64,000 bases of DNA from Clostridia bacterium (GCA_017646005.1 JAGCNJ010000041.1:3363-67362); one strand, 5' to 3'; positions 1-64,000 are shown, numbered from the stretch's first letter. Notes: generated from the sequence alone by a model not told the origin. Translations and numbers: made by a program.

Positions 1-1
1 T

Positions 2-1537
2 GCGGCGGCAACGCGTGAGGAAATGGCAGATATGCTCTACCGCATGGCTTTAAGTCAGAATAAAACAAAAAACTACGAGGACGCAAAGCTCGAATTCAAG
101 GATGCCGCAAGCGTTACCCCCGAATATACAGCAGGTATATCCTTTGCGACATACAACGGCATCATTACAGGCTACACCGACGGCAGCGTGAAACCGAAAA
201 ATACGGCAACTCGCGCCGAAGTAACTACGATGATCCGCAGATACGTTGACAGGTTCGCAGGTATCGATACCGGCTATGATGCTTTCGGCACAGCAAGTGA
301 GCCTGTAATATTTGATGCGGCGGCGATCTCTGCGATGAGTGTTCCAACCTATTGCGACAAGCTTTCGCACACCGAAAACGGTACGAGCATGTTAAAGCTT
401 GCCCCTGCAAGCATTATTTACAGCGCACCTACACTTACGCTTTTCGAAAAATTTGCGAAGATAGATTTTTCGGATTACCCGTACGGAAAAATAAGATACA
501 AAACCACAAATTCCGGCAGCTCCATACTCGTTACCTACAACAAGGGTGAAAACGGCAACAACGCATACTATCCGACATTAAGCGGTGCATGGAATTCAAC
601 GGTATTCAGCGTTTACGATTCGCTCGACAATAAGATAATTCTTGAAAACGAGGATGCGCAGGGACAGCTTAGAATATCCCCCTGGGGAACAACCTCCGGG
701 CTTCCCACGTATAACGTGGATTACGCTCTTATCGAATATATCGCGTTCTTCCCCACCAAGGCTGATGCGGAGGCTTACGAAAGTGAGCTTGAAAAAAACT
801 CTATCAACGTAACCTTTGTTTCGAACGGTAAGACCTTTGCTCAATCGACCGCGCTTATCGGAAGCACCCTTACTTATCCCAACGATTCTCCCTCTCATAT
901 AGAATATAACTTCGAGGGCTGGGATATAGCTGAGGGTACGGTTCTGACCGGTGACACAACTGTAACGGCAATACTCTCGCCAAAGGCAGGTGCCCCCAAG
1001 GTATTCTTTGACCTTTCCAATACGGTACCTAAATACAGTAATATGTACGTTGAACGGAAAAATGAGAACGGCATTGGATTCTACCGATTCATCCCGTCAG
1101 TCAAGCTTTCCGGCGACGATACACGTGCAATCGTAGTGCTGAACTCAGCCGGTTACGATGCAGCCCAAGCACCGTTTGTCAAGATCGGTTATCGCGCAAG
1201 CAACATCTCATCGTCAATCGACTTCAACATCAACCCGAGAGCTAACTACAGACTCTGGGGACCTCGCGTATCATATCCTGCAAAGGGCGAGTGGGTTGAG
1301 CAGGTGCTTGATTTTTCAAGCCTTAACTGGACAGGCGGTTTGGGAGTTGACGAAGGACTGAGCGCAAAGGAATACTTTACAAAATACATAAACGAGCAGT
1401 TATATGCGATAATGTTCAAGCCCTATGACAGAAACGGAGTGACTATCAACGACACTGACTACTTCGACGTGGCTTATATCGCATTCTTCGAATCAAAGGC
1501 TGATGCCGATGCATTCAGCTTAGGTCTCGGTAAATAA
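2..1537 (+). CDS. giant SLH-anchored surface protein paralog, C-terminal part (5' end lies upstream of the window)
   Basis: The frame is open to the window edge (codons from nt 2 read AAATREEMADMLYR), so the ORF-track ATG at 23 is internal. It contains the end of SLH2 and SLH3 (FKDAASVTPEYTAGISFATYNGIITGYTDGSVKPKNTATRAEV), a C1 module (DYALIEYIAFFPTKADAEAY), a Listeria/Bacteroides-repeat-like domain (YNFEGWDIAEGTVLTGDTTVTA) and a C2 module ending YFDVAYIAFFESKADADAF. It is collinear with the C-termini of the downstream paralogs. Confidence 0.9.
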   Translation, partial: AAATREEMADMLYRMALSQNKTKNYEDAKLEFKDAASVTPEYTAGISFATYNGIITGYTDGSVKPKNTATRAEVTTMIRRYVDRFAGIDTGYDAFGTASEPVIFDAAAISAMSVPTYCDKLSHTENGTSMLKLAPASIIYSAPTLTLFEKFAKIDFSDYPYGKIRYKTTNSGSSILVTYNKGENGNNAYYPTLSGAWNSTVFSVYDSLDNKIILENEDAQGQLRISPWGTTSGLPTYNVDYALIEYIAFFPTKADAEAYESELEKNSINVTFVSNGKTFAQSTALIGSTLTYPNDSPSHIEYNFEGWDIAEGTVLTGDTTVTAILSPKAGAPKVFFDLSNTVPKYSNMYVERKNENGIGFYRFIPSVKLSGDDTRAIVVLNSAGYDAAQAPFVKIGYRASNISSSIDFNINPRANYRLWGPRVSYPAKGEWVEQVLDFSSLNWTGGLGVDEGLSAKEYFTKYINEQLYAIMFKPYDRNGVTINDTDYFDVAYIAFFESKADADAFSLGLGK

Positions 1538-1550
1538 TAACATTAAAAAA

Positions 1551-1589
1551 GACTTCGCGGATAAAAACTGCGGAGTCTTTTGCATTTTT
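1551..1589 (+). terminator. rho-independent terminator
   Basis: GACTTCGCGG / CTGCGGAGTC stem (two G-U pairs) followed by TTTTGCATTTTT. Confidence 0.6.
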
Positions 1590-1606
1590 GCTATAAATTT
1601 CGCGTA

Positions 1607-1635
1607 TTTACATTTTTTTGATTTTATGGTATAAT
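1607..1635 (+). promoter_or_regulatory. sigma-A-type promoter of 1668-5627
   Basis: TTTACA (1607-1612), 17-nt spacer, TGgTATAAT (-10 at 1630-1635). Confidence 0.65.
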
Positions 1636-1667
1636 GAAAACATCAAAAATTACGGAAGGTAGTTTAT

Positions 1668-4600
1668 ATGAAAAAGCAAAACAAACTTTTAGCTTTACTT
1701 CTTTCGGTTCTGATGATAAGCTCATCATTACCGGTACTTACCTGTTCGGCTACGGTCGCACAGCCGGAGTTTTACATCCTGACAGCACAGGACTTCACCT
1801 TTAATCTGGCAAGCGAAAAGCTTGACGTATCGGTAAAGGAAAGCGATACGGATGGTGAATATATGCATCTCGTTGCCGCTCCCGGTACATACCAGAATCA
1901 TCAGATTATGTTTTCGGTATTCAACGATGCATTCGCTTCTCTTGAATATCCTTACGTAGTCTTTGAATACAGAACAAACTCCCAGAGCCAAAAGGTTTCT
2001 ATAGGTCAGGTAAACGCAAAGGGAGAAAACTGGATGAGCTCGGCGCAACAGCAGAATACTGCCGGCGCATGGTCAAGTATTTGTATAAATCTGAATGATA
2101 TCAACGCGAATACAACAAAAAATCTCCCGACTGCGGACGAAGTCGGTGTACAGATAACCGTGAAGCCGTGGGGGGCTCACAATAAAACTCTTGAAACTGA
2201 ACAGTATTACGACCTCCGTTTTGTAGCTTACTTCAAAACCGAGGAAGAAGCAAAAGCGTTCAAGTATGATCCGAACGGAGATTATACCTCTGCTTATGAC
2301 CCCGAATTTATCAAGTCTCTCCCCTACAATCACGCTGACAAGGCTTTGCTTGACAAATATATGAATGAAGCTCTCGCGCTTACAAAGGAGATAAGAGAAA
2401 GCAAGACCGACGTAGAATATACGGGTACTGCTTACTACATCTCACAAAAGGGTGACGACCGCAACGACGGTCTTACTCCCGCTACCGCGTGGAAGAGCGC
2501 GCTTAAGGTTTCGGATGCAAGCTTCCTTAAGGAAGGCGACGCCGTATTCTTTGAGCGCGGCGGAAGCTACAGATATGATGGTACGCTTAAAACCGTCGCA
2601 GGCGTTACCTACTCGGCATACGGAAGCGGCGCAAAGCCCAAGCTTATCGGTTCTCTCGATGCTTCTGCTCCCGCCTTCTGGGAGAAAACCGAATATCCTG
2701 ACGTATACAGATACACACGCAAGCTTTCAGGTCCATCTAACGACGTTGGCGTTATCGTATTCGATATGGGCAGAGCGTGGGGCATAAAGCTCGCTCCCGG
2801 TCTTTATGTCGGTGCTAACTCAAACGGACTTGCTACTATAGATTCGACCGGAAGCCACTCAATAAGCTCTCCTGCTGATATTGACGGAGACCTCGAATTC
2901 TGGCACGACTGGGATACGGGCTACGTATACCTTTGCTCCAAGGAGGGTAACCCCGGCGATCGCTTCAATTCAGTCGAGATCGTGGACAAGGGCAACGGAA
3001 TCGGAGGCAAGGGTAACTACGTTACGATCGACAACCTTGATCTGTTCGGCTTCGGAAGCCACGGTATCGGATACGGAAGCACGAATAACCTTACGGTACA
3101 GTATTGCAGCTTCTCCTTCATCGGCGGTTCGCGTCAGTATTCACAGCCCGATCAGGTTACCCGCTTCGGTAATGCGGTCGAAATTTACGGTTCGGGTAAA
3201 AACTTCACTATCGCATACTGCGTTGCCGATAACGTATACGACTGCTGTTGGACAATTCAGTTCCAGGGCAACTCAAACGGCAAGGACATCTGGTTTGATA
3301 ATATTGAATTCCATCATAACGTTGCATCCTACTCGAATACCGGACTTGAGGTATGGCTTAACAACAGACCCGAATACAAGAACAACGCAACCTACGGTAT
3401 GAGAGATATCTACCTGCACGACAACTACACGTATTACAACGGCTACGGCTGGAGCCAGCAAAGACCGAACAAAAACGGCAACAACTTCTACGGTGACCCC
3501 AGCATCACCACAACGGTATATGAGGGTAAAAACTCCGTTAACAACAATGTCGGAATCTTTCCGAGCTATTATGTGAATTATCTCCGCTATCTCGGAGCCG
3601 ACTATTACAACTTCAACAACAACGTATACTTCCAGCACAACGACAGATACATCGGCGGCATTCCTACAAACCCTGCGGAAAGCTCCGGTGCCGTCAAGCT
3701 GATGAAGTACGATTACAACACAATGCTCAGACTTCTTGCTACAGGCATGGAGCCCGGCTCGGTATACTACTATGCAGAGCCCGACGAGCTTGTTGTGCCG
3801 CAATACACACCCAAGGATATGTCATTTGCAGACGTATCCTTGGAGCATTGGGCATACGACTATATCAACACGGCGGTCATGCGCGGATATATGAACGGCA
3901 TCAGCACCTTGGAATTTGCGCCCGGTGCTTCTATGACCCGTGCTATGCTTGCGACGGTGCTTTCACGCATTACTACAAAGGATACAATCACAACAGACGC
4001 GCCCTATACCGACGTTAACAAGTCGGCATGGTATATAAATTCGGTAAACTGGGCTTACAGCGCAGGTCTTATCGACAAGGATGAAACCGCGTTCAGACCC
4101 GACAGCAACGTCACCCGTGAGGAGCTTGCAGATATGCTCTACCGTATGCTTCTCTCTGAGCACAGGATCAAGAGCTACGAGGGCAAGGCTCTTAGCTTCT
4201 CGGATGCGGCAAGCGTTACTCCCAAATATGCGGCAGGCGTCGCTTTTGCAACCGAAAACGGCATTATTTCAGGCTACACCGACGGAAGCGTCAAGCCGAA
4301 GAACTCGGCTACCCGCGCCGAGGTTGCGACTATGATAAAGAGATTTATAGATCTTTATCACTCGCTCGATATAGACTACAACGCGATCTCGGATGCTACC
4401 GACAGCATTATATTCACAGAAACCGCGCTTTCCGGAATAATGTCAAATCTCAACACAGACAAGCACGTTACAGGCGGATATCTGAACATATCCCCCAACA
4501 GCACGTTTACAAATTCAGACATCTCGTTCACTCTTTACGAGCGTTTATCAAAGATTGATCTTGCAAAATATCCCTTTGTAAAGATCAGAGTCAAATCAAC

Positions 4601-5627
4601 CTCGCCCGAATACAGCGTATATTTCAAGAGAAACGGAAACGACGGCTCAAAGCAGGTACAGACTACGCCGAACACTTACACAGACACGGTATTCTGTCTG
4701 TACGATCTTATCAAGCCCGGCTCTGCGTACGACACCGCCGTTACAGACGGTACTATAAAGATCACTCCCTGGCCCGACAAGGCAGATCTGGCAAGAAAGG
4801 ACACCGATCTGTTCGATATTGAATACATCGGCTTCTTCCCCACAGAGGATGCGGCAAACGCTTACGAAAGCGAGCTTGAAAAGAACGGCGTTAAGGTTGA
4901 ATATCTTGCAAACGGCGAGATTATCGACACGGTATATATGCTTCCAGGAAGCAAGCTTGAGGCTCCTGCACGCAAAACAAGCATTTTCGGCTATGAGGTT
5001 ACAGGCTGGGATGTACCGTTCGGCACCGTTATAAATACAGACACCGCGGTGAACGCTGTTCTTGAAAAGGTCGAAGGGCTTCCCGTGGCACTCTTCTCTG
5101 CAGACAAATGCACCTTCAAGGCGCTGGGTGGTCTTTCTTACGAAATGAAGACCGAGGGAACAAAGAATTACGTCCGTTTTGCTTCGCAAAGCTTCACTTC
5201 AAACGACAACACGAGAGCCTACGTGATGCTTCCCGCAGATGACTACGATATGTCAGTTTCACGTTACATGAAGATCGGCTTCAGGATCAGCAATGCAAAC
5301 TCGCAATCACTCGGGCTCAACTTCCATCCCGATGCATCCCCCCGTCTGTGGGGACCCAAGCTTCCGCTTGGAACAAAGGACGAATGGCAGGAGGTTGCAG
5401 TTGATCTCAGTGAATTCAACTACTCAGGCGGCGACGGAGGAGTTCAGTCAGGACTTACCTCAAGTGATTATTTTGCAAAGTATATGAAGGGTGATATGCA
5501 TTCTATACTTTTCAAGCCCTACAACGCAAACGGACTTCCCATGAAGGCAGACGAATACTTCGACGTAATGTATATCGCCTTCTTTAATGACCTTGCTTCG
5601 GCACAGAATTACAGCTATATGAAATAA
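1668..5627 (+). CDS. giant secreted beta-helix protein, SLH-anchored paralog (N-module, beta-helix, 3xSLH, C1 module, Lis/Bac-like repeat, C2 module)
   Basis: ATG preceded by GGAAGG. Signal peptide MKKQNKLLALLLSVLMISSSLPVLTCSA. Beta-helix cap TAYYISQKGDDRNDGLTPATAWKS and core motifs YDCCWTIQFQG, NTGLEVWLNN, YYNGYGWSQQRPNK. SLH triad at ~3822-4360. Terminal motif YFDVMYIAFF. Flanked by its own promoter and terminator. Confidence 0.88.
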   Translation: MKKQNKLLALLLSVLMISSSLPVLTCSATVAQPEFYILTAQDFTFNLASEKLDVSVKESDTDGEYMHLVAAPGTYQNHQIMFSVFNDAFASLEYPYVVFEYRTNSQSQKVSIGQVNAKGENWMSSAQQQNTAGAWSSICINLNDINANTTKNLPTADEVGVQITVKPWGAHNKTLETEQYYDLRFVAYFKTEEEAKAFKYDPNGDYTSAYDPEFIKSLPYNHADKALLDKYMNEALALTKEIRESKTDVEYTGTAYYISQKGDDRNDGLTPATAWKSALKVSDASFLKEGDAVFFERGGSYRYDGTLKTVAGVTYSAYGSGAKPKLIGSLDASAPAFWEKTEYPDVYRYTRKLSGPSNDVGVIVFDMGRAWGIKLAPGLYVGANSNGLATIDSTGSHSISSPADIDGDLEFWHDWDTGYVYLCSKEGNPGDRFNSVEIVDKGNGIGGKGNYVTIDNLDLFGFGSHGIGYGSTNNLTVQYCSFSFIGGSRQYSQPDQVTRFGNAVEIYGSGKNFTIAYCVADNVYDCCWTIQFQGNSNGKDIWFDNIEFHHNVASYSNTGLEVWLNNRPEYKNNATYGMRDIYLHDNYTYYNGYGWSQQRPNKNGNNFYGDPSITTTVYEGKNSVNNNVGIFPSYYVNYLRYLGADYYNFNNNVYFQHNDRYIGGIPTNPAESSGAVKLMKYDYNTMLRLLATGMEPGSVYYYAEPDELVVPQYTPKDMSFADVSLEHWAYDYINTAVMRGYMNGISTLEFAPGASMTRAMLATVLSRITTKDTITTDAPYTDVNKSAWYINSVNWAYSAGLIDKDETAFRPDSNVTREELADMLYRMLLSEHRIKSYEGKALSFSDAASVTPKYAAGVAFATENGIISGYTDGSVKPKNSATRAEVATMIKRFIDLYHSLDIDYNAISDATDSIIFTETALSGIMSNLNTDKHVTGGYLNISPNSTFTNSDISFTLYERLSKIDLAKYPFVKIRVKSTSPEYSVYFKRNGNDGSKQVQTTPNTYTDTVFCLYDLIKPGSAYDTAVTDGTIKITPWPDKADLARKDTDLFDIEYIGFFPTEDAANAYESELEKNGVKVEYLANGEIIDTVYMLPGSKLEAPARKTSIFGYEVTGWDVPFGTVINTDTAVNAVLEKVEGLPVALFSADKCTFKALGGLSYEMKTEGTKNYVRFASQSFTSNDNTRAYVMLPADDYDMSVSRYMKIGFRISNANSQSLGLNFHPDASPRLWGPKLPLGTKDEWQEVAVDLSEFNYSGGDGGVQSGLTSSDYFAKYMKGDMHSILFKPYNANGLPMKADEYFDVMYIAFFNDLASAQNYSYMK
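3822..4360 (+). other. SLH domain triad (internal) of 1668-5627
   Basis: FADVSLEHWAYDYINTAVMRGYMNG, YTDVNKSAWYINSVNWAYSAGLID...FRPDSNVTREELADMLYR and FSDAASVTPKYAAGVAFATENGIISGYTDGSVKPKNSATRAEVATMI. Equivalent triads lie at ~7352-7895, 12027-12565, 15571-16110, 23882-24425, 43984-44508 and (partial) 2-255. Confidence 0.85.
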
Positions 5628-5636
5628 AGCCTGAAC

Positions 5637-5667
5637 CGGTGAGCGTAACAAGCGCTCACCGTTTTTG
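5637..5667 (+). terminator. rho-independent terminator
   Basis: CGGTGAGCG / CGCTCACCG stem followed by TTTTT. Confidence 0.75.
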
Positions 5668-5715
5668 TATTATTCGATTTACTTTGACACATCTTCACAT
5701 ATTTCAATCGCCGTA

Positions 5716-5745
5716 TTGACATCATATATATATGTTTGATACAAT
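5716..5745 (+). promoter_or_regulatory. sigma-A-type promoter of 5786-9766
   Basis: TTGACA (5716-5721), 18-nt spacer, TGaTACAAT (-10 at 5740-5745). Confidence 0.6.
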
Positions 5746-5785
5746 GGATTTGTAACAGTAACGGTTACACGAAAGGAGATCAGCA

Positions 5786-8700
5786 ATGAAAAAAACAGTA
5801 TGCTTACTTTTAGCCGTGCTTTGCTTTGCAATGTCATTACCTTCGTTTATGATAAGCGCAGCAGACGGTGAAATTCCTTATTACAAGGCAGATCAGGCTA
5901 CAATAGACAAATATCTTAAAACTGCTTATGACATGAGAGATAAAATTATAAGCAGTAAAACCGATGTAAGCTTCACCGGAACGGCGTACTACGTTTCGCC
6001 TAACGGAGACGACTCAAACAACGGCCTTACTCCCGCAACAGCTTTTAAGTCTGTGGAAAAGGTTTCAAACGCAAGTTGGCTTAAACCGGGTGACGCGGTA
6101 CTGTTCGAGCGCGGTGCAACCTTCAGAACAACCGGTATGCTTCACGCAAAAACAGGCGTTACCTATTCTGCATACGGTAACGGTGCCAAGCCCAAGATCA
6201 TAGGCTCGATCAACGCTTCAAGACCCGATCTCTGGCTTGAAACCGAATACAAAAACGTATATAAATACATAAATCCTATCGACCAGAGTAAAAAGGACGT
6301 CGGTCAGATCATTTTTGATCTCGGTCGTGCGTGGGGTGTAAAGCTTGCATCGGGCGTTGGCCCCGGCACAACCTCGAACGGTCTTGAAATAATCAATTGC
6401 GGTTCTCCTCGTATGGACAGCCCCAAAAAGCTCAAAAATGACCTCGAATACTGGCACAATCCTGATGATAATTACTTATATCTCTACTCAAAGGATGGCA
6501 ACCCCGCAACCCGTTTTGCTTCGATCGAGATCGTAGACAAGGGCAACGGAATTGCTGGTGAGGGTCACAGCGTAGTATTCAATGACCTTACCATTTTTGG
6601 CTTCGGTAGCCATGGTATAGGATTTTCAAATTCCTCCAACGTTACAGTTCAAAACTGTGTATTTGAATTTATAGGCGGTTCACTTCAGACTCCTACAGTA
6701 CGTTTTGGTAATGCAGTTGAAGTATTCGGCTCTATTGACGGCTTTATAATCCGTGATTGCTTTGCTCATAACGTATACGACTGCTGCTGGACTATTCAGT
6801 GGCAGGGTGAAGATCCCGGCGAGGGAAAGTATTTCAAGAACATTCAGTTCTATAACAACGTGTCCTGCTATTCCAATACCGGTCTTGAAATGTGGTTGAA
6901 CAACAAAGGTCCTAACCCTGAAATTCCTATGGTAATAGAAAACGTTGAAATGTATAACAACTATACCTATTACAACGGATACGGATGGAGTCAGCAAAGA
7001 CCTAACAAGGGCGCAAACAACTTCTTCGGCGACCTTTCCGAAACAACTACAACCTATAAGAATGTTTCAATTCACAACAACGTAGGTCTTTTCCCCTCCA
7101 TTCAGGTAACAAAAGCCCGTAATACCGGAACACAGGCATACAACTTCAACAACAACGTATACTTCCAGCATAATAACAAGCTTTTTGGCGGCGTTGCCGA
7201 AAACCCGGAAACCGGTAAGGGCAGCATCGGAAACTTCGTATATGATCGTGAAACCATGACGAAGCTTCTCGCTACAGGCTTTGAGCCCGGCTCTGTATTC
7301 TATTATGTTGATGCAAACTACGAAATTCCGCAGTATAAGCCCGAACATATGAGCTTTGATGATATCACGGAAAAGCACTGGGCTTACGAATACGTCAAGA
7401 CCGCGGTTTTAAGAAGCTATTTCAACGGTACTTCGACAACAACCTTCTCTCCTGATACGACTATGACTCGTGCTATGCTCGTTACCGTTCTTTCGCGTAT
7501 CGCAGAAGCTGATATTTCAAAGTCAAAGCCTGCTCCCTTCACCGATGTTAACCGCAATTCATGGTACGTAGGTGCTGTTGACTGGGCTCATGAGTCCGGC
7601 ATTGTCGCAGAAAACGTAACCAAATTCAGGCCCGACGATGCGGCAACGCGTGAAGAGCTTGCAGATATGCTCTACCGCTTCACACTCAATGCTCACAGAA
7701 CATCGGCTATTACAAACCCGAGCTTCACCTTCAAGGATGCTTCATCCGTAAGTGCAGAATATGCATCCGGTATAGCGTTTGCAACAGAAAACGGCATCAT
7801 CTCAGGTTACACAGACGGCTCTGTAAAGCCCAAGAATACGGCAACGCGTGCCGAGGTCGCAACGATGATGAAGAGATTCGTTGATCTTTACTATACACTT
7901 GAAATCAACTATACCGACCTGTCCGAAAAGACAGATTCGCACGTATTCTCGGGAAATGAGCTGTCGGCTATAATGGCTACAAGCTCCTGCGATAAGCGTG
8001 TCGTTAAGTCTGACAACAACGAGGATATTGTAAGAATCCTTCCTTCAAGTGCAATTGCCGGCGAAATCAAGGTCAACATATTTGAACGCTTTACAAAGGT
8101 CTCGATTTCGGATTATCCCTTTATAAAAATCCGTTACAACGTTGATCTCAAGTCTCCGAACGTCAAAGTAACGCTTACCAAGAACGGCCAGAGCGAACAC
8201 ATAACCATCCCCAATACACAGCTCGGATGGAAAACAGCTGTAATATGTGTATACGATCTGATTGCCCCCGGTGCAGCATACGACGGTGAGCTTAACGCCA
8301 CACTTTCGTTCACTCCTTGGACAGAAGAAGCTCCTGCTTACGGCGTTGACTTTGCTGAAATCGATTACATTGGCTTCTTCCCCACTGAGGAAGCGGCAAA
8401 TGCATACAAGAGCGATCTCGAACAAAAATCGGCTACCGTAAAGTTTATGGTTAACGGCAAGCTCTTCAGCGAAGAATTGATCTTACGCGGAAACAAGCTC
8501 GTTTATCCCGAAGCAAAGCCCTCCGTTCCCGGAAGCCTCTTTACCGGCTGGAGCGTGCCCGAGGGAACGGTGATCGATTCCGATATCACAGTTGATGCAG
8601 TTTTGGATAAAAATGCAGGTGTACCTTTCGCGGTTTATAACGGTAACGAGATCGTGTTAGAGCAGGTTCATTCCATTTTCAAAACCGAAATTTCCGAGGA

Positions 8701-9766
8701 TAAGGGCAGCAAGTATCTTCATATTGAGGCTGTCGATAGCGGTACTGCAAATGACGGAACCAGAGTATATATGGTATTGCCTTCTGTCGATTACGACATA
8801 AAGGAAGCTCATTATCTCAAGATAGCGTATCGTACGAATATCAAGTCAAGTCCTTACCTTGATCTTAACTTCAAGCCCGATGCCGGATTGAGAGTATGGG
8901 GACCCAAGATCAGTTACAATGAAAGAAACAAATGGGTTGAGGCGATCGTAGACCTTTCCAAGGCTAACTTTACAGGCGGTGAGGGTGTTACTGCCGGTCT
9001 TAAGCCCGGTGATTATTTCGAGCAATACTTCTCAGGCAATCTTTACGGATTTGTCTTTAAGCCTTATTCTGCATCGGCAAACATCCAAGTCGGAGATTAT
9101 ATTGACGTCAAGTATTTTGCAGTCTTTGACAGCTTTACCTCAGCGGCAAAGTATTCTCCCGAAGCAACGCCCGAGGTAAAAACCTCTGCATCTGATAAAA
9201 CCGAAAGCAATACCTCAAGCAAAGCTCCGGCAGCATTATACAACGCAAAGGATATAACAATTGAAAAAATTTCAGATACGTTATCCTACGAGCTTAGCGA
9301 AGACAAAGGCGAAGAATTTATGCACGTATCTGTTAAGACTGCAGGCACTGCAGTCGACGGAACTCGCGTATACTTAACTCTTCCACCGGCACTCTATGAT
9401 GCATCGGAATCAAGATTTATGAAATTTGTGTACAGAACCAACATTACCTCAAATTCAAATCTGGACTTGAATTTCAGACCGGTTTCCAATATAAGACTCT
9501 GGGGTGTGCGTATTCCTTATACCGACAAAAATAAGTGGGTTGAAACTGTGGTAGATCTTTCCAAGCTGAACTATACCGGCGGCGAAGGAGTTGCTGCAGG
9601 TCTTAAGCCGGAGGAATATTTTGCAGAATATGTCTACGGCTCGTTATACGGATTTATCCTGAAGCCTTACTGGGAAGGTGCTTCAATGAAAGAAACCCAT
9701 TATTTCGACATCAAGTATATCGCATTCTTTGACAGTATGACCGCGGCGAAAGCTTACAAACAGTAA
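5786..9766 (+). CDS. giant secreted beta-helix protein, SLH-anchored paralog (no N-module; C1 plus two C2 modules)
   Basis: RBS AAAGGAG. Signal peptide MKKTVCLLLAVLCFAMSLPSFMISAA followed directly by the beta-helix cap (TAYYVSPNGDDSNNGLTPATAFKS). Core motifs YDCCWTIQWQG and YYNGYGWSQQRPNK. SLH triad at ~7352-7895. Two C2 modules (~8621-9157 and ~9229-9763) are separated by a Ser/Thr-rich linker. Confidence 0.88.
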   Translation: MKKTVCLLLAVLCFAMSLPSFMISAADGEIPYYKADQATIDKYLKTAYDMRDKIISSKTDVSFTGTAYYVSPNGDDSNNGLTPATAFKSVEKVSNASWLKPGDAVLFERGATFRTTGMLHAKTGVTYSAYGNGAKPKIIGSINASRPDLWLETEYKNVYKYINPIDQSKKDVGQIIFDLGRAWGVKLASGVGPGTTSNGLEIINCGSPRMDSPKKLKNDLEYWHNPDDNYLYLYSKDGNPATRFASIEIVDKGNGIAGEGHSVVFNDLTIFGFGSHGIGFSNSSNVTVQNCVFEFIGGSLQTPTVRFGNAVEVFGSIDGFIIRDCFAHNVYDCCWTIQWQGEDPGEGKYFKNIQFYNNVSCYSNTGLEMWLNNKGPNPEIPMVIENVEMYNNYTYYNGYGWSQQRPNKGANNFFGDLSETTTTYKNVSIHNNVGLFPSIQVTKARNTGTQAYNFNNNVYFQHNNKLFGGVAENPETGKGSIGNFVYDRETMTKLLATGFEPGSVFYYVDANYEIPQYKPEHMSFDDITEKHWAYEYVKTAVLRSYFNGTSTTTFSPDTTMTRAMLVTVLSRIAEADISKSKPAPFTDVNRNSWYVGAVDWAHESGIVAENVTKFRPDDAATREELADMLYRFTLNAHRTSAITNPSFTFKDASSVSAEYASGIAFATENGIISGYTDGSVKPKNTATRAEVATMMKRFVDLYYTLEINYTDLSEKTDSHVFSGNELSAIMATSSCDKRVVKSDNNEDIVRILPSSAIAGEIKVNIFERFTKVSISDYPFIKIRYNVDLKSPNVKVTLTKNGQSEHITIPNTQLGWKTAVICVYDLIAPGAAYDGELNATLSFTPWTEEAPAYGVDFAEIDYIGFFPTEEAANAYKSDLEQKSATVKFMVNGKLFSEELILRGNKLVYPEAKPSVPGSLFTGWSVPEGTVIDSDITVDAVLDKNAGVPFAVYNGNEIVLEQVHSIFKTEISEDKGSKYLHIEAVDSGTANDGTRVYMVLPSVDYDIKEAHYLKIAYRTNIKSSPYLDLNFKPDAGLRVWGPKISYNERNKWVEAIVDLSKANFTGGEGVTAGLKPGDYFEQYFSGNLYGFVFKPYSASANIQVGDYIDVKYFAVFDSFTSAAKYSPEATPEVKTSASDKTESNTSSKAPAALYNAKDITIEKISDTLSYELSEDKGEEFMHVSVKTAGTAVDGTRVYLTLPPALYDASESRFMKFVYRTNITSNSNLDLNFRPVSNIRLWGVRIPYTDKNKWVETVVDLSKLNYTGGEGVAAGLKPEEYFAEYVYGSLYGFILKPYWEGASMKETHYFDIKYIAFFDSMTAAKAYKQ
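8621..9763 (+). repeat. two tandem C2 modules separated by a Ser/Thr-rich linker
   Basis: DGTRVYMVLPSVDYDIKEAHYLKIAYRTNIKSS...LRVWGPKISY...FKPYSAS...YIDVKYFAVFDS is repeated as DGTRVYLTLPPALYDASESRFMKFVYRTNITSN...IRLWGVRIPY...LKPYWEG...YFDIKYIAFFDS. The linker at ~9158-9240 reads PEATPEVKTSASDKTESNTSSKAP. Confidence 0.85.
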
Positions 9767-9820
9767 TATACAATCATTTGTAATTTTTTCGATTTTTTTA
9801 TTTTGTGCATATTATTTTTG

Positions 9821-9849
9821 TTGACTAATCAACTTTTTAATGGTATAAT
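9821..9849 (+). promoter_or_regulatory. sigma-A-type promoter of 9891-13850
   Basis: TTGACT (9821-9826), 17-nt spacer, TGgTATAAT (-10 at 9844-9849). Confidence 0.7.
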
Positions 9850-9890
9850 TGCTCTGTAATACTTTTAAATTACAGGAAAGGAAAAACAAA

Positions 9891-12800
9891 ATGAAAAAAT
9901 CAAATCGCACAATTTCAATTTTCCTCTGTATAATAATGCTGCTTACATCGCTTCCCGCGATCAGCATTTCTGCAGAGGAAAGCTCGGTCGTTGCTATCGC
10001 AACCGACCTATATTATGTGTACGCATCAGGTTCAAAGCTCGATGTATCGCTTGAAAGCGATGATGACGGCGAGTATCTGCGCTTTAGTGCTGCACCCGGT
10101 ACATATGACAACAACGGACTTGTTGTCAACGTTTCCCATCACGACGTTGTAGCTCTCGATTATCCTTACATCAAGGTCGGCTACCGTACCGATTCACAGT
10201 CTGTCAAGGTAGATGTGAACATGGTCAGCTCAAAAGGTGAAAACTGGGTAAACAAACCGGCAGACCAGCTCAATAACAAGAACTGGAACGAGCTTATAAT
10301 TAATATCAATGACATCACCGGCGCAGGCGCAGACAAGATCCCCTCCCCCGGCGAAAAGGCTGTCAACCTCAGGCTAAAGCCCTGGATGAGCCATTCCAAG
10401 ACTCTTTCAACTCCTCAATACTACGACATAAGATACGTTGCTTACTTCAAAACAGAGGCTGACGCAAAGGCGTTCAAGTTCGACCCTAAAGCAGGCTACG
10501 ACGTTGCAGTTGATATGGAATTTATCAAGAGCATCCCTTACTACAAGGCAGATGACGCAACGCTCAACAAGTATATGAATGAAGCTCTTGCGCTTAAGGA
10601 TGATATCATTAGCAGCAAGACCGATGTAAAGTACACCGGCAAGGCTTACTATGTTTCATCCAAGGGTAACGACTTAAATGACGGTCTTACCCCCGCTACC
10701 GCATGGAAGAGCGTAACAAAGGTTTCAAACCAGGATTTTCTCAAGGAAGGCGATGCTGTCCTTTTCGAACGCGGCAGCATTTTCAGATTTGAAGGCGGAT
10801 TCACAACAAAAAAGGGTGTTACATACTCTACCTACGGAAGCGGCGCAAAGCCTAAGTTCATAGGCTCGATAGACGCGTCCTACCCTTCCGACTGGCTTGA
10901 AACGGGCGTTGAAAATGTATATGTTTACAAAAAGAGCCTCGGCGGTATAGAAGCTGACGTCGGACAGATCGTATTCGATATGGGCAGAGCCTGGGGCATC
11001 AAGCTCATGAGCGGCGTTTATATCGGTACAAACTCCAACGGTCTTGAAATGATCCCCTCAGAAACTCCCAAGGTAAACGGTCCCGAGGGTCTTAAGCACG
11101 ACCTTGAGTTCTGGCACGATGCTGAAAGCGGCAAGCTCTATCTCTATTCCAAGGAAGAAAACCCCGCAAAGCGCTTCTCTTCCATTGAGATTGTTGATAA
11201 GGGCAACGGCTTCTCAGGTAATGGTAACGGCGTAGTTATCGACAATCTCGATTTCTTCGGTTTCGGAAGCCACGGTATCGGCTACGGTGGAACGGTTACA
11301 AATCTCACCGTTCAGAACTGTGTATTCGGCTTTATCGGCGGCTCTCGTCAGGGTACTGACCCCAATACCACCACCCGTTTCGGTAACGCGGTTGAAATCT
11401 TCGGCGCGTGCGACGGATTTATTATAAGAAACTGCTTTGCGCACAACATTTATGACTGCTGTTGGACTATCCAGTTCCAGGGCGACCCCGGGGACAAGGG
11501 CAAGTGGTTCAAGAACGTTGAATTCTATAACAACGTAGCCTGCTATTCCAACACGGGTCTTGAAGTATGGATCAACAACAAGGGCCCCAACAGAGAGCTT
11601 TCGATGGGTATCGAAAATATGGATCTCCATCACAACTATACCTTCTATAACGGTTACGGCTGGAGCCAGCAGAGACCTAACAAGGACGGTAATATATTCT
11701 ACGGCGACCCGAGCATTACAACAACTCAGTACAAAAACTGCTCGGTGCACGATAACGTAGGTATGTTTGCTTCCAAGTGGCTCAACTATGTTCGTTATAC
11801 AGGTCTTGAGCATTATAACTTCAACAACAACGTATACTTCCAGCATAACAACAAGCTCTTCGGCGGCGTTGCCTTTAACCCTGCTAAGAGCGAAGGCACA
11901 ATCGGTCAGCACAAATACGATCAGGCAACTATGGGTATGCTTCTTGCAACAGGATTTGAGCCCGGCTCGGTATTCTACTACACAGAGCCTGATTACAAGA
12001 TCCCTCAGTACAACCCCGAAATCATGAAGTTTGATGATATAACCGAAAAGCACTGGGCTTATGACTACGTTGAAGCAGCGGTTATGAGAAATTACTTCAA
12101 CGGTACGTCCGAAACGACCTTCGCTCCCGATGCTTCCATGACACGCGCTATGCTCGTTACAGTGCTTTCGCGTATAACAGATGAAGAGATCAAGGTCGAA
12201 AAGGCTCCCTACACAGACGTTAATCAGTCCGCTTGGTATGCAAATGCGGTAAACTGGGCTTACAGCGCAGGACTTATCGCAGACGGCGTTACAAAATTCC
12301 GTCCCGACGATGCGGCGACCCGTGAGGAAATGGCAGATATGCTCTACCGCTTCACCCTCGGTCAGTACAAGGTAACGGCAATAACAGATCCTGCGCTTTC
12401 CTTCTCGGATGCGGCATCTGTTACCAAGGATTACGCGGCAGGCATATCCTTTGCTACGTCAAACGGAATCATATCGGGCTACACAGACGGTACTGTAAAG
12501 CCGAAGAATACCGCTACACGCGCCGAGGTTGCTACAATGATAAAGAGATTCGTTGATCTTTACAAATCTCTTAAGACCGATTTCAGCTACATTTCAAGTA
12601 AGACAGACTACGTTGTATTCACAGGCAACGAGCTCAACTCCATCACAGCGACCTCTCCCGGTGACAAGCGTATGATGAATACCGATACCGATTACCCGAT
12701 ATTAAGACTTATTCCTCAGCATCCCTCAAGCTCGGGCAATTACCCCAGACTTATGATGTTTGAACGTCTTTCCAAGGTAAATCTCGCTGATTATCCCTAT

Positions 12801-13850
12801 ATCAAGATCCGCCTTAAGGTTACTACCGAGGCAGACGAATTCAAGGTAACTCTTACCAAGAATGGTGAAGAAGGCGAAGCTATCGCGGAAATGACACCTA
12901 ATGACTGGGATACCGGAATCGTTTGCGTATACGATATGATCCGTCCCGGCAAGGCTTTCGACGGAAATTTCAACGGCGCACTTGCTATTTCCCCGTGGTC
13001 CGAGGGTGCAAAGCCTACCTACAACGTAGATACCGCAGATATCGAATATATCGGCTTCTTCCCCACCTATGCGGCGGCAGAGGCTTACAAGAGCGATCTT
13101 GAAGAAAATGCTGTAATGGTAAGCTTTTCTGTCGACGGCAAGGTAATAAGTGAGATTGCCGCAAAGAAGGGCGACACTCTCAAATACCCTGAGACCACGC
13201 CTTCAAAGTCCGCGAGCGTATTCAAGGGCTGGGACGTTGCAGAAGGTACGGTGATAAACGATAATCTCACAGTAAACGCAGTATTCGAAAAAACACCCGG
13301 TATGCCCTATGCTATGTTTGATGCAAGCAAGATCACGACAAAGATAAGCAATCACTTTGCCGAAAGCGTGCTTGAAGAAAACGGTAAAAAGTATCATCAC
13401 TTTGAAATCAAAGAAAATTCGGAATCTGCAGATGGTGTTCGCGTCTACACAAACTTTGCAAACGAAGCGTTTGATATAAAATCTGCGCCTGTTGCAAAGA
13501 TTGCTTTGAGAACAAATATAGCTTCATCTGATGCTCTTGATCTCAATGTATATCCTACCGCAAATCAGCGTATATGGGGCCCCAAGCCCAAATATACCGC
13601 AAAGGGTACCTGGACCGAAATGATACTCGATCTTTCTACGGCAAAGTTTATCGGCGGTGAGGGAGTTTCACAGGGACTTTCCGGCCCCGAATACTTCGAC
13701 ACATATTTTGACAACGGAGTATACGGTTTTCTCTTCAAGCCTTATCACCAAAACGGACTTGAAATGAAGGTCGGTGAATATATCGACATTATGGGCGTTG
13801 CATTCTTTGAAAGCGAAGCAGACGCAAATATGTTCTCGTTTGTAAAGTAA
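9891..13850 (+). CDS. giant secreted beta-helix protein, SLH-anchored paralog (N-module, beta-helix, 3xSLH, C1, Lis/Bac-like repeat, C2)
   Basis: I moved the start to ATG 9891 (MKKSNRTISIFLCIIMLLTSLPAISISA, RBS AGGAAAGGA). The ORF-track TTG start at 9849 is the last base of a TATAAT -10 box. Motifs are the same as in the other paralogs. SLH triad at ~12027-12565. Ends YIDIMGVAFFESEADANMF. Confidence 0.88.
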   Translation: MKKSNRTISIFLCIIMLLTSLPAISISAEESSVVAIATDLYYVYASGSKLDVSLESDDDGEYLRFSAAPGTYDNNGLVVNVSHHDVVALDYPYIKVGYRTDSQSVKVDVNMVSSKGENWVNKPADQLNNKNWNELIININDITGAGADKIPSPGEKAVNLRLKPWMSHSKTLSTPQYYDIRYVAYFKTEADAKAFKFDPKAGYDVAVDMEFIKSIPYYKADDATLNKYMNEALALKDDIISSKTDVKYTGKAYYVSSKGNDLNDGLTPATAWKSVTKVSNQDFLKEGDAVLFERGSIFRFEGGFTTKKGVTYSTYGSGAKPKFIGSIDASYPSDWLETGVENVYVYKKSLGGIEADVGQIVFDMGRAWGIKLMSGVYIGTNSNGLEMIPSETPKVNGPEGLKHDLEFWHDAESGKLYLYSKEENPAKRFSSIEIVDKGNGFSGNGNGVVIDNLDFFGFGSHGIGYGGTVTNLTVQNCVFGFIGGSRQGTDPNTTTRFGNAVEIFGACDGFIIRNCFAHNIYDCCWTIQFQGDPGDKGKWFKNVEFYNNVACYSNTGLEVWINNKGPNRELSMGIENMDLHHNYTFYNGYGWSQQRPNKDGNIFYGDPSITTTQYKNCSVHDNVGMFASKWLNYVRYTGLEHYNFNNNVYFQHNNKLFGGVAFNPAKSEGTIGQHKYDQATMGMLLATGFEPGSVFYYTEPDYKIPQYNPEIMKFDDITEKHWAYDYVEAAVMRNYFNGTSETTFAPDASMTRAMLVTVLSRITDEEIKVEKAPYTDVNQSAWYANAVNWAYSAGLIADGVTKFRPDDAATREEMADMLYRFTLGQYKVTAITDPALSFSDAASVTKDYAAGISFATSNGIISGYTDGTVKPKNTATRAEVATMIKRFVDLYKSLKTDFSYISSKTDYVVFTGNELNSITATSPGDKRMMNTDTDYPILRLIPQHPSSSGNYPRLMMFERLSKVNLADYPYIKIRLKVTTEADEFKVTLTKNGEEGEAIAEMTPNDWDTGIVCVYDMIRPGKAFDGNFNGALAISPWSEGAKPTYNVDTADIEYIGFFPTYAAAEAYKSDLEENAVMVSFSVDGKVISEIAAKKGDTLKYPETTPSKSASVFKGWDVAEGTVINDNLTVNAVFEKTPGMPYAMFDASKITTKISNHFAESVLEENGKKYHHFEIKENSESADGVRVYTNFANEAFDIKSAPVAKIALRTNIASSDALDLNVYPTANQRIWGPKPKYTAKGTWTEMILDLSTAKFIGGEGVSQGLSGPEYFDTYFDNGVYGFLFKPYHQNGLEMKVGEYIDIMGVAFFESEADANMFSFVK

Positions 13851-13860
13851 GCTTACACAA

Positions 13861-13891
13861 AAAGACCTTGCCATCGGGCAAGGTCTTTTTG
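13861..13891 (+). terminator. rho-independent terminator
   Basis: AAAGACCTTGCC-ATCG-GGCAAGGTCTTT perfect 12-bp stem followed by TT. Confidence 0.8.
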
Positions 13892-13895
13892 CATT

Positions 13896-13946
13896 CTATA
13901 TTTGTTCATCCCTCCCTATATTTGTTCACAATTCGGAGTGTATAAT
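13896..13946 (+). promoter_or_regulatory. promoter of 13981-18420 with two exact 13-nt direct repeats in place of a -35 box
   Basis: CTATATTTGTTCA at 13896-13908 and 13916-13928 (20 nt start to start). TATAAT at 13941-13946, preceded by TG. I see no recognisable TTGACA at 17-nt spacing. Confidence 0.6.
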
Positions 13947-13980
13947 CATAGTGTATATTTTTACATTGAGGAGATATTAT

Positions 13981-16900
13981 ATGAAAAGACGCGTTTGTTT
14001 GATTTTAACATTACTCGCGCTTCTCTGCCTGTTCTGCGCGATATGGGCAAGCAACGTATCCGGAACGGATGCTACACCATACTACGAAGCTGACAGTAAA
14101 ACCATTGAAAAATACACAAACGAGGCTATGGAGCTTGTAAAAAAGATCACAAACAGTCCCACCGAGGTTACCTGGACGGGTACGGCCTATTATATATCCG
14201 AAAACGGCAACGATTCAAATGACGGCCTTACTCCGACTACCGCATGGAAAAGCCCGCTTAAAGTATCGGAGGCGGATTTCTTGAAGCCCGGTGATGCAGT
14301 GCTGTTTGAACGTGGCGGCATCTATCGCTATGAAGGTACTATCACGACTGTTAAGGGCGTTACCTACTCTGCCTACGGAAGCGGCAAAAAGCCCAGGCTT
14401 ATCGGCTCTTACGATGCATCATATGAGGGTGCTTGGAAAGAGAGCGAATACGAAAACGTATATTACTTTGACAAGAGGATCGTAGGAGTACATTACGACG
14501 TTGGACAGATAGTATTCGATTTAGGCAAGGCGTGGGGTATCAAGGTACAGGATCACGTGGTTATAGGCGTTGCCTCCAACGGACTTGAAACTCTTGACCA
14601 CGGAACGCCGTCTATATCAAATCCGGGTGATCTTAAAAACGATCTTCAGTTCTGGCACGAATATGACAGCGGATACGTATATTTGTATTCAAAATACGGA
14701 AATCCCACCGACCGCTTTGACTCTATCGAGGTCGTTGACAGAGGAAACGCAATTGGCGGAAAAGGCACTGACGTTGTCATAGATAACCTTGAATTCTTCG
14801 GATTCGGAAGCCATGGCATCGGATACGGGCAGACCGAGAATCTTTTAGTTCAGAACTGCATATTCGGATTTATCGGCGGCTCCCGTATAAGAACCACCGA
14901 CGATCTCGGAAGATTCGGTAATGCGGTCGAGATATTCGGAAACGGTAACGGATATACGGTTAGAAACAACTTTGCCCACAACGTATATGACTGTTGCTGG
15001 ACTATCCAGTTCCAGGGTGATCCGGGTGAAAACGGAAAGCATTTCAAAAACGTTGAATTTGCAAACAACGTAAGCATGTTTTCGAATACAGGCCCCGAAA
15101 TATGGCTTGTAAATAATGACGGCAACCATCCCGATGCTCCTTCTTCAATGGAAAACGTGAGGGTCCACCACAACTACAATCTCTACAGCGGATACGGCTG
15201 GAGCCAGCAAAGACCTGTAAAGGACGCTAACTTCTTCTTCGGCGGTGAACGAGATGTCGGCTCAAAGAAGGAATTCATAAATTGCTCGGTAGACAACAAT
15301 GTAGTACTGTTTTCGACCAAATGGTTAAGCTACTTACGTTATCTCGGTCCCGACTATCACAACTTCAACAACAACGTATATTTCCAGCACAACGATAAGC
15401 TTTACGGCGGTATTCCCACCGATCCCGAAAACGCACTCGGCAAGCTTGTTGAATACAAGTACGATCTTGAAACCGTAAGCAATCTGCTTGAAAGCGGAAT
15501 CGAAGCAGGTTCAACCTTCTATTACGTTAACAGCGATTATGAAATAGCGCAGTACAGCCCGGAAATATTAAACTTCGAAGACATTAACAATCATTGGGCA
15601 CGCCGGAATATCCAAGCAACTATAATGCGCGGATATATGAACGGCATAAGTTCTTTTGAATTTGCGCCTAATGCTTCTATGACACGCTCGATGCTTACCA
15701 AGGTGCTTATGCGCCTTTACTACGACGATGAAGTGTTCACAGAAGCCCCTCTCTCCGATGTAAATCAGAGCTCGTGGTATTCAAGCTCGGTAAACTGGGC
15801 TTATAAACTCGGAATAATCGACAATAAACTCACAAAGTTCCGCCCCGACGAACCGATCACACGTGAGGAAATCGCTGATATGCTTTACAGACTCACCTAC
15901 AGCCGCTTCAAGTGTGAAAGCTACGAAGGAAAGGCACTTGATTTCACGGATGCGTCAAGTGTTTCTCCCGAATATGCGGCAGGTGTTGCGTTCGCAATAG
16001 AAAACGGTATTATATCGGGCTACACCGATGGACACGTAATGCCAAGAAACACTGCTACACGCGCCGAGGTGGTAACTATGATAAACAGATATTATGATCT
16101 TTACCACCAGCTTGAAACCGATTACAGCAGACTTACAACAAACAATACGACTTCCGTTGTATTTGACGCAAACGAGCTTTCCGGATTTGTTAAAGCAACA
16201 AATGGAAGCTTCTACGTGGAAAATCCCCAAACAGAAGCACCTGTACTTGTATTAAACCCGATTTACGGAAGCGGAAATTTCCCGAAGCTTGTAATAAACG
16301 AATCTACGGCAGATATAAATCTGTGCGATTACCCATATGTAAGATTCCATATTAAGCGTACAGGCAAGTCCAAGCTTTACAACGTTAAATTGGATAAAAG
16401 CAATGCTTCAAAGGACGGCGTTTACAACTTTGATTCCTCTGTATACGGCTATAACAGCTATATCTTCTGCGTATACGATATGTTCAAGCCGACAGAAATA
16501 TCAAACAGCTCAAAGGAGCTTTCGCTTACTCTTTCACCCTGGCATACGGGTGATGCTCCCGTATACGGCGTTGATACGGCAGAAATTGAATATATCGGAT
16601 TTTTCCCCTCTCTTGAAATGGCACAAAACTATGAGGGTGTATTTGAAAAGAACGGCGTAAAGGTAAGGTTCATCTTTGACGGTAAGGTCGTGGAAGAAGA
16701 ATATTTACTCTCTCAAAGCAAGTTTGAATATCCTGACATAAGCTTAAGCAAGCCCGGATATACCTTCAAGGGCTGGAGTATAGCCGAAGGTACTCTGATC
16801 ACAACCGACACCGATGTTTTTGCCGTATTTGAAAAAGCATCCGCTCAGCCCGTAGCGGTATACAATACCGATAATATGATCGTTACCGCAGGCACGGGAC

Positions 16901-18420
16901 TCGTCAGCTCGTATGAAAACGAAAACACAAAGAGCTACGTGCGCTTCAGCGTAACCGAAGACGGCAAGTCGGTTGATGGAACGTCTGCGACGATAGGACT
17001 TACAAATCTTGAATTTGATATAAAGAAAGCTCCTGTCGCAAAGGTACTTATGAGAACCAATATCGCTTCCTCGGACGTAATCGACCTGAACGTAGCAATT
17101 GCAAGCAACTGCAGGCTTTGGGGACCTAAGCCTGCATACGAAATCAAGAGTGAATGGTTTGAGCTTACGCTTGATTTTGCATCGTTAAACTATACCGGAG
17201 GTTCAAACGTTGACAAGGGACTTACCGCAAAGGAATACTATGAAAAGTACTTAAGCGGAAGCTTATACTCATTGATGTTCAAGCCCTATAAATCTGCAAA
17301 TACCGCTATGAAGAAGGGTGAGTACTTGGATATTCAAAGCATTGCATTCTTTGCAAATGAGGAAGATGCAAATGCATATTCCTTCGGTATGCCTGCATTG
17401 CTTCTTGACTCCAATAAGCTCACGGCTTTGGAAAACGACAAATTCACCGCACAGACCTTAAGCGAATTTTGCAACAGCTTTATTCGCCACACAGTTAAAG
17501 CAGACGGTAAGTCAAATCAGAACACAAGGATAACGCTCGGACTCGACAAGACCTACCGGGGAATTGAAAAAGCTCCGTTCGTCAAGCTTATGCTCAGAAC
17601 CAACATTGCATCTGCCGATAAGTTAAGCTTCGGACTTGGCAGTTCGACAGGCTCGGAGATTACAGGCACAAGCATAGAATACGGTCAAAAGGGACAGTGG
17701 TATGAGTACGTGCTTGATCTTTCAGATGCAGATTCAATTGAAGCAAGTTCGATCTTGATTTCTCCGTATTATGCAAACGAGATTGACATGAAGGCGGAAG
17801 AATATATAGATATTATGAGTATCGCTTTCTTCAAGAGCAAAAAGGACGCAATCGACTTTACCTACACATCTGTACCTACAGCGGCATTCACAGTCGACGG
17901 TATTACCCCTGTAGCAAGTGCCGATTTTACGCTCTCCACAGAAAATGAAAACGGCAAGAGATTTTACCGCTTCTATGTAAGTGAAAGCGGCAAATCGCTC
18001 GATTCAACAAGAGCTACGGCAGTATTGGATAATGCAAGCTTCAAGGTAAAGGACGCTCACATAGTCAAGCTGGCGATAAGAACAAACATTGCTTCCTCAA
18101 GTGCAATAGACTTCAATATTTACGTTGCTCAAAAAACGAGAATATGGGGACCTAAGCCCGAATACACTCGCAAGGGCGGATGGATGGAGCTCACGCTTGA
18201 TCTTTCCGCACTGAACTATACGGGCGGCGAAGGCGTCGAAAAGGGTCTTTCCCCGAATCAGTATTATGAAAAATATTTTACAAACAGTATTTATTCATTC
18301 ATGTTCAAGCCCTACTATCAGACCGGACGTGCTATGGTCAAGGGCGAATATTTCGATGTTTTGGGCATAGCATTCTTTGAGTCGCTCGAAGAAGCGGAAA
18401 AATTCTCGTTTATAAAGTAA
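13981..18420 (+). CDS. giant secreted beta-helix protein, SLH-anchored paralog (no N-module; C1 plus three tandem C2 modules)
   Basis: I moved the start to ATG 13981 (MKRRVCLILTLLALLCLFCAIWA, RBS GAGGAG). The track start at 13951 lies only 5 nt after the -10 box. SLH triad at ~15571-16110. Tandem C2 modules at 16837-17388, 17389-17871 (degenerate) and 17872-18417. Confidence 0.88.
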   Translation: MKRRVCLILTLLALLCLFCAIWASNVSGTDATPYYEADSKTIEKYTNEAMELVKKITNSPTEVTWTGTAYYISENGNDSNDGLTPTTAWKSPLKVSEADFLKPGDAVLFERGGIYRYEGTITTVKGVTYSAYGSGKKPRLIGSYDASYEGAWKESEYENVYYFDKRIVGVHYDVGQIVFDLGKAWGIKVQDHVVIGVASNGLETLDHGTPSISNPGDLKNDLQFWHEYDSGYVYLYSKYGNPTDRFDSIEVVDRGNAIGGKGTDVVIDNLEFFGFGSHGIGYGQTENLLVQNCIFGFIGGSRIRTTDDLGRFGNAVEIFGNGNGYTVRNNFAHNVYDCCWTIQFQGDPGENGKHFKNVEFANNVSMFSNTGPEIWLVNNDGNHPDAPSSMENVRVHHNYNLYSGYGWSQQRPVKDANFFFGGERDVGSKKEFINCSVDNNVVLFSTKWLSYLRYLGPDYHNFNNNVYFQHNDKLYGGIPTDPENALGKLVEYKYDLETVSNLLESGIEAGSTFYYVNSDYEIAQYSPEILNFEDINNHWARRNIQATIMRGYMNGISSFEFAPNASMTRSMLTKVLMRLYYDDEVFTEAPLSDVNQSSWYSSSVNWAYKLGIIDNKLTKFRPDEPITREEIADMLYRLTYSRFKCESYEGKALDFTDASSVSPEYAAGVAFAIENGIISGYTDGHVMPRNTATRAEVVTMINRYYDLYHQLETDYSRLTTNNTTSVVFDANELSGFVKATNGSFYVENPQTEAPVLVLNPIYGSGNFPKLVINESTADINLCDYPYVRFHIKRTGKSKLYNVKLDKSNASKDGVYNFDSSVYGYNSYIFCVYDMFKPTEISNSSKELSLTLSPWHTGDAPVYGVDTAEIEYIGFFPSLEMAQNYEGVFEKNGVKVRFIFDGKVVEEEYLLSQSKFEYPDISLSKPGYTFKGWSIAEGTLITTDTDVFAVFEKASAQPVAVYNTDNMIVTAGTGLVSSYENENTKSYVRFSVTEDGKSVDGTSATIGLTNLEFDIKKAPVAKVLMRTNIASSDVIDLNVAIASNCRLWGPKPAYEIKSEWFELTLDFASLNYTGGSNVDKGLTAKEYYEKYLSGSLYSLMFKPYKSANTAMKKGEYLDIQSIAFFANEEDANAYSFGMPALLLDSNKLTALENDKFTAQTLSEFCNSFIRHTVKADGKSNQNTRITLGLDKTYRGIEKAPFVKLMLRTNIASADKLSFGLGSSTGSEITGTSIEYGQKGQWYEYVLDLSDADSIEASSILISPYYANEIDMKAEEYIDIMSIAFFKSKKDAIDFTYTSVPTAAFTVDGITPVASADFTLSTENENGKRFYRFYVSESGKSLDSTRATAVLDNASFKVKDAHIVKLAIRTNIASSSAIDFNIYVAQKTRIWGPKPEYTRKGGWMELTLDLSALNYTGGEGVEKGLSPNQYYEKYFTNSIYSFMFKPYYQTGRAMVKGEYFDVLGIAFFESLEEAEKFSFIK
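16837..18417 (+). repeat. three tandem copies of the family C2 module (16837-17388, 17389-17871 degenerate, 17872-18417)
   Basis: Each copy has a ...[AP].VK[IL]..RTNIAS...D.N... stretch and ends EY[LIF]DI..IAFF....[DE]A..F. Copies 1 and 3 also carry R[IL]WGPKP.Y and LNYTGG..V.KGL...[EQ]YYEKY...S.YS.MFKPY. Confidence 0.85.
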
Positions 18421-18433
18421 ACCAAAGCAAAAG

Positions 18434-18466
18434 GTCTGTCGGAATTCCGGCAGACTTTTTGCTTTT
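18434..18466 (+). terminator. rho-independent terminator
   Basis: GTCTGTCGG-AATT-CCGGCAGAC stem followed by TTTTTGCTTTT. Confidence 0.75.
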
Positions 18467-18470
18467 ATAT

Positions 18471-18501
18471 CTATATTTGTTCATATTTGTTAATGTATAA
18501 T
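18471..18501 (+). promoter_or_regulatory. promoter of the beta-mannosidase gene carrying the same 13-nt motif
   Basis: CTATATTTGTTCA at 18471-18483, followed by the half-copy TATTTGTTAA. TATAAT at 18496-18501. The motif-to-TATAAT distance (25 nt) is identical to that at 13916/13941. Confidence 0.6.
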
Positions 18502-18543
18502 ATATTCACCACTTGTAAAAATCAGAAATAAGGAGTATCAAAA

Positions 18544-20931
18544 ATGTACTTAACAAAATGGAAAATGACCTACGGCACTCATAAGGATCTTCCCTGTACT
18601 GCTCCATGCAGTATGTACAGCGTTCTCCTGGATCACAAGATTATTGACGATCCCTTTTACGGTCTGAATGAAAGAAAATATATGCATCTTTCGGAAAATG
18701 GCTGCAGATTTGAATGTAGGTTTGATGTCGATCGCGATCTACTCTCAAAGGAGTATATTGAGCTTACCTTTCTCGGTCTTGACACAATATGTGATATCAC
18801 GCTTAACGGCACAAGTCTTGACAGCGTAAGGAATATGCACAGGGCGTATACCTATGACGTTAAAGCCCTGCTCAAAGAGGGTAATAATATAATCGAGCTT
18901 GACTTTGATTCTCCCGTTAAATTTTTTGAAGAGATGAACAACAAGCATTTTCTCTATACCAACGAGGACACTATTCCCGGTGCTGCTCATCTGAGAAAGG
19001 CTTTATATATGTCAGGCTGGGATTGGGGCCCGACTCTTCCCGATATGGGTATTTTCCGCCCAGTCATACTCGACGCCTATAACGAAGATAAGATAGATAA
19101 CGTAAACGTCCGCCAGCATCACGAAAACGGTGAGGTTACACTTGATATCGAGGTTGAAACCAAGCACGGCAAGAGCGTTGATATTTACACTGAGATCGAC
19201 GGCAAGGAGATCTTGCTCAAAAACGGTAAGGGTAAAATAAAAATAGAGAATCCAAATCTCTGGTGGGTAAGAGGCTACGGCGAGCAGTACCTTTATAAGC
19301 TCACCGTAAAGATGGTAAGCGAAGGCAAGATCATTGACACAGATACTAAAAGCATCGGTCTTCGCACACTTACTGTAAGCACCGAAAAGGATCCTACCGG
19401 AAGTGAATTCTGCTTTGTAATAAACGGTGTCAAGATCTTCTCTATGGGAGCAAACTACGTCCCTCAGGACAATTTGCTTTCACGTATAAATCCTCAAAGA
19501 ACCGAAGATCTTATAAGGACCGCGGTTGACGCCAACTTCAACACCATTCGTATATGGGGCGGCGGATACTATCCCGAGGATGAATTTTACGACATATGCG
19601 ATAAATACGGCATTATGGTGTGGGAGGACTTTATGATCGCCTGCATCAACGTATGGCTTACGAATGATATGAAAAAGGAGTTTATCGCTGAAGCCGAGTA
19701 TAACATAAAGCGTTTGCGTACCCATCCCTCGCTTGCACTTCTCTGCGGAAACAACGAGATGGAAGAAGGTGTTTGCAATTGGGGCATCGGAACAAGTATG
19801 CTCGTACGAGAGGATTATCTTGAGCTTTACGAGCGCATCTTCCCCGAAATTTGCGCAAGACTTGCTCCCGACGTATTCTACTGGCAGGCAAGTCCCTCTT
19901 CCGGAGGCGGCTTTGATGACCCTACCTGCGAAACCAAGGGCGACGTTCACTATTGGAAGGTTTGGCACGGCGGTGTACCCTTCACCGAATACCGCAAGCA
20001 CAATTTCCGCTTCTGCTCTGAATACGGCTTCGAATCTTTCCCTTCTTTCAAGACTATCAAGGAATTCTGTACCGAAGCAGATATGAACTGCTTTTCAAGA
20101 GTTATGGAAAACCATCAGAAATGCCCGGGCGGTAATAAAAAGATACTGATGTACATGGCAGACAACTACCTGTATCCCGTCACCTTTGAAACTATGGTTT
20201 ATGCTTCTCAGCTTTTGCAGGCAGATGCCATAAAATACGGCGTTGAGCATTTCAGACGCAAGAGGGGCTATTGCATGGGCTCGATATATTGGCAGTTCAA
20301 CGATTGCTGGCCTGTCGCTTCCTGGTCAAGCATTGACAGTAATCTCAGATACAAGGCTCTTCACTATGCGGCGAAAAAGTTCTATGCGCCGATCGAAATG
20401 GGACTTTTCCTTGAAAATGACACTCTTACCGTAAATATTTCCAACGAAACGATGAATGATTTTGAAGGAGAGGTAAGGCTTTATACAAGCACGTCTGACT
20501 TTGAAATAAAAGCCAAGAACATCTGTACGGCTTCGGTCGAAAGGCTCAAATCAGCAGATGTTATTACTGTAAAGGTCGATACAAGCGACAAGTATAACTC
20601 CTACGTATACGCAGACCTGTACGACAAGGACGGCAATTTCATTTGCAGAAACACTCAGCTTCTTACTGCGGCAAAGCACTTCGATTGGAAAAAGCCGTGT
20701 ATCAAGATCGATACACGCGACATAGACGGCGGCGTTGAGTTTTCGGTAACAAGCAACACCTTCACAAAGGGCGTAAATATTGATTTTGACGGATACGACG
20801 TTGTCCTGTCCGACAATTTCTTTGATATCACAAATGAAAACGCTTATGTTGTCACGGCAAAAACCGATCATTCAGCCGATGAGCTTGAAAAAGCAATTAA
20901 GATTATGACTGTTTACGATATCGGCAGATAA
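18544..20931 (+). CDS. GH2 beta-mannosidase, cytoplasmic (no signal peptide)
   Basis: N-terminal DPFYGLNE motif. TIM-barrel segment IRIWGGGYYPEDEFYDICDKYGIMVWEDFM. Candidate acid/base LLCGNNEMEE and nucleophile FCSEYGFESFPS. The 795-aa length is typical of bacterial GH2 mannosidases. RBS AAGGAG. Confidence 0.85.
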   Translation: MYLTKWKMTYGTHKDLPCTAPCSMYSVLLDHKIIDDPFYGLNERKYMHLSENGCRFECRFDVDRDLLSKEYIELTFLGLDTICDITLNGTSLDSVRNMHRAYTYDVKALLKEGNNIIELDFDSPVKFFEEMNNKHFLYTNEDTIPGAAHLRKALYMSGWDWGPTLPDMGIFRPVILDAYNEDKIDNVNVRQHHENGEVTLDIEVETKHGKSVDIYTEIDGKEILLKNGKGKIKIENPNLWWVRGYGEQYLYKLTVKMVSEGKIIDTDTKSIGLRTLTVSTEKDPTGSEFCFVINGVKIFSMGANYVPQDNLLSRINPQRTEDLIRTAVDANFNTIRIWGGGYYPEDEFYDICDKYGIMVWEDFMIACINVWLTNDMKKEFIAEAEYNIKRLRTHPSLALLCGNNEMEEGVCNWGIGTSMLVREDYLELYERIFPEICARLAPDVFYWQASPSSGGGFDDPTCETKGDVHYWKVWHGGVPFTEYRKHNFRFCSEYGFESFPSFKTIKEFCTEADMNCFSRVMENHQKCPGGNKKILMYMADNYLYPVTFETMVYASQLLQADAIKYGVEHFRRKRGYCMGSIYWQFNDCWPVASWSSIDSNLRYKALHYAAKKFYAPIEMGLFLENDTLTVNISNETMNDFEGEVRLYTSTSDFEIKAKNICTASVERLKSADVITVKVDTSDKYNSYVYADLYDKDGNFICRNTQLLTAAKHFDWKKPCIKIDTRDIDGGVEFSVTSNTFTKGVNIDFDGYDVVLSDNFFDITNENAYVVTAKTDHSADELEKAIKIMTVYDIGR

Positions 20932-20941
20932 AGGTTATATC

Positions 20942-21196
20942 AGACTCGATGCCGTGCTTGTTGAGGATGCTTCGACGCGATCGGTCATATTCACCGCAGA
21001 AAGCACGGAGGTTGCGGCAAATCTGAAATCGGATGAATACTTCGCAAATTATTTCAACGAGTCAATATCGCTTATCATAATAAAGCCATATAAGGCAGTG
21101 GGGATCTGAATGGATACCACGGAATATTATGATATCGCAGGCGTTGCGTTCTTCGCAAGCAAGGAGGATGCAGACAAGTATTCATTCTTCAAATAA
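20942..21196 (+). pseudogene. 3'-terminal remnant of a paralog (last ~80 codons of a C2 module) with an in-frame TGA
   Basis: Manual translation in the frame of nt 20942 reads RLDAVLVEDASTRSVIFTAESTEVAANLKSDEYFANYFNESISLIIIKPYKAVGI*MDTTEYYDIAGVAFFASKEDADKYSFFK*. It aligns to the C2 ends of the paralogs (e.g. GLSGPEYFDTYFDNGVYGFLFKPYHQNGLEMKVGEYIDIMGVAFFESEADANMFSFVK). TGA at 21107-21109. It has no start or upstream body and begins 11 nt after the mannosidase stop. Confidence 0.85.
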
Positions 21197-21204
21197 GGCA
21201 AAAG

Positions 21205-21240
21205 GCGTATCTTACAGCCATGTAAGATACGCTTTTTCTT
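21205..21240 (+). terminator. rho-independent terminator retained from the decayed paralog; now terminates the mannosidase transcript
   Basis: GCGTATCTTACA-GCCA-TGTAAGATACGC perfect 12-bp stem followed by TTTTTCTT. Confidence 0.8.
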
Positions 21241-21311
21241 CGACAAAAAAGTAATATTTCTTCGCAAAAATATTATAGCAAATTCGATTTTCGATATGAT
21301 ATAATATTTAC

Positions 21312-21565
21312 AAGCCTAATTTCCTTTTCGATCATACGCTTCCGCAACGTATATTGACGAGCGAAACGCGACCTTCGCTCACGGGTACGTTGCGGTAAGC
21401 GATGATATATTCAATAATATCACTGGTTTGACATACGTTTAAGACAGACTCACTTGAGAATAAAAAGCACGCTGTTACCATCCCTCTTGTTCCGATAAGC
21501 TAATTTCATATTTTCCTTTCCATAGAACATCCCTCCCCTGCAACATGCGGGAGGGATTTCGCTTT
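21312..21565 (+). ncRNA. candidate ~250-nt structured transcript or leader (function unknown)
   Basis: An orphan TGaTATAAT element lies at 21297-21305. A nested hairpin follows: outer stem 21337-21351 / 21386-21401 (15 bp, one bulge) and inner stem GAGCGAA 21359-21365 / TTCGCTC 21374-21380. A GC-rich hairpin (ATCCCTCCC 21529-21537 / GGGAGGGAT 21549-21557) is followed by the U-rich TTCGCTTTATCTTT. No ORF of 60 aa or more occurs on either strand in 21200-21660. Confidence 0.25.
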
Positions 21566-21664
21566 ATCTTTGATAATCTCATATCATACGTTTATATTGC
21601 AGTTTACAGTTTTCGAAATATGTATATTGAATAATATTACTCACATTCAAAATAATTTTTCTCA

Positions 21665-21693
21665 TTGACTTTAATCAAAAACTGTGTTAAAAT
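21665..21693 (+). promoter_or_regulatory. sigma-A-type promoter of 21734-25714
   Basis: TTGACT (21665-21670), 17-nt spacer, TGtTAAAAT (-10 at 21688-21693). Confidence 0.6.
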
Positions 21694-21733
21694 CAAAATG
21701 TGGAATATTATATTTTTGAAAGGACGCTCCATT

Positions 21734-24700
21734 ATGAAAAATAACGCTCGTTTTGTTTCACTGATTCTTTCACTTATTATGATTTTTTCTGCAATGCCTG
21801 CATTTTCGGCATCGGCAGAAGAAGCAAGCTACAAGATGCTCCCGGCAAGCGACTTGTTCTATTACTACGCTTCCCCGAGTGATCTTGAAACCACTCTCGT
21901 TGATACAGACGGCGGCTACGTACACTACGTTGCCGCGCCCGGCACTTACAACAATAACAACATTATGTTCACCGTAGGATACGGCGAGCTTGCAGCACTT
22001 GATTATCCTTATGCTGTCGTAGGCTACCGTACAAACTCCCAGCGTAACAGCATTGACGTCGGTCAGAATAACCGCTTGGGAGAAAACTGGATGAATAATA
22101 ATCCCGCTCAGAAAACAGACGGTTCATGGAGCACCCTTTTTATAAATATAAACGACATTAACGGCAACACCCAGCCCAATCTTCCCAAGCCGGGCGAAAC
22201 CGAGGTTACCTTGAGATTCAAGCCCTGGGGAAGCCATACCAAAACGCTCGGTGTTGAACAGTATTACGATCTGCGTTTCGTCGCTTTCTTCAAAAATGAG
22301 GCAGAGGCAAAGGCGTTCAAATTCGATCCGAACACAAAATATGAATCCGAAATATCGCCTGAGTATATGGAAAACATTCCTTACCACGAGGCAACAGATG
22401 AGCTTATAAACAAGTATTTGGCAGAAGCAGAGGCTCTTAAGGAATCTATCATAAATTCCCCCTCAAGTGTAAAGTGGACAGGTACTGCTTACTACGTTTC
22501 ACCTAAGGGTAACGATGAAAACGACGGTCTTACACCTGCTACAGCATTCAAGACAGTAGACAAGGTATCACACGCATCCTTCTTAAAGGAAGGCGATGCC
22601 GTGCTTTTCGAGCGTGGCGGCACATACAGAACCACAGGCTACCTCGCGACCAAAAACGGTATCACTTATTCCGCATACGGCTCGGGCGCAAAGCCTAAGA
22701 TAATCGGCTCGATAGATGCTTCCTACGAAGCATTATGGAGAGAGACCGAGCATGAAAACGTATATGCGTTCACGCCAAACGTCGGCGGTGCCGGATACGA
22801 TATCGGTCAGATCGTATTTGATATGGGCAAGGCGTGGGGCATCAAGCTTCAGAACGGTCTGTGGATCGGTACAAACTCAAACGGACTTGGTATAATCGAA
22901 AGCGGAACTCCCATAATCGACGGTCCTGAGGACATTAAGCACGACCTTGAATATTGGCACGACTGGGACAGAGGTACTGTATACCTTTACAGCAAGGACG
23001 GCAACCCCGCTTCGCGCTTTACATCGATCGAGATCGTTGATAAGGGCAACGGTATCAGCGGCGGTGCTAACAACGTAGTTATCGACAACCTCGAGCTTTT
23101 CGGCTTCGGAAGCCACGGTATAGGATACGGTGGTATTGGCGATGCTGCCAAGCAAAACCTTACGGTACAGTACTGCATATTCAGCTTTATAGGCGGTTCG
23201 CGTCAATATACAGACCCGTCTGTAAATACCCGCTTCGGTAACGCTGTGGAAATATACGGCGCTGCAAAGGGCTTTATCATCCACGACTGCTATGCCAACA
23301 ACGTCTACGACTGCTGTTGGACAATTCAGTATCAGTCAGACTCCGAGGGCGTTGACGTATGGTTTGAGGACGTTGAATTTTACAACAACGTAGCCTGCTA
23401 TTCAAATACCGGTCTTGAGGTATGGCTCAACAATAAGGCAGAGTACAATAACGACGCTGTCTACGGTATGAAGAATATGCGTCTCCACCACAACTACACC
23501 TACTACAACGGCTACGGCTGGAGCCAGCAAAGACCTAATAAGGACGGTAACATTTTCTACGGCGACCCGAGTGTTACAAACACGGTTTATGAAAACTGCT
23601 CGGTAGATCACAACGTAGGCTTGTTCGCATCCAAGTGGATAAATTACCTGCGCTACGTAGGCTCGAACTACTACAACTTCAACAACAACGTATATTTCCA
23701 GCACGAAAACAAGCTTTACGGCGGCGTACCTGCTAACCCCGAAAAGGGTACGGGAGCTGTCGGTCAACACAAATACGAGCGCGCTACGATGTCAAGGCTT
23801 CTTGCCACAGGCTTTGAAAAGGGCTCTGTGTTCTATTACACCAAGGAAGACTACAAGATCCCGCAGTATGATCCCGCACTTGTAAGCTTTGATGATATTA
23901 CAGAAAAGCACTGGGCTTACGATTACGTCAAGACCGCGGTTATGAGAAACTATTTCAATGGTACTGCTCCCGCAACCTTCTCGCCTGACACATCAATGAC
24001 CCGCGCAATGCTCGTTACCGTGCTTTCGCGTATCACAAACGAAAAGGCTGAAAGCAAAAAGGCTACCTATACTGACGTTAACGCATCCGCTTGGTATGCA
24101 AATGCGGTAAACTGGGCTTACAGCGCAGGGCTCGTTGCAGACGGTATTACAAAATTCCGTCCCGACGATGCAGTAACGCGTGAGGAGCTTGCAGATATGC
24201 TCTACCGACTCACGCTCAATCAGTATAAGACAAACGAATATGACGGAAAGGCTCTTGATTTCTCGGATGCATCAAGCGTATCTCCCGAATACAAGGCAGG
24301 TGTTGCCTTCGCTACAGACATCGGCGTTATTTCGGGCTACACCGACGGAAGTGTAAAGCCGAAGAATACGGCTACACGCGCCGAGGTAGCAACAATGATC
24401 TGCAGATTCGTTCAGAAGTATTACGGCTTTGAAACAGACTTCAGCAAAATGAGTGACGCGACCGACAGCAAGATATTTGCAGGCAATGAATTAAACGCAA
24501 TACTTGCAACCTCTCCCGGTGACAAGCGTATGATGAATAAGGATACCGAAAATCCCTTGGTAAGACTTATTCCTCAGCATATATCACAGTCGTCCGCAAA
24601 GCCTCAGCTGCTTATTTTCGAGCGCATCTCCAATGTGGACTTTGCAAAATATCCCTACATCAAGCTCAGAATGAAGACAACAAGCACAAGCACCGGCTTT

Positions 24701-25714
24701 AAGCTCTGGATGAACAAAAACGGGGCATCCGGCGAAATAATCGCTCCTATTGTGACCGATGAATGGTGTGACGTTGTTGTCTGCATCTACGATATAATCA
24801 ATCCTGATACCGAGATATACAATGGTGAGCTTAATGCTTCGCTTTATATCTCCCCGTGGTCCGAGATTGTCGCTCCCGGATACAATGTCGATTACTGCGA
24901 TATCGAATACATAGGCTTCTTCCCCACTAAGGCGGCAGCGCAGGCTTATCAAAGCGATTTCCAGAAAAATTCGGTAACCGTAACCTATATGTTCGGAAGC
25001 ACAGAGGTTACCTCCCTTCCCACAAAAAAGGGTCAGACCCTTACCTACCCGAACATCACACCCTCAAGAAAGGGCTACACCTTCAAGGGCTGGGATATAG
25101 CAGAGGGTACTGTTATAAACGATAATCTTACCGTAAACGCTGTATTTGAAAAGACTCCCGGTGTACCTATGGCAGTATTTACCGCTGACAACACCGAAAG
25201 CACCGCAACCGGCGGACTCAGCTCCGAAACAGTGGAAGAAAACGGCATAAAATACGTACACTTCTACGTTCCCGATGAGGTTTCCTCCAAGGATGGTACA
25301 CGCGCAAACCTTATCCTTTCGGATTCGGAAGCATACAACGTAGCCACCGCCCCCATAATCAAGATTTGCTACAGGACGAACATCGCTTCATCAAGTGCGA
25401 TCGACTTCAACCTCAGACCCGATCAAGGCAATCGCTTATGGGGACCGTTTGTTGATTATGCAGGCAAGGGCGAATGGGTCGAGCAAATAATCGACCTTTC
25501 GAAGCTTGGTTGGAACGGAGGCGAGGATGTTGTGCCAAATCTCACAAGCGAAGAATACTTCAACGAGTATTTTAAGGACACACTTTACTCCTTCATTTTC
25601 AAGCCGTACAAGTCTAACGGACTTTTGATGAGAAAGGACGAATACTTCGATTTCAAATACGTTGCATTCTTTGAAACCGAAGAGGATGCGAAGATTTATA
25701 AATTTGATAAATAA
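21734..25714 (+). CDS. giant secreted beta-helix protein, SLH-anchored paralog (N-module, beta-helix, 3xSLH, C1, Lis/Bac-like repeat, C2)
   Basis: I moved the start to ATG 21734 (MKNNARFVSLILSLIMIFSAMPAFSASA). The track TTG start at 21665 is the first base of a TTGACT -35 box. SLH triad at ~23882-24425. Ends YFDFKYVAFFETEEDAKIY. Confidence 0.88.
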   Translation: MKNNARFVSLILSLIMIFSAMPAFSASAEEASYKMLPASDLFYYYASPSDLETTLVDTDGGYVHYVAAPGTYNNNNIMFTVGYGELAALDYPYAVVGYRTNSQRNSIDVGQNNRLGENWMNNNPAQKTDGSWSTLFININDINGNTQPNLPKPGETEVTLRFKPWGSHTKTLGVEQYYDLRFVAFFKNEAEAKAFKFDPNTKYESEISPEYMENIPYHEATDELINKYLAEAEALKESIINSPSSVKWTGTAYYVSPKGNDENDGLTPATAFKTVDKVSHASFLKEGDAVLFERGGTYRTTGYLATKNGITYSAYGSGAKPKIIGSIDASYEALWRETEHENVYAFTPNVGGAGYDIGQIVFDMGKAWGIKLQNGLWIGTNSNGLGIIESGTPIIDGPEDIKHDLEYWHDWDRGTVYLYSKDGNPASRFTSIEIVDKGNGISGGANNVVIDNLELFGFGSHGIGYGGIGDAAKQNLTVQYCIFSFIGGSRQYTDPSVNTRFGNAVEIYGAAKGFIIHDCYANNVYDCCWTIQYQSDSEGVDVWFEDVEFYNNVACYSNTGLEVWLNNKAEYNNDAVYGMKNMRLHHNYTYYNGYGWSQQRPNKDGNIFYGDPSVTNTVYENCSVDHNVGLFASKWINYLRYVGSNYYNFNNNVYFQHENKLYGGVPANPEKGTGAVGQHKYERATMSRLLATGFEKGSVFYYTKEDYKIPQYDPALVSFDDITEKHWAYDYVKTAVMRNYFNGTAPATFSPDTSMTRAMLVTVLSRITNEKAESKKATYTDVNASAWYANAVNWAYSAGLVADGITKFRPDDAVTREELADMLYRLTLNQYKTNEYDGKALDFSDASSVSPEYKAGVAFATDIGVISGYTDGSVKPKNTATRAEVATMICRFVQKYYGFETDFSKMSDATDSKIFAGNELNAILATSPGDKRMMNKDTENPLVRLIPQHISQSSAKPQLLIFERISNVDFAKYPYIKLRMKTTSTSTGFKLWMNKNGASGEIIAPIVTDEWCDVVVCIYDIINPDTEIYNGELNASLYISPWSEIVAPGYNVDYCDIEYIGFFPTKAAAQAYQSDFQKNSVTVTYMFGSTEVTSLPTKKGQTLTYPNITPSRKGYTFKGWDIAEGTVINDNLTVNAVFEKTPGVPMAVFTADNTESTATGGLSSETVEENGIKYVHFYVPDEVSSKDGTRANLILSDSEAYNVATAPIIKICYRTNIASSSAIDFNLRPDQGNRLWGPFVDYAGKGEWVEQIIDLSKLGWNGGEDVVPNLTSEEYFNEYFKDTLYSFIFKPYKSNGLLMRKDEYFDFKYVAFFETEEDAKIYKFDK

Positions 25715-25719
25715 CCTCA

Positions 25720-25755
25720 AATGCCTCGGAAGCAGATGTTTCCGAGGCATTTTTA
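25720..25755 (+). terminator. rho-independent terminator
   Basis: AATGCCTCGGAA-GCAGATG-TTCCGAGGCATT perfect 12-bp stem followed by TTT. Confidence 0.8.
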
Positions 25756-25785
25756 TGCAATTTTTGACAAAAAGCAAAAAAATAG

Positions 25786-25814
25786 TTGCATATTTCTTCG
25801 CGTAGTGGTATACT
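25786..25814 (+). promoter_or_regulatory. sigma-A-type promoter of the VanY-type gene
   Basis: TTGCAT (25786-25791), 17-nt spacer, TGgTATACT (-10 at 25809-25814). Confidence 0.55.
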
Positions 25815-25861
25815 GTAATAAGTATGTAAAAGGGATAGCGGGCACCCGCACGGTTATACAG

Positions 25862-27430
25862 ATGAAAAACAAGATTAATATCGGACAAATACTTAAATTC
25901 TTAAAGCTTTTGGGAATTGAAGCCCTGCGTTTTATCAGATCAAAAACAGGTCTGCTTGTGTGCGGCATTATACTTGCGGGACTTATTATATCACTTCTCA
26001 TAGGAGCGCTTTTTTCTTCAAATAAAACGGATGAAACAAGTGAAATCACAACCGAAAGTGAAACAGTGATAACAAGTGAGTGTTTAACGTCCGAGCTCAT
26101 AACCGAATCCCCCGACTACACGCCCGAGGTACCTGAAATAACCGATTCCGAATCCGAAACCGACAGTGAGGCCGTGACCGAAAAAAGACTTACCCTTGCG
26201 GATATGGAAATACCCGACACCTCATGGGCTTACTTTATGATAAACCGTTCAAATCCTGTCCCTGACGGTTATATAAACAATATCGAATTCAAAAGCGTAT
26301 ACTCGAACTATTCAAATTTTTATCTTGATGCGCGCGTTGCTGATTTTGCAAAGTGTATGATAAACGATGCAGAGAATGACGGTGTTATTCTTCTTATCTG
26401 CTCGGCGTACAGATCGCATGAGCGTCAGACTGCCAATTTTGACAACCGCGTAAAATCTTACGCTTCGGCAAAATACAGCTTCACAAGCGCATATGCACTC
26501 ACCGCCGGATATATAGCGATACCCGGCACAAGTGAGCACGAAACAGGTCTTGCGATAGACTTCATAACCCCCGGATACACCTCGCTCGACTCAGGCTTTG
26601 AACGCACGAGCGCATACAAATGGCTTGCCGAAAATTCATACAAATACGGATTTATTCTCCGATATCCCTCCGGTACAAGCGAGCTTACCGGCATCAACTA
26701 CGAGCCGTGGCATTTCCGCTTCATAGGCTTTGAGCACGCACAAAAGATTTACGAAAGCGGACTTTGTCTTGAGGAATATATGGAAAAGGACCGTGAGACC
26801 AATCCCGATCTGAGCTTCAACACACTTGAAGCACTCAAGATCCCGGCACAGCCCGCGTGGTATGAGTATTATCTCAATCCGCCGGCAGACACCGAATCCG
26901 AAAGCGAAACCGATTCGGCTGAAAGTGACAGTACCGAAACAGAATCTGACTCTGATTCAACCGAATCCGACAGCATAGAAACAGATTCCGATTCATCTGA
27001 ATCCGACAGCACGGAGACAAATTCAGACTTAACAGAATCCGAAAACGTCGATATAGAATCTGAGTCCGACACATCCGAAAGCTACAGCGCTGATACCGAA
27101 TCAGCCATTGATACGTCCGAGACCGACAGTACAGACACCGAATCGGATACAGAATCAGATACATACGAGGATATCACCGAAGAATCCGACACAATAGCGT
27201 CGGACGACAGCGAGATCGCAGAAGAAACCGAAGCTGAAATCGAATCCGATACGGAATTTGTCTACAAGCCGATAACACTTGAGGATCTCGGTATTTCTAC
27301 CAAAGAGTCAGAAAATGATTCCGGGGACACAACAGAGTCTGCCGATACGGTACAACCGGATAACACAGACACAGATACCACAGAGAACATTGATTCCGAA
27401 ATGATCGAGGAAACAGATGAAATTATTTGA
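25862..27430 (+). CDS. membrane-anchored VanY-type D-alanyl-D-alanine carboxypeptidase (peptidase M15B) with acidic Ser/Thr/Asp/Glu-rich tracts
   Basis: Motifs SAYRSHERQ, GTSEHETGLAIDF and EPWHFRFIG. N-terminal TM segment LLVCGIILAGLIISLLIGALF. I moved the start to ATG 25862 because the track start at 25721 lies inside the upstream terminator hairpin and before the promoter at 25786-25814. Confidence 0.82.
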   Translation: MKNKINIGQILKFLKLLGIEALRFIRSKTGLLVCGIILAGLIISLLIGALFSSNKTDETSEITTESETVITSECLTSELITESPDYTPEVPEITDSESETDSEAVTEKRLTLADMEIPDTSWAYFMINRSNPVPDGYINNIEFKSVYSNYSNFYLDARVADFAKCMINDAENDGVILLICSAYRSHERQTANFDNRVKSYASAKYSFTSAYALTAGYIAIPGTSEHETGLAIDFITPGYTSLDSGFERTSAYKWLAENSYKYGFILRYPSGTSELTGINYEPWHFRFIGFEHAQKIYESGLCLEEYMEKDRETNPDLSFNTLEALKIPAQPAWYEYYLNPPADTESESETDSAESDSTETESDSDSTESDSIETDSDSSESDSTETNSDLTESENVDIESESDTSESYSADTESAIDTSETDSTDTESDTESDTYEDITEESDTIASDDSEIAEETEAEIESDTEFVYKPITLEDLGISTKESENDSGDTTESADTVQPDNTDTDTTENIDSEMIEETDEII

Positions 27431-28154
27431 GAAAATGAAATTGCTTTTTAACAAACACAGCTTTACGTCCGCGATAATCGTTGCCGGAGGCACAGGCTCA
27501 CGTATGTCAAGCGATATTCCCAAGCAGCATATGACAGTCGATGGAATAGAGCTCGTTGCACGTACCCTTATCACCTTTGAAAGCTGTGCGCTTATCGACG
27601 AAATCATCGTCGTATGTCGCGAGGGTGAAAATGATATATATGAAAACTACAAGCAGACGTATGGGATAACAAAACTGACGCGCACTGTCTGCGGCGGAGC
27701 AACACGTCAGGAATCTGTACTTTGCGGCTTTGAAGCGGTCGACAGCAGATGCAAATACGTTGCTATCCATGATGCGGTACGCTGTCTGATTGACGTTACT
27801 GACATAGAAAACACACTTAATGCGGCATATAAATACCATGCGGCAACTGCTGCTACGCGCGTTTACGACACGGTCAAGCTTGCTGACGAAAACGGATTTA
27901 TAAGCGATACTATAGACAGGGATAAGGTCTTCCTTGCTTCAACTCCTCAGGTATTCAAGCACGATCTTTATATGACCGCAGCGTATTCGGCAAAAAAGGA
28001 CGGAGCCGTTGTAACCGACGACAACGCGCTTGCAGAAAGACTGGGCTTCAAGATAAAGCTCGTTGCCTGTGAGCATCCAAATATTAAAATTACCACTCCG
28101 TGTGACATGGAAACTGCAAAAGCCATAATCGAAAGCAAAAAACGCGAGATATAA
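27417..28154 (+). CDS. ispD: 2-C-methyl-D-erythritol 4-phosphate cytidylyltransferase
   Basis: [19 protein letters not shown] nucleotide-binding motif, ~240 aa, GGATRQESV motif. The start is ambiguous (ATG 27417 overlaps the upstream gene by 14 nt; ATG 27435 is the alternative). Confidence 0.85.
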
Positions 28155-28167
28155 TCTCGCGTTTTTG
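28137..28167 (+). terminator. rho-independent terminator overlapping the ispD stop codon
   Basis: AACGCGAGAT / ATCTCGCGTT stem followed by TTT. Confidence 0.65.
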
Positions 28168-28237
28168 GTATACTTGCACGTTTGTCGGGAATAATACAGG
28201 TGCATACGCAAACGAACAAAAATATATAGGAGTAGTT

Positions 28238-29470
28238 ATGAAAAAATGCTCAATAAAGCGGGTGAGCGCGCTTGAAATACTCGATTCCCGCGGCTTTCCC
28301 ACAGTTATGGCAAAGGTTACGCTTGAGGATGGCACAAGTGCCGTCGCATCGGTCCCGTCGGGAGCCTCTACAGGCATCCACGAAGCACATGAGCTTCGTG
28401 ACGGAGATAAGAACAGATACGGCGGCAAAGGCGTTACAAAGGCACTTAAATCAGTAAGCACCATATCCGAGGCACTTCAGGGCATATGCGCTTGCGAACA
28501 GAAGGAGATCGACCGTATAATGTGCGAGCTTGACGGTAGCGAAAACAAATCAAAGCTCGGTGCAAATGCGATACTCGCGGTTTCTCTTGCCGCAGCACGC
28601 GCGGCGGCTTGCTTTTTCGGAATGCCTCTTTACAGGTATCTCGGCGGCATCGCGGATATTTCACTGCCCACGCCGATGATGAATATACTAAACGGCGGTG
28701 CGCACGCATCAAACAACATTGACATTCAGGAGTTTATGATAATGCCAAGCGGCATCGAAGCCTTTTCCGAAAAGCTCCGCGCAGGCGTTGAAATTTACCG
28801 CGCGCTCAAGAGTGAGCTTTCTCGGCACGGCTATTTGACGGGTGTGGGTGACGAGGGCGGCTTTGCGCCTGATCTTCGTGACGAGCGCGAGGCGATCGAG
28901 CTTATTCTTGAAGCGATACGCATTGCAGGCTACAATGAAAAAGAAGTATGCCTTGCCCATGATATTGCATCAAGCGAATGGTATGAAAACGGCGTATACA
29001 AGCTTCCCAAAACAGGCAAGAGCTACACGACCGACGAGCTTGTAAGCTATTACGGGAAGCTTGTAAGCGATTATCCGATCGCATCAATTGAGGATCCGCT
29101 TGCCGAGGATGATTTTGATTCCTGGGCAAGGCTTACAAGCACTCTTAAAGGAATAACGCTTGTAGGCGACGATCTGTTTGTTACAAACACCGAGCGACTT
29201 AAGCGCGGAATTGAAGCAGGTGCCGCAAACGCGATTCTTATAAAGCCTAATCAGATAGGCACACTCAGTGAAACGCTTGATGCAATAAGAACGGCAAAGC
29301 ACGCACACTACAGAGCGATAATATCGCACCGATCGGGCGATGTTGACGACACCTTTATTGCAGATTTAGCGGTCGCTACAGGAGCCGGTTATATCAAGAC
29401 AGGTGCGCCCTGCCGTATGGAGCGTGTGAACAAATACAATCGCCTTTTAAGAATAGAAGCAGGAATATAA
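28238..29470 (+). CDS. eno: enolase (phosphopyruvate hydratase)
   Basis: [54 protein letters not shown] and [14 protein letters not shown] are classic enolase signatures. Confidence 0.95.
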
Positions 29471-29495
29471 GACCCCCTGCCAAATCAACTATACA

Positions 29496-29529
29496 AAAAC
29501 AGTCGGCTTAATAACCGACTGTTTTATTA
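29496..29529. terminator. bidirectional terminator between eno and the SLOG gene
   Basis: AAAACAGTCGG-CTTAATAA-CCGACTGTTTT perfect 11-bp stem with A-run and T-run flanks. Confidence 0.75.
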
Positions 29530-29533
29530 TAGT

Positions 29534-29863
29534 TCAGATTTGAACAAGTGTAATTGGCTTATTTGTTTTTTGAGCATATTTTATTGTATATTCTGTTCCC
29601 TTGGACCGTCCGTTCCATATAACAAGTACAGCATCAGCCATATCGACCAATATCTCATTTCGTCTTAGCGGTGCGGCGCGTCCGTAAAGCTCATAACGAG
29701 GACGTATAACATATTTAGAAAGATGGTGACTATCCGCAAACTGCTCCGCCAAGGTGTCAACACCACAAGCACCGCCGCTTATAACAGTATCGACTCCAAC
29801 AGGTATATATGGAGTTAAATCAAATTCTTTTATGCTCCGCGAACCGACAATCAACAGCTTCAC
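29534..29863 (-). CDS. small SLOG-fold protein (DUF2493/YspA-like)
   Basis: GSRS...VISGGACGVDTLAEQFA...RRNEILVDMADAVLVIWNGRSKGT pattern. GTG start with AAGGAG 9 nt upstream. Divergent from an XRE HTH gene. Confidence 0.6.
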   Translation of the reverse strand: MKLLIVGSRSIKEFDLTPYIPVGVDTVISGGACGVDTLAEQFADSHHLSKYVIRPRYELYGRAAPLRRNEILVDMADAVLVIWNGRSKGTEYTIKYAQKTNKPITLVQI

Positions 29864-29887
29864 AAGCCTATTCTCCTTTTATAAGGA

Positions 29888-29905
29888 TATACTTATATAA
29901 GTATA
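29888..29905. promoter_or_regulatory. 18-bp perfect palindrome between the divergent SLOG and XRE genes (candidate operator)
   Basis: TATACTTATATAAGTATA, where each half is the reverse complement of the other. It lies between the SLOG GTG start (29863) and the HTH promoter TTGTCA-17-TAAAAT (29922-29950). Confidence 0.5.
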
Positions 29906-29976
29906 CACTCTATAACGGAAATTGTCAAGTACGGATATATACTGTAAAATGTATATATACGAAAGGGGTTATAGTT

Positions 29977-30183
29977 ATGGTAAGATTAATTTTAGACAAA
30001 TACTTGGATGAGCGCGGCATCTCACGTTATGAGGTAGCCAAGCGAACACAGGTTAAATTTGAAACAATAGATCGTTATTACAAAAACCGCGTTGTTCGTT
30101 ATGACAGTTACATCTTGAACAGCATATGTACTGTTCTTAATTGCGAATTGAGCGATATTCTTGAATATCAAAAAGATGAATAA
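29977..30183 (+). CDS. XRE-family helix-turn-helix protein (68 aa)
   Basis: LDERGISRYEVAKRTQVKFETIDRYYKN is HTH-like. RBS GAAAGGGG. I moved the start to ATG 29977 because the track extension runs antisense through the SLOG gene start and the promoter region. Confidence 0.65.
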   Translation: MVRLILDKYLDERGISRYEVAKRTQVKFETIDRYYKNRVVRYDSYILNSICTVLNCELSDILEYQKDE

Positions 30184-30205
30184 TCCCTCAATGAAGTTAG
30201 TATGC

Positions 30206-30240
30206 AAAAAGCCGATACGGAAAATCCGTATCGGCTTTTG
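30206..30240. terminator. bidirectional terminator between the HTH gene and the lipoprotein gene
   Basis: AAAAGCCGATACGG-AAAAT-CCGTATCGGCTTTT perfect 14-bp stem. Confidence 0.8.
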
Positions 30241-30242
30241 TT

Positions 30243-31733
30243 TTATCTCTTTCTTACAAAATATACCTTCGGCGAGATCTCTTCCAAGCTTTCGAGTATC
30301 TCCAATGCGTTATCTGTAAACGTATACTGAACCGCATTAGGCGAGCCTATCTTGGTAAGATTATTACCCTTTACCTGCACATAGGTATTTCCCTCAAAGT
30401 CCGGCAGCCACTTCTCCTCTTTTGCGCCAAGGTCACAGGCGTTATATCTGTCAAGAAGGAAGATATTATTCTTTATCACAAAGCCATCAGAGAGGTTGTT
30501 TGCATCCCATCCCTTTATGCTTGCCGCACGCTCGGGATTCATTCCCCATCCGTGACCCGAATAAGCAAGGATATTATCCGAATACACGATATTTTCCATT
30601 TTATGCGGGGTAAAGTATTCAATATTGTATATACACTTTTCAATTACGTTATTTGTAAAATATACGTTTTTCTGAAGAACCTCGTTCTCTCTTCCATATT
30701 GATGCGTGATACCCGCGTCATAGCACTGATATACGTAGCAATTATCTATCGTAAAATTCTCGCATCCGCCGTATATCTCAATACCGTTACCGTAGCGGAT
30801 TATGTATCCGTTAGTATAATACTGTGCCGAGCCGCCGACAAAGCCGACCTCACAGTTGCGTACCGTCACGTCATTGACAGTACCCATGCCAATTCCGTGG
30901 CTTCCCGAATATTTTATGCACAGATTATCAAAGGTACAGCCCGATGCTCCGCGTATAAGATTGCCTCTGTATGCAAGCTCGATCGAATCGTAAACCTCAC
31001 CCGGATTGCCCTCGTCACATCTTAAATAAAGGCGCGTTTTGGTATCAAGGTCTGCCGCGCTTTTTCCTACCGCGAGATATTCGCAGACAAAAAGCTCGTT
31101 TTGATAAAATGAACTTTTCAGATCAAAAGGTTTGCCATTGATCGTAACGTAAAACTTCTTGTTGTCTACGCTAAGCAACATCTTCTCTGCCGTCTTCTCA
31201 CCGCCGTTGAGTATGATATTTCCCACGTCAAGGATATGCTCCTTATACTTCCATATGTTTTCCGTGCCCTCAACCAGCTCCCATTTATCGGGATCTGCCG
31301 CATCACCGAAGGTGTTTCCGTTAAAGATCGGCTTATCGCCCTCTCCGTATGCAGAATATGTAATACCGGGGGCAGCCGTAAAACGTTCACGCCACATATC
31401 TCCGCGTCGGAACAACACAACGTCGCCTGCTTTTATCGATACTGCATTCTGAAGACTTGTAAGCTTTCTTATGGTCTTTATGGGAGTTTCGGGGCTTTTT
31501 CCGTCGTTATTGTCGTCACCGTCGTTTGATACGTAATATACCGTTCCGTTTTCGCCTACCTCATACTCGCTTTCGGTTGCGCGTATTTCAGCTACACGCT
31601 CGCGGAGCTTTTTTTCACACTCAAGTGCAAATATTTCGTCCTCTGTAGGCTCCGGATCAAGAAAAAACGCGCATCCCGCAAGCAAGATAACAGATAGTGC
31701 CAGAAAAATTGAGCAAAGCATTTTTATTCTCAT
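30243..31733 (-). CDS. lipoprotein carrying the family beta-helix core only
   Basis: Start at the second in-frame ATG (MRIKMLCSIFLALSVILLAGC, lipobox LAGC), using the GGAG inside the track extension as its SD. Motifs GTVYYVSNDGDDNNDGKSPETPIKT, GDVVLFRRGDMW, ITYSAYGEGDKPIFNG and NLCIKYSGSHGIG match the giant paralogs. Confidence 0.8.
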   Translation of the reverse strand: MRIKMLCSIFLALSVILLAGCAFFLDPEPTEDEIFALECEKKLRERVAEIRATESEYEVGENGTVYYVSNDGDDNNDGKSPETPIKTIRKLTSLQNAVSIKAGDVVLFRRGDMWRERFTAAPGITYSAYGEGDKPIFNGNTFGDAADPDKWELVEGTENIWKYKEHILDVGNIILNGGEKTAEKMLLSVDNKKFYVTINGKPFDLKSSFYQNELFVCEYLAVGKSAADLDTKTRLYLRCDEGNPGEVYDSIELAYRGNLIRGASGCTFDNLCIKYSGSHGIGMGTVNDVTVRNCEVGFVGGSAQYYTNGYIIRYGNGIEIYGGCENFTIDNCYVYQCYDAGITHQYGRENEVLQKNVYFTNNVIEKCIYNIEYFTPHKMENIVYSDNILAYSGHGWGMNPERAASIKGWDANNLSDGFVIKNNIFLLDRYNACDLGAKEEKWLPDFEGNTYVQVKGNNLTKIGSPNAVQYTFTDNALEILESLEEISPKVYFVRKR

Positions 31734-31760
31734 AACAATCTCCATTTATTATTTTTTATA

Positions 31761-31789
31761 AGTATATCACAAAACCATCTCAAAATCAA
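31761..31789 (-). promoter_or_regulatory. sigma-A-type promoter of the beta-helix lipoprotein gene
   Basis: The minus strand reads TTGATT, 17-nt spacer, TGaTATACT. Confidence 0.55.
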
Positions 31790-31791
31790 GC

Positions 31792-31823
31792 AAAAAAAAG
31801 AAGCGGTATTCCTACCGCTTCTT
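31792..31823 (-). terminator. terminator after the DUF1540-like gene
   Basis: The minus strand reads AAGAAGCGGTA-GGAA-TACCGCTTCTT followed by TTTTTTGC. Confidence 0.75.
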
Positions 31824-31829
31824 CCCTGC

Positions 31830-32015
31830 TTACTTACAGCCGCAGTTATCGCTCTTACATTCAAATGACATACAGTCGGTACACTGATCGACTGTAGGGT
31901 TTGCTTCATGAGTACCTACCTTGATTACGTCAAGAGAGCAATAGTTTACGTTCTGACAGTGATTCTTACACTGTGTTACACTGCATTCGATTGACTTATT
32001 TGCCTTATCGTTCAT
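31830..32015 (-). CDS. DUF1540-like Cys-rich small protein (61 aa)
   Basis: MNDKANKSIECSVTQCKNHCQNVNYCSLDVIKVGTHEANPTVDQCTDCMSFECK shows the repeated C-x-C pattern. RBS GAAGGGAG. Its own terminator lies downstream. Confidence 0.65.
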   Translation of the reverse strand: MNDKANKSIECSVTQCKNHCQNVNYCSLDVIKVGTHEANPTVDQCTDCMSFECKSDNCGCK

Positions 32016-32102
32016 AATGATCTCCCTTCTGCCCGCGTTTAATGCGGCACATAAAAAGTATGCCCTCACAAGCGAAATTTCATACACTTGTGAAGGCATT
32101 TT

Positions 32103-32930
32103 TTATATAATGAGATATTTTTCGCGCAAAAGCATCGCCGCGCCCGTATATTCAAGCTCTTTCGCTTTTGTATCGCTTACAGAGCTTGCGTTTATATTTT
32201 CAAGCTCAAGCTCGGAATAAACTTCATCCGCTGACAAAAATTCAATTATCGCCCCAAGCTTGATCTCAAGCTCTTGCTTATCCTTTGCACATACAGCGCC
32301 AAGCACAGGCTCACTTCCTTTATACGCAACAAGTGCACCACATCCGGCTTTGGATACGTACAAGGCAGAGGCTTCTTTGACAGCGCTTAACTTCGCAAGC
32401 TCGCTTTTACAGACCTCACTCACCTTTAATGAAAGTGAAGCGGCGATATCATCCGAAAGCCTTTGACAAAACTCCCTGTCAGCGTCTTCACTGTAAACCG
32501 AACACACGCCGACAAGTCTTCCGACAAGATTGTTTTCAAATACAAACGGCATCAACGCTTCCATAACCGCTCCTGCCGCGCCGTTTTTCTCAAACGTGAA
32601 CTCAAGCTCACCAAGCTTTTCAAGGGTAAGGCTTAAGATGACCAACTTTATCTTTTCTTTATGCAAAGCAAGAACTATCAGCTTTTTTTCGTCCGAAAGG
32701 CTTATATGCTTCGCCTTTCTTCCTACTCCGCCACCCTCTGATTTTGCGTAGGTGACCGTTCCCTTTTCAAGCAAGGCATCGGTTATCTTTCCTACGGTCA
32801 TAAGGCTGAGTCCGGTCTTTTCCGATATTTCAAGACGGCTGATATGTCGGTCTTCGGGAATGCACGAAAATATTCTTTTGATGCTCTCCTGTCTTATTCT
32901 GTCAAGACCAAAATCCTCCAACCTTACCAC
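32103..32930 (-). CDS. ROK-repressor-like protein (N-terminal winged HTH; sugar-kinase half looks degenerate)
   Basis: ISRLEISEKTGLSLMTVGKITDALLEKG...GGGVGRKAKHISL resembles ROK repressor N-termini. I could not see a DxGxT ATP motif or a Zn-Cys motif. The start is uncertain (GTG 32930 or TTG 32921). Confidence 0.5.
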   Translation of the reverse strand: MVRLEDFGLDRIRQESIKRIFSCIPEDRHISRLEISEKTGLSLMTVGKITDALLEKGTVTYAKSEGGGVGRKAKHISLSDEKKLIVLALHKEKIKLVILSLTLEKLGELEFTFEKNGAAGAVMEALMPFVFENNLVGRLVGVCSVYSEDADREFCQRLSDDIAASLSLKVSEVCKSELAKLSAVKEASALYVSKAGCGALVAYKGSEPVLGAVCAKDKQELEIKLGAIIEFLSADEVYSELELENINASSVSDTKAKELEYTGAAMLLREKYLII

Positions 32931-32951
32931 CTCGCTTTATCTTTTTTTATT

Positions 32952-34526
32952 TTATCTTTCGTTTTCGTAGCGCATATGGTGATAGAATCTGTTTTCACCT
33001 ATACAACCGCCATCGATAAGCATCTTAAGTGTTTCATCGTCATATCTGTAAAGCTTGAAGCCACCCTTGGCGTTTTCATAATCCTCACCGAGCTTTGAAA
33101 ATTCCGAATTGTACGGCTTGATTATTACGTTGTTTCTCCAATTAAAGCCGAGTCCCTGCTTTACACTTGTAGGTACTGCAAGATGCACGAAAAGTCTTAT
33201 GTACCACATAAAGTTGTTTTCGATATACGCATCCTCGTACATTGCCATAGTCTCACCGGCACCATAGAACATATTGTAATTAGCCTTCTGATGCACGTAT
33301 CCGCCAAAGCCATAGCCGGCATAACGGCAAAGATTATCGTAAAGGCGTATGTTTGTGAGTATTGCGTATGAGGTGTCTGTCTTTTCCCACGTGGTAAGCC
33401 ATACCTCCATCGGGCTGTCGCAACGCTCAATAGCATTTGCATATATCATGATATCGCGTTCGATAACAGTTTCGGGCTGATTCTGGTATTCGTTATCTGC
33501 CGTCTTAAGATGTCCCTGACACTGAATAGTAGGACCGCAATCGAATGCCTGATAGATGTAGTTGTTGTAGATCTGATAATTATCACAGCCACCGAAAATT
33601 TCGATAGAATTACCGAATCTTGTCGGCCAGTAGTTACGGATAAACTGTATCGAGCCGCCGATCCATCCCACCTCGCAGTTGCGCACAACAAGATCCTTTG
33701 CCGTGCCTGCGCCCATACCGTGCGACGCACCGTAACGGATGCAGAGGTTATCAAGAGTGATACCCGACTTACCGCTGATGACGTTGCCCTTCATACAAAG
33801 CTCTATAGAATCGAATATCTCACCGGGGTTACCGTAAAGCGAGCAGATGAAAAGCTCACTTGTATGATGGTTGAAGTAATATTCAAGGTTATATCTTAAA
33901 TCGTTGGCATCGGCAAATTTATCCTCGCCGCGCACCCAGAATTCCTTGCCGTTTGAGGTAAGTCCGTTATAGCCTCTGTGTATGCAAATATCCTTTTGCT
34001 CGTACTTCATTATACGCGCGCCAAAGTATTCACCGTGGTTAAATACGATATTACCTACGTCATTTGCAACTCTCATGTTACCGTTTTCGTCCATAGGCTC
34101 GTTTGCCGCAATAAAGCCTGTGTACTTATATATGTACGGATGTTCACCCCACTGCTTCCAGTCAGAGGGCTTCGATGCCTCGATGGAGCCGCAGATCATC
34201 GGCTTTGCGCCAAATCCGTATGCGGAATAGGTAACGTAGGGCTTTGACAGAATGCGCTCATGCCAAACGTCGCCACGCTTCATAAGAACTACGTCACCGG
34301 GGTTCAAAAGTCCGTCCGCGTTGATTTTTGCAAAGCTTGCAAAGGGCTTTTCTTCGGAGAGACCGTCGTTATTATCATCACCATCGTTGGCAATATAATA
34401 AATCTTTCCGCCCTCACCGAGAGTCCATTCGCTCTTGGTTGCAAGTATCTTATTCTTTCTTGCCTCAAATTCAGCATCAAGCACCTTTATCATTTCGCCT
34501 GAAGCAGGTTTTATTATCTGTTCCAT
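32952..34526 (-). CDS. beta-helix core paralog without signal peptide (predicted cytoplasmic)
   Basis: MEQIIKPASGEMIKVLDAEFEARKNKILATKSEWTLGEGGKIYYIANDGDDNNDGLSEEKPF, GDVVLMKRGDVW, VTYSAYGFGAKPMICGS, VRNCEVGWIGGS and YIYQAFDCGPTIQ. No hydrophobic N-terminus. Confidence 0.8.
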   Translation of the reverse strand: MEQIIKPASGEMIKVLDAEFEARKNKILATKSEWTLGEGGKIYYIANDGDDNNDGLSEEKPFASFAKINADGLLNPGDVVLMKRGDVWHERILSKPYVTYSAYGFGAKPMICGSIEASKPSDWKQWGEHPYIYKYTGFIAANEPMDENGNMRVANDVGNIVFNHGEYFGARIMKYEQKDICIHRGYNGLTSNGKEFWVRGEDKFADANDLRYNLEYYFNHHTSELFICSLYGNPGEIFDSIELCMKGNVISGKSGITLDNLCIRYGASHGMGAGTAKDLVVRNCEVGWIGGSIQFIRNYWPTRFGNSIEIFGGCDNYQIYNNYIYQAFDCGPTIQCQGHLKTADNEYQNQPETVIERDIMIYANAIERCDSPMEVWLTTWEKTDTSYAILTNIRLYDNLCRYAGYGFGGYVHQKANYNMFYGAGETMAMYEDAYIENNFMWYIRLFVHLAVPTSVKQGLGFNWRNNVIIKPYNSEFSKLGEDYENAKGGFKLYRYDDETLKMLIDGGCIGENRFYHHMRYENER

Positions 34527-34573
34527 AATTTTCCCTTTCCTTATGTCAGATTATATTTTACCGCTGTGCGGCA

Positions 34574-36154
34574 TCAGATACAGTTAAATCTCTCGTCCTC
34601 GGAGAACATATAATGGTAGAAGTTGTTTTCTCCGAAGGCACCTGTTTCGTACATTTTATCTATTATCTCATTAGTATAAGGATATGTGACCGAAGGGTCA
34701 AGTGAACGCTCAAGATCTGCTCCCATACGCGAAAATTCGGATGCGTAGGGCTTGATTATCGTATTCTTTCTCCAGTTATAGCCAAGTCCGTTACGGGTGT
34801 TTACCGGAACTGCAAGTGCTATCAAAACACGGGCGTGCCACATAAAATTATTTTCAACAAACGCGTCCTTATACGTTGCTTCGGTGTGACCTCCGCCGTA
34901 GAACATATTGAACATCGTTTTATAATGTACGTAGCCGCCGAAGCCGTAGCCTGCATATCTGCAGAAGTTGTCAGACATTACAATATCCTCAAGTATAGCA
35001 TATGTCTCTTCGTTCTGCTCTGTCTGAGTGGTTATCCATACCTCCATCGGACTGTTGCAACGCTCAATAGCATTACCGCAAACTCTTATATGGAGATTAT
35101 GCTTTCTTTTCTGATCTTCCTTTTGAGTTGTAAGATCTCCCTGCCACTGCACGGTAGGTCCGCAATCAAACGCTTGATATATGTAGTTATTAACGATCGT
35201 GTAATTCTTCGCAGTTCCGAAAATTTCAATTGAATTTCCGTATCTTGTAATATGCGTGGGGCTGATATGCTGTACAGCACCGCCTATCCAGCCGACCTCG
35301 CAGTTACGAACGGTAAGGTCAATACAGTTGCCGCCTCCGACACCGTGCTGTGCGCCGTAAAGGATCGCAAGATTATCAAGGGTCGCACCGTTTGCAATTT
35401 GCACGACGTTTCCCTTTTTTGCAAGGTCTATTCTTTCGTAGACCTCGCCGGGATTACCGTATACGCTCACAAGATAAAGCTCACCGTTTAAGATATCGTA
35501 ATAATATTCAAGGTCGTGGGAAAGATCCTGCGGTCCCGTAAATTTCGTTTGCGGCTTATACCACACCTCTTTACCGTTTGACACCATATTGCCTCTGCCC
35601 ACAAGTCTTGCGTAGCCAGGCTTTACCGGATCCTCGTATACTCTGAGTGCGTAGGCTTTGCCATCGTCAAAAATGATATTACCTATATCAAAATTTGGTC
35701 TTCCGTGTCCGTTTTCGTCAAGAGACGTGCATTTGTCAAGCGGATGCGCGTATTTATATATACAACGCTTATCGTTCCACAATACCCAGTCTTTTGGATT
35801 TGACGCATCTACCGAGCCGCAGATCTTGGGCTTATCGCCCTCACCGTATGCTGAATAGGTAACATACCTCTTGGAAATCAGACTTTCATGCCATCTGCCT
35901 CCCCGCTCGAAAAGCACGACGTCACCCTCGTTGAGAAGCCCGTCAGCGTTTATAAGCGCGAGTGTACGGAAAGCATTTTCCGGGCTTTTTCCGTCGTTGT
36001 TATCGTCGCCATTTTCGCTTACGTAGTAGATTGTACCGTTTTCACCGAGAGTCCACTCGCTTTTAGTTGCTCGGATCCTGTTTTTACGCGCTTCGAATTC
36101 GGCGTCGAGTGCCTGAATCATCTCCTGCGACGCCGCTTTGATATGCTCTGTCAA
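34574..36154 (-). CDS. beta-helix core paralog without signal peptide (predicted cytoplasmic)
   Basis: Close paralog of 32952-34526 (EMIQALDAEFEARKNRIRATKSEWTLGENGTIYYVSENGDDNNDGKSPE). I prefer TTG 36154 (giving MTEHIKAAS, which aligns to MEQIIKPAS, with GGGGG 9 nt upstream). The track ATG at 36169 has no SD and sits inside an operator-like palindrome. Confidence 0.75.
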   Translation of the reverse strand: MTEHIKAASQEMIQALDAEFEARKNRIRATKSEWTLGENGTIYYVSENGDDNNDGKSPENAFRTLALINADGLLNEGDVVLFERGGRWHESLISKRYVTYSAYGEGDKPKICGSVDASNPKDWVLWNDKRCIYKYAHPLDKCTSLDENGHGRPNFDIGNIIFDDGKAYALRVYEDPVKPGYARLVGRGNMVSNGKEVWYKPQTKFTGPQDLSHDLEYYYDILNGELYLVSVYGNPGEVYERIDLAKKGNVVQIANGATLDNLAILYGAQHGVGGGNCIDLTVRNCEVGWIGGAVQHISPTHITRYGNSIEIFGTAKNYTIVNNYIYQAFDCGPTVQWQGDLTTQKEDQKRKHNLHIRVCGNAIERCNSPMEVWITTQTEQNEETYAILEDIVMSDNFCRYAGYGFGGYVHYKTMFNMFYGGGHTEATYKDAFVENNFMWHARVLIALAVPVNTRNGLGYNWRKNTIIKPYASEFSRMGADLERSLDPSVTYPYTNEIIDKMYETGAFGENNFYHYMFSEDERFNCI

Positions 36155-36168
36155 AAAAATCGCCCCCA

Positions 36169-36216
36169 TATACTGTATATTAACTAAATTATACAGTATA
36201 ATAGGGACGATTTCAA
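36169..36216 (-). promoter_or_regulatory. promoter of the cytoplasmic beta-helix gene pair, overlapped by an 11-bp-arm inverted repeat
   Basis: The minus strand reads TTGAAA (36216-36211), 17-nt spacer, TATAAT (36193-36188). Inverted repeat TATACTGTATA (36169-36179) and TATACAGTATA (36190-36200), 10-nt spacer, spanning the -10 box to about +20. Confidence 0.55.
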
Positions 36217-36239
36217 GCCTTTTATCAAATTATTACAAT

Positions 36240-37058
36240 TTATTTTATTGAATCAAGTATAGCGTCTCTCAGCTTCATAACAAGGAGTGTTTCTGATGGA
36301 TCAAAGCTGTGCTTGCCCGTTTCAAAGAAGCATAAAATATCAGCGATAAGATTATCAAACGTGTTGGTCTGCGCATCCACGCTCACCGTTTCACCGGTAT
36401 CAAGAGCTGTGCTTACAGAAAAGCCTATGCCGGGCATATAATTAAACTCAGCCTGCTTTCCGTTTTCGAAGCTGACCAAAGCCTTGTATCCGTTTTCCGT
36501 CTTTTCTCCGTGTGCCTCTACAGGCGCGCTCTTATAAAGCTTTACAGCCATTTCGGCCTGATGTATAATGTATTCGGCGATATTCGATCCACCACCGCTT
36601 ATTACAAGCTTTTCACCCGGAGTAAAATCCGAAAGCTCATCGGCATATCTGAGTGCGGACGAAGAAAAGAAGTCAGCACCGTTTTCCCTTGCAAGCGCGA
36701 ATATCTCTTCTGCCGTTTTATAATCTGGAGCAAACGTCTTATCGATATAGGTACGCTTCTTGCTCTTGAAAACCTCTCTTGCATAACCAAGATGCTTATC
36801 GGGATCCGAGGGTGACAATACTATTATAACGTCGCTTTTATCGCAAAGCTCCTTTATGCTAAGGCATTTTTGTGCACCGAACCTTTCGCACCACTCATCG
36901 GTCGATATTCCGTCTATAGGTGAAATATCAAGCTCTGCCCACGCATAAGCGAGCGTGTATTCAAGCCCAAGCCTTTTACAAGCCTGATTTATCCATTCGG
37001 GGTAGTGGTTTGCATGCCATTCGCTAAGATAATAATCAACAAAACCTATTTTTTTCAT
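36240..37058 (-). CDS. Gfo/Idh/MocA-like protein with degenerate dinucleotide-binding N-terminus
   Basis: YIDKTFA (EKP-like motif position) and SSSALRY resemble the family. The N-terminus MKKIGFVDYYLSEWHAN lacks GxGxxG. Only 15 nt separate it from the upstream gene, so they are probably co-transcribed. Confidence 0.45.
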   Translation of the reverse strand: MKKIGFVDYYLSEWHANHYPEWINQACKRLGLEYTLAYAWAELDISPIDGISTDEWCERFGAQKCLSIKELCDKSDVIIVLSPSDPDKHLGYAREVFKSKKRTYIDKTFAPDYKTAEEIFALARENGADFFSSSALRYADELSDFTPGEKLVISGGGSNIAEYIIHQAEMAVKLYKSAPVEAHGEKTENGYKALVSFENGKQAEFNYMPGIGFSVSTALDTGETVSVDAQTNTFDNLIADILCFFETGKHSFDPSETLLVMKLRDAILDSIK

Positions 37059-37073
37059 AATTTTCCTCCGGGT

Positions 37074-40000
37074 TTATTTAAATGTTTGTCTTTTATAATA
37101 TTCGATCACCGCATCAGCTATTGCCTGGGAAGCTTTTTCTGTTCCCTGCGGGGATGATATTCTTTCATACTCCTCAACGTTTGTCATAAATCCTACTTCT
37201 ATCAGCGTTGAGGGATATCTTTCGCATCTGACCATCGCAAGCTTTTGCGTATCAGCACCTCGGTTAAGCCTTCCGAGCGCAAGCGAAAGCTTTTCTGACA
37301 TAATATTCGAAAGCGATCTTCCCGCATACTCCCAATAGAGTGCAACAAGTCCGCGTATTTTCGTTATGTCAACGCTGTAATCCATCGAATTCTGATGAAT
37401 CGATATCATCAGATCAGGGGCTAAATCTTCAACATACCCCATTCTGTCTGCAAGCGCAATGTAGCTGTCATCAGCACGCGTCAGAACCACGCTTGCTCCA
37501 AGGGCTTCAAGCTTTTCCCGTGTCAGATTTACTATGCTTAAATTTAACGCCGCCTCGTTATATATGCTCGCAGCACCCGATGCTCCGACGTCCCTGCCGC
37601 CGTGACCTGCATCAAGCACTATAACTCTGCCGTCAAGCGGGAGAGCTCCCGACGAAAGTCCGCTTGGATTTCGAAGCTTAACTACTGTTTTGCCATTCTC
37701 ATAAGCAAATTCAAATCCGAAGAAATTATCTTCGTTTTTAAGCTTGAGATGGTATCTGTAACAGTTTTTCTTGGTCGAGGTTTCCACCTTTACCGATTCA
37801 AACAATGCGTTGTCTAAAAGAGTCGGCACAGGCGCGCTTTTGGTATCCACGTTATAGAGATTTAAGATAAAATATCCATCCTCAACCCTGCCGTTAAGCG
37901 GTATATTTACGTCGCTGTCAATAATTATTTTGGTATGCGCACCGTCATTTTTGACTTCTGCACCCGATACCTTCGCTATCGGCACGTCGTTGTCAAGCTC
38001 ACGCACATCGTTTTGTGCAACATATCCGCCGACTCTGAGCAAATAATATCCGTCAGACAGACTCACGGCATTATCACGCATACCCTGCGCCTGCGAGGTA
38101 AAGTCATCGTAATAATAGCTGTCGGGCGCGATCTTCAGTCCTGTGCGCTCAGCCTTCACCTCCACGGGTATCACTGCATTCTTTCCGCCCACACGGACCT
38201 TTGCAAGCATCTCTTCTGCTCTGTAGTCGCCTTTTGTAGAAATGACCTTAAGCTCACCGAGATCAAGTATCTCTCCCTCAGCCGCCTTCGGAAGCAATAT
38301 CTTGCCCGAATACGTAGCTTCATAAAGCTTTCCCTTGTCAGATCCAGTCACTTTTTCTTCATCAACAAGCCGTACACTGTTTTTACCGAGCGTGCATACC
38401 ACCTCAGAGCCCGCGGGAGCCTTGACTTTTACGTTTATTGCTTCGCCCGCGCTTGTAAAGATATCGCCTGCAGGAGCTACGGGGACTATTTTATATTCGT
38501 CCATTACCTTATAGCTTTGCACCTGAGAACCGGATGCGGTGCTCTGACTTGTTCCGTTATATACGGTAAATATGTAATCCTTGCCGTTTTGAGTGAATAC
38601 AAGTTCGTTTTTACCCGATTCAAGCTCAAGCATATGCGAAAAATATCCGCGCTTGGTACGGCTTATTTTCTGACCGTTATAATACACGGGGTATGCAGGA
38701 TCGGATGATCCCAAAACGTAGGTTTGCTTAAGGGATGCGAGGGTCGAGCCGTTTGCGGGGCTGTTGAAAACGACCCCACTGTTATCACTTTGCGCATCCG
38801 AGTATACAATACTTTCTTCAAACGCAAGCGCAAGCTCTTCACATATTCCCTCGGTGTTTTTTGCTATCACGTCATATCCGTAAAGAAGACTTCCGCGATA
38901 GGAAAGCTCACTGCGTGCAAATTCGATCTGATTCAATATCTCATTACCTTCGCCGCTCCAGCCCTCTGCATATCTGTATGCACCGTGGCTTATAAGCAGA
39001 TCCACACCCGTGCCGTCGCACACAGCGTTCCACCAGCGTACAAGCGTGTCGTATCTTGAAGACTCTTCGGTGAATTTCCAATAAAGCTGAGGCGCTATAT
39101 AGTCGATATATCCGCCGTTTATCCACGCAAGCGCATCTCCGTAAAGCTCGCTGTAGGACTGCGTTCCCTTTGTCTTACTGCCTCCGTTTTTACCGTCGTC
39201 ATTCTGCCATATTCCAAAGGGTGATATGCCGAACAGTATTTCGCTGTCCGTTTCCTTTACAGCATCGTAAGATGCTTTAACAAGCTTGTTTATATTATCC
39301 CTTCGCCAATCGTTCAGAGCTTTTCCGTCCGAATACTTTTTATACGCATCCGAATCGTCAAAAACATCCTTTTTATCGCCCGTGTATGATACATAAGGGT
39401 AAAAATAATCGTCAAACACTATTCCGTCAACGTCATAATTTTCCGCGATCTCTCTGACTCCGCTTACTACAAGCTCTCTTACTTCGGGAATACCTGCGTT
39501 AAAATACAGCTTTCCGTCACCGTAAGCGACCGTATATTCGGGGTGTAAGCGTGCGGGATGATCCTTATAAAGCTTTGAAACATCATGTTCTGGCGAAGCC
39601 TTGCTTCCGTAAGTGACTCTGAGCGGATTTATCCATGCGTGTACCTTTATTCCCGCCAAATGGCCTTGTTTTACAAGGTATTCAAGAGGATCAAAGCCGC
39701 CCTTAAGAGCCTTGCCCTGCTCACCCGTGAGATATTCTGAGATCGGATATATCTCTGAATTGTAAAAAGCGTCTGCGTGCGCTCTTACCTGAAAGTAAAC
39801 AGCGTTAAGCTTGTTATTAACACAGTTTTCTATTATTGCATCAAGCTCATTTTTGAGCTGCGCCTCACTAAGCCCCTTTTTCGAGGGAAAGTTAATATTG
39901 TTCACCGTTGCGATCCACACGCCTCTCACCTCGGCATCGGGATCAAGTATCGCCCTTGTGCCAAGTGTATCGGCACCCTTTTCAAGCAATGTTACAATAG

Positions 40001-40160
40001 GGTTTGATCCGCTTGAATCAGGCAAAACAAGAGACGTTTCCCCGACAAGTGCAAGCATGGACACGACTACAGCCGCTGCACTTAAAAGTGCAACGACAGC
40101 AAAAAGTATGCCTGTTCCCTTCCTATTTATATCAAGATTAAAGCCAATCGCCATGTCCAT
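37074..40160 (-). CDS. membrane-anchored fusion: GHL10 (YngK-like glycosyl-hydrolase-like) domain plus C-terminal N-acetylmuramoyl-L-alanine amidase (Amidase_3)
   Basis: N-terminal TM segment GILFAVVALLSAAAVVVSMLALV. GHL10-like RGVWIATVNNINFPS...NAVYFQVRAHADAFYNS...GIKVHAWINPLRV. C-terminal VIVLDAGHGGRDVGASG...MISIHQNS...IEVGFMTNVEEYERI. Confidence 0.75.
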   Translation of the reverse strand: MDMAIGFNLDINRKGTGILFAVVALLSAAAVVVSMLALVGETSLVLPDSSGSNPIVTLLEKGADTLGTRAILDPDAEVRGVWIATVNNINFPSKKGLSEAQLKNELDAIIENCVNNKLNAVYFQVRAHADAFYNSEIYPISEYLTGEQGKALKGGFDPLEYLVKQGHLAGIKVHAWINPLRVTYGSKASPEHDVSKLYKDHPARLHPEYTVAYGDGKLYFNAGIPEVRELVVSGVREIAENYDVDGIVFDDYFYPYVSYTGDKKDVFDDSDAYKKYSDGKALNDWRRDNINKLVKASYDAVKETDSEILFGISPFGIWQNDDGKNGGSKTKGTQSYSELYGDALAWINGGYIDYIAPQLYWKFTEESSRYDTLVRWWNAVCDGTGVDLLISHGAYRYAEGWSGEGNEILNQIEFARSELSYRGSLLYGYDVIAKNTEGICEELALAFEESIVYSDAQSDNSGVVFNSPANGSTLASLKQTYVLGSSDPAYPVYYNGQKISRTKRGYFSHMLELESGKNELVFTQNGKDYIFTVYNGTSQSTASGSQVQSYKVMDEYKIVPVAPAGDIFTSAGEAINVKVKAPAGSEVVCTLGKNSVRLVDEEKVTGSDKGKLYEATYSGKILLPKAAEGEILDLGELKVISTKGDYRAEEMLAKVRVGGKNAVIPVEVKAERTGLKIAPDSYYYDDFTSQAQGMRDNAVSLSDGYYLLRVGGYVAQNDVRELDNDVPIAKVSGAEVKNDGAHTKIIIDSDVNIPLNGRVEDGYFILNLYNVDTKSAPVPTLLDNALFESVKVETSTKKNCYRYHLKLKNEDNFFGFEFAYENGKTVVKLRNPSGLSSGALPLDGRVIVLDAGHGGRDVGASGAASIYNEAALNLSIVNLTREKLEALGASVVLTRADDSYIALADRMGYVEDLAPDLMISIHQNSMDYSVDITKIRGLVALYWEYAGRSLSNIMSEKLSLALGRLNRGADTQKLAMVRCERYPSTLIEVGFMTNVEEYERISSPQGTEKASQAIADAVIEYYKRQTFK

Positions 40161-40191
40161 TGTTTTACCACCTTTATATCTTTATATTAAG

Positions 40192-40220
40192 AGTATACCA
40201 AAACAGATCATATTTTGCAA
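40192..40220 (-). promoter_or_regulatory. sigma-A-type promoter of the GHL10-amidase gene
   Basis: The minus strand reads TTGCAA, 17-nt spacer, TGgTATACT. Confidence 0.55.
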
Positions 40221-40271
40221 GTACAATTTCTTACAAAAAAGTAAATATTTCCCTATTGTCTACCAAACAAC

Positions 40272-40305
40272 GAGAAAAAGCATACCGCTCACAACGGTAT
40301 GCTTT
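40272..40305 (-). terminator. terminator after the small-ORF pair
   Basis: The minus strand reads AAAGCATACCG-TTGTGAG-CGGTATGCTTT followed by TTCTCG. Confidence 0.65.
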
Positions 40306-40323
40306 ATACTCTATTCAGTAAAA

Positions 40324-40482
40324 TTAAATGTTTGGCCCCATTTCATCCTCCCACAGCACGGGCGGATTTCCTCCGTCCACACCGGGGCGATAGTGTTCCT
40401 CATCCGACGCAGAAGCAGTGATTATATCAACAGCCTCAAAGCCGAACAACTCCACGGAAGGAAGTAAATATTCCTTTTTCAT
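40324..40482 (-). CDS. small acidic ORF (52 aa), not in ORF track
   Basis: Manual translation: MKKEYLLPSVELFGFEAVDIITASASDEEHYRPGVDGGNPPVLWEDEMGPNI. GGAG lies upstream. It is a paralog of the adjacent 41-aa ORF and is followed by a terminator. Confidence 0.5.
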   Translation of the reverse strand: MKKEYLLPSVELFGFEAVDIITASASDEEHYRPGVDGGNPPVLWEDEMGPNI

Positions 40483-40507
40483 TCACCAAACTCCAAACTA
40501 CAAAAGA

Positions 40508-40633
40508 TTACTTTTCGATCTTGCCTGTATCAATTCCGGGAAGATAAGAATCCTCATCGGACGAATAGGTGATAACGTCAACAACATCAAAAAGCATTAC
40601 CTCGACAGTGGGATCTTCATAAAACATCTTCAT
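40508..40633 (-). CDS. small acidic ORF (41 aa), not in ORF track
   Basis: Manual translation: MKMFYEDPTVEVMLFDVVDVITYSSDEDSYLPGIDTGKIEK. Strong RBS AAAGGAG 9 nt upstream. A near-consensus promoter lies ~55 nt upstream. Confidence 0.55.
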   Translation of the reverse strand: MKMFYEDPTVEVMLFDVVDVITYSSDEDSYLPGIDTGKIEK

Positions 40634-40693
40634 TACAAGTATCTCCTTTCGCAGTAATCAAACTAATTCACCGAATTTGCTTTTACACGGATT

Positions 40694-40722
40694 ATGATAT
40701 CATATTTTTTCTCGCTTGTCAA
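40694..40722 (-). promoter_or_regulatory. near-consensus promoter of the two small acidic ORFs
   Basis: The minus strand reads TTGACA (40722-40717), 17-nt spacer, TGaTATCAT (-10 at 40699-40694). Confidence 0.6.
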
Positions 40723-40822
40723 GATGTTTTTTCAATATTTTTTATTTTTTTCTTAAAAAGCATTTTTTGTGCAAAAAAACACACAAAACAGTTCGTAGAA
40801 AACAGGTGTGTCCCCATACTTT

Positions 40823-41623
40823 TCACTTACTTCGTGATCTTTTCACTACAGACGGAGGCTTACCGAAGGTCTTTTTATATTGCTTGAAAAATCCCGAATA
40901 ATCACAGAAACCGCATTCAAGAGCCGCCTCGGTAGGAGATTTGCCGTCAAGAATTTTTTCATTTGCAAGCGCAAGCCTTTTCTTTAGCACGTACTTATAA
41001 AGAGATATATTCATTTCACGTCTGAAAGCGTGAGAAATTCCCGACTCCGAAATATTAAGATCAGCCGACATCAGCTCAAGTGTTATCCGCTCGTGTATGT
41101 TCGCTTCTATCCATTCAATGCATCTCTGTACCGTATCCGACCTGCCTGAAAAATCCCCATCTAGCCTCTTAGCACGCCTTATTTCATATACAAGAAGCGC
41201 GCCTGCGGCAAAAGCAAGCGTTTCTGCCGTTTTATCATTTTCAAACTCACGGGCTGTATTTATAAGTCTTTCAAGAATAGGGCTTATCTGCTCGTTTATC
41301 TCGCATATGAAAGTTTTTTCAAAGCTGCCTGCGAAAAGCTTATCAAGCTCGGATTCACTATCAAAATGTATCACCAGCCTGTGATATTTTTCAACATCCC
41401 TCGTGACATTAAGCTGATGATAACACTGCTTAGGTATGACCAAGAGCGTTTTCGGTTTAAGTTTGAGATGAAGATTATCAGAAACAAAATCAGCCTCTTC
41501 TCCTATGAAATATATTATCTCATTGTACGGATGAAACTCCCGTCCCACAACGTCGCTTGCGCCCTTTGCATATTTGACGGATATCCGGTCGCTTTTTATA
41601 ATTTTCTTAAAGCCGTTGCTCAT
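40823..41623 (-). CDS. AraC-family transcriptional regulator (cupin-like N-domain plus C-terminal HTH)
   Basis: SESGISHAFRREMNISLYKYVLKKRLALANEKILDGKSPTEAALECGFCDYSGFFKQYKKTFGKPPS. I moved the start to ATG 41623 because the track TTG start at 41683 is the first base of a TTGACA -35 box. Confidence 0.85.
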   Translation of the reverse strand: MSNGFKKIIKSDRISVKYAKGASDVVGREFHPYNEIIYFIGEEADFVSDNLHLKLKPKTLLVIPKQCYHQLNVTRDVEKYHRLVIHFDSESELDKLFAGSFEKTFICEINEQISPILERLINTAREFENDKTAETLAFAAGALLVYEIRRAKRLDGDFSGRSDTVQRCIEWIEANIHERITLELMSADLNISESGISHAFRREMNISLYKYVLKKRLALANEKILDGKSPTEAALECGFCDYSGFFKQYKKTFGKPPSVVKRSRSK

Positions 41624-41654
41624 TATTTCCCTGCCGCCTACAAAAGTTTTTTTA

Positions 41655-41683
41655 ATTATACACGCCTTTTGCAGTAATGTCAA
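41655..41683 (-). promoter_or_regulatory. consensus promoter of the AraC-family gene
   Basis: The minus strand reads TTGACA (41683-41678), 17-nt spacer, TATAAT (41660-41655). Confidence 0.65.
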
Positions 41684-41783
41684 TGTTTTTTATATAGGTA
41701 GTCCATTTTCTATTCAAAATCTGTCAAAATAAACTTTGTTCATTTCCTACAATGTGACCGTGTATTTTCGGCATTTTTAACAA

Positions 41784-41812
41784 TTGTCAGGATTAGACTT
41801 TTATGCTATAAT
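41784..41812 (+). promoter_or_regulatory. sigma-A-type promoter of 41875-44511
   Basis: TTGTCA (41784-41789), 17-nt spacer, TGcTATAAT (-10 at 41807-41812). A 9-bp stem-loop at 41821-41843 follows at the predicted 5' end of the transcript. Confidence 0.6.
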
Positions 41813-41874
41813 TTATGCATACGCGGCTGTTACACAGCCGCGTACAGTATCCTTAAAAACCGGAGGAAAATTAA

Positions 41875-44511
41875 ATGAAAAGATTTTTTGCCATGCTGCT
41901 TGCCATTATCATGATCGCAACAGCCACACCGATGATGTCTCATGCGGATGAGGCTCCCGAAAAAACGCTCTTTTCGGCGTATGACATCTACTACGATGCA
42001 CAGATCGCGAACTTCACCACCGTTCAGCCCGTGCTTGAAATTTCGGACGGCGTACCCTACGCTTCCATGAAGGCTGAGCCCGGCACCTACGGCAACGGCG
42101 CACTTATGATGACGATAAAATCAAGCGCGCTCAAATTCAACGTGACCGAATATCCGTTCATTGCCGTCGGATACAAAACAGATGCGGTAACTCCCGGTGT
42201 CGATATCACTATGATGTATGACAACAATGAAACCTGGAGAAAAGAGGGCGGTTCAAGATACAAGATAACAAGCAACGGAAAGCTTGAAAAGCTTATATGC
42301 AATGCGCTCGATCTCAACGCCAAGGTGGAAATCAAGCCCGATTATCAGGGCATTGATATCAGACTGAAATTCTGGGGCGGTCATACGCAGGTGCTTTCAA
42401 CCAACCAGTATTTCGACGTTGCTTACATAGCCTTTTTCAAAACGCTTGATGAGGCAAATGCTTTCGTGTACAATCCCATAACCGAAGAAGAATACTTTGC
42501 AGAAAGTGACCTCAAAATAGTAAATAAGACCGTCACTGACGTTGATGAAAATACACTTCTCTCTTATCTTGCTCAGGCAGAAGCGCTTAAGTACGATATC
42601 ATCAACACCCCCAACACAGAATTCCCTCAGGCTAAAAAGACATATTACGTTTCGCCCGACGGCGATGATAACAACGACGGTCTTTCACCCGAAACAGCCT
42701 GGAAATCGCTTGAAAAGGTCGGAAGCGCAACCTACGGAAAGGATGACGTTGTACGCTTTAAGCGCGGCGGGATCTGGCGCGGTACTCTTAATCTTAAAAA
42801 CGGTGTGATCTACTCGGCTTACGGCGAGGGTCCCAAGCCCGAAATTTGGGGCTCTATCCCCGGCGAGGGCGCAGAAAATTGGGAGCTCACAGATGCTCCC
42901 AACGTATGGGCGTTCACAACGCCCCTTGAAAACGACAAGCACCCCGGAAACATCGTATTTAACGAGGGCGAAGCCTGGGGCATCCACGTTTACACCGACG
43001 GCAAGGGCAACAGACACGATCAGGGTACTGTTTTCAACGGAATCGAAACGGTTGAATGTCCCCCTACCCCTTACACAGGCTACAAGGATATCTTCCACAA
43101 CAATCTTGAATTCTGGTACGACGAAGAAGCAAAGACCGTGTATATGTACTGCGAATACGGCAACCCCGGAGAGTATTTTGATGACATCGAATTATCCCTT
43201 CGCCCCGATATGGTCAGCGGAGGAGGAAAATATATCATTTTCGATAACATCTGCCTTAAATATGGCGGCGGTCACGGAGTATCCGTTATGAACAGCGAAA
43301 GCGTCACGGTGCAGAATTGCGTGTTCGGCTGGCTCGGCGGAGGCGGACTCGGTAACGCCGTTCAGAACTGGGACAACTGCAAGGACTTCACGATCAATCA
43401 CAACTACGCTTATCAAATATACGACTGTGCGTGGACCACGCAGTCAAGCGTTACCTATGCCGACAGAACGATGGTGGACGTTGTTATGACAAACAACATC
43501 TCAGAGCGCTGCAACACGGGTGTTGAGATATGGCTGAGCGGTGACAACACCGACAAAAAGGGACTCCTTAAAAACTTTACCGTAGAAAACAACTTCACTC
43601 TCTACGGCGGGTGCGGCTGGAGCCATCAGCGCCGCCGCGATATCAAGGACGGCAACTTCGTTTTCGGAGGCACGGGAATTGACAGAGTCGTTTCGCGTGA
43701 AAATATGCATTTTGAAAACAACGTAAACATCCACGCAACACATATCGGACTTTATGCACGCTTCATAGGTCCTGCCGGCTTTATGTTCGACAACAACGTG
43801 TATATGATGCAGAGAGGCAAGTCGATGGCTTCTGCCGCATCAAATCTCAAGGACGGAAGCGGCTCGCTTATCAGATATCCCTACGATGAAAAGGGGATTT
43901 CCACGCTTGCCACGCTCGGCAACGACGTAAACTCCACCTTCTACTATCTCGCCGATGACTTTGAGCCGCACACAGACTCAAAGCTTCAGGACTTCACAGA
44001 CGTATACGGGCATTGGGGACTTGAAAATATCAGCTTTGCAGTAATGAAGGGACTCTTCTCGGGCACTACCGATACGACCTTCTCACCCAACGCGCCTATG
44101 ACGCGTGCAATGCTCGTAACCGTGCTTTCTCGCCTTGCAGGTGACGTTGATACCAATGCTGTATCGGGCTTCTCCGACGTAAAGGCTGACGCATGGTACA
44201 CATCTGCGGTAGCATGGGCAGAGGCTAAAGGCATCGTTGACAAGGGCGCTTCCTTCAGACCCGATGCCAACGCTACCCGTGAGGAAATGGCTGATATGCT
44301 CTACCGTTTCGCAAAAGCTTACGGTAAGGACACAAGCAAAAAAGCTGAACTTAAATTCACGGACGCTTCAAGCATCAAATGCAAGGACGCCGTCGCTTAT
44401 TGCGTAGGTGCCGGCATCATCGCAGGCTATAGCGACAACACCGTCAAGCCCGCAGGCGAGGCTACACGCACCGAGGTAGCTACGATGCTTAAGAGATTCA
44501 TCTTCGCTTGA
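41875..44511 (+). CDS. secreted beta-helix paralog with N-module and C-terminal SLH triad (no C modules)
   Basis: RBS GGAGG. Signal peptide MKRFFAMLLAIIMIATATPMMSHA. N-module ending YFDVAYIAFFKTLDEANAF. Cap motif TYYVSPDGDDNNDGLSPETAWKS. SLH triad at ~43984-44508 ends the protein. Confidence 0.88.
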   Translation: MKRFFAMLLAIIMIATATPMMSHADEAPEKTLFSAYDIYYDAQIANFTTVQPVLEISDGVPYASMKAEPGTYGNGALMMTIKSSALKFNVTEYPFIAVGYKTDAVTPGVDITMMYDNNETWRKEGGSRYKITSNGKLEKLICNALDLNAKVEIKPDYQGIDIRLKFWGGHTQVLSTNQYFDVAYIAFFKTLDEANAFVYNPITEEEYFAESDLKIVNKTVTDVDENTLLSYLAQAEALKYDIINTPNTEFPQAKKTYYVSPDGDDNNDGLSPETAWKSLEKVGSATYGKDDVVRFKRGGIWRGTLNLKNGVIYSAYGEGPKPEIWGSIPGEGAENWELTDAPNVWAFTTPLENDKHPGNIVFNEGEAWGIHVYTDGKGNRHDQGTVFNGIETVECPPTPYTGYKDIFHNNLEFWYDEEAKTVYMYCEYGNPGEYFDDIELSLRPDMVSGGGKYIIFDNICLKYGGGHGVSVMNSESVTVQNCVFGWLGGGGLGNAVQNWDNCKDFTINHNYAYQIYDCAWTTQSSVTYADRTMVDVVMTNNISERCNTGVEIWLSGDNTDKKGLLKNFTVENNFTLYGGCGWSHQRRRDIKDGNFVFGGTGIDRVVSRENMHFENNVNIHATHIGLYARFIGPAGFMFDNNVYMMQRGKSMASAASNLKDGSGSLIRYPYDEKGISTLATLGNDVNSTFYYLADDFEPHTDSKLQDFTDVYGHWGLENISFAVMKGLFSGTTDTTFSPNAPMTRAMLVTVLSRLAGDVDTNAVSGFSDVKADAWYTSAVAWAEAKGIVDKGASFRPDANATREEMADMLYRFAKAYGKDTSKKAELKFTDASSIKCKDAVAYCVGAGIIAGYSDNTVKPAGEATRTEVATMLKRFIFA

Positions 44512-44575
44512 GATTTGTGCTTTACGGTTTAAAGCGGGCTTCTTCAAAAAAATGCTATAATTATTAACAACTTAA

Positions 44576-44623
44576 CAGATGCTGCCAATGCGTTAAGCAG
44601 GCAGCGTCTGTTTTGTTTATTTT
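44576..44623 (+). terminator. rho-independent terminator after 41875-44511
   Basis: CAGATGCTGCC / GGCAGCGTCTG stem followed by TTTTGTTTATTTT. Confidence 0.7.
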
Positions 44624-44660
44624 GACTACTATTTCAATTATAATATGTGCAAAATACGAA

Positions 44661-44689
44661 TTGACCGTAAAGAACGCATATGATATAAT
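44661..44689 (+). promoter_or_regulatory. distal promoter upstream of 44872-49752
   Basis: TTGACC (44661-44666), 17-nt spacer, TGaTATAAT (-10 at 44684-44689). Confidence 0.55.
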
Positions 44690-44799
44690 ATTGTAGCTAT
44701 TATGGTAATTTATGCTTTATCGTGCCCGTCCGTTCCGATCCGGTCAGTTCGGGTGCTTCAATAGTGTACTATTTGCAATAATAAAGTCACTTTTTCGCA

Positions 44800-44829
44800 T
44801 TGTTTGTCCACACGGCAGTATGATATAAT
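44800..44829 (+). promoter_or_regulatory. proximal promoter upstream of 44872-49752
   Basis: TTGTTT (44800-44805), 18-nt spacer, TGaTATAAT (-10 at 44824-44829). It has the same extended -10 as the distal promoter. Confidence 0.5.
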
Positions 44830-44871
44830 GCAGTTACCATAGTTCAAGTAAAACGTGAAAGGAAACCACCA

Positions 44872-47800
44872 ATGAAAAAAGTCTTTTCCCTACTCCTCGT
44901 GATATGTATGCTCGTGTCGGCTCTGCCCTACACAGGCGCGGCTATCACATACGACAAATTTGACACGGTCTTTACAGCATTCACTCCGCTCAACTTCGAG
45001 CACAGTGTAACCGCGAAGATCCAAAAGTCAACCGAAAAAAACGGCTCTGTTCCGTATTTTCATTACGTTGCCGAACCCGGCGAATACACCAACACCGATC
45101 TCATAATCAAGCTGAAGGCAAAGAATATCAAGCCCGATGAATATCCGATCATAAAGGTGGAATACAAAACCAACTCGCCCAGCAGCATACTTGACGTATC
45201 AATGACATCTCCCAAGGGTGAAAACTGGCTTTCAAAGCATCCTGCACTCAATTCGGACGATCAATGGAATTCTGTTACCTTCAACTACAATGACATCACC
45301 GCAGCAGGAACACAGTATATCCCTAACAAAGGCGAAAGCAACATAACCTTCTGCTTCAAGCCCTTCGGATCACAGAAGGTCACTCTTGATAAGCAGTACT
45401 ATTTCGACCTCCATTATGTCGGATTTTTCAAAACCGAAGAAGAAGCCGCAAGCTTCAAGGGCTTCAACATGAATACGGCAAGCTATAAATACCCCGTAGT
45501 CACTCCCGAAGCATTGTTCAACAACTTTGCAGGCGGAAATGAAGTCAATTCCATAAACTACTTCAAGGTCGACGACACAAGCTCTTTTGTAAGATTCACC
45601 GTTGAACCCGGCACATACGGTAACAATCTTCTGATATCATTTACGCACTCTGCATTCCCTATTGTAGAGCGTCCGTATATAAAGCTTGCGTACAAAACCG
45701 ACTCCAAGGCGTCAAAGCTCGACATTTCAATGACCAGTGACAAGGGTGAAAACTGGCCGGCAGGTTCAAAAAAGCCGTCACTTGTCGGCACAGGCGAGCT
45801 TACCGAGCTTATATTTACAATAAACGATTTCACCGCGGCAAACGGTGTTGAGGCACCCGATGAAAACAGCTACGTAAACATCAGACTCAAGCCCTGGGGC
45901 GCACAGTCGGTAACTATTACCGAGCACTCTTATTTCGACCTCTATTACGTTGCCTTCTTTGAAACCGAAGAAGAAGCACGTTCATTCTCGTATCCCGGCG
46001 ATGACAACTATACGCACGATTATTCACAGGAGCTCTCGGCTGTAGATTATTCTTTCGCTTCCAAGGCAACTGTACGTGACTATATTGACGACGCAGATGC
46101 GCGCATCAACGAGGTTATCCACACAACCAACACGGTCCCCTATATGCAGCATCTTACTCTCACCGGACTTACAGGTGCTTACGGCTCCTCTGACGAGAAG
46201 GACAACAAAACCTTCTATACCATGACGATTCCGAAGGGCAAGCATGAGGCGGGCGCACTTAAATTTGCATTCACCCAGAACGACGTTGCTCTCTCATCCT
46301 ACCCGTTCATCAAGCTTTCTTATAAGAGCGAGGTTTCTTCCACCGCACTTGCAACTCTCAAATCAAGCAACGGAAGCGCATCGCTTGAATTTCCCATTTC
46401 AACATCAACAAACACCTATACCCAGAAGCTCTTCGATCTTTCAGACTTCGCAAACTACCAGTCGATCCTTCAGGGAAGCAACGTAACCTTTGAGGTGTAT
46501 CCTCTCGGAAACAACGCCAAGACGCTTATCAGCTCAAGAAGCCTTACACTTGAATATATAGGTCTGTTCAAAACGAGATCTGCGGCAAGCAACTTCGTCT
46601 ATGCCGGTGAACACGGCGCGAATATGACCTCCAATACGATCATATATACAGCCAAGCTCCTTGATCCTGCAAGAATCCCTTCAGGCAGAAAGGTATTCGT
46701 TGCTCAGAACGGATCAAGCAGCAGCTCAAACGACGGTTCAAATATAAACAACCCGATAAGCTTTGCAAGATTCAGATCCATTAACAGTTCACTTCCCCAA
46801 GGAACTGTAGTATTCTTCAAGCGTGGCGACAGCTTCCGTTATGACGGTTTGGTCTACGCACACGGATACGTTACATATACCTCCTACGGTGTCGGTGACA
46901 AGCCTAAGTTCATAGCTTCCATCGATGGTACGGGCGCAAGCAAGTGGACAAAGACTGAGCACAAGGACGTTTGGGTGTTCAACCAGTCTCTTAAAACACT
47001 TAACAACGACGTCGGACACATCCGTATCAACGACGGCGAGCTCTGGGGAATCAAGGTTTCCGCAAAGAACTATACCGATAACCGCGTAAACAACGGTGCA
47101 GTATTCAACGGACGTACCCATATCGAGGGCATGAACGGCACCCTCGAAAACGGTAAGGGACTTGTTAATGACCTTGAATTCTGGCATGATTATGACAATG
47201 GCAAGCTTTATCTTAACTGCGCCGACGGAAACCCCGGCGAGGTGTTTGACAGCTTTGAGATCGCCAATAGGGGTAACGCGATCAGCGGTTATTCCAATAC
47301 GACTGTGGATAACATCTACATCACAGGATGCGGAAGCCACGGTATCGGTATGGGTACCGTAAATAACGTAACCTTATCAAATCTTCACCTTGAGTGGATC
47401 GGCGGCTCCATACAGACTCTCGCGCTCAACGCAACTCCGACGGAAGGCGGCACTCCTACACGCTTCGGTAATGCTCTTGAAGCATACGGCGGCGCTGTAA
47501 ACGTTACAATGAAAAACAGCTTCTGTGACCAGGTATACGACTGCTGCTACACCGTCCAGAATCAGGGCGCTGTAAACTTCGAAAACGTATTTATGTATGA
47601 CAACGTCGCACGCTACAGTAACTCCGGTCTTGAGGTATGGCAGTCGGGCGGTACTACCACCAATATGCTGCTCTATGACAACTATACCCTCTTCGGCGGC
47701 TACGGCTGGAGCCATCAAAGACCTAACAAGGACGGTAACTTCTTCTACGGCGGTCTCGGCATAAGAACCACCGTCTTCACACAGAACTCTGTTCACAACA

Positions 47801-49752
47801 ATGTAAACATTCTAGCTTCCGCTGTAGCACTTCAGGTGAGCGAAATCGCATCAACAAGATACAACTTCAACTCAAACGTCTATATCATGGGTGAAAACAA
47901 GATCTATTCAAGAGCTCCCGTTAATCCCGAAGGTTCCGGCGCAACATCATCACACACCTATAATTACACTTCCATTTCCGCATCGCAGAGCAAGGGAACA
48001 GACCTCAACTCAAAATTCCTCTTTATCCCCACGGATCAGTTCAATATCGGCGATGATCCCTACGAGATATTCAAAGCAGGCAATAACCCGATATACGATA
48101 TCGAACCGAACGTTGACGAGATCGTTCTCGGTGTCGGAGATAAGTTCAACATATCATCCAAGGTTTATCCCGAAAGCGCAGAAAACAAGGAATTATATTA
48201 TTCAAGCGATCATCCCCTTGTCGCATCTGTAAACCAGGAAGGACAGATCACTGCTAACTGCAGCGGTTCTACCACAATCAAGCTTATATCCGTTGAATCG
48301 GGCGTTACCGCCAAAATAAAGGTTTCGGTAATCAACGTTGCTGACCGTCCGAGCATTTGGTCAAAGGATACGGCAGGCAAGGACTCTTATACGGCAAACG
48401 TCCTCTTTGTAGGCGACGATTTCTTTAGCGGTGAGCATAATCTTCCCTCTCTGTTCAATGAAAGCTTTTACGTTAACACTGAAACTATTGCGCAAAACGG
48501 TATGAGCTTCACATCCAATACTTATTCGGTAGCAGATGCGTTGGCAGATACCAAATCCAATTCCGCAGTGACCTTCATTTCAGCAGGATATAACGACTAT
48601 CTTGCAGGTGCTTCGCTTGCAGAATTTGAAGCGAGCTTAAAGGAAACATTCTCCAAGGCTCGCTCAACTCAATCCAAATCTACAATAGTTTACGTAACAC
48701 CTCTTAATCTTACCAAGGCTAAAAACTCACAGGGGCTTACCATCGGAGATTACGTAGAAAGCGCCAAAAGGATAGCTGCTACACAGCTTATCCGTGTTGC
48801 AGACATCTACACCAACCCCAAAAAGCCGTTTACCACCTTTGACAATAACGGGGACCCTGCATACATTTATTCAACTCTTATAAGCACGGACCTTTCATTT
48901 ACCGAAAAGGGTGTAGACAGATACCTTACCAACATAATCGCAGAAATAAGAGAAAACGCGCTTATATACGTTTACGGTATAGTTGAATACGCTCATACCT
49001 TTACAGCTGATATGCTTATAGGTGACGTTATTCATACAACCCATTTCCTTGCACCTGAGCCGGTTGCCGAAGCCGGAAACTCATACATCAGAATGAAGCC
49101 GGCGTACGTATTAACGGGTGCAGACGGCACGTCGTTTGATATCAAGTTTGTTAATTCAAGCCTGCCGATCAAGGAATATCCGATAATCAGAATCGATTAC
49201 CGTTCAAATATTTCAAGTGCAAATGCGAAGCTCGACCTTAATATGGGTGTCATATACAGTTCAGGCAACGCAAGGCTTTGGGGTCCCAATCATAGCTACA
49301 ATAAAAACGGTGAGCTTTCAACGCTCATCATTGACGCAACAAAGGCATTCACGGGCGGTGACAACATAAGCTCTCTTGCACAGGCAAATGACGATTCTCC
49401 CGTAACCTACTTAAGATTCAAGCCTTATGCAGGCGGTCAGACAAATACCGACGGCGATTACTTCGACATCATGTCCATTTCATTCTTCAAAACGGTTGAG
49501 GATGCCGAAAAGGGCGTTGCAGACGAGGAAGAGGAAATCCTCGTTCTCCGCGGCGATATCGACGGAAACGGCGTTATAGAAACTACAGACAGTGTCGCTC
49601 TTTCAAGATACTTTGCCAAGTGGACAGGCTACACAGATATCGATGAAGCAACTGCCGATATCGACGGAAACGGTCTTGTTGAAACAACAGACAGCGTTTC
49701 GTTCTCAAGATACTTCGCAAAGTGGACAGGTTACACAGACCTGTTCGACTGA
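44872..49752 (+). CDS. 1626-aa secreted beta-helix paralog with three N-modules, Big_2, degenerate SGNH-like domain, one C module and a C-terminal dockerin (no SLH)
   Basis: Signal peptide MKKVFSLLLVICMLVSALPYTGAA. Three modules end YFDLHYVGFFKTEEEAASF, YFDLYYVAFFETEEEARSF and LTLEYIGLFKTRSAASNF. Beta-helix motifs CGSHGIGMG, YDCCYTVQNQG and FGGYGWSHQRPNK. Dockerin repeats GDIDGNGVIETTDSVALSRYFAKW and ADIDGNGLVETTDSVSFSRYFAKW. Confidence 0.88.
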   Translation: MKKVFSLLLVICMLVSALPYTGAAITYDKFDTVFTAFTPLNFEHSVTAKIQKSTEKNGSVPYFHYVAEPGEYTNTDLIIKLKAKNIKPDEYPIIKVEYKTNSPSSILDVSMTSPKGENWLSKHPALNSDDQWNSVTFNYNDITAAGTQYIPNKGESNITFCFKPFGSQKVTLDKQYYFDLHYVGFFKTEEEAASFKGFNMNTASYKYPVVTPEALFNNFAGGNEVNSINYFKVDDTSSFVRFTVEPGTYGNNLLISFTHSAFPIVERPYIKLAYKTDSKASKLDISMTSDKGENWPAGSKKPSLVGTGELTELIFTINDFTAANGVEAPDENSYVNIRLKPWGAQSVTITEHSYFDLYYVAFFETEEEARSFSYPGDDNYTHDYSQELSAVDYSFASKATVRDYIDDADARINEVIHTTNTVPYMQHLTLTGLTGAYGSSDEKDNKTFYTMTIPKGKHEAGALKFAFTQNDVALSSYPFIKLSYKSEVSSTALATLKSSNGSASLEFPISTSTNTYTQKLFDLSDFANYQSILQGSNVTFEVYPLGNNAKTLISSRSLTLEYIGLFKTRSAASNFVYAGEHGANMTSNTIIYTAKLLDPARIPSGRKVFVAQNGSSSSSNDGSNINNPISFARFRSINSSLPQGTVVFFKRGDSFRYDGLVYAHGYVTYTSYGVGDKPKFIASIDGTGASKWTKTEHKDVWVFNQSLKTLNNDVGHIRINDGELWGIKVSAKNYTDNRVNNGAVFNGRTHIEGMNGTLENGKGLVNDLEFWHDYDNGKLYLNCADGNPGEVFDSFEIANRGNAISGYSNTTVDNIYITGCGSHGIGMGTVNNVTLSNLHLEWIGGSIQTLALNATPTEGGTPTRFGNALEAYGGAVNVTMKNSFCDQVYDCCYTVQNQGAVNFENVFMYDNVARYSNSGLEVWQSGGTTTNMLLYDNYTLFGGYGWSHQRPNKDGNFFYGGLGIRTTVFTQNSVHNNVNILASAVALQVSEIASTRYNFNSNVYIMGENKIYSRAPVNPEGSGATSSHTYNYTSISASQSKGTDLNSKFLFIPTDQFNIGDDPYEIFKAGNNPIYDIEPNVDEIVLGVGDKFNISSKVYPESAENKELYYSSDHPLVASVNQEGQITANCSGSTTIKLISVESGVTAKIKVSVINVADRPSIWSKDTAGKDSYTANVLFVGDDFFSGEHNLPSLFNESFYVNTETIAQNGMSFTSNTYSVADALADTKSNSAVTFISAGYNDYLAGASLAEFEASLKETFSKARSTQSKSTIVYVTPLNLTKAKNSQGLTIGDYVESAKRIAATQLIRVADIYTNPKKPFTTFDNNGDPAYIYSTLISTDLSFTEKGVDRYLTNIIAEIRENALIYVYGIVEYAHTFTADMLIGDVIHTTHFLAPEPVAEAGNSYIRMKPAYVLTGADGTSFDIKFVNSSLPIKEYPIIRIDYRSNISSANAKLDLNMGVIYSSGNARLWGPNHSYNKNGELSTLIIDATKAFTGGDNISSLAQANDDSPVTYLRFKPYAGGQTNTDGDYFDIMSISFFKTVEDAEKGVADEEEEILVLRGDIDGNGVIETTDSVALSRYFAKWTGYTDIDEATADIDGNGLVETTDSVSFSRYFAKWTGYTDLFD
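44944..46600 (+). repeat. three tandem N-type family modules at the N-terminus of the dockerin paralog
   Basis: Three successive units each contain [YE]P[IYF]IK[VL].YK[TS], GENW (units 1 and 2), KP[FW]G and Y[FL].L.Y[VI]G[FL]F[KE]T...A..F. Confidence 0.75.
48395..48960 (+). other. SGNH-like domain with substituted catalytic Ser and His
   Basis: Block I VLFVGDDFFSG (GDS replaced by GDD; codon 48418-48420 is GAT), block III ISAGYNDY, block V-equivalent STDLSFTEKG (Asp-x-x-Phe; codon 48898-48900 is TTT). Confidence 0.5.
49543..49749 (+). other. dockerin (two Ca-binding repeat segments)
   Basis: GDIDGNGVIETTDSVALSRYFAKWTGY and ADIDGNGLVETTDSVSFSRYFAKWTGY form a D-x-D-x-N-G EF-hand-like duplicated segment at the extreme C-terminus. 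Confidence 0.8.
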
Positions 49753-49782
49753 TAAAGATTTTTATTCTATGTTCCTGATGCA

Positions 49783-49826
49783 TTTTGGGACAGATTTGAA
49801 ATCCGGTTTTCAAATCCGTCCCAAAA
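49783..49826 (+). other. long intercistronic hairpin between the two dockerin genes
   Basis: TTTTGGGACAGATTTGAAA-TCCGG-TTTCAAATCCGTCCCAAAA forms a 19-bp stem with one A/C mismatch. No T-run follows on the plus strand, and I see no promoter in the 103-nt gap. Confidence 0.5.
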
Positions 49827-49855
49827 GCAAAAATATAAATTAATGGAGGAAAACT

Positions 49856-52800
49856 ATGAAAGCACAGACACTTCGCAAAACCCTTGCTATCGTTCTCTCG
49901 GTGCTTATGCTCGTTAGCGTAATGCCCCTTTCAATGATGGCAGCAACAACCGAAGACTGGCAGATCGACGGTGATTACGTCATTCTTTCCGGTCAGGCAC
50001 TTATCGATGCCACCACAGCAAATAGTGGTGTATCATCGGTCAATCTTATTTCCGAACCGGGTAAAACCTATGCGAAATATAACCTTACCGTAGGAAGCAC
50101 AAACTCTATGGTATCCGTTTCGCAGGAAAAATCCGGCATCAACCTTGCTGAATACGATTACTACGTATTCAAGTACTTCCAGTCTCAGAATCAAGGCAAT
50201 CTTGATACAACCTTCTCGGCATCCTGGGATGCTTCTGCTTATGAGCAGAGCGATCTTTGGGGCTACACCTTCTACGAGCAGTGGTCAAAGCTCGGTCATC
50301 CGGCGGCATCCAAAGGTCAGTGGAAGACAAAGACTATGACAAGAACCGAGTTCTACGGCTGCGCAGGCAAAAACGGAACACCCGATCCCGTAGACCATTT
50401 TGCTCCCGTTCCCGCACTCACAAAACAGCTTTTCAGATTCAAGCCCGCTAAGCAGAATGCAGCTACAGACGGCTCTTACTTCGGTCTTGAATACTTCGCT
50501 TGCTTCAAGACAAAGGATCAGGCTGATGCATTCATCGAAATGCAGGAAGCCGGCCTTATCCCCGTTACCTCCTTTGACGTTGAAACCGGCAGCGCAACAG
50601 ATAAAGTAACAACATCTGTAGGAAACATTATTCCCGTAACCGTGACAGTTGCCCCCGCTTATGCGGCAAGCGCAGTTAAGGTTGCTGTTACAGGCGACAG
50701 CATTACTTACGCAAACAATAAGTTAACAGCAATTAAGAACGGTACTTCAACCGTTACCATCACTGCTAACGACGGAATTGACGGCGCTGAAAAGTTCAGC
50801 GAATCGTTCACTGTTGAGGTAGTAGCTCCTCAGTCTGTTACCATCACAGGCGCTGAGCTTGCAGACAAGGTTAAAACTGCAGCTCTTGTAATGTCTCACG
50901 AGGTCGTCAACGATGCAAAGTACGGCAGAAGAATGCTCAAGAGCACAGCTACTGCTGCCGTTGCAGGCGGTGATAACTCCTATATCCAGTACGACCTTTC
51001 TTCGTTCGGAGTTCTTGCAAAGACCTTCCCCTATATGCAGATCGGTTATGCTGCAAAGACAACAAGTGCAAGCTTTACAGATATAAACGTTGCTATTGAC
51101 GGCTATCAGGTTCTTGGCACTCAGGCGCCTGTCATCAACAGACTCTGGGGACCTAAGCCCACAACAGTTCAGGAAACCTTCAGTAAGTGGAACATTCCTT
51201 ACACCCAATATGCGACCGGCGAAAAGAACTATAATATGACTGAGGATCCCTGGGTACACTACGGACACGACTGGAACTGGATCTCGGATACCGGTACATA
51301 TGAGTATCTCAGAATCAAGCCCTGGCCAGCAAACACAAACGCAAGTGCTGTAGGCGATTACATTGCTATTGAATACATCGCATTCTTCTCAAGTGAAGAA
51401 GCTATGAACAACTACGTTTTTGCTGTAGAGCTTGACAGCATGGAGGTTCCCGAAGCTCTCACAGTTCCGAAGAACTCCACCAGAAAGCTTGAAGTAGCAG
51501 TTGAGCCCGAGGGCGCATACGTTAAGCTTGAGTACACAGTAGAAGATCCTTCGATCGTATCCGTTTCCGAAACAGGTAACGTTCTCGGTCTTAAGGAAGG
51601 ATCGACAAAGGTAACCGTAAAGACCCCCGACGGCAAGTTCAGCGGTGTTTGCACGGTTACAGTTACAGCTCCGCAGGAATCCTCTTGCATCGTAATCGGT
51701 GCACAGGATCTCATTAGCGGTATTTCCTACGAGGGCGGTCTCACAGGATCGACTTCACTTGTTGACGATGACACACTTGCTATGCGTCTTGTAAAGTCAG
51801 AGATCCTTGCAAGCTGCACAGGCGGAGACTCTATTGCTATCCAGTACGGTGTAAAGGATGCAAACGTTCTTGCTAAGCAGTATCCGATAGTTCAGGTAGC
51901 ATACAAGGCTCATATCAATAATAAGTCAAGCATAGACCTTAACTTCGGTATTGATAAGTATTACGCTAACGGAGACAAGAACAATATCAAGGCCGTTCGT
52001 CTTTGGGGTATCAGACCTTCATACGTAAACGACCAGTTCACAACACTTTACTGGGATTCATCAAAGGCAACAGGCGGTGACCCCGTTGGCTCGAACTATT
52101 CCTGGAACAACGTTACAGACGACGGTATTTACTCCTACTTAAGACTTAAGCTCTGGGGTGGACAGGGCGGTACCAATCCCACAAAGGGTGACACATTTGA
52201 GGTACAGTACATCGCTTTCTTCCCGGACGTTGCAACTATGGAATCCTTCGTATATGAAACAGACCTCGCCGGAATAGAGGTTCCAAGCGGATTTGATATC
52301 CAACAGGGTACAACAGCCAAGCTTCCCGTTAACCTTGTTCCTTCCACGGCTTATGCAAAGCTCGTTTACGAAAGCCAGAACGAATACGTTGCACGCGTAA
52401 CCGCAGACGGCAAGATAATCGCTCTCAATCCCGGTCAGGTTGCAGTTGACGTCAAGACACACGATGGTAAGTTCTCCGGCACGTGCATCGTAAACGTAAC
52501 CTATCCCGAAAAGGATTACAGCCAGTATATCTTCGATCGAGACAATCTTGAAAACCTCGTTTACAAGGTTAACGTAGAAAAGAAGCTCAACGTTGTATAC
52601 CTCGGCGGCTCTGTTACCGCAGGTGCAGGCGCAAGTGCTGCCGACTCCACATCCTGGAGAGGTCTTACCGGCTTGTGGCTCAAGAATATGTTCCCCGACG
52701 TAGAAGTTAACCTTCACAACTCCGCAATGGGCGGCTCGGGCTCGATGCTCGGTGCGTTCAGAACAGACGTTGACGTTCTTGCACACGATCCTGACCTTGT

Positions 52801-53881
52801 ATTCGTTGAATTCGCAGTTAACGACTCCTACAGCAAACATTATGCAGACGGCACAGTTCAGTTCTACTATGAATCGATCCTCCGTCAGATCAGAGAAAAA
52901 TCTCCCGATACAGAGATCATTTCGATCTTCGTAACAGACCAGGGACTCTTACATCAGACAGATATGAGCCCGATCGCAAAGCTTCATAATGAGGTTGCTG
53001 CTCACTACGGTGTAACCGGTATCGACGTTGGACGTGCTATGAACAATCATATCACTTCCACAGGCGGAACATGGGGCGAATACGTATCCGACTCTGTTCA
53101 CCCCGGTGACAAGGGCTATGCGATCTACGGCGACGCTATCAAGCAGTATCTCTTCGCTAAGCTCTTCGGTGCTGATGAAGTACCCGAAAAGCCTATCGAG
53201 CATACAGTTCCCGAAACTTACATCGACGAAAGAAATATTGATTTCGTTCCCACATACGTTAAGGTTACAGAAAACACCTTCACAGATGTAAAGGGCTGGA
53301 CATACAGCGCAAACAAGGTTTACAACAACCTTGATACAGCCGGCTACGTTTACCCCTCTGCTAATGATAACAGCATCACCTACAAGTTCAAGGGTACCGG
53401 TATCGCGTTCTTTATGGAATTTAACGGCGGCGGATACTACGTTAACTGGTCACTTGACGGCGGCTCTACTCAGTCGTTTAAGGTAACAGATACAAACCAC
53501 GCATTTAACTATATGTACAAAACAGGTGTACTTGAGGATACATGGCACACTCTCACCTTCTCTTATAAGGGTGCAAGCAATACGGGCGGAACAAACCCGA
53601 ACGTAAAGCTTACAAGACTTCTTGTTTCTCAAGTAGCTTCCGAAGAACCCGAAGTTCTCCTCGGTGACGTAGACGGAAACGGCACTGTTGAGCCTACAGA
53701 CGCAGTTGCACTTGCACGCTACAATGCTAAGTGGTCAGGCTATAGCGAAGACGACATCAACCTTGCAAACTCCGACGTAGACGGCGTAGGCGGTGTTGAC
53801 GCCACAGACGGCGTTATCCTCTCCCGTTACTTTGCAAAGTGGGCAGGATACGAAACTCTCCCCTACGTTCCCGCTGAATAA
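49856..53881 (+). CDS. 1341-aa secreted dockerin protein: three family modules alternating with three Big_2 domains, then an SGNH/GDSL hydrolase, a beta-sandwich-like domain and a dockerin
   Basis: RBS GGAGG. Signal peptide MKAQTLRKTLAIVLSVLMLVSVMPLSMMAA. Module ends YFGLEYFACFKTKDQADAF, YIAIEYIAFFSSEEAMNNY and FEVQYIAFFPDVATMESF. Big_2-like domains at ~50559-50825, 51427-51675 and 52274-52507. SGNH blocks VVYLGGSVTAG, NSAMGGSGS, EFAVNDS and DSVHPGDKGY. Dockerin GDVDGNGTVEPTDAVALARYNAKW and SDVDGVGGVDATDGVILSRYFAKW. Confidence 0.88.
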   Translation: MKAQTLRKTLAIVLSVLMLVSVMPLSMMAATTEDWQIDGDYVILSGQALIDATTANSGVSSVNLISEPGKTYAKYNLTVGSTNSMVSVSQEKSGINLAEYDYYVFKYFQSQNQGNLDTTFSASWDASAYEQSDLWGYTFYEQWSKLGHPAASKGQWKTKTMTRTEFYGCAGKNGTPDPVDHFAPVPALTKQLFRFKPAKQNAATDGSYFGLEYFACFKTKDQADAFIEMQEAGLIPVTSFDVETGSATDKVTTSVGNIIPVTVTVAPAYAASAVKVAVTGDSITYANNKLTAIKNGTSTVTITANDGIDGAEKFSESFTVEVVAPQSVTITGAELADKVKTAALVMSHEVVNDAKYGRRMLKSTATAAVAGGDNSYIQYDLSSFGVLAKTFPYMQIGYAAKTTSASFTDINVAIDGYQVLGTQAPVINRLWGPKPTTVQETFSKWNIPYTQYATGEKNYNMTEDPWVHYGHDWNWISDTGTYEYLRIKPWPANTNASAVGDYIAIEYIAFFSSEEAMNNYVFAVELDSMEVPEALTVPKNSTRKLEVAVEPEGAYVKLEYTVEDPSIVSVSETGNVLGLKEGSTKVTVKTPDGKFSGVCTVTVTAPQESSCIVIGAQDLISGISYEGGLTGSTSLVDDDTLAMRLVKSEILASCTGGDSIAIQYGVKDANVLAKQYPIVQVAYKAHINNKSSIDLNFGIDKYYANGDKNNIKAVRLWGIRPSYVNDQFTTLYWDSSKATGGDPVGSNYSWNNVTDDGIYSYLRLKLWGGQGGTNPTKGDTFEVQYIAFFPDVATMESFVYETDLAGIEVPSGFDIQQGTTAKLPVNLVPSTAYAKLVYESQNEYVARVTADGKIIALNPGQVAVDVKTHDGKFSGTCIVNVTYPEKDYSQYIFDRDNLENLVYKVNVEKKLNVVYLGGSVTAGAGASAADSTSWRGLTGLWLKNMFPDVEVNLHNSAMGGSGSMLGAFRTDVDVLAHDPDLVFVEFAVNDSYSKHYADGTVQFYYESILRQIREKSPDTEIISIFVTDQGLLHQTDMSPIAKLHNEVAAHYGVTGIDVGRAMNNHITSTGGTWGEYVSDSVHPGDKGYAIYGDAIKQYLFAKLFGADEVPEKPIEHTVPETYIDERNIDFVPTYVKVTENTFTDVKGWTYSANKVYNNLDTAGYVYPSANDNSITYKFKGTGIAFFMEFNGGGYYVNWSLDGGSTQSFKVTDTNHAFNYMYKTGVLEDTWHTLTFSYKGASNTGGTNPNVKLTRLLVSQVASEEPEVLLGDVDGNGTVEPTDAVALARYNAKWSGYSEDDINLANSDVDGVGGVDATDGVILSRYFAKWAGYETLPYVPAE
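52585..53175 (+). other. SGNH/GDSL hydrolase domain, catalytic residues present
   Basis: Block I VVYLGGSVTAG (Ser), block II MGGSGS, block III FAVNDS and block V SDSVHPGDKGY (Asp-x-x-His). Confidence 0.7.
53657..53878 (+). other. dockerin (two Ca-binding repeat segments)
   Basis: GDVDGNGTVEPTDAVALARYNAKWSGY and SDVDGVGGVDATDGVILSRYFAKWAGY at the extreme C-terminus. Confidence 0.8.
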
Positions 53882-53923
53882 TAGCAGGTAACATCGCTAT
53901 ACTGATGCTGATACAAGCATAAG

Positions 53924-53963
53924 AAAATCCCCGAAAGAGTAAAATCTTTCGGGGATTTTGTTG
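53924..53963. terminator. bidirectional terminator between the dockerin gene and spoIIIAH
   Basis: AAAATCCCCGAAAGA-GTAAAA-TCTTTCGGGGATTTT perfect 15-bp stem. Confidence 0.85.
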
Positions 53964-53988
53964 TTCTGGGATATTAGTAGCTCATGCC

Positions 53989-54624
53989 CTAATTCTTTTC
54001 AACTATCTTGATATTGACAGGATCTATTCCTGCCTGCTCGTATACGATCTCCTTTATCTGCGAAAGCTCGTTTTCCATAAGTCCGTCCGATTTTACGATA
54101 ATGTTCGCATTCGATCCTGTAACTACCGCGATGCATTCTTCAAAGCCCTTGCTCTTTATAAGCGTTTCAATATTTGCCTCTGTTTCGATTTCGCCCGCGA
54201 TACGTGCGATGTCTGTAAGAGCCGATTCCTTTGCTCCCTCAAGCGCGGCTTCGTTATTGACTACAGTCTTGAGCACCTCTATCGCCTCGTCGCGTGCCTG
54301 ATCGCGGCTGAGAATTGACGAAGCAAAATACGTGTCGGCAACGCTTAAGCTTTCGTCCTCACCTACTGCGATAACAGGCTCAAGCATCGGTGTGTCACCG
54401 CCTTCTCCGGCAAGCGCATAGTTAAGTATCACCGCAAGTCCGATAAGTAAAACCGAGCATACAACTACAACCGTACGCGTGCCGACAGATACGACCGCGC
54501 TTTTGATCTTGCCCGCCGCACGCTTGTATAACGGGGCATCCCTGACCTCTTCGATTGGCAGATTCTCAGAAGCGGGTCTTACGCTTTCAAGCTTCTCATC
54601 AAATTTTTCGTTAAAGTTTTCCAT
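53989..54624 (-). CDS. spoIIIAH: stage III sporulation protein AH
   Basis: Last gene of the spoIIIA cluster. N-terminal TM segment. C-terminal ECIAVVTGSNANIIVKSDGLMENELSQIKEIVYEQAGIDPVNIKIV is typical of SpoIIIAH. Confidence 0.7.
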   Translation of the reverse strand: MENFNEKFDEKLESVRPASENLPIEEVRDAPLYKRAAGKIKSAVVSVGTRTVVVVCSVLLIGLAVILNYALAGEGGDTPMLEPVIAVGEDESLSVADTYFASSILSRDQARDEAIEVLKTVVNNEAALEGAKESALTDIARIAGEIETEANIETLIKSKGFEECIAVVTGSNANIIVKSDGLMENELSQIKEIVYEQAGIDPVNIKIVEKN

Positions 54625-54683
54625 ACCTTTTCTCCTTATATTAAATTACACTTAATTATATTCGTGTCCGACCGTTTATATGA

Positions 54684-55025
54684 CTATTTTGCCCCAACGT
54701 ATATCCGCGAGCTGGGGATGCCATACAGAGTTGAGAGCATTTCTGTAAGCTCAAGCTTCAATTTTGCGTTTTCTTCCTTATTCAGTATGAGCGCAATTCC
54801 GACAAGTTCGCCGGCAACGTCGGTGTTGACAGAGACGTACACTCCATCCCCTGCAAGCTCAATGCACAGTCTTTCGATTTTTTCTTCGAGCCTTGTCTCT
54901 CCCGCTCCGCTTTGAAGCGGCACAGCCTCAAATGTGCACAACAGCACGCCGAGTACAAGAAGTGCCGATATAAGCCCGATATTTTTAACACGCTTTAAGC
55001 GCAAAAGCATTTCGGATATTTTCAT
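54684..55025 (-). CDS. spoIIIAG: stage III sporulation protein AG, unusually short (113 aa)
   Basis: Its position lies between the AF and AH genes. N-terminal TM segment. LEEKIERLCIELAGDGVYVSVN and GELVGIALILNKEENAKLKLELTEMLSTLYGIPSSRIYV resemble the two conserved ends of SpoIIIAG. Confidence 0.55.
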   Translation of the reverse strand: MKISEMLLRLKRVKNIGLISALLVLGVLLCTFEAVPLQSGAGETRLEEKIERLCIELAGDGVYVSVNTDVAGELVGIALILNKEENAKLKLELTEMLSTLYGIPSSRIYVGAK

Positions 55026-55040
55026 TCCATCCCCCCTTTT

Positions 55041-55580
55041 TTATTCAACGCAGACCTTGATTCCAAGCTCGTTTTCAAGATAGCTTTTTATGTCGCTTGC
55101 AATATACCCCTCAACATCCGACACCCACAGACTTGTAATTTCGATATTTTCCATATTGCTTATATCAAGCGATACCCCTATATCCGCACCTCTGCCGAAG
55201 CGCAGACACAGCTTCTTATTTATTTCTTCTGTCATAGAGCGCACCACCTCAAGCAAGTACATATCACAAGGTACGGGCTTATCCGAGATCCGATTTCCAC
55301 CATCATCAGCCTTGTAAGCTACCGAGTTTTTAATGTACACGTATTTGTAATTAAGCACCGAGGCCTCATTAAGCTTAATTTTATCAAGCGCATCCGTTAG
55401 AGACGCAGTATTTTCCCCCCACACACTCAACATAGGAGTTATAATTGATATCACCAGCACAAGCGCAAGCAGATAACGCAGATATTTGGCAAGCGCACCA
55501 TTGCTTTTCGGCAAAATAAAAGCGCAGATATATTCTACAACCGCCGCGCCTATAACGGTCGATACAAGCTCTTGTTTCAT
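55041..55580 (-). CDS. spoIIIAF: stage III sporulation protein AF
   Basis: Assigned from its position after spoIIIAE and its two N-terminal TM segments. I moved the start to ATG 55580 (RBS AAAGGA) because the track extension overlaps spoIIIAE by 136 nt. Confidence 0.6.
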   Translation of the reverse strand: MKQELVSTVIGAAVVEYICAFILPKSNGALAKYLRYLLALVLVISIITPMLSVWGENTASLTDALDKIKLNEASVLNYKYVYIKNSVAYKADDGGNRISDKPVPCDMYLLEVVRSMTEEINKKLCLRFGRGADIGVSLDISNMENIEITSLWVSDVEGYIASDIKSYLENELGIKVCVE

Positions 55581-55594
55581 TTTTATCCTTTCAT

Positions 55595-56692
55595 CTATCC
55601 GTAAGCAGACGAGCATTTGAGCAACAGCGTGAGAAAATACACGAACATAAAAGCGCAAAGCGCAACAAGCGCGATAAGCACATTTATAAGCGATGACGCC
55701 TGCTTTAGCACCTGCGTTTCCCTTTCGCATCCGAGTATGTCTGAAAGCGACGCACCAATGACTAAGTTGATCCGCACTATCATAAGGCTTATAAACACCG
55801 GAAGTGTTATAAGTATCACTACCGCGATACCGACACCGCCAATACTCGCGCGTATATAACCCACACTTCCTGCTACCATACGTACTGCCTCGCTAACCGC
55901 CGATCCGACTATGGGTATAAAGCTTGATGCAGCAAATCGCACGGCTCTTGCGCCGAGCGTATCCGCGGCTCCGGCAAGCGTATGCTGTAGGCTCATTATA
56001 ACCGATATGGAAGTTACGGTAAAGCTTATGCCGAGCATCATAACTCCGCGCAAAAAGCCTATCAGCGTACCTATTCTTATTTTAGGCGAAAGTGAGGAGG
56101 CTATAGTCAACGCCGCAACAAGCGAAAGCAACGGATACAACAGATACGCACAGATATTTTCCACGACCGCAATACTAAGCATAAGTCCGCTTGTACTGAC
56201 CGTTGCCGCACTTATGTTTCCGCCTGCTGCGTAGGCTATTGATATGGCAGGCGTTACAGCCGTTGCAAAGGATGCAAGTGTCCCAAGATATTCTGACACC
56301 GCTTCAAAAAGTGTTGCTACTACCGTAAACACATAGACACATACGCAAAGTGAGCTTACAGATGAAAATGCTCCTTCAAGCTCTCCCTTCGTACTCTGCG
56401 ATAAGAGATGAAACAATGACGATACTATAAGCAATGCCGCAAGTGTATACAGATCTGCCGTATACTTTCCTGCTACAGATCTGAATGATTTTTTTATACT
56501 TTCAAAAAAATATGAAAACGAAAGCTTGTCTGCTATATTTGCATTGTCATCAAATATTCCGTCGGGCAAGGCTTGCTTTACCTCATCAGGTATATATTCA
56601 CCAATGTCAACCGATTCAAGCGCAGCTGCATTAAGAGAAAGCAAGGACAAAAATACGAGTATTATCGCTATAACAGATACGGCGCGCATCAC
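55595..56692 (-). CDS. spoIIIAE: stage III sporulation protein AE (polytopic membrane protein)
   Basis: 365 aa with a signal-like N-terminus and multiple TM segments. Its position between the AD and AF genes fits. Confidence 0.8.
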   Translation of the reverse strand: MMRAVSVIAIILVFLSLLSLNAAALESVDIGEYIPDEVKQALPDGIFDDNANIADKLSFSYFFESIKKSFRSVAGKYTADLYTLAALLIVSSLFHLLSQSTKGELEGAFSSVSSLCVCVYVFTVVATLFEAVSEYLGTLASFATAVTPAISIAYAAGGNISAATVSTSGLMLSIAVVENICAYLLYPLLSLVAALTIASSLSPKIRIGTLIGFLRGVMMLGISFTVTSISVIMSLQHTLAGAADTLGARAVRFAASSFIPIVGSAVSEAVRMVAGSVGYIRASIGGVGIAVVILITLPVFISLMIVRINLVIGASLSDILGCERETQVLKQASSLINVLIALVALCAFMFVYFLTLLLKCSSAYG

Positions 56693-57069
56693 AAAAGCCC
56701 CCGCGCAAGCTTTATAAGCTCGCTTACAAGCGGAAGCGCGAGCAACAAAAGCTCTGCTTTACCCAAAAGCTCTATCCTGCCCGCAAGACTTGTCTCGCCC
56801 AGATCCTTACACAGATCGGCGCAAAAATCTACGGCAAGCGACACGCCCAAGGCCTTTATTAGTGTGGTAAAATATCCCGCAAGCACCGTTTCCCCAAGAA
56901 GCTGTTTTACAACTGTAAACACCGGCACCAATTTGCCTATAGCCGCAACAAGCAAGGCAACACCTGCGCATATTCCCACAAGCTTGCCGATATCTCGCTT
57001 AAGCTCGCTTGTCAACAGCACTGTAAAGAGCGCAAAGATAACAAGTCCGCAATATCTTATTATGCTCAT
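56689..57069 (-). CDS. spoIIIAD: stage III sporulation protein AD
   Basis: 126-aa membrane protein with ...GVSLAVDFCADLCKDLGETSLAGRIELLGKAELLLLALPLV, characteristic of SpoIIIAD. Overlaps its neighbours by 4 nt. Confidence 0.88.
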   Translation of the reverse strand: MSIIRYCGLVIFALFTVLLTSELKRDIGKLVGICAGVALLVAAIGKLVPVFTVVKQLLGETVLAGYFTTLIKALGVSLAVDFCADLCKDLGETSLAGRIELLGKAELLLLALPLVSELIKLARGLL

Positions 57070-57263
57070 AACAATCCGAACACCGAGCCTATAAGCGCAA
57101 AAAGCTCCTTCATTTTTCCAACCAGCATAAGTAACACCACGAGGATTCCGGCAAGCGTTACAAGCGTTGATTGCTCGTCCCTGCCGTATTTACCGAGTAT
57201 CTGTGTTGCCACGCTCACAATTATGCCTATCCCGGCAATCTTAAGTATAAAGCTAACGTCCAT
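57066..57263 (-). CDS. spoIIIAC: stage III sporulation protein AC
   Basis: 65 aa: MDVSFILKIAGIGIIVSVATQILGKYGRDEQSTLVTLAGILVVLLMLVGKMKELF, characteristic of SpoIIIAC. Confidence 0.9.
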   Translation of the reverse strand: MDVSFILKIAGIGIIVSVATQILGKYGRDEQSTLVTLAGILVVLLMLVGKMKELFALIGSVFGLL

Positions 57264-57295
57264 TCTTACTCCAAGCCTTGATCATTCTTAATTAT

Positions 57296-57781
57296 TCACA
57301 GCACAAGCACTGCGGCAAGCAATGCACTCATAAAGCCTATGCTTTTATAAAGCCTTGAGCGAAGCGGAAGCTCTGTCTTTGCTTCACTTAAGCGCTCGGC
57401 ACATTTGTTTTTATAATAGTTACATCTTTTAACCTCCTGCTCGGCGCTTATCGCGCCGAGTCCGTCTGCAAATTCACACAAAAGTGAAATATCGCCGTCG
57501 TTAAGAAAAAGCGCATCCGCACACAGCCTTAACGCATCCGAAAAGCTTTTTTTCTCACGCAGATGCTTAAGAAATCCGCATTCTTCAAGATACTCGTCGC
57601 AATAGCTGTCAAAGAACTCACCGGTCGGGGTTAAAAACGCCGATATTTTCGACGTAAGCGACTCTATAAGCCTCAGGATCGCTTCGAGCGAACGCAAACG
57701 GCATTTTAACATTGACGCATACTCAAAGCCCCAGGCTCCCGTTGCAAGCGATATAAACATTATTCCTATAAGCTTTGTCAC
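57296..57781 (-). CDS. spoIIIAB: stage III sporulation protein AB
   Basis: 161 aa with an N-terminal TM segment, a helical body and a C-terminal TM segment. Overlaps the spoIIIAA stop by 4 nt. Confidence 0.75.
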   Translation of the reverse strand: MTKLIGIMFISLATGAWGFEYASMLKCRLRSLEAILRLIESLTSKISAFLTPTGEFFDSYCDEYLEECGFLKHLREKKSFSDALRLCADALFLNDGDISLLCEFADGLGAISAEQEVKRCNYYKNKCAERLSEAKTELPLRSRLYKSIGFMSALLAAVLVL

Positions 57782-58632
57782 GCTTTACTCACCTCAAAGC
57801 TGTAAACGCTTTTTTCGCGCTTTATCCCTACGTATCTTTCAAATACGTTATATTCGTGAAGCCTTGCTATCTGCGGTCGCTTCAAGAGTGCTTCAAGTGT
57901 ATCTGCGTGCGCGCTTGCTATAAGCGGAACGCCTGTATTTTCAGCGGCAAGGATAGCATCCGCATCTGCGCCAAGCCCTATCTCATCGCAAAATACCACC
58001 TGAGGCGAAAGCGTCCGCACCGCAAGCTCTATCCCCTCTCCCTTTTCATATCCGAAAAGATAGTCGGTCAGAGTATCGTAGGATAGGCTTTTCAAAAAAA
58101 GCTCGCCTCTTGTATCTATAACCGCGCCGCGCATAGCATTTTCGCCCGAGCATAAACGCTTTATCAAAAACCTGAGAACCGTGGTCTTGCCTACGCCCGG
58201 AGGCGAATATAAAAGCGTCGAAACCACCCTGTCCTTATCTGTGCAAAGCTCACTTATACCGTCCGGCTCACTCCGTTCCCACGGTAGCCTTATGCATATT
58301 GAGGAAACCGATTCAATGCTCGCACGCGACCCCTTGGCCGGGCATACGCCACACCGCACACCGTTTTTCTGTGGTATGTATCCGCGCTCTATCGCATCTG
58401 CGAATGCATACGGCGACCCGTCACACAAGGCAAGCAACACTCCCCGCATCTCTGATACGGTACATCTCAGATCAAGCACGATATTTTCTCTGTCTACACT
58501 AAGTGAAGCAGGCCTGTCTGTACGCAGGCGTATCTCATCCACTCTTCCGTTATACCTGTTGCACTCTTCTCTTATCGCATTTGCTGCCCTATCGGGCATA
58601 AGCGAAATTATTCTTTCAAGCTCTTTGTTCAT
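57778..58632 (-). CDS. spoIIIAA: stage III sporulation protein AA (ATPase)
   Basis: Walker A motif SPPGVGKTT and Walker B-like VVFCDEIG. I prefer ATG 58632 (AAGGAGA 8 nt upstream) over the track GTG 58638 (2 nt from the SD). Confidence 0.85.
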   Translation of the reverse strand: MNKELERIISLMPDRAANAIREECNRYNGRVDEIRLRTDRPASLSVDRENIVLDLRCTVSEMRGVLLALCDGSPYAFADAIERGYIPQKNGVRCGVCPAKGSRASIESVSSICIRLPWERSEPDGISELCTDKDRVVSTLLYSPPGVGKTTVLRFLIKRLCSGENAMRGAVIDTRGELFLKSLSYDTLTDYLFGYEKGEGIELAVRTLSPQVVFCDEIGLGADADAILAAENTGVPLIASAHADTLEALLKRPQIARLHEYNVFERYVGIKREKSVYSFEVSKA

Positions 58633-58653
58633 AGTCACATTCTCCTTTGTTGA

Positions 58654-58682
58654 TGTATATGCAAATGTAATAACAAATATTC
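58654..58682 (-). promoter_or_regulatory. sigma-E-like sporulation promoter of the spoIIIA operon
   Basis: The minus strand reads GAATATT (58682-58676), 14-nt spacer, CATATACA (58661-58654). Compare the Bacillus sigma-E pattern (-35 containing ATA, 14-nt spacer, CATACA-T). Confidence 0.4.
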
Positions 58683-58786
58683 ATCACAGCATCTTTATAA
58701 ACGCCGAAATTTTTTCGGCTTTTGGGAAAAACCAGATTAAAAAGCACTTTTATTATAACTTGCATATCAAAATATATAAAAAACTC

Positions 58787-58815
58787 TTGCAAACATATTT
58801 TTGTTATTGTATAAT
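58787..58815 (+). promoter_or_regulatory. sigma-A-type promoter of the TasA-like gene
   Basis: TTGCAA (58787-58792), 17-nt spacer, TATAAT (58810-58815). A stem-loop at 58821-58845 follows at the predicted transcript 5' end. Confidence 0.6.
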
Positions 58816-58911
58816 TAAAGACCCTACATCGAAATTATGTAGGGTTAACTTAACAAAAGCGTACAAACGCACGCTTGTTTGTCTCAATACTAATTTAAGG
58901 AGGACTAAACA

Positions 58912-60651
58912 ATGACAAACACAAAACGCTCATTGCTTTTAAGCGTTGTTTCGATGTTCCTTTGCGTAGTTATGCTTGCAAGCACGACCTTCGCGTGGTT
59001 TACAGACAGCGTTGAAAGCACGGGCAACATCATCAAAACAGGTACACTCGAAGTCACAATGGAATGGGCAAACGGTAAGGTTGATCCCGCATCTGCTGCA
59101 TGGACGGATGCATCAACAGGTGCAATCTTTAACTGGGACAAGTGGGAACCCGGTTATACCGAGGTAAGACACATCAAGATCGAAAACGAGGGCTCGCTTG
59201 CTCTTAAGTATCAGTTAAGCATCATTCCTACAGGTACGGTTTCCGAGCTTGCAGACGTTATCGACGTATACTACGTTGATCCCGCAGTTCAGGTAGCAGA
59301 CCGTGCGGCACTTAACGGTGTAGCTAAGCTTGCTACGCTCACCGAAGCTATTGCAGGTATGGGCAATACCGCATCGGGCAACCTTGCGGCAGGTGAAAAT
59401 CATACTGTCACAATCGCACTCAAGATGCAGGAATCTGCAGGCAACGAGTATCAGAACAAGGCAATCGGCTCTGACTTCAAGATCAGACTCCTTGCTACTC
59501 AGCTTACACGCGAAAGCGACAGCTTTGATAATCAGTATGACGCAGGCTCTGAATTCCTGCTTCCTGTCGATACCTGGGACGGTACTGCCGATCTCGCCTG
59601 GTATGACGATACTCAGACAGAATTTATGCTAAGCTCTGCTGAAGAATTTGCAGGTCTTGTAGAATTGGTTGACGACGGAAACACCTTTGAAGACAAAACA
59701 ATCACACTCAGCTCAAGCGTAGACCTTGAGGGAAAACTCTTTGACCCCATCGGATCCTACAGAAACGATACGGCATTTAAGGGAACCTTCGACGGACAAG
59801 GATACACGATTGCAAATCTTTCCCAGAACACATGGGAGTTAGATAACGGTTACTACTACAGCGACTGCGGTCTCGGTCTGTTCGGAGCAATTGAGGACGC
59901 TACTATCAAAAACCTTAACATAGACAATGCATCTATTTCCGGAGAATCAGCTCTTGTCGGTATCATTGCTGCTGTTGCCTCAGGTAATTGCACCTTTGAA
60001 AACATTAATGTTACCAACGCCAAGGCAGCAGACTATCAGTACTACGCAGGCGGCATCGTTGGTTGGGCAAGCGGTGAACACGAGTATATAAATTGTAATG
60101 TAGATGCTTCTACAACAATTGCAGCTCAGTGGGGCGACTTTGACAACTCTACAGGCGGTCTTATCGGAGGATCAAGCGGAAGTGCTGAGATTCTGGTTAA
60201 GGATTGTAACATTGCCTGCAGAATCGACGCATACAACGACGTTACATCTTCTTATCAGTGGTATGCATACCGCCGTTGCGGTATGATCATCGGTAATTCC
60301 GGTAAAACAAAGGTTATAGACGGAAAAACATATGCGGATGCTCCTCAGCTCACCTGTGAAAACGTTACCGTTACATACGGTCCTTGGGCAAACTACACTT
60401 ACTGTGAATTTGCCGGAACAAGCTGGCCTTACGTAAGAGTTCAGGCAGGTGTAAGCAACTCTGCTTATTCAAACCCCAGATACGGTCATCCGAAGGATGC
60501 TAACGGCAATGAGGTTGTAGACGATAATCATGTACACAACGATGGTGAAGACCATCAGATCCTCTGCCAGTTCGATCAGCTTTACGGCGGCGGACAGGGA
60601 GTATACGGTTATCCGACACATCCCGGTGTTACTGTAATTTACAATAACTGA
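58912..60651 (+). CDS. secreted protein: SipW-type signal peptide and TasA/camelysin-like N-domain fused to a ~370-aa C-terminal repeat domain with GLUG-like motifs
   Basis: MTNTKRSLLLSVVSMFLCVVMLASTTFAWFTDSVESTGNIIKTGTLEV matches the SipW-cognate signal/TasA family pattern. C-terminal motifs GLFGAIEDATIKNLNIDNASISGESALVGIIA and YAGGIVGWASGEHEYINCNVD. RBS AAGGAGG. Confidence 0.7.
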   Translation: MTNTKRSLLLSVVSMFLCVVMLASTTFAWFTDSVESTGNIIKTGTLEVTMEWANGKVDPASAAWTDASTGAIFNWDKWEPGYTEVRHIKIENEGSLALKYQLSIIPTGTVSELADVIDVYYVDPAVQVADRAALNGVAKLATLTEAIAGMGNTASGNLAAGENHTVTIALKMQESAGNEYQNKAIGSDFKIRLLATQLTRESDSFDNQYDAGSEFLLPVDTWDGTADLAWYDDTQTEFMLSSAEEFAGLVELVDDGNTFEDKTITLSSSVDLEGKLFDPIGSYRNDTAFKGTFDGQGYTIANLSQNTWELDNGYYYSDCGLGLFGAIEDATIKNLNIDNASISGESALVGIIAAVASGNCTFENINVTNAKAADYQYYAGGIVGWASGEHEYINCNVDASTTIAAQWGDFDNSTGGLIGGSSGSAEILVKDCNIACRIDAYNDVTSSYQWYAYRRCGMIIGNSGKTKVIDGKTYADAPQLTCENVTVTYGPWANYTYCEFAGTSWPYVRVQAGVSNSAYSNPRYGHPKDANGNEVVDDNHVHNDGEDHQILCQFDQLYGGGQGVYGYPTHPGVTVIYNN

Positions 60652-60660
60652 TCCACCACA

Positions 60661-60699
60661 AAAGCAACGGCGAATCACGCCGTTGCTTTTTCTTTTTTG
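60661..60699 (+). terminator. rho-independent terminator
   Basis: AAAGCAACGGCG-AATCA-CGCCGTTGCTTT stem followed by TTCTTTTTT. Confidence 0.85.
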
Positions 60700-60806
60700 C
60701 TTTTATTGTAAACTTTTAGAAAAGCTATTGAAAAAAGCTGACAAATGGTATATAATAGCATTAATGTCCGCTAACGCGGAAAAACATACCAAAAGGAGAT
60801 CAAAAA

Positions 60807-61145
60807 ATGCTTTATTTACTCGATGCGGCAGCTGCAGGTGCTGAAGGTGCAGTTCCCTCTGCCGGCTCAAGCGGTCTTATGACTATCATTATGCTCGTTC
60901 TTATGCTCGTTGTTTTCTACTTCTTTATGTACAAGCCCCAGAAGAAGCAGGAAAAGGAAACCGCTAATATGCGTAACAGCCTCGCTGTCGGAGATGAAAT
61001 CACCACTATCGGCGGCATCATCGGCAAGATCATCAGCATCAAGGACGAAACCATCCTTATCGAAACAAGCGGCGACAGAACCAAGATCAGACTTCTCAAG
61101 TCTGCCGTAAGATGTGTTGACGTTAAGGCTGAAGACGCTGAATAA
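60807..61145 (+). CDS. yajC: preprotein translocase subunit YajC
   Basis: LVVFYFFMYKPQKKQEKETANMRNSLAVGDEITTIGGIIGKIISIKDETILIE is the classic YajC pattern. RBS AAAGGAG. Confidence 0.9.
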   Translation: MLYLLDAAAAGAEGAVPSAGSSGLMTIIMLVLMLVVFYFFMYKPQKKQEKETANMRNSLAVGDEITTIGGIIGKIISIKDETILIETSGDRTKIRLLKSAVRCVDVKAEDAE

Positions 61146-61245
61146 TGTAATACTTCGTACCCGTTTTATCATATACTTTACCGTATATGAAGAGCGGGTA
61201 CACGACTGTACCCGACTATGCTCAAGAAAGGTCAGGTAGGTCACT

Positions 61246-61680
61246 ATGAAAACAAAAAACAAATTTGTGCCAAAGGATACGCGAGAAAACAGTTCAAATC
61301 CATTTAAGCCCGCACTGATCGGTGCTTTATCCGCAGTTATCTGCACGCTTTTACTTTCTCTGTTAATTACATTACTCATTCTTCGCTCACCCGATCCCGA
61401 TAATCTTACAAAGCCATCCGCTTATCTGATACTTGCTTTAAGCCTGCTTTGCGCCGGAATTGTTTCATCGCGCATATCAAAGCGCAATCTTGTATCATGT
61501 GCGCTTTCAGGCGGTATTTTTGCTCTTATTGGGTTGTTTGTACATATCGCAATAAACGGAGGCACCGGATTTTTTTCGATCTTGTATCTTTCATTCCCGT
61601 TGATCAGTACGCTAAGCGGAATGATCGCAGGTCCGAAAGATAAAAAAAGAGGCACTAAATTCACTAAAAGGAAATTCTAA
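61246..61680 (+). CDS. small integral membrane protein (3-4 TM), function unknown
   Basis: Hydrophobic segments ALIGALSAVICTLLLSLLITLLIL, AYLILALSLLCAGIV, GGIFALIGLFVHIAI and FFSILYLSFPLISTLSGMIAG, followed by a basic C-tail. Confidence 0.6.
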   Translation: MKTKNKFVPKDTRENSSNPFKPALIGALSAVICTLLLSLLITLLILRSPDPDNLTKPSAYLILALSLLCAGIVSSRISKRNLVSCALSGGIFALIGLFVHIAINGGTGFFSILYLSFPLISTLSGMIAGPKDKKRGTKFTKRKF

Positions 61681-61694
61681 ACGAGGAAAAAACA

Positions 61695-62237
61695 ATGCTT
61701 TACACATATAAGCTCGGCTCAAAGCATATCGCGTTTGACAACGATAAGCTTAAAATATTTGCTCTTTCGGAGCTTGAATGGCAGATATCCGATTTTGTTG
61801 GAAATGATATGCCGCCCGTATGTCCGTCGGCACTCAGATACGCGCTTGCCAAATACGACAGCGCGGCAACAGATGCCGCTTACAAGCGAGTATATGCTAT
61901 ACATAGCGGTAATGAATCGGGCAAGGATATAAGCTTTGACAATACATCCGATTTTAACCCTTGCGTGACACAGTCGCAGTCACTTTTCAAGGATGTAGTT
62001 GCACTGGCCGATGTCGGTCACAAATACATTTCAATTGAGCTTGAAGGTGATATCAATACCACCGCGCTCTCGCTTGAATATGAAAAACTTGCGCGTGAAA
62101 TGTACAAGCGAATACGTCAGTCAAAGCCCTTTGTACTCAAACAGTTTTTGGTTACAAAAGACGATATCAGTGGCTATGCTTTGCTTTCAGAAACCGAAAA
62201 AAAACGTGTAGAATGCGCTTTGTTTTTACAATTATGA
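61695..62237 (+). CDS. hypothetical protein (180 aa)
   Basis: ORF with GAGGAAAA upstream and a strong terminator downstream. I recognised no motif. Confidence 0.5.
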   Translation: MLYTYKLGSKHIAFDNDKLKIFALSELEWQISDFVGNDMPPVCPSALRYALAKYDSAATDAAYKRVYAIHSGNESGKDISFDNTSDFNPCVTQSQSLFKDVVALADVGHKYISIELEGDINTTALSLEYEKLAREMYKRIRQSKPFVLKQFLVTKDDISGYALLSETEKKRVECALFLQL

Positions 62238-62241
62238 CGCA

Positions 62242-62276
62242 AAAACTCCTTTCGTGCAAAGAAAGGAGTTTTTCTT
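62242..62276 (+). terminator. rho-independent terminator
   Basis: AAAACTCCTTTC-GTGCAAA-GAAAGGAGTTTT stem followed by TCTT. Confidence 0.8.
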
Positions 62277-62319
62277 ATGAAAAAAATTCAATTTGCGTAA
62301 AAATAATTCAATATTGCTA

Positions 62320-62348
62320 TTGACTTTTGGGCAATTAACATATATAAT
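62320..62348 (+). promoter_or_regulatory. sigma-A-type promoter of the oxidoreductase gene
   Basis: TTGACT (62320-62325), 17-nt spacer, TATAAT (62343-62348). Confidence 0.65.
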
Positions 62349-62401
62349 TTAGATAAAGTATATTACTTTGCAAAATATATATTCTAAAGGAGAAAACCAA
62401 A

Positions 62402-63580
62402 ATGGCAAAGAGTAACAACGATGCTATGCTCGACTTTGACGTTGCCGCTTCCGGCAAGGCAGTTGACACTAGCAAAAAGTTAAGAATCGGTATCATCGGT
62501 ACCGGTTGGATCGCTGAAGCACACATCACAAATTATCAGAAGATGCCCGACGTTGAAATCGTGGGTCTCGCTGACCTCGTTCCCGGCAAGGCTGAGGCTT
62601 TTGCTAAGAAGTGGGGCGTTGAGGGTGCTAAGTACTATCTCAGCCACAAGGAAATGCTCGATGACGAGAGCCTTAAGCTTGACGGTGTAAGCGTTTGTAC
62701 ATACAATATGACTCACGCTGAATGTACAATCTACGCTCTTAACAAGGGTGTTAACGTACTTCTCGAAAAGCCTATGTGCGTTACTATGGAAGAAGCAGTT
62801 GAAATCTGCAAGGCTGAAAAGGCTTCCGGAAAGATCCTTTCCATCGGCTTCCAGCCCAGATTCGACCCCAACATGATCATGCTTAAGCAGGTAGTAGAAT
62901 CCGGCGTTCTCGGTAAGATCTACTACATCCAGACAGGTGGCGGTCGCCGCCGCGGTATCCCGACACCCTTCGGTACAACATTTATCGAAAAGGCAACAGG
63001 CGGTCTCGGCGCTCTCGGCGATATCGGATGCTACTCTCTCGATATGCTTCTTAACGCTATCGGCTATCCGAAGCCCCTCAGCGTAACAGGCTACACCTCC
63101 GATTACTTCGGCAAGGATCCTAACTATGTAGGCTACAAGAAGTCCGGTCACCCCGAATATGCAGAAAAGTTCGGCGTAGACGACTTTGCAGCAGGCTTTG
63201 TTCGTCTTGAAGGCGATATTATCCTCGACTTCCGTATCGCGTGGGCGATGAATATCGACACTCCCGGTGATGCTATCATCCTCGGTACAAAGGGCGGTCT
63301 CCGTATTCCTTCTACCGACTGCTGGAATGGCTCGATCGGCGGCAACCTCAAGCTCTACACAGAAGTAGGCGGCGAGCAGGTTATCACAGAAATTCCTATG
63401 AAGAAGAGCGACGTTCCCTGCTTCGAGGTTAAGATCCGTTCGTTCCTTGACGCTATCAAGGAAAACGGCACAGCTCCCGTTCCTGCAAGCCAGATTCTTT
63501 ACAATCAGGCTATCCTCTCCGGAATCAAGAAGTCCAACGACCTCGGTCACGAGATCGAAATCGAAATTCCCGAGATCTGA
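62402..63580 (+). CDS. Gfo/Idh/MocA-family NAD(P)-dependent oxidoreductase
   Basis: LRIGIIGTGWIAEAHITNYQKMPDVEIVGLADL Rossmann motif and LLEKPMCVTMEEA (EKP motif). Its own consensus promoter and terminator flank it. Confidence 0.88.
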   Translation: MAKSNNDAMLDFDVAASGKAVDTSKKLRIGIIGTGWIAEAHITNYQKMPDVEIVGLADLVPGKAEAFAKKWGVEGAKYYLSHKEMLDDESLKLDGVSVCTYNMTHAECTIYALNKGVNVLLEKPMCVTMEEAVEICKAEKASGKILSIGFQPRFDPNMIMLKQVVESGVLGKIYYIQTGGGRRRGIPTPFGTTFIEKATGGLGALGDIGCYSLDMLLNAIGYPKPLSVTGYTSDYFGKDPNYVGYKKSGHPEYAEKFGVDDFAAGFVRLEGDIILDFRIAWAMNIDTPGDAIILGTKGGLRIPSTDCWNGSIGGNLKLYTEVGGEQVITEIPMKKSDVPCFEVKIRSFLDAIKENGTAPVPASQILYNQAILSGIKKSNDLGHEIEIEIPEI

Positions 63581-63594
63581 GTTTAATAAGAACT

Positions 63595-63626
63595 GCCCGA
63601 AGCGGATGCTTCGGGCTTCTTTTTTG
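63595..63626 (+). terminator. rho-independent terminator
   Basis: GCCCGAAGC-GGAT-GCTTCGGGC stem followed by TTCTTTTTT. Confidence 0.85.
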
Positions 63627-63769
63627 CTTTCATTACACTATAGTATCCTCTTATTACGTTATAGTTACATTTTGAGACTAAATTTGGCAAAATCGGTTGA
63701 CATTTTTGTCGGCAGGATTTATAATTGAAGTATCAATAAATCGCCGGATTCGGCGGAATGGAGATTATT

Positions 63770-64000
63770 ATGAGTGACGTTGTTCTCAGTAACTACACAG
63801 AGCTTGCTAACGCAAAGCCTGCAGAAGTAAAGAAATTCAGAGTCGGTATCATCGGTACCGGCGGTATCGCACATCCCCACCTTGAAAATTACCTCAAAAT
63901 GCCCGACGTTGAAATCGTTTGCGGTGCGGATCTTGTTCCCGGCAAGGCAAAAGCATTCTTCGAGGAATTCAAGCTCGACGGTGTTCGCTGCTATACAGAT
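63770..64000 (+). CDS. Gfo/Idh/MocA-family oxidoreductase, paralog of the preceding gene (3' end outside window)
   Basis: Manual translation: MSDVVLSNYTELANAKPAEVKKFRVGIIGTGGIAHPHLENYLKMPDVEIVCGADLVPGKAKAFFEEF. RBS GGAG. The frame is open to the window end. Confidence 0.85.
   Translation, partial: MSDVVLSNYTELANAKPAEVKKFRVGIIGTGGIAHPHLENYLKMPDVEIVCGADLVPGKAKAFFEEFKLDGVRCYTD

Follow-up and report, generated by a model that had tools for sequence, protein, structure and literature searches.

Two dockerin-bearing genes on a Clostridia metagenome scaffold

The sequence under study is a metagenome scaffold from an uncultured, spore-forming gut Clostridia bacterium, of which we analyzed one continuous stretch of 64 kb, hereafter the window. 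Exactly two proteins in the window bear dockerins, and both are encoded on the plus strand by neighboring genes that we call DOC1 (44872..49752, 1626 aa) and DOC2 (49856..53881, 1341 aa), each beginning, as judged from sequence, with an N-terminal signal peptide. Upstream of DOC1 lies an SLH-anchored member of the same family (41875..44511, plus strand, 878 aa; module, core and C-terminal SLH triad), and on its 3' side DOC2 is followed by the spoIIIA operon. A promoter-like site precedes DOC1 (44661..44689, plus strand; TTGACC, 17 nt, TATAAT and a TG extension; 11/12 consensus matches), though this is a consensus match only and the regional count of such sites is not above shuffled expectation. 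A bidirectional, terminator-like hairpin with a 15-bp stem (53924..53959) separates DOC2 from the convergent spoIIIAH, while the 103-nt gap between DOC1 and DOC2 holds no comparably strong hairpin, suggesting a two-gene operon whose members are probably co-transcribed.

The exact DOC1 protein was traced to ENA scaffold XIEF21-1_SAMN15830154_METAG-scaffold_41, and the nearest NCBI relative of the source lineage is the MAG GCA_017482465.1. Look-ups of the exact DOC2, enolase and first SLH proteins retrieved no record. The source lineage was recovered by neither of two genome-contig scans, one of which used DOC1 as query and returned no relative, nor by a metagenome-contig scan. The latter, run with the core alignment, yielded a single locus, where a pair of family members lack an anchor and no cohesin is encoded. 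Record titles and sample names indicate that the contig's habitat appears to be of the gut or ruminant-gut type. Four relatives, 51-58% identical to DOC1 over the whole protein, retain the gene order DOC1-DOC2-spoIIIAH together with both dockerins, and the SLH gene at 41875..44511 keeps its place before DOC1 in relatives.

Domain architecture of DOC1 and DOC2

Following its signal peptide, DOC1 comprises three CBM-like modules (45019..46599; aa 50-196, 227-373 and 436-576, delimited by HMM iteration), a predicted right-handed beta-helix core (46600..48117; aa 577-1082) that also occurs in nine other ORFs of the window, a Big_2 domain (48121..48300; aa 1084-1143; 32 bits in Pfam), a degenerate SGNH-like domain (48382..48831), a fourth module (49048..49518; aa 1393-1549; HMM iteration, AF2 and Foldseek) and a dockerin (49552..49734), all on the plus strand. 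The SGNH-like domain, recognized by alignment with orthologs and DOC2, scores 28.7 bits against a Pfam cut-off of 32.9; with GDD instead of GDS in block I and Phe in place of the block V His, it is probably inactive. The two dockerin repeats, DIDGNGVIETTD (nt 49555-49632) and DIDGNGLVETTD (nt 49657-49734), are identical at 24 of 28 positions.

DOC2 does not share the beta-helix core and instead carries three copies of the family module interleaved with Big_2 (66 bits in Pfam), an SGNH/GDSL esterase (52592..53140; aa 913-1095), a segment of ~160 aa and a dockerin (53660..53851), again all on the plus strand. The esterase matches Lipase_GDSL_2 at 83.2 bits and retains its catalytic motifs, with the Ser in block I (GGS) and the His of D-x-x-H in block V (DSVH); judged by profile and catalytic residues, it is an intact family member. 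The dockerin repeats are DVDGNGTVEPTD (nt 53666-53743) and DVDGVGGVDATD (nt 53774-53851). When DOC1, DOC2 and two SLH paralogs were mapped in detail, DOC2 aa 1100-1260 was the sole unassigned stretch of at least 130 aa identified.

An AF2 model of the module, computed for DOC1 module 4 (pLDDT 89.8), retrieved CBM11, CBM29, CBM28, CBM4 and CIA30 in Foldseek, with no cohesin among its best 50 PDB hits, and the module profile found only CIA30 among PDB sequences (E 0.29). The module is predicted from this model to be a ~150-aa, CBM11/CBM29-like beta-jelly-roll; on the same Foldseek matches and PDB profile search we rejected it as a cryptic cohesin. For the core, the AF2 model (pLDDT 81) retrieved GH120 XylC at E 3e-9 and then GH136, BT_1002, GH110 and polysaccharide lyases, with TM-scores of just 0.2-0.42, and no sequence-level match was found in Pfam or, by single sequence and by profile, in the PDB. 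We describe the DOC1 core as an unclassified beta-helix that is predicted to be glycosidase- or lyase-like.

A paralogous family with an interchangeable C-terminal slot

The N-terminal half of each of the six SLH proteins in the window can be aligned to DOC1 residues ~440-1055 (E 1e-63 to 1e-87, 29-36% identity), and DOC1 and these paralogs have in common a ~500-aa beta-helix core and the ~150-aa CBM-like module. The SLH triad that each of the six paralogs carries (PF00395, 100-116 bits) lies in mid-protein, immediately C-terminal to the core; between the core and the dockerin of DOC1 stand Big_2, the degenerate SGNH-like domain and a module, and Pfam found no SLH match in DOC1 or DOC2. An earlier note on this DNA had described DOC1 as family core and modules with a dockerin replacing the SLH triad, and DOC2 as family modules, Big_2 domains and an SGNH esterase ending in a dockerin. 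The make-up of both proteins was borne out, for DOC1 by the core alignment to the six SLH paralogs and the module HMM, and for DOC2 by Pfam matches and its three module copies. The replacement stands insofar as DOC1 has a genuine dockerin and no SLH, but it is not a like-for-like exchange at the SLH position.

The proposal that the family uses alternative anchors also held, given the SLH triads of six paralogs and the dockerin of DOC1, and further anchor types were found. The window's family members include a probable lipoprotein paralog and two paralogs that lack a signal peptide; elsewhere, homologs 57% identical carry Choline_bind_4 repeats and others no anchor at all. The C-terminal slot is therefore interchangeable within the family (SLH, Choline_bind_4, dockerin or nothing), which argues that the dockerin is a localization module.

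The dockerins are type-I-like and belong to a widespread subtype

Pfam Dockerin_1 (PF00404; gathering cut-off 22.9 bits) matched residues 1561-1614 of DOC1 (26.9 bits, E 5.5e-6) and 1269-1326 of DOC2 (32.1 bits, E 1.3e-7), so that the C-terminal segments named as dockerins in the earlier note pass the family HMM; the dockerin of ortholog P0002 scores 33.7 bits. Each dockerin has the form D-x-D-G-x-G-x-[IV]-x-x-x-D ... R-Y-[FN]-A-K-W-x-G-Y, twice, giving two tandem Ca loop and helix repeats with D1, D/N3, D/N5 and D12, except at position 5 of DOC2 loop 2, which is occupied by a non-liganding Val (Val or Ile in orthologs). A profile built from the DOC dockerins recovers solved type I dockerins, among them CelS (E 1e-10) and Xyn10B. 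On profile and residue evidence, both are genuine PF00404 dockerins of a type-I-like kind. The dockerin, at 77, 57 and 54%, equals or exceeds the rest of the protein in conservation, and the retention of both dockerins in four relatives argues for a selected binding function.

The type I dockerins of C. thermocellum CelS/Cel48S and Xyn10B (2mte, 1daq, 1ohz, 2ccl) likewise consist of two Ca loop-helix repeats, stand at the C-terminus and fall in PF00404, and clostridial type I dockerins are among the nearest solved relatives of the DOC profile (E 1e-10 to 3e-8), surpassed only by 8x39, a double-dockerin serine protease (E 2.4e-14). In contrast to the clostridial type I dockerins, those of DOC1 and DOC2 have a conserved A-x-W-x-G-Y extension after each helix. 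This extension lies outside three alignments to solved dockerins, and among the matches listed every best stretch stops at or before profile position 61, the exception being a weak match to R. bromii Amy10 (E 0.0057); judging from these alignments, no solved PDB dockerin clearly covers it.

We refer to dockerins with [LS]xR[YH]xAxWxGY as W-type. An index-free profile search returned 1,268 representative clusters of this subtype at E<=1e-10, whereas a word-indexed search based on that profile gave only fragments of at most 133 aa, with no architecture information. G25 (83%) and Y26 (89%) are conserved in W-type dockerins even though neither was required by the search pattern. The RY[FN]AKW[TSA]GY flavor highlighted in the earlier note is thus real, but it is not distinctive, belonging to a widespread subtype that is often cohesin-fused. 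Its carriers are mostly non-cellulolytic surface proteins with BspA-type LRR, Listeria-Bacteroides repeats or M23/CHAP peptidases. Ruminococcal scaffoldin-like proteins have been described with LRR, Listeria-Bacteroides-repeat and endopeptidase modules (bioRxiv 10.64898/2026.02.05.704116). The family module occurs in further database proteins, four ending in a W-type dockerin (P0173, P0225, P0245 and P0248) and another with module and dockerin (P0270); a word-indexed search with the module profile gave one match.

Association of the subtype with a cohesin clade in other organisms

A Pfam Cohesin match was present in 19 of 63 W-type-bearing representatives, and our own cohesin HMM found a cohesin on the same polypeptide in 21 of the 147 best-scoring W-type representatives, ending ~7 residues before the dockerin in 16 of those 21. 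At seven of 11 genome loci, the gene with the W-type dockerin is followed immediately by one encoding a signal peptide and an N-terminal cohesin. What lies behind that cohesin varies: three loci have a further dockerin, of a different type, two have a TM anchor at the C-terminus and two a Lys-rich tail. Such cassettes occur in gut and rumen Oscillospiraceae, Ruminococcus and Clostridia MAGs, and a pattern scan with a narrow cohesin alignment located the cohesin clade in ruminant-gut MAGs, whose habitat is apparently of the same kind as that of the DOC1/DOC2 contig. The W-type subtype is linked to a cohesin clade in these other organisms, and from gene and domain adjacency we infer that the W-type dockerin may bind the neighboring cohesin.

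An HMM built only from 16 cohesin-fused dockerins scored DOC1 at 89.7 and DOC2 at 102.4 bits, compared with 51.9 bits for C. thermocellum CelS and 16-49 bits for the non-W dockerins found in these cassettes. The cohesin-dockerin proteins that Oscillospiraceae and Ruminococcus from gut and rumen encode (loci L007-L017) share the dockerin subtype of DOC1 and DOC2 and apparently their kind of habitat; however, many of them have a cohesin fused before the dockerin and most loci have a downstream cohesin gene, whereas DOC1 and DOC2 have neither a fused upstream cohesin nor one encoded directly downstream, the DOC1 dockerin being preceded by a CBM-like module.

Cohesins in lineage-related DNA and comparison with known systems

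Pfam cohesin (PF00963) matched none of the large ORFs of the window, and in a six-frame, filter-free scan the clade cohesin HMM reached no better than E 4 anywhere in the window, in agreement with the earlier observation that no cohesin partner lies there; for such systems, this absence from a 64-kb window is expected and ordinary. Nor was a cohesin found in the 10 kb past the window's 3' end or in ~100 kb of contigs that belong to relatives or to carriers of family homologs. The contigs of homologs P0005, P0007 and P0003 yielded none. The DNA searched, from this lineage and from contigs with family homologs, amounts to ~170 kb, which is little compared with the full genomes.

Genomes with many dockerins and one or no cohesin are documented, an example being Ruminococcus albus 7, which has many dockerin proteins and a single putative cohesin (PMC4300822). 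As with DOC1 and DOC2, glycan-active enzymes of R. albus 7 bear dockerins while a scaffoldin is not evident, but R. albus 7 is known from a whole genome, whereas the organism of DOC1 and DOC2 is known from a contig only, and one with heavy SLH anchoring. Ruminiclostridium cellulolyticum has the SLH-containing GH5 Cel5I alongside its cellulosomal enzymes (PMC4976890), so that there too related carbohydrate-active enzymes are either wall-displayed by SLH or dockerin-borne; unlike in R. cellulolyticum, both modes here fall within a single expanded paralog family at one locus. The DOC1 and DOC2 carrier enzymes further differ from those of clostridial cellulosomes in not being cellulases and in having no known scaffoldin.

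Where the cohesin partner may lie

The subtype's link to cohesins in other organisms therefore makes a partner encoded elsewhere in the genome the most likely reading, and one that we hold to be modestly probable. Weighing against it are the absence of a cohesin from the DNA searched, the lack in DOC1 and DOC2 of the fused cohesin that many W-type carriers have, the documented genomes with many dockerins and one or no cohesin, and the non-liganding residue in the second Ca loop of DOC2. On this reading DOC1 and DOC2 are a secreted, glycan-active pair drawn from a paralogous toolkit that is otherwise fixed to the wall by SLH, and the W-type, type-I-like dockerin on each, if functional as its sequence suggests, would mediate Ca2+-dependent docking onto that cohesin. 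We infer both the presence of a cohesin in their own organism and its actual binding; the partner would most plausibly be of the clade fused to or beside W-type dockerins in other gut and rumen Clostridia, and docking would place DOC1 and DOC2 on a membrane-anchored or adaptor scaffold and not directly on the S-layer.

We regard as rather unlikely, though still to be taken seriously, that the dockerins are orphans in an organism without a cohesin, serving for Ca2+-dependent stabilization, as a spacer or for a non-cohesin partner such as the S-layer or wall, or persisting as a recently stranded remnant. The empty searches of lineage-related DNA are in keeping with this, many W-type carriers are small or dockerin-only proteins, and non-cellulosomal dockerins with no obvious partner are described as widespread in PMC4300822, citing Peer et al. 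2009. Both dockerins are nevertheless kept in four relatives at or above whole-protein identity, W-type dockerins recur fused to the cohesin clade or next to it, and the ~170 kb searched is a small genome fraction.

Quite improbable is a partner in another organism, with DOC1 and DOC2 docking on a neighbor's scaffold, or self-association of the dockerins, even though the cohesin clade is present in other taxa of apparently the same habitat kind and the near-identical DOC1 repeats (24/28) are compatible with symmetric interactions. To our knowledge, all known cohesin-dockerin systems are encoded within one genome, which counts against a foreign partner. That the SLH paralogs are anchoring scaffoldins, with the ~150-aa module or another SLH-protein segment as a cryptic cohesin, is scarcely credible: the module is cohesin-sized, a beta-sandwich and present on every SLH protein, and divergent cohesins are known to evade sequence profiles (bioRxiv 10.64898/2026.02.05.704116), but its model and PDB profile search point to CBMs and CIA30, the one DOC2 stretch is the only unassigned segment of at least 130 aa identified in the four proteins mapped, and the module also occurs on DOC1 and DOC2.

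Beyond a partner elsewhere in the genome, we tentatively suggest that gut and rumen Clostridia have an uncharacterized cohesin-dockerin display system, non-cellulosomal in kind, for which the W-type dockerin of DOC1 and DOC2 is a marker, and that the organism of DOC1 and DOC2 runs SLH and cohesin routes in parallel for one enzyme family. In such a system the cohesin clade would bring glycan-active enzymes like DOC1 and DOC2 to the surface along with peptidoglycan hydrolases and BspA-type adhesins, by way of membrane-anchored single-cohesin proteins and of cohesin-dockerin dyads that could chain head to tail. DOC1 and DOC2 themselves are otherwise ordinary cases of modular anchor swapping; the subtype that they carry appears to be part of a cohesin-dockerin system displaying adhesins and wall hydrolases rather than cellulases. 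Should the partner cohesin exist, the W-type dockerin and its linked cohesin clade would provide a handle for finding the scaffold, and one paralogous family would be split across S-layer, scaffold, lipoprotein and cytoplasm within one bacterium.

Two adjacent secreted proteins end in dockerins

The neighboring plus-strand genes DOC1 (44872-49752, 1626 aa) and DOC2 (49856-53881, 1341 aa) are intact open reading frames whose products begin with typical signal peptides as read from the sequence (MKKVFSLLLVICMLVSALPYTGAA and MKAQTLRKTLAIVLSVLMLVSVMPLSMMAA, respectively). The C-terminus of each matched Dockerin_1 above the Pfam gathering cut-off of 22.9 bits (DOC1, 26.9 bits, E 5.5e-6; DOC2, 32.1 bits, E 1.3e-7), so the HMM search proposed in the earlier note for these segments confirms its observation of two adjacent dockerin proteins. 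Both dockerins consist of two repeats, each pairing an EF-hand-like loop with a helix that ends in RY[FN]AKWxGY, and the repeats agree at 24 of 28 positions in DOC1 and 17 of 28 in DOC2. The second calcium loop of DOC2 (53774-53809, DVDGVGGVDATD) has Val at Ca-ligand position 5; the orthologs at loci L004 and L005 carry Val or Ile there, so the non-canonical loop is conserved among relatives. A profile of the DOC1 and DOC2 dockerins recovered the solved type I dockerins of C. thermocellum CelS (E 1e-10) and Xyn10B, and at the level of sequence similarity the assignment is no chance match.

The SGNH esterase domain of DOC2 (83 bits) is intact by motifs, with both the Ser and His motifs present. 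The SGNH-like domain of DOC1 (48382-48831, aa 1171-1320) scored below threshold, with GDD at the catalytic Ser and Phe in place of the His. The Ser is also lost in the orthologs P0002 and P0004, and GDS and the His are kept in P0003; the DOC1 domain looks like a pseudo-esterase under decay or repurposing. Between the DOC2 esterase and dockerin lies a segment of ~160 aa (53153-53635, aa 1100-1260) with no Pfam match. When DOC1, DOC2 and two closely mapped SLH paralogs are considered together, it is the sole domain-sized unassigned stretch identified.

A shared core and module combined with varied anchors

BLASTP matches positions ~440-1055 of DOC1 to the N-terminal half of each of the window's six SLH proteins (29-36% identity, E 1e-63 to 1e-87). 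The SLH triads of these paralogs score 100-116 bits each, and Pfam detected no SLH domain in DOC1 or DOC2. The DOC1 core (aa 577-1082), for which Pfam and PDB sequence searches gave no match, was modeled as a right-handed beta-helix (AF2, pLDDT 81) resembling GH120 XylC (E 3e-9), GH136, BT_1002, GH110 and capsule lyases, all with low TM-scores.

An iterated HMM located 26 copies of the ~150-aa module across nine window proteins, four of them in DOC1 and three in DOC2, within 23-25714 and 41875-53881 (for example 45019-45459 and 49048-49518). The module carries the signature YP.IK..Y+...KPW...Y.DI.YIAFF.T..EA, has no Pfam family and yielded almost no relatives in a word-indexed database search. 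Its confident AF2 model (pLDDT 89.8) is a CBM11/CBM29-like jelly roll whose closest solved folds are CBM11, CBM29, CBM28, CBM4 and CIA30 (TM <=0.61); the module probably represents a family of carbohydrate-binding modules not yet described. We rejected the idea of a hidden cohesin in this module, as its model resembles CBMs and no cohesin is among the top 50 solved-fold matches of the model. Together, the alignments, the module HMM and the AF2 models of core and module therefore bear out the description of DOC1 as having the family's beta-helix core and modules; that of DOC2 as combining family modules, an SGNH esterase and a dockerin holds as well. Modules and dockerin are all that the two proteins have in common, with 59% identity between the dockerins.

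A core HMM identified ten core paralogs in the window, six with SLH and one, DOC1, with a dockerin. Modules, SLH and dockerin are all lacking from three minus-strand paralogs: 30243-31745, which has a lipoprotein-type signal (LLAGC), and 32952-34526 and 34574-36169, which have no signal peptide and so are apparently cytoplasmic, an oddity in an otherwise surface-displayed family. Outside the window, P0005 and P0006, which share 57% identity with DOC1, terminate in choline-binding repeats, and the homologs P0007 and L018 have no anchor. The range of anchors is wider than the earlier note saw. Given that homologs variously carry SLH, a dockerin, a lipoprotein signal, choline-binding repeats or no anchor, the dockerin thus sits in a slot filled family-wide by interchangeable localization modules. 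Anchor swapping is a known theme, and cellulosome producers have SLH-borne alongside dockerin-borne enzymes (PMC4976890).

The dockerin is no one-for-one replacement of the SLH triad, however. The DOC1 core is followed by Big_2, the degenerate SGNH-like domain, a module and only then the dockerin, whereas in the paralogs the triad comes straight after the core.

Among the family genes we also noted a GHL10 and Amidase_3 fusion protein of 1028 aa (37074-40160, minus strand) and a VanY-type D-Ala-D-Ala carboxypeptidase (25721-27430, plus strand). These neighbors hint that the locus may target bacterial cell-wall or envelope glycans and not plant fiber.

The dockerin flavor is distinct but common

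We searched 1.84 billion representatives with the DOC1/DOC2-type dockerin profile using index-free HMMER and obtained 7,104 matches at E<=1e-3, of which 1,268 reached E<=1e-10. The full loop-plus-xR[YHF]xAxW repeat was present in 89 of the 147 representatives examined among the 150 best-scoring ones listed. The G and Y after xAxW are conserved at 83% and 89%; the pattern imposed neither, so this W-type flavor ([LS]xR[YH]xAxWxGY) is real and distinct. The AxWxGY segment is unmatched in three printed alignments to solved dockerins, and among the matches listed the best stretches to solved dockerins end by profile position 61, except for R. bromii Amy10, a weak match (E 0.0057) extending to position 67. 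The motif RY[FN]AKW[TSA]GY thus deserves the term "distinctive" given to it previously, but it is common and has no specificity to the DOC1/DOC2 family. It is mostly borne by surface proteins that are not cellulolytic, with BspA-type LRR, Listeria-Bacteroides repeats, Big_3 or M23 peptidases. Some database proteins hold many tandem dockerins (P0123, P0126, P0132 and P0125), with nine matched stretches each in P0126 and P0132, the latter with 17 Ca-loop motifs; P0125 joins N-terminal SLH repeats to four dockerins of two flavors.

A cohesin clade accompanies W-type dockerins in other genomes

Pfam detected no cohesin in the large window ORFs, and a six-frame, filter-free search with a purpose-built cohesin HMM found none in the window or in the relatives' loci (best E 0.07), in agreement with the earlier note. 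Contigs of further homologs likewise yielded none, and the 10 kb past the 3' end of the window holds housekeeping genes. These searches covered roughly 170 kb, a small part of a genome. Non-cellulolytic dockerin proteins and dockerin-rich, cohesin-poor genomes are on record, for example in R. albus 7 (PMC4300822, citing Peer et al. 2009) and in a rumen metagenome survey (PMC6487960). Divergent ruminococcal cohesins are missed by sequence profiles according to a 2026 preprint (bioRxiv 10.64898/2026.02.05.704116), whose list of scaffoldin-like proteins includes ones bearing LRR, Listeria-Bacteroides-repeat and endopeptidase modules. Given such genomes and such cohesins, a dockerin pair without a cohesin in 64 kb is expected.

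Elsewhere, Pfam cohesins occur in 19 of 63 W-type-bearing representatives, and the purpose-built HMM finds one in 21 of the 147 best-scoring representatives; in 16 of these 21 the cohesin ends ~7 residues ahead of the dockerin, so that the two make up a C-terminal dyad. When genomes were scanned for cohesins of this clade, 11 loci emerged: in Oscillospiraceae, in gut MAGs (goat, cattle, deer and water deer) of Ruminococcus sp. and Clostridia, and in Clostridium sp. CAG:138. At seven of the 11, a gene with a terminal W-type dockerin is immediately followed by one for a protein with a signal peptide and a cohesin at its N-terminus (L007 1836-6581; L008 4727-7369; L009 1872-6324; L010 471-6920; L011 3-4307; L012 2-3693; L015 4667-11648). 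This two-gene cassette thus recurs among gut and rumen Oscillospiraceae, Ruminococcus and Clostridia MAGs. Its first gene encodes a surface protein with M23, LRR_5 or Flg_new modules that terminates in the W-type dockerin, either by itself or preceded by a cohesin. The cohesin of the second reaches the Pfam threshold in five of six proteins scanned (51-72 bits), that of L012 being scored with the purpose-built HMM only, and is followed by a C-terminal hydrophobic or transmembrane anchor at two loci, by a Lys-rich tail at two and by a further dockerin, different in flavor, at three.

An HMM trained solely on 16 cohesin-fused dockerins gave 89.7 bits for DOC1 and 102.4 bits for DOC2, compared with 51.9 bits for CelS and 16-49 bits for the other-flavor dockerins of the cassettes. 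By profile similarity, these scores assign both proteins to a subtype of dockerin that goes together with one particular clade of cohesins, apparently in a similar habitat.

The dockerin pair is conserved among relatives

A protein identical to DOC1 is encoded on the ENA metagenome scaffold XIEF21-1_SAMN15830154_METAG-scaffold_41 (100,982 bp). The first ~2.5 kb of the window (1-2489) reaches past the start of this scaffold, the only public one found with DOC1, and the 3' region is also present in a second sample, SAMN15830159; the window thus represents a separate assembly of one and the same population. The closest named relative is the "Clostridia bacterium" MAG GCA_017482465.1. A convergent spoIIIA operon lies directly downstream of DOC2, and the host is a spore former. 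Four relatives keep the order SLH protein-DOC1-DOC2-spoIIIAH, all with both dockerins. DOC1 orthologs share 51-58% identity overall and 54-77% in the dockerins alone, which suggests purifying selection on the dockerin. A near-consensus promoter-like site precedes DOC1 and a strong hairpin follows DOC2, with no comparably strong, terminator-like hairpin between the genes; the pair is therefore likely a two-gene operon.

Of the earlier interpretation, in which one toolkit is displayed both on the wall and through a scaffold, the genuine dockerins and alternative anchors stand, while the flavor proved common and the dockerin position unlike that of SLH. The main rival, that the DOC1 and DOC2 dockerins are orphans, would fit the cohesin-free 170 kb but sits less easily with their retention in all four relatives, and we consider it rather unlikely. 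We lean modestly toward DOC1 and DOC2 docking on a cohesin encoded elsewhere in the genome, probably of the clade linked to W-type dockerins, which the subtype would be predicted to bind. More tentatively, the W-type dockerin may mark an uncharacterized, non-cellulosomal display system.
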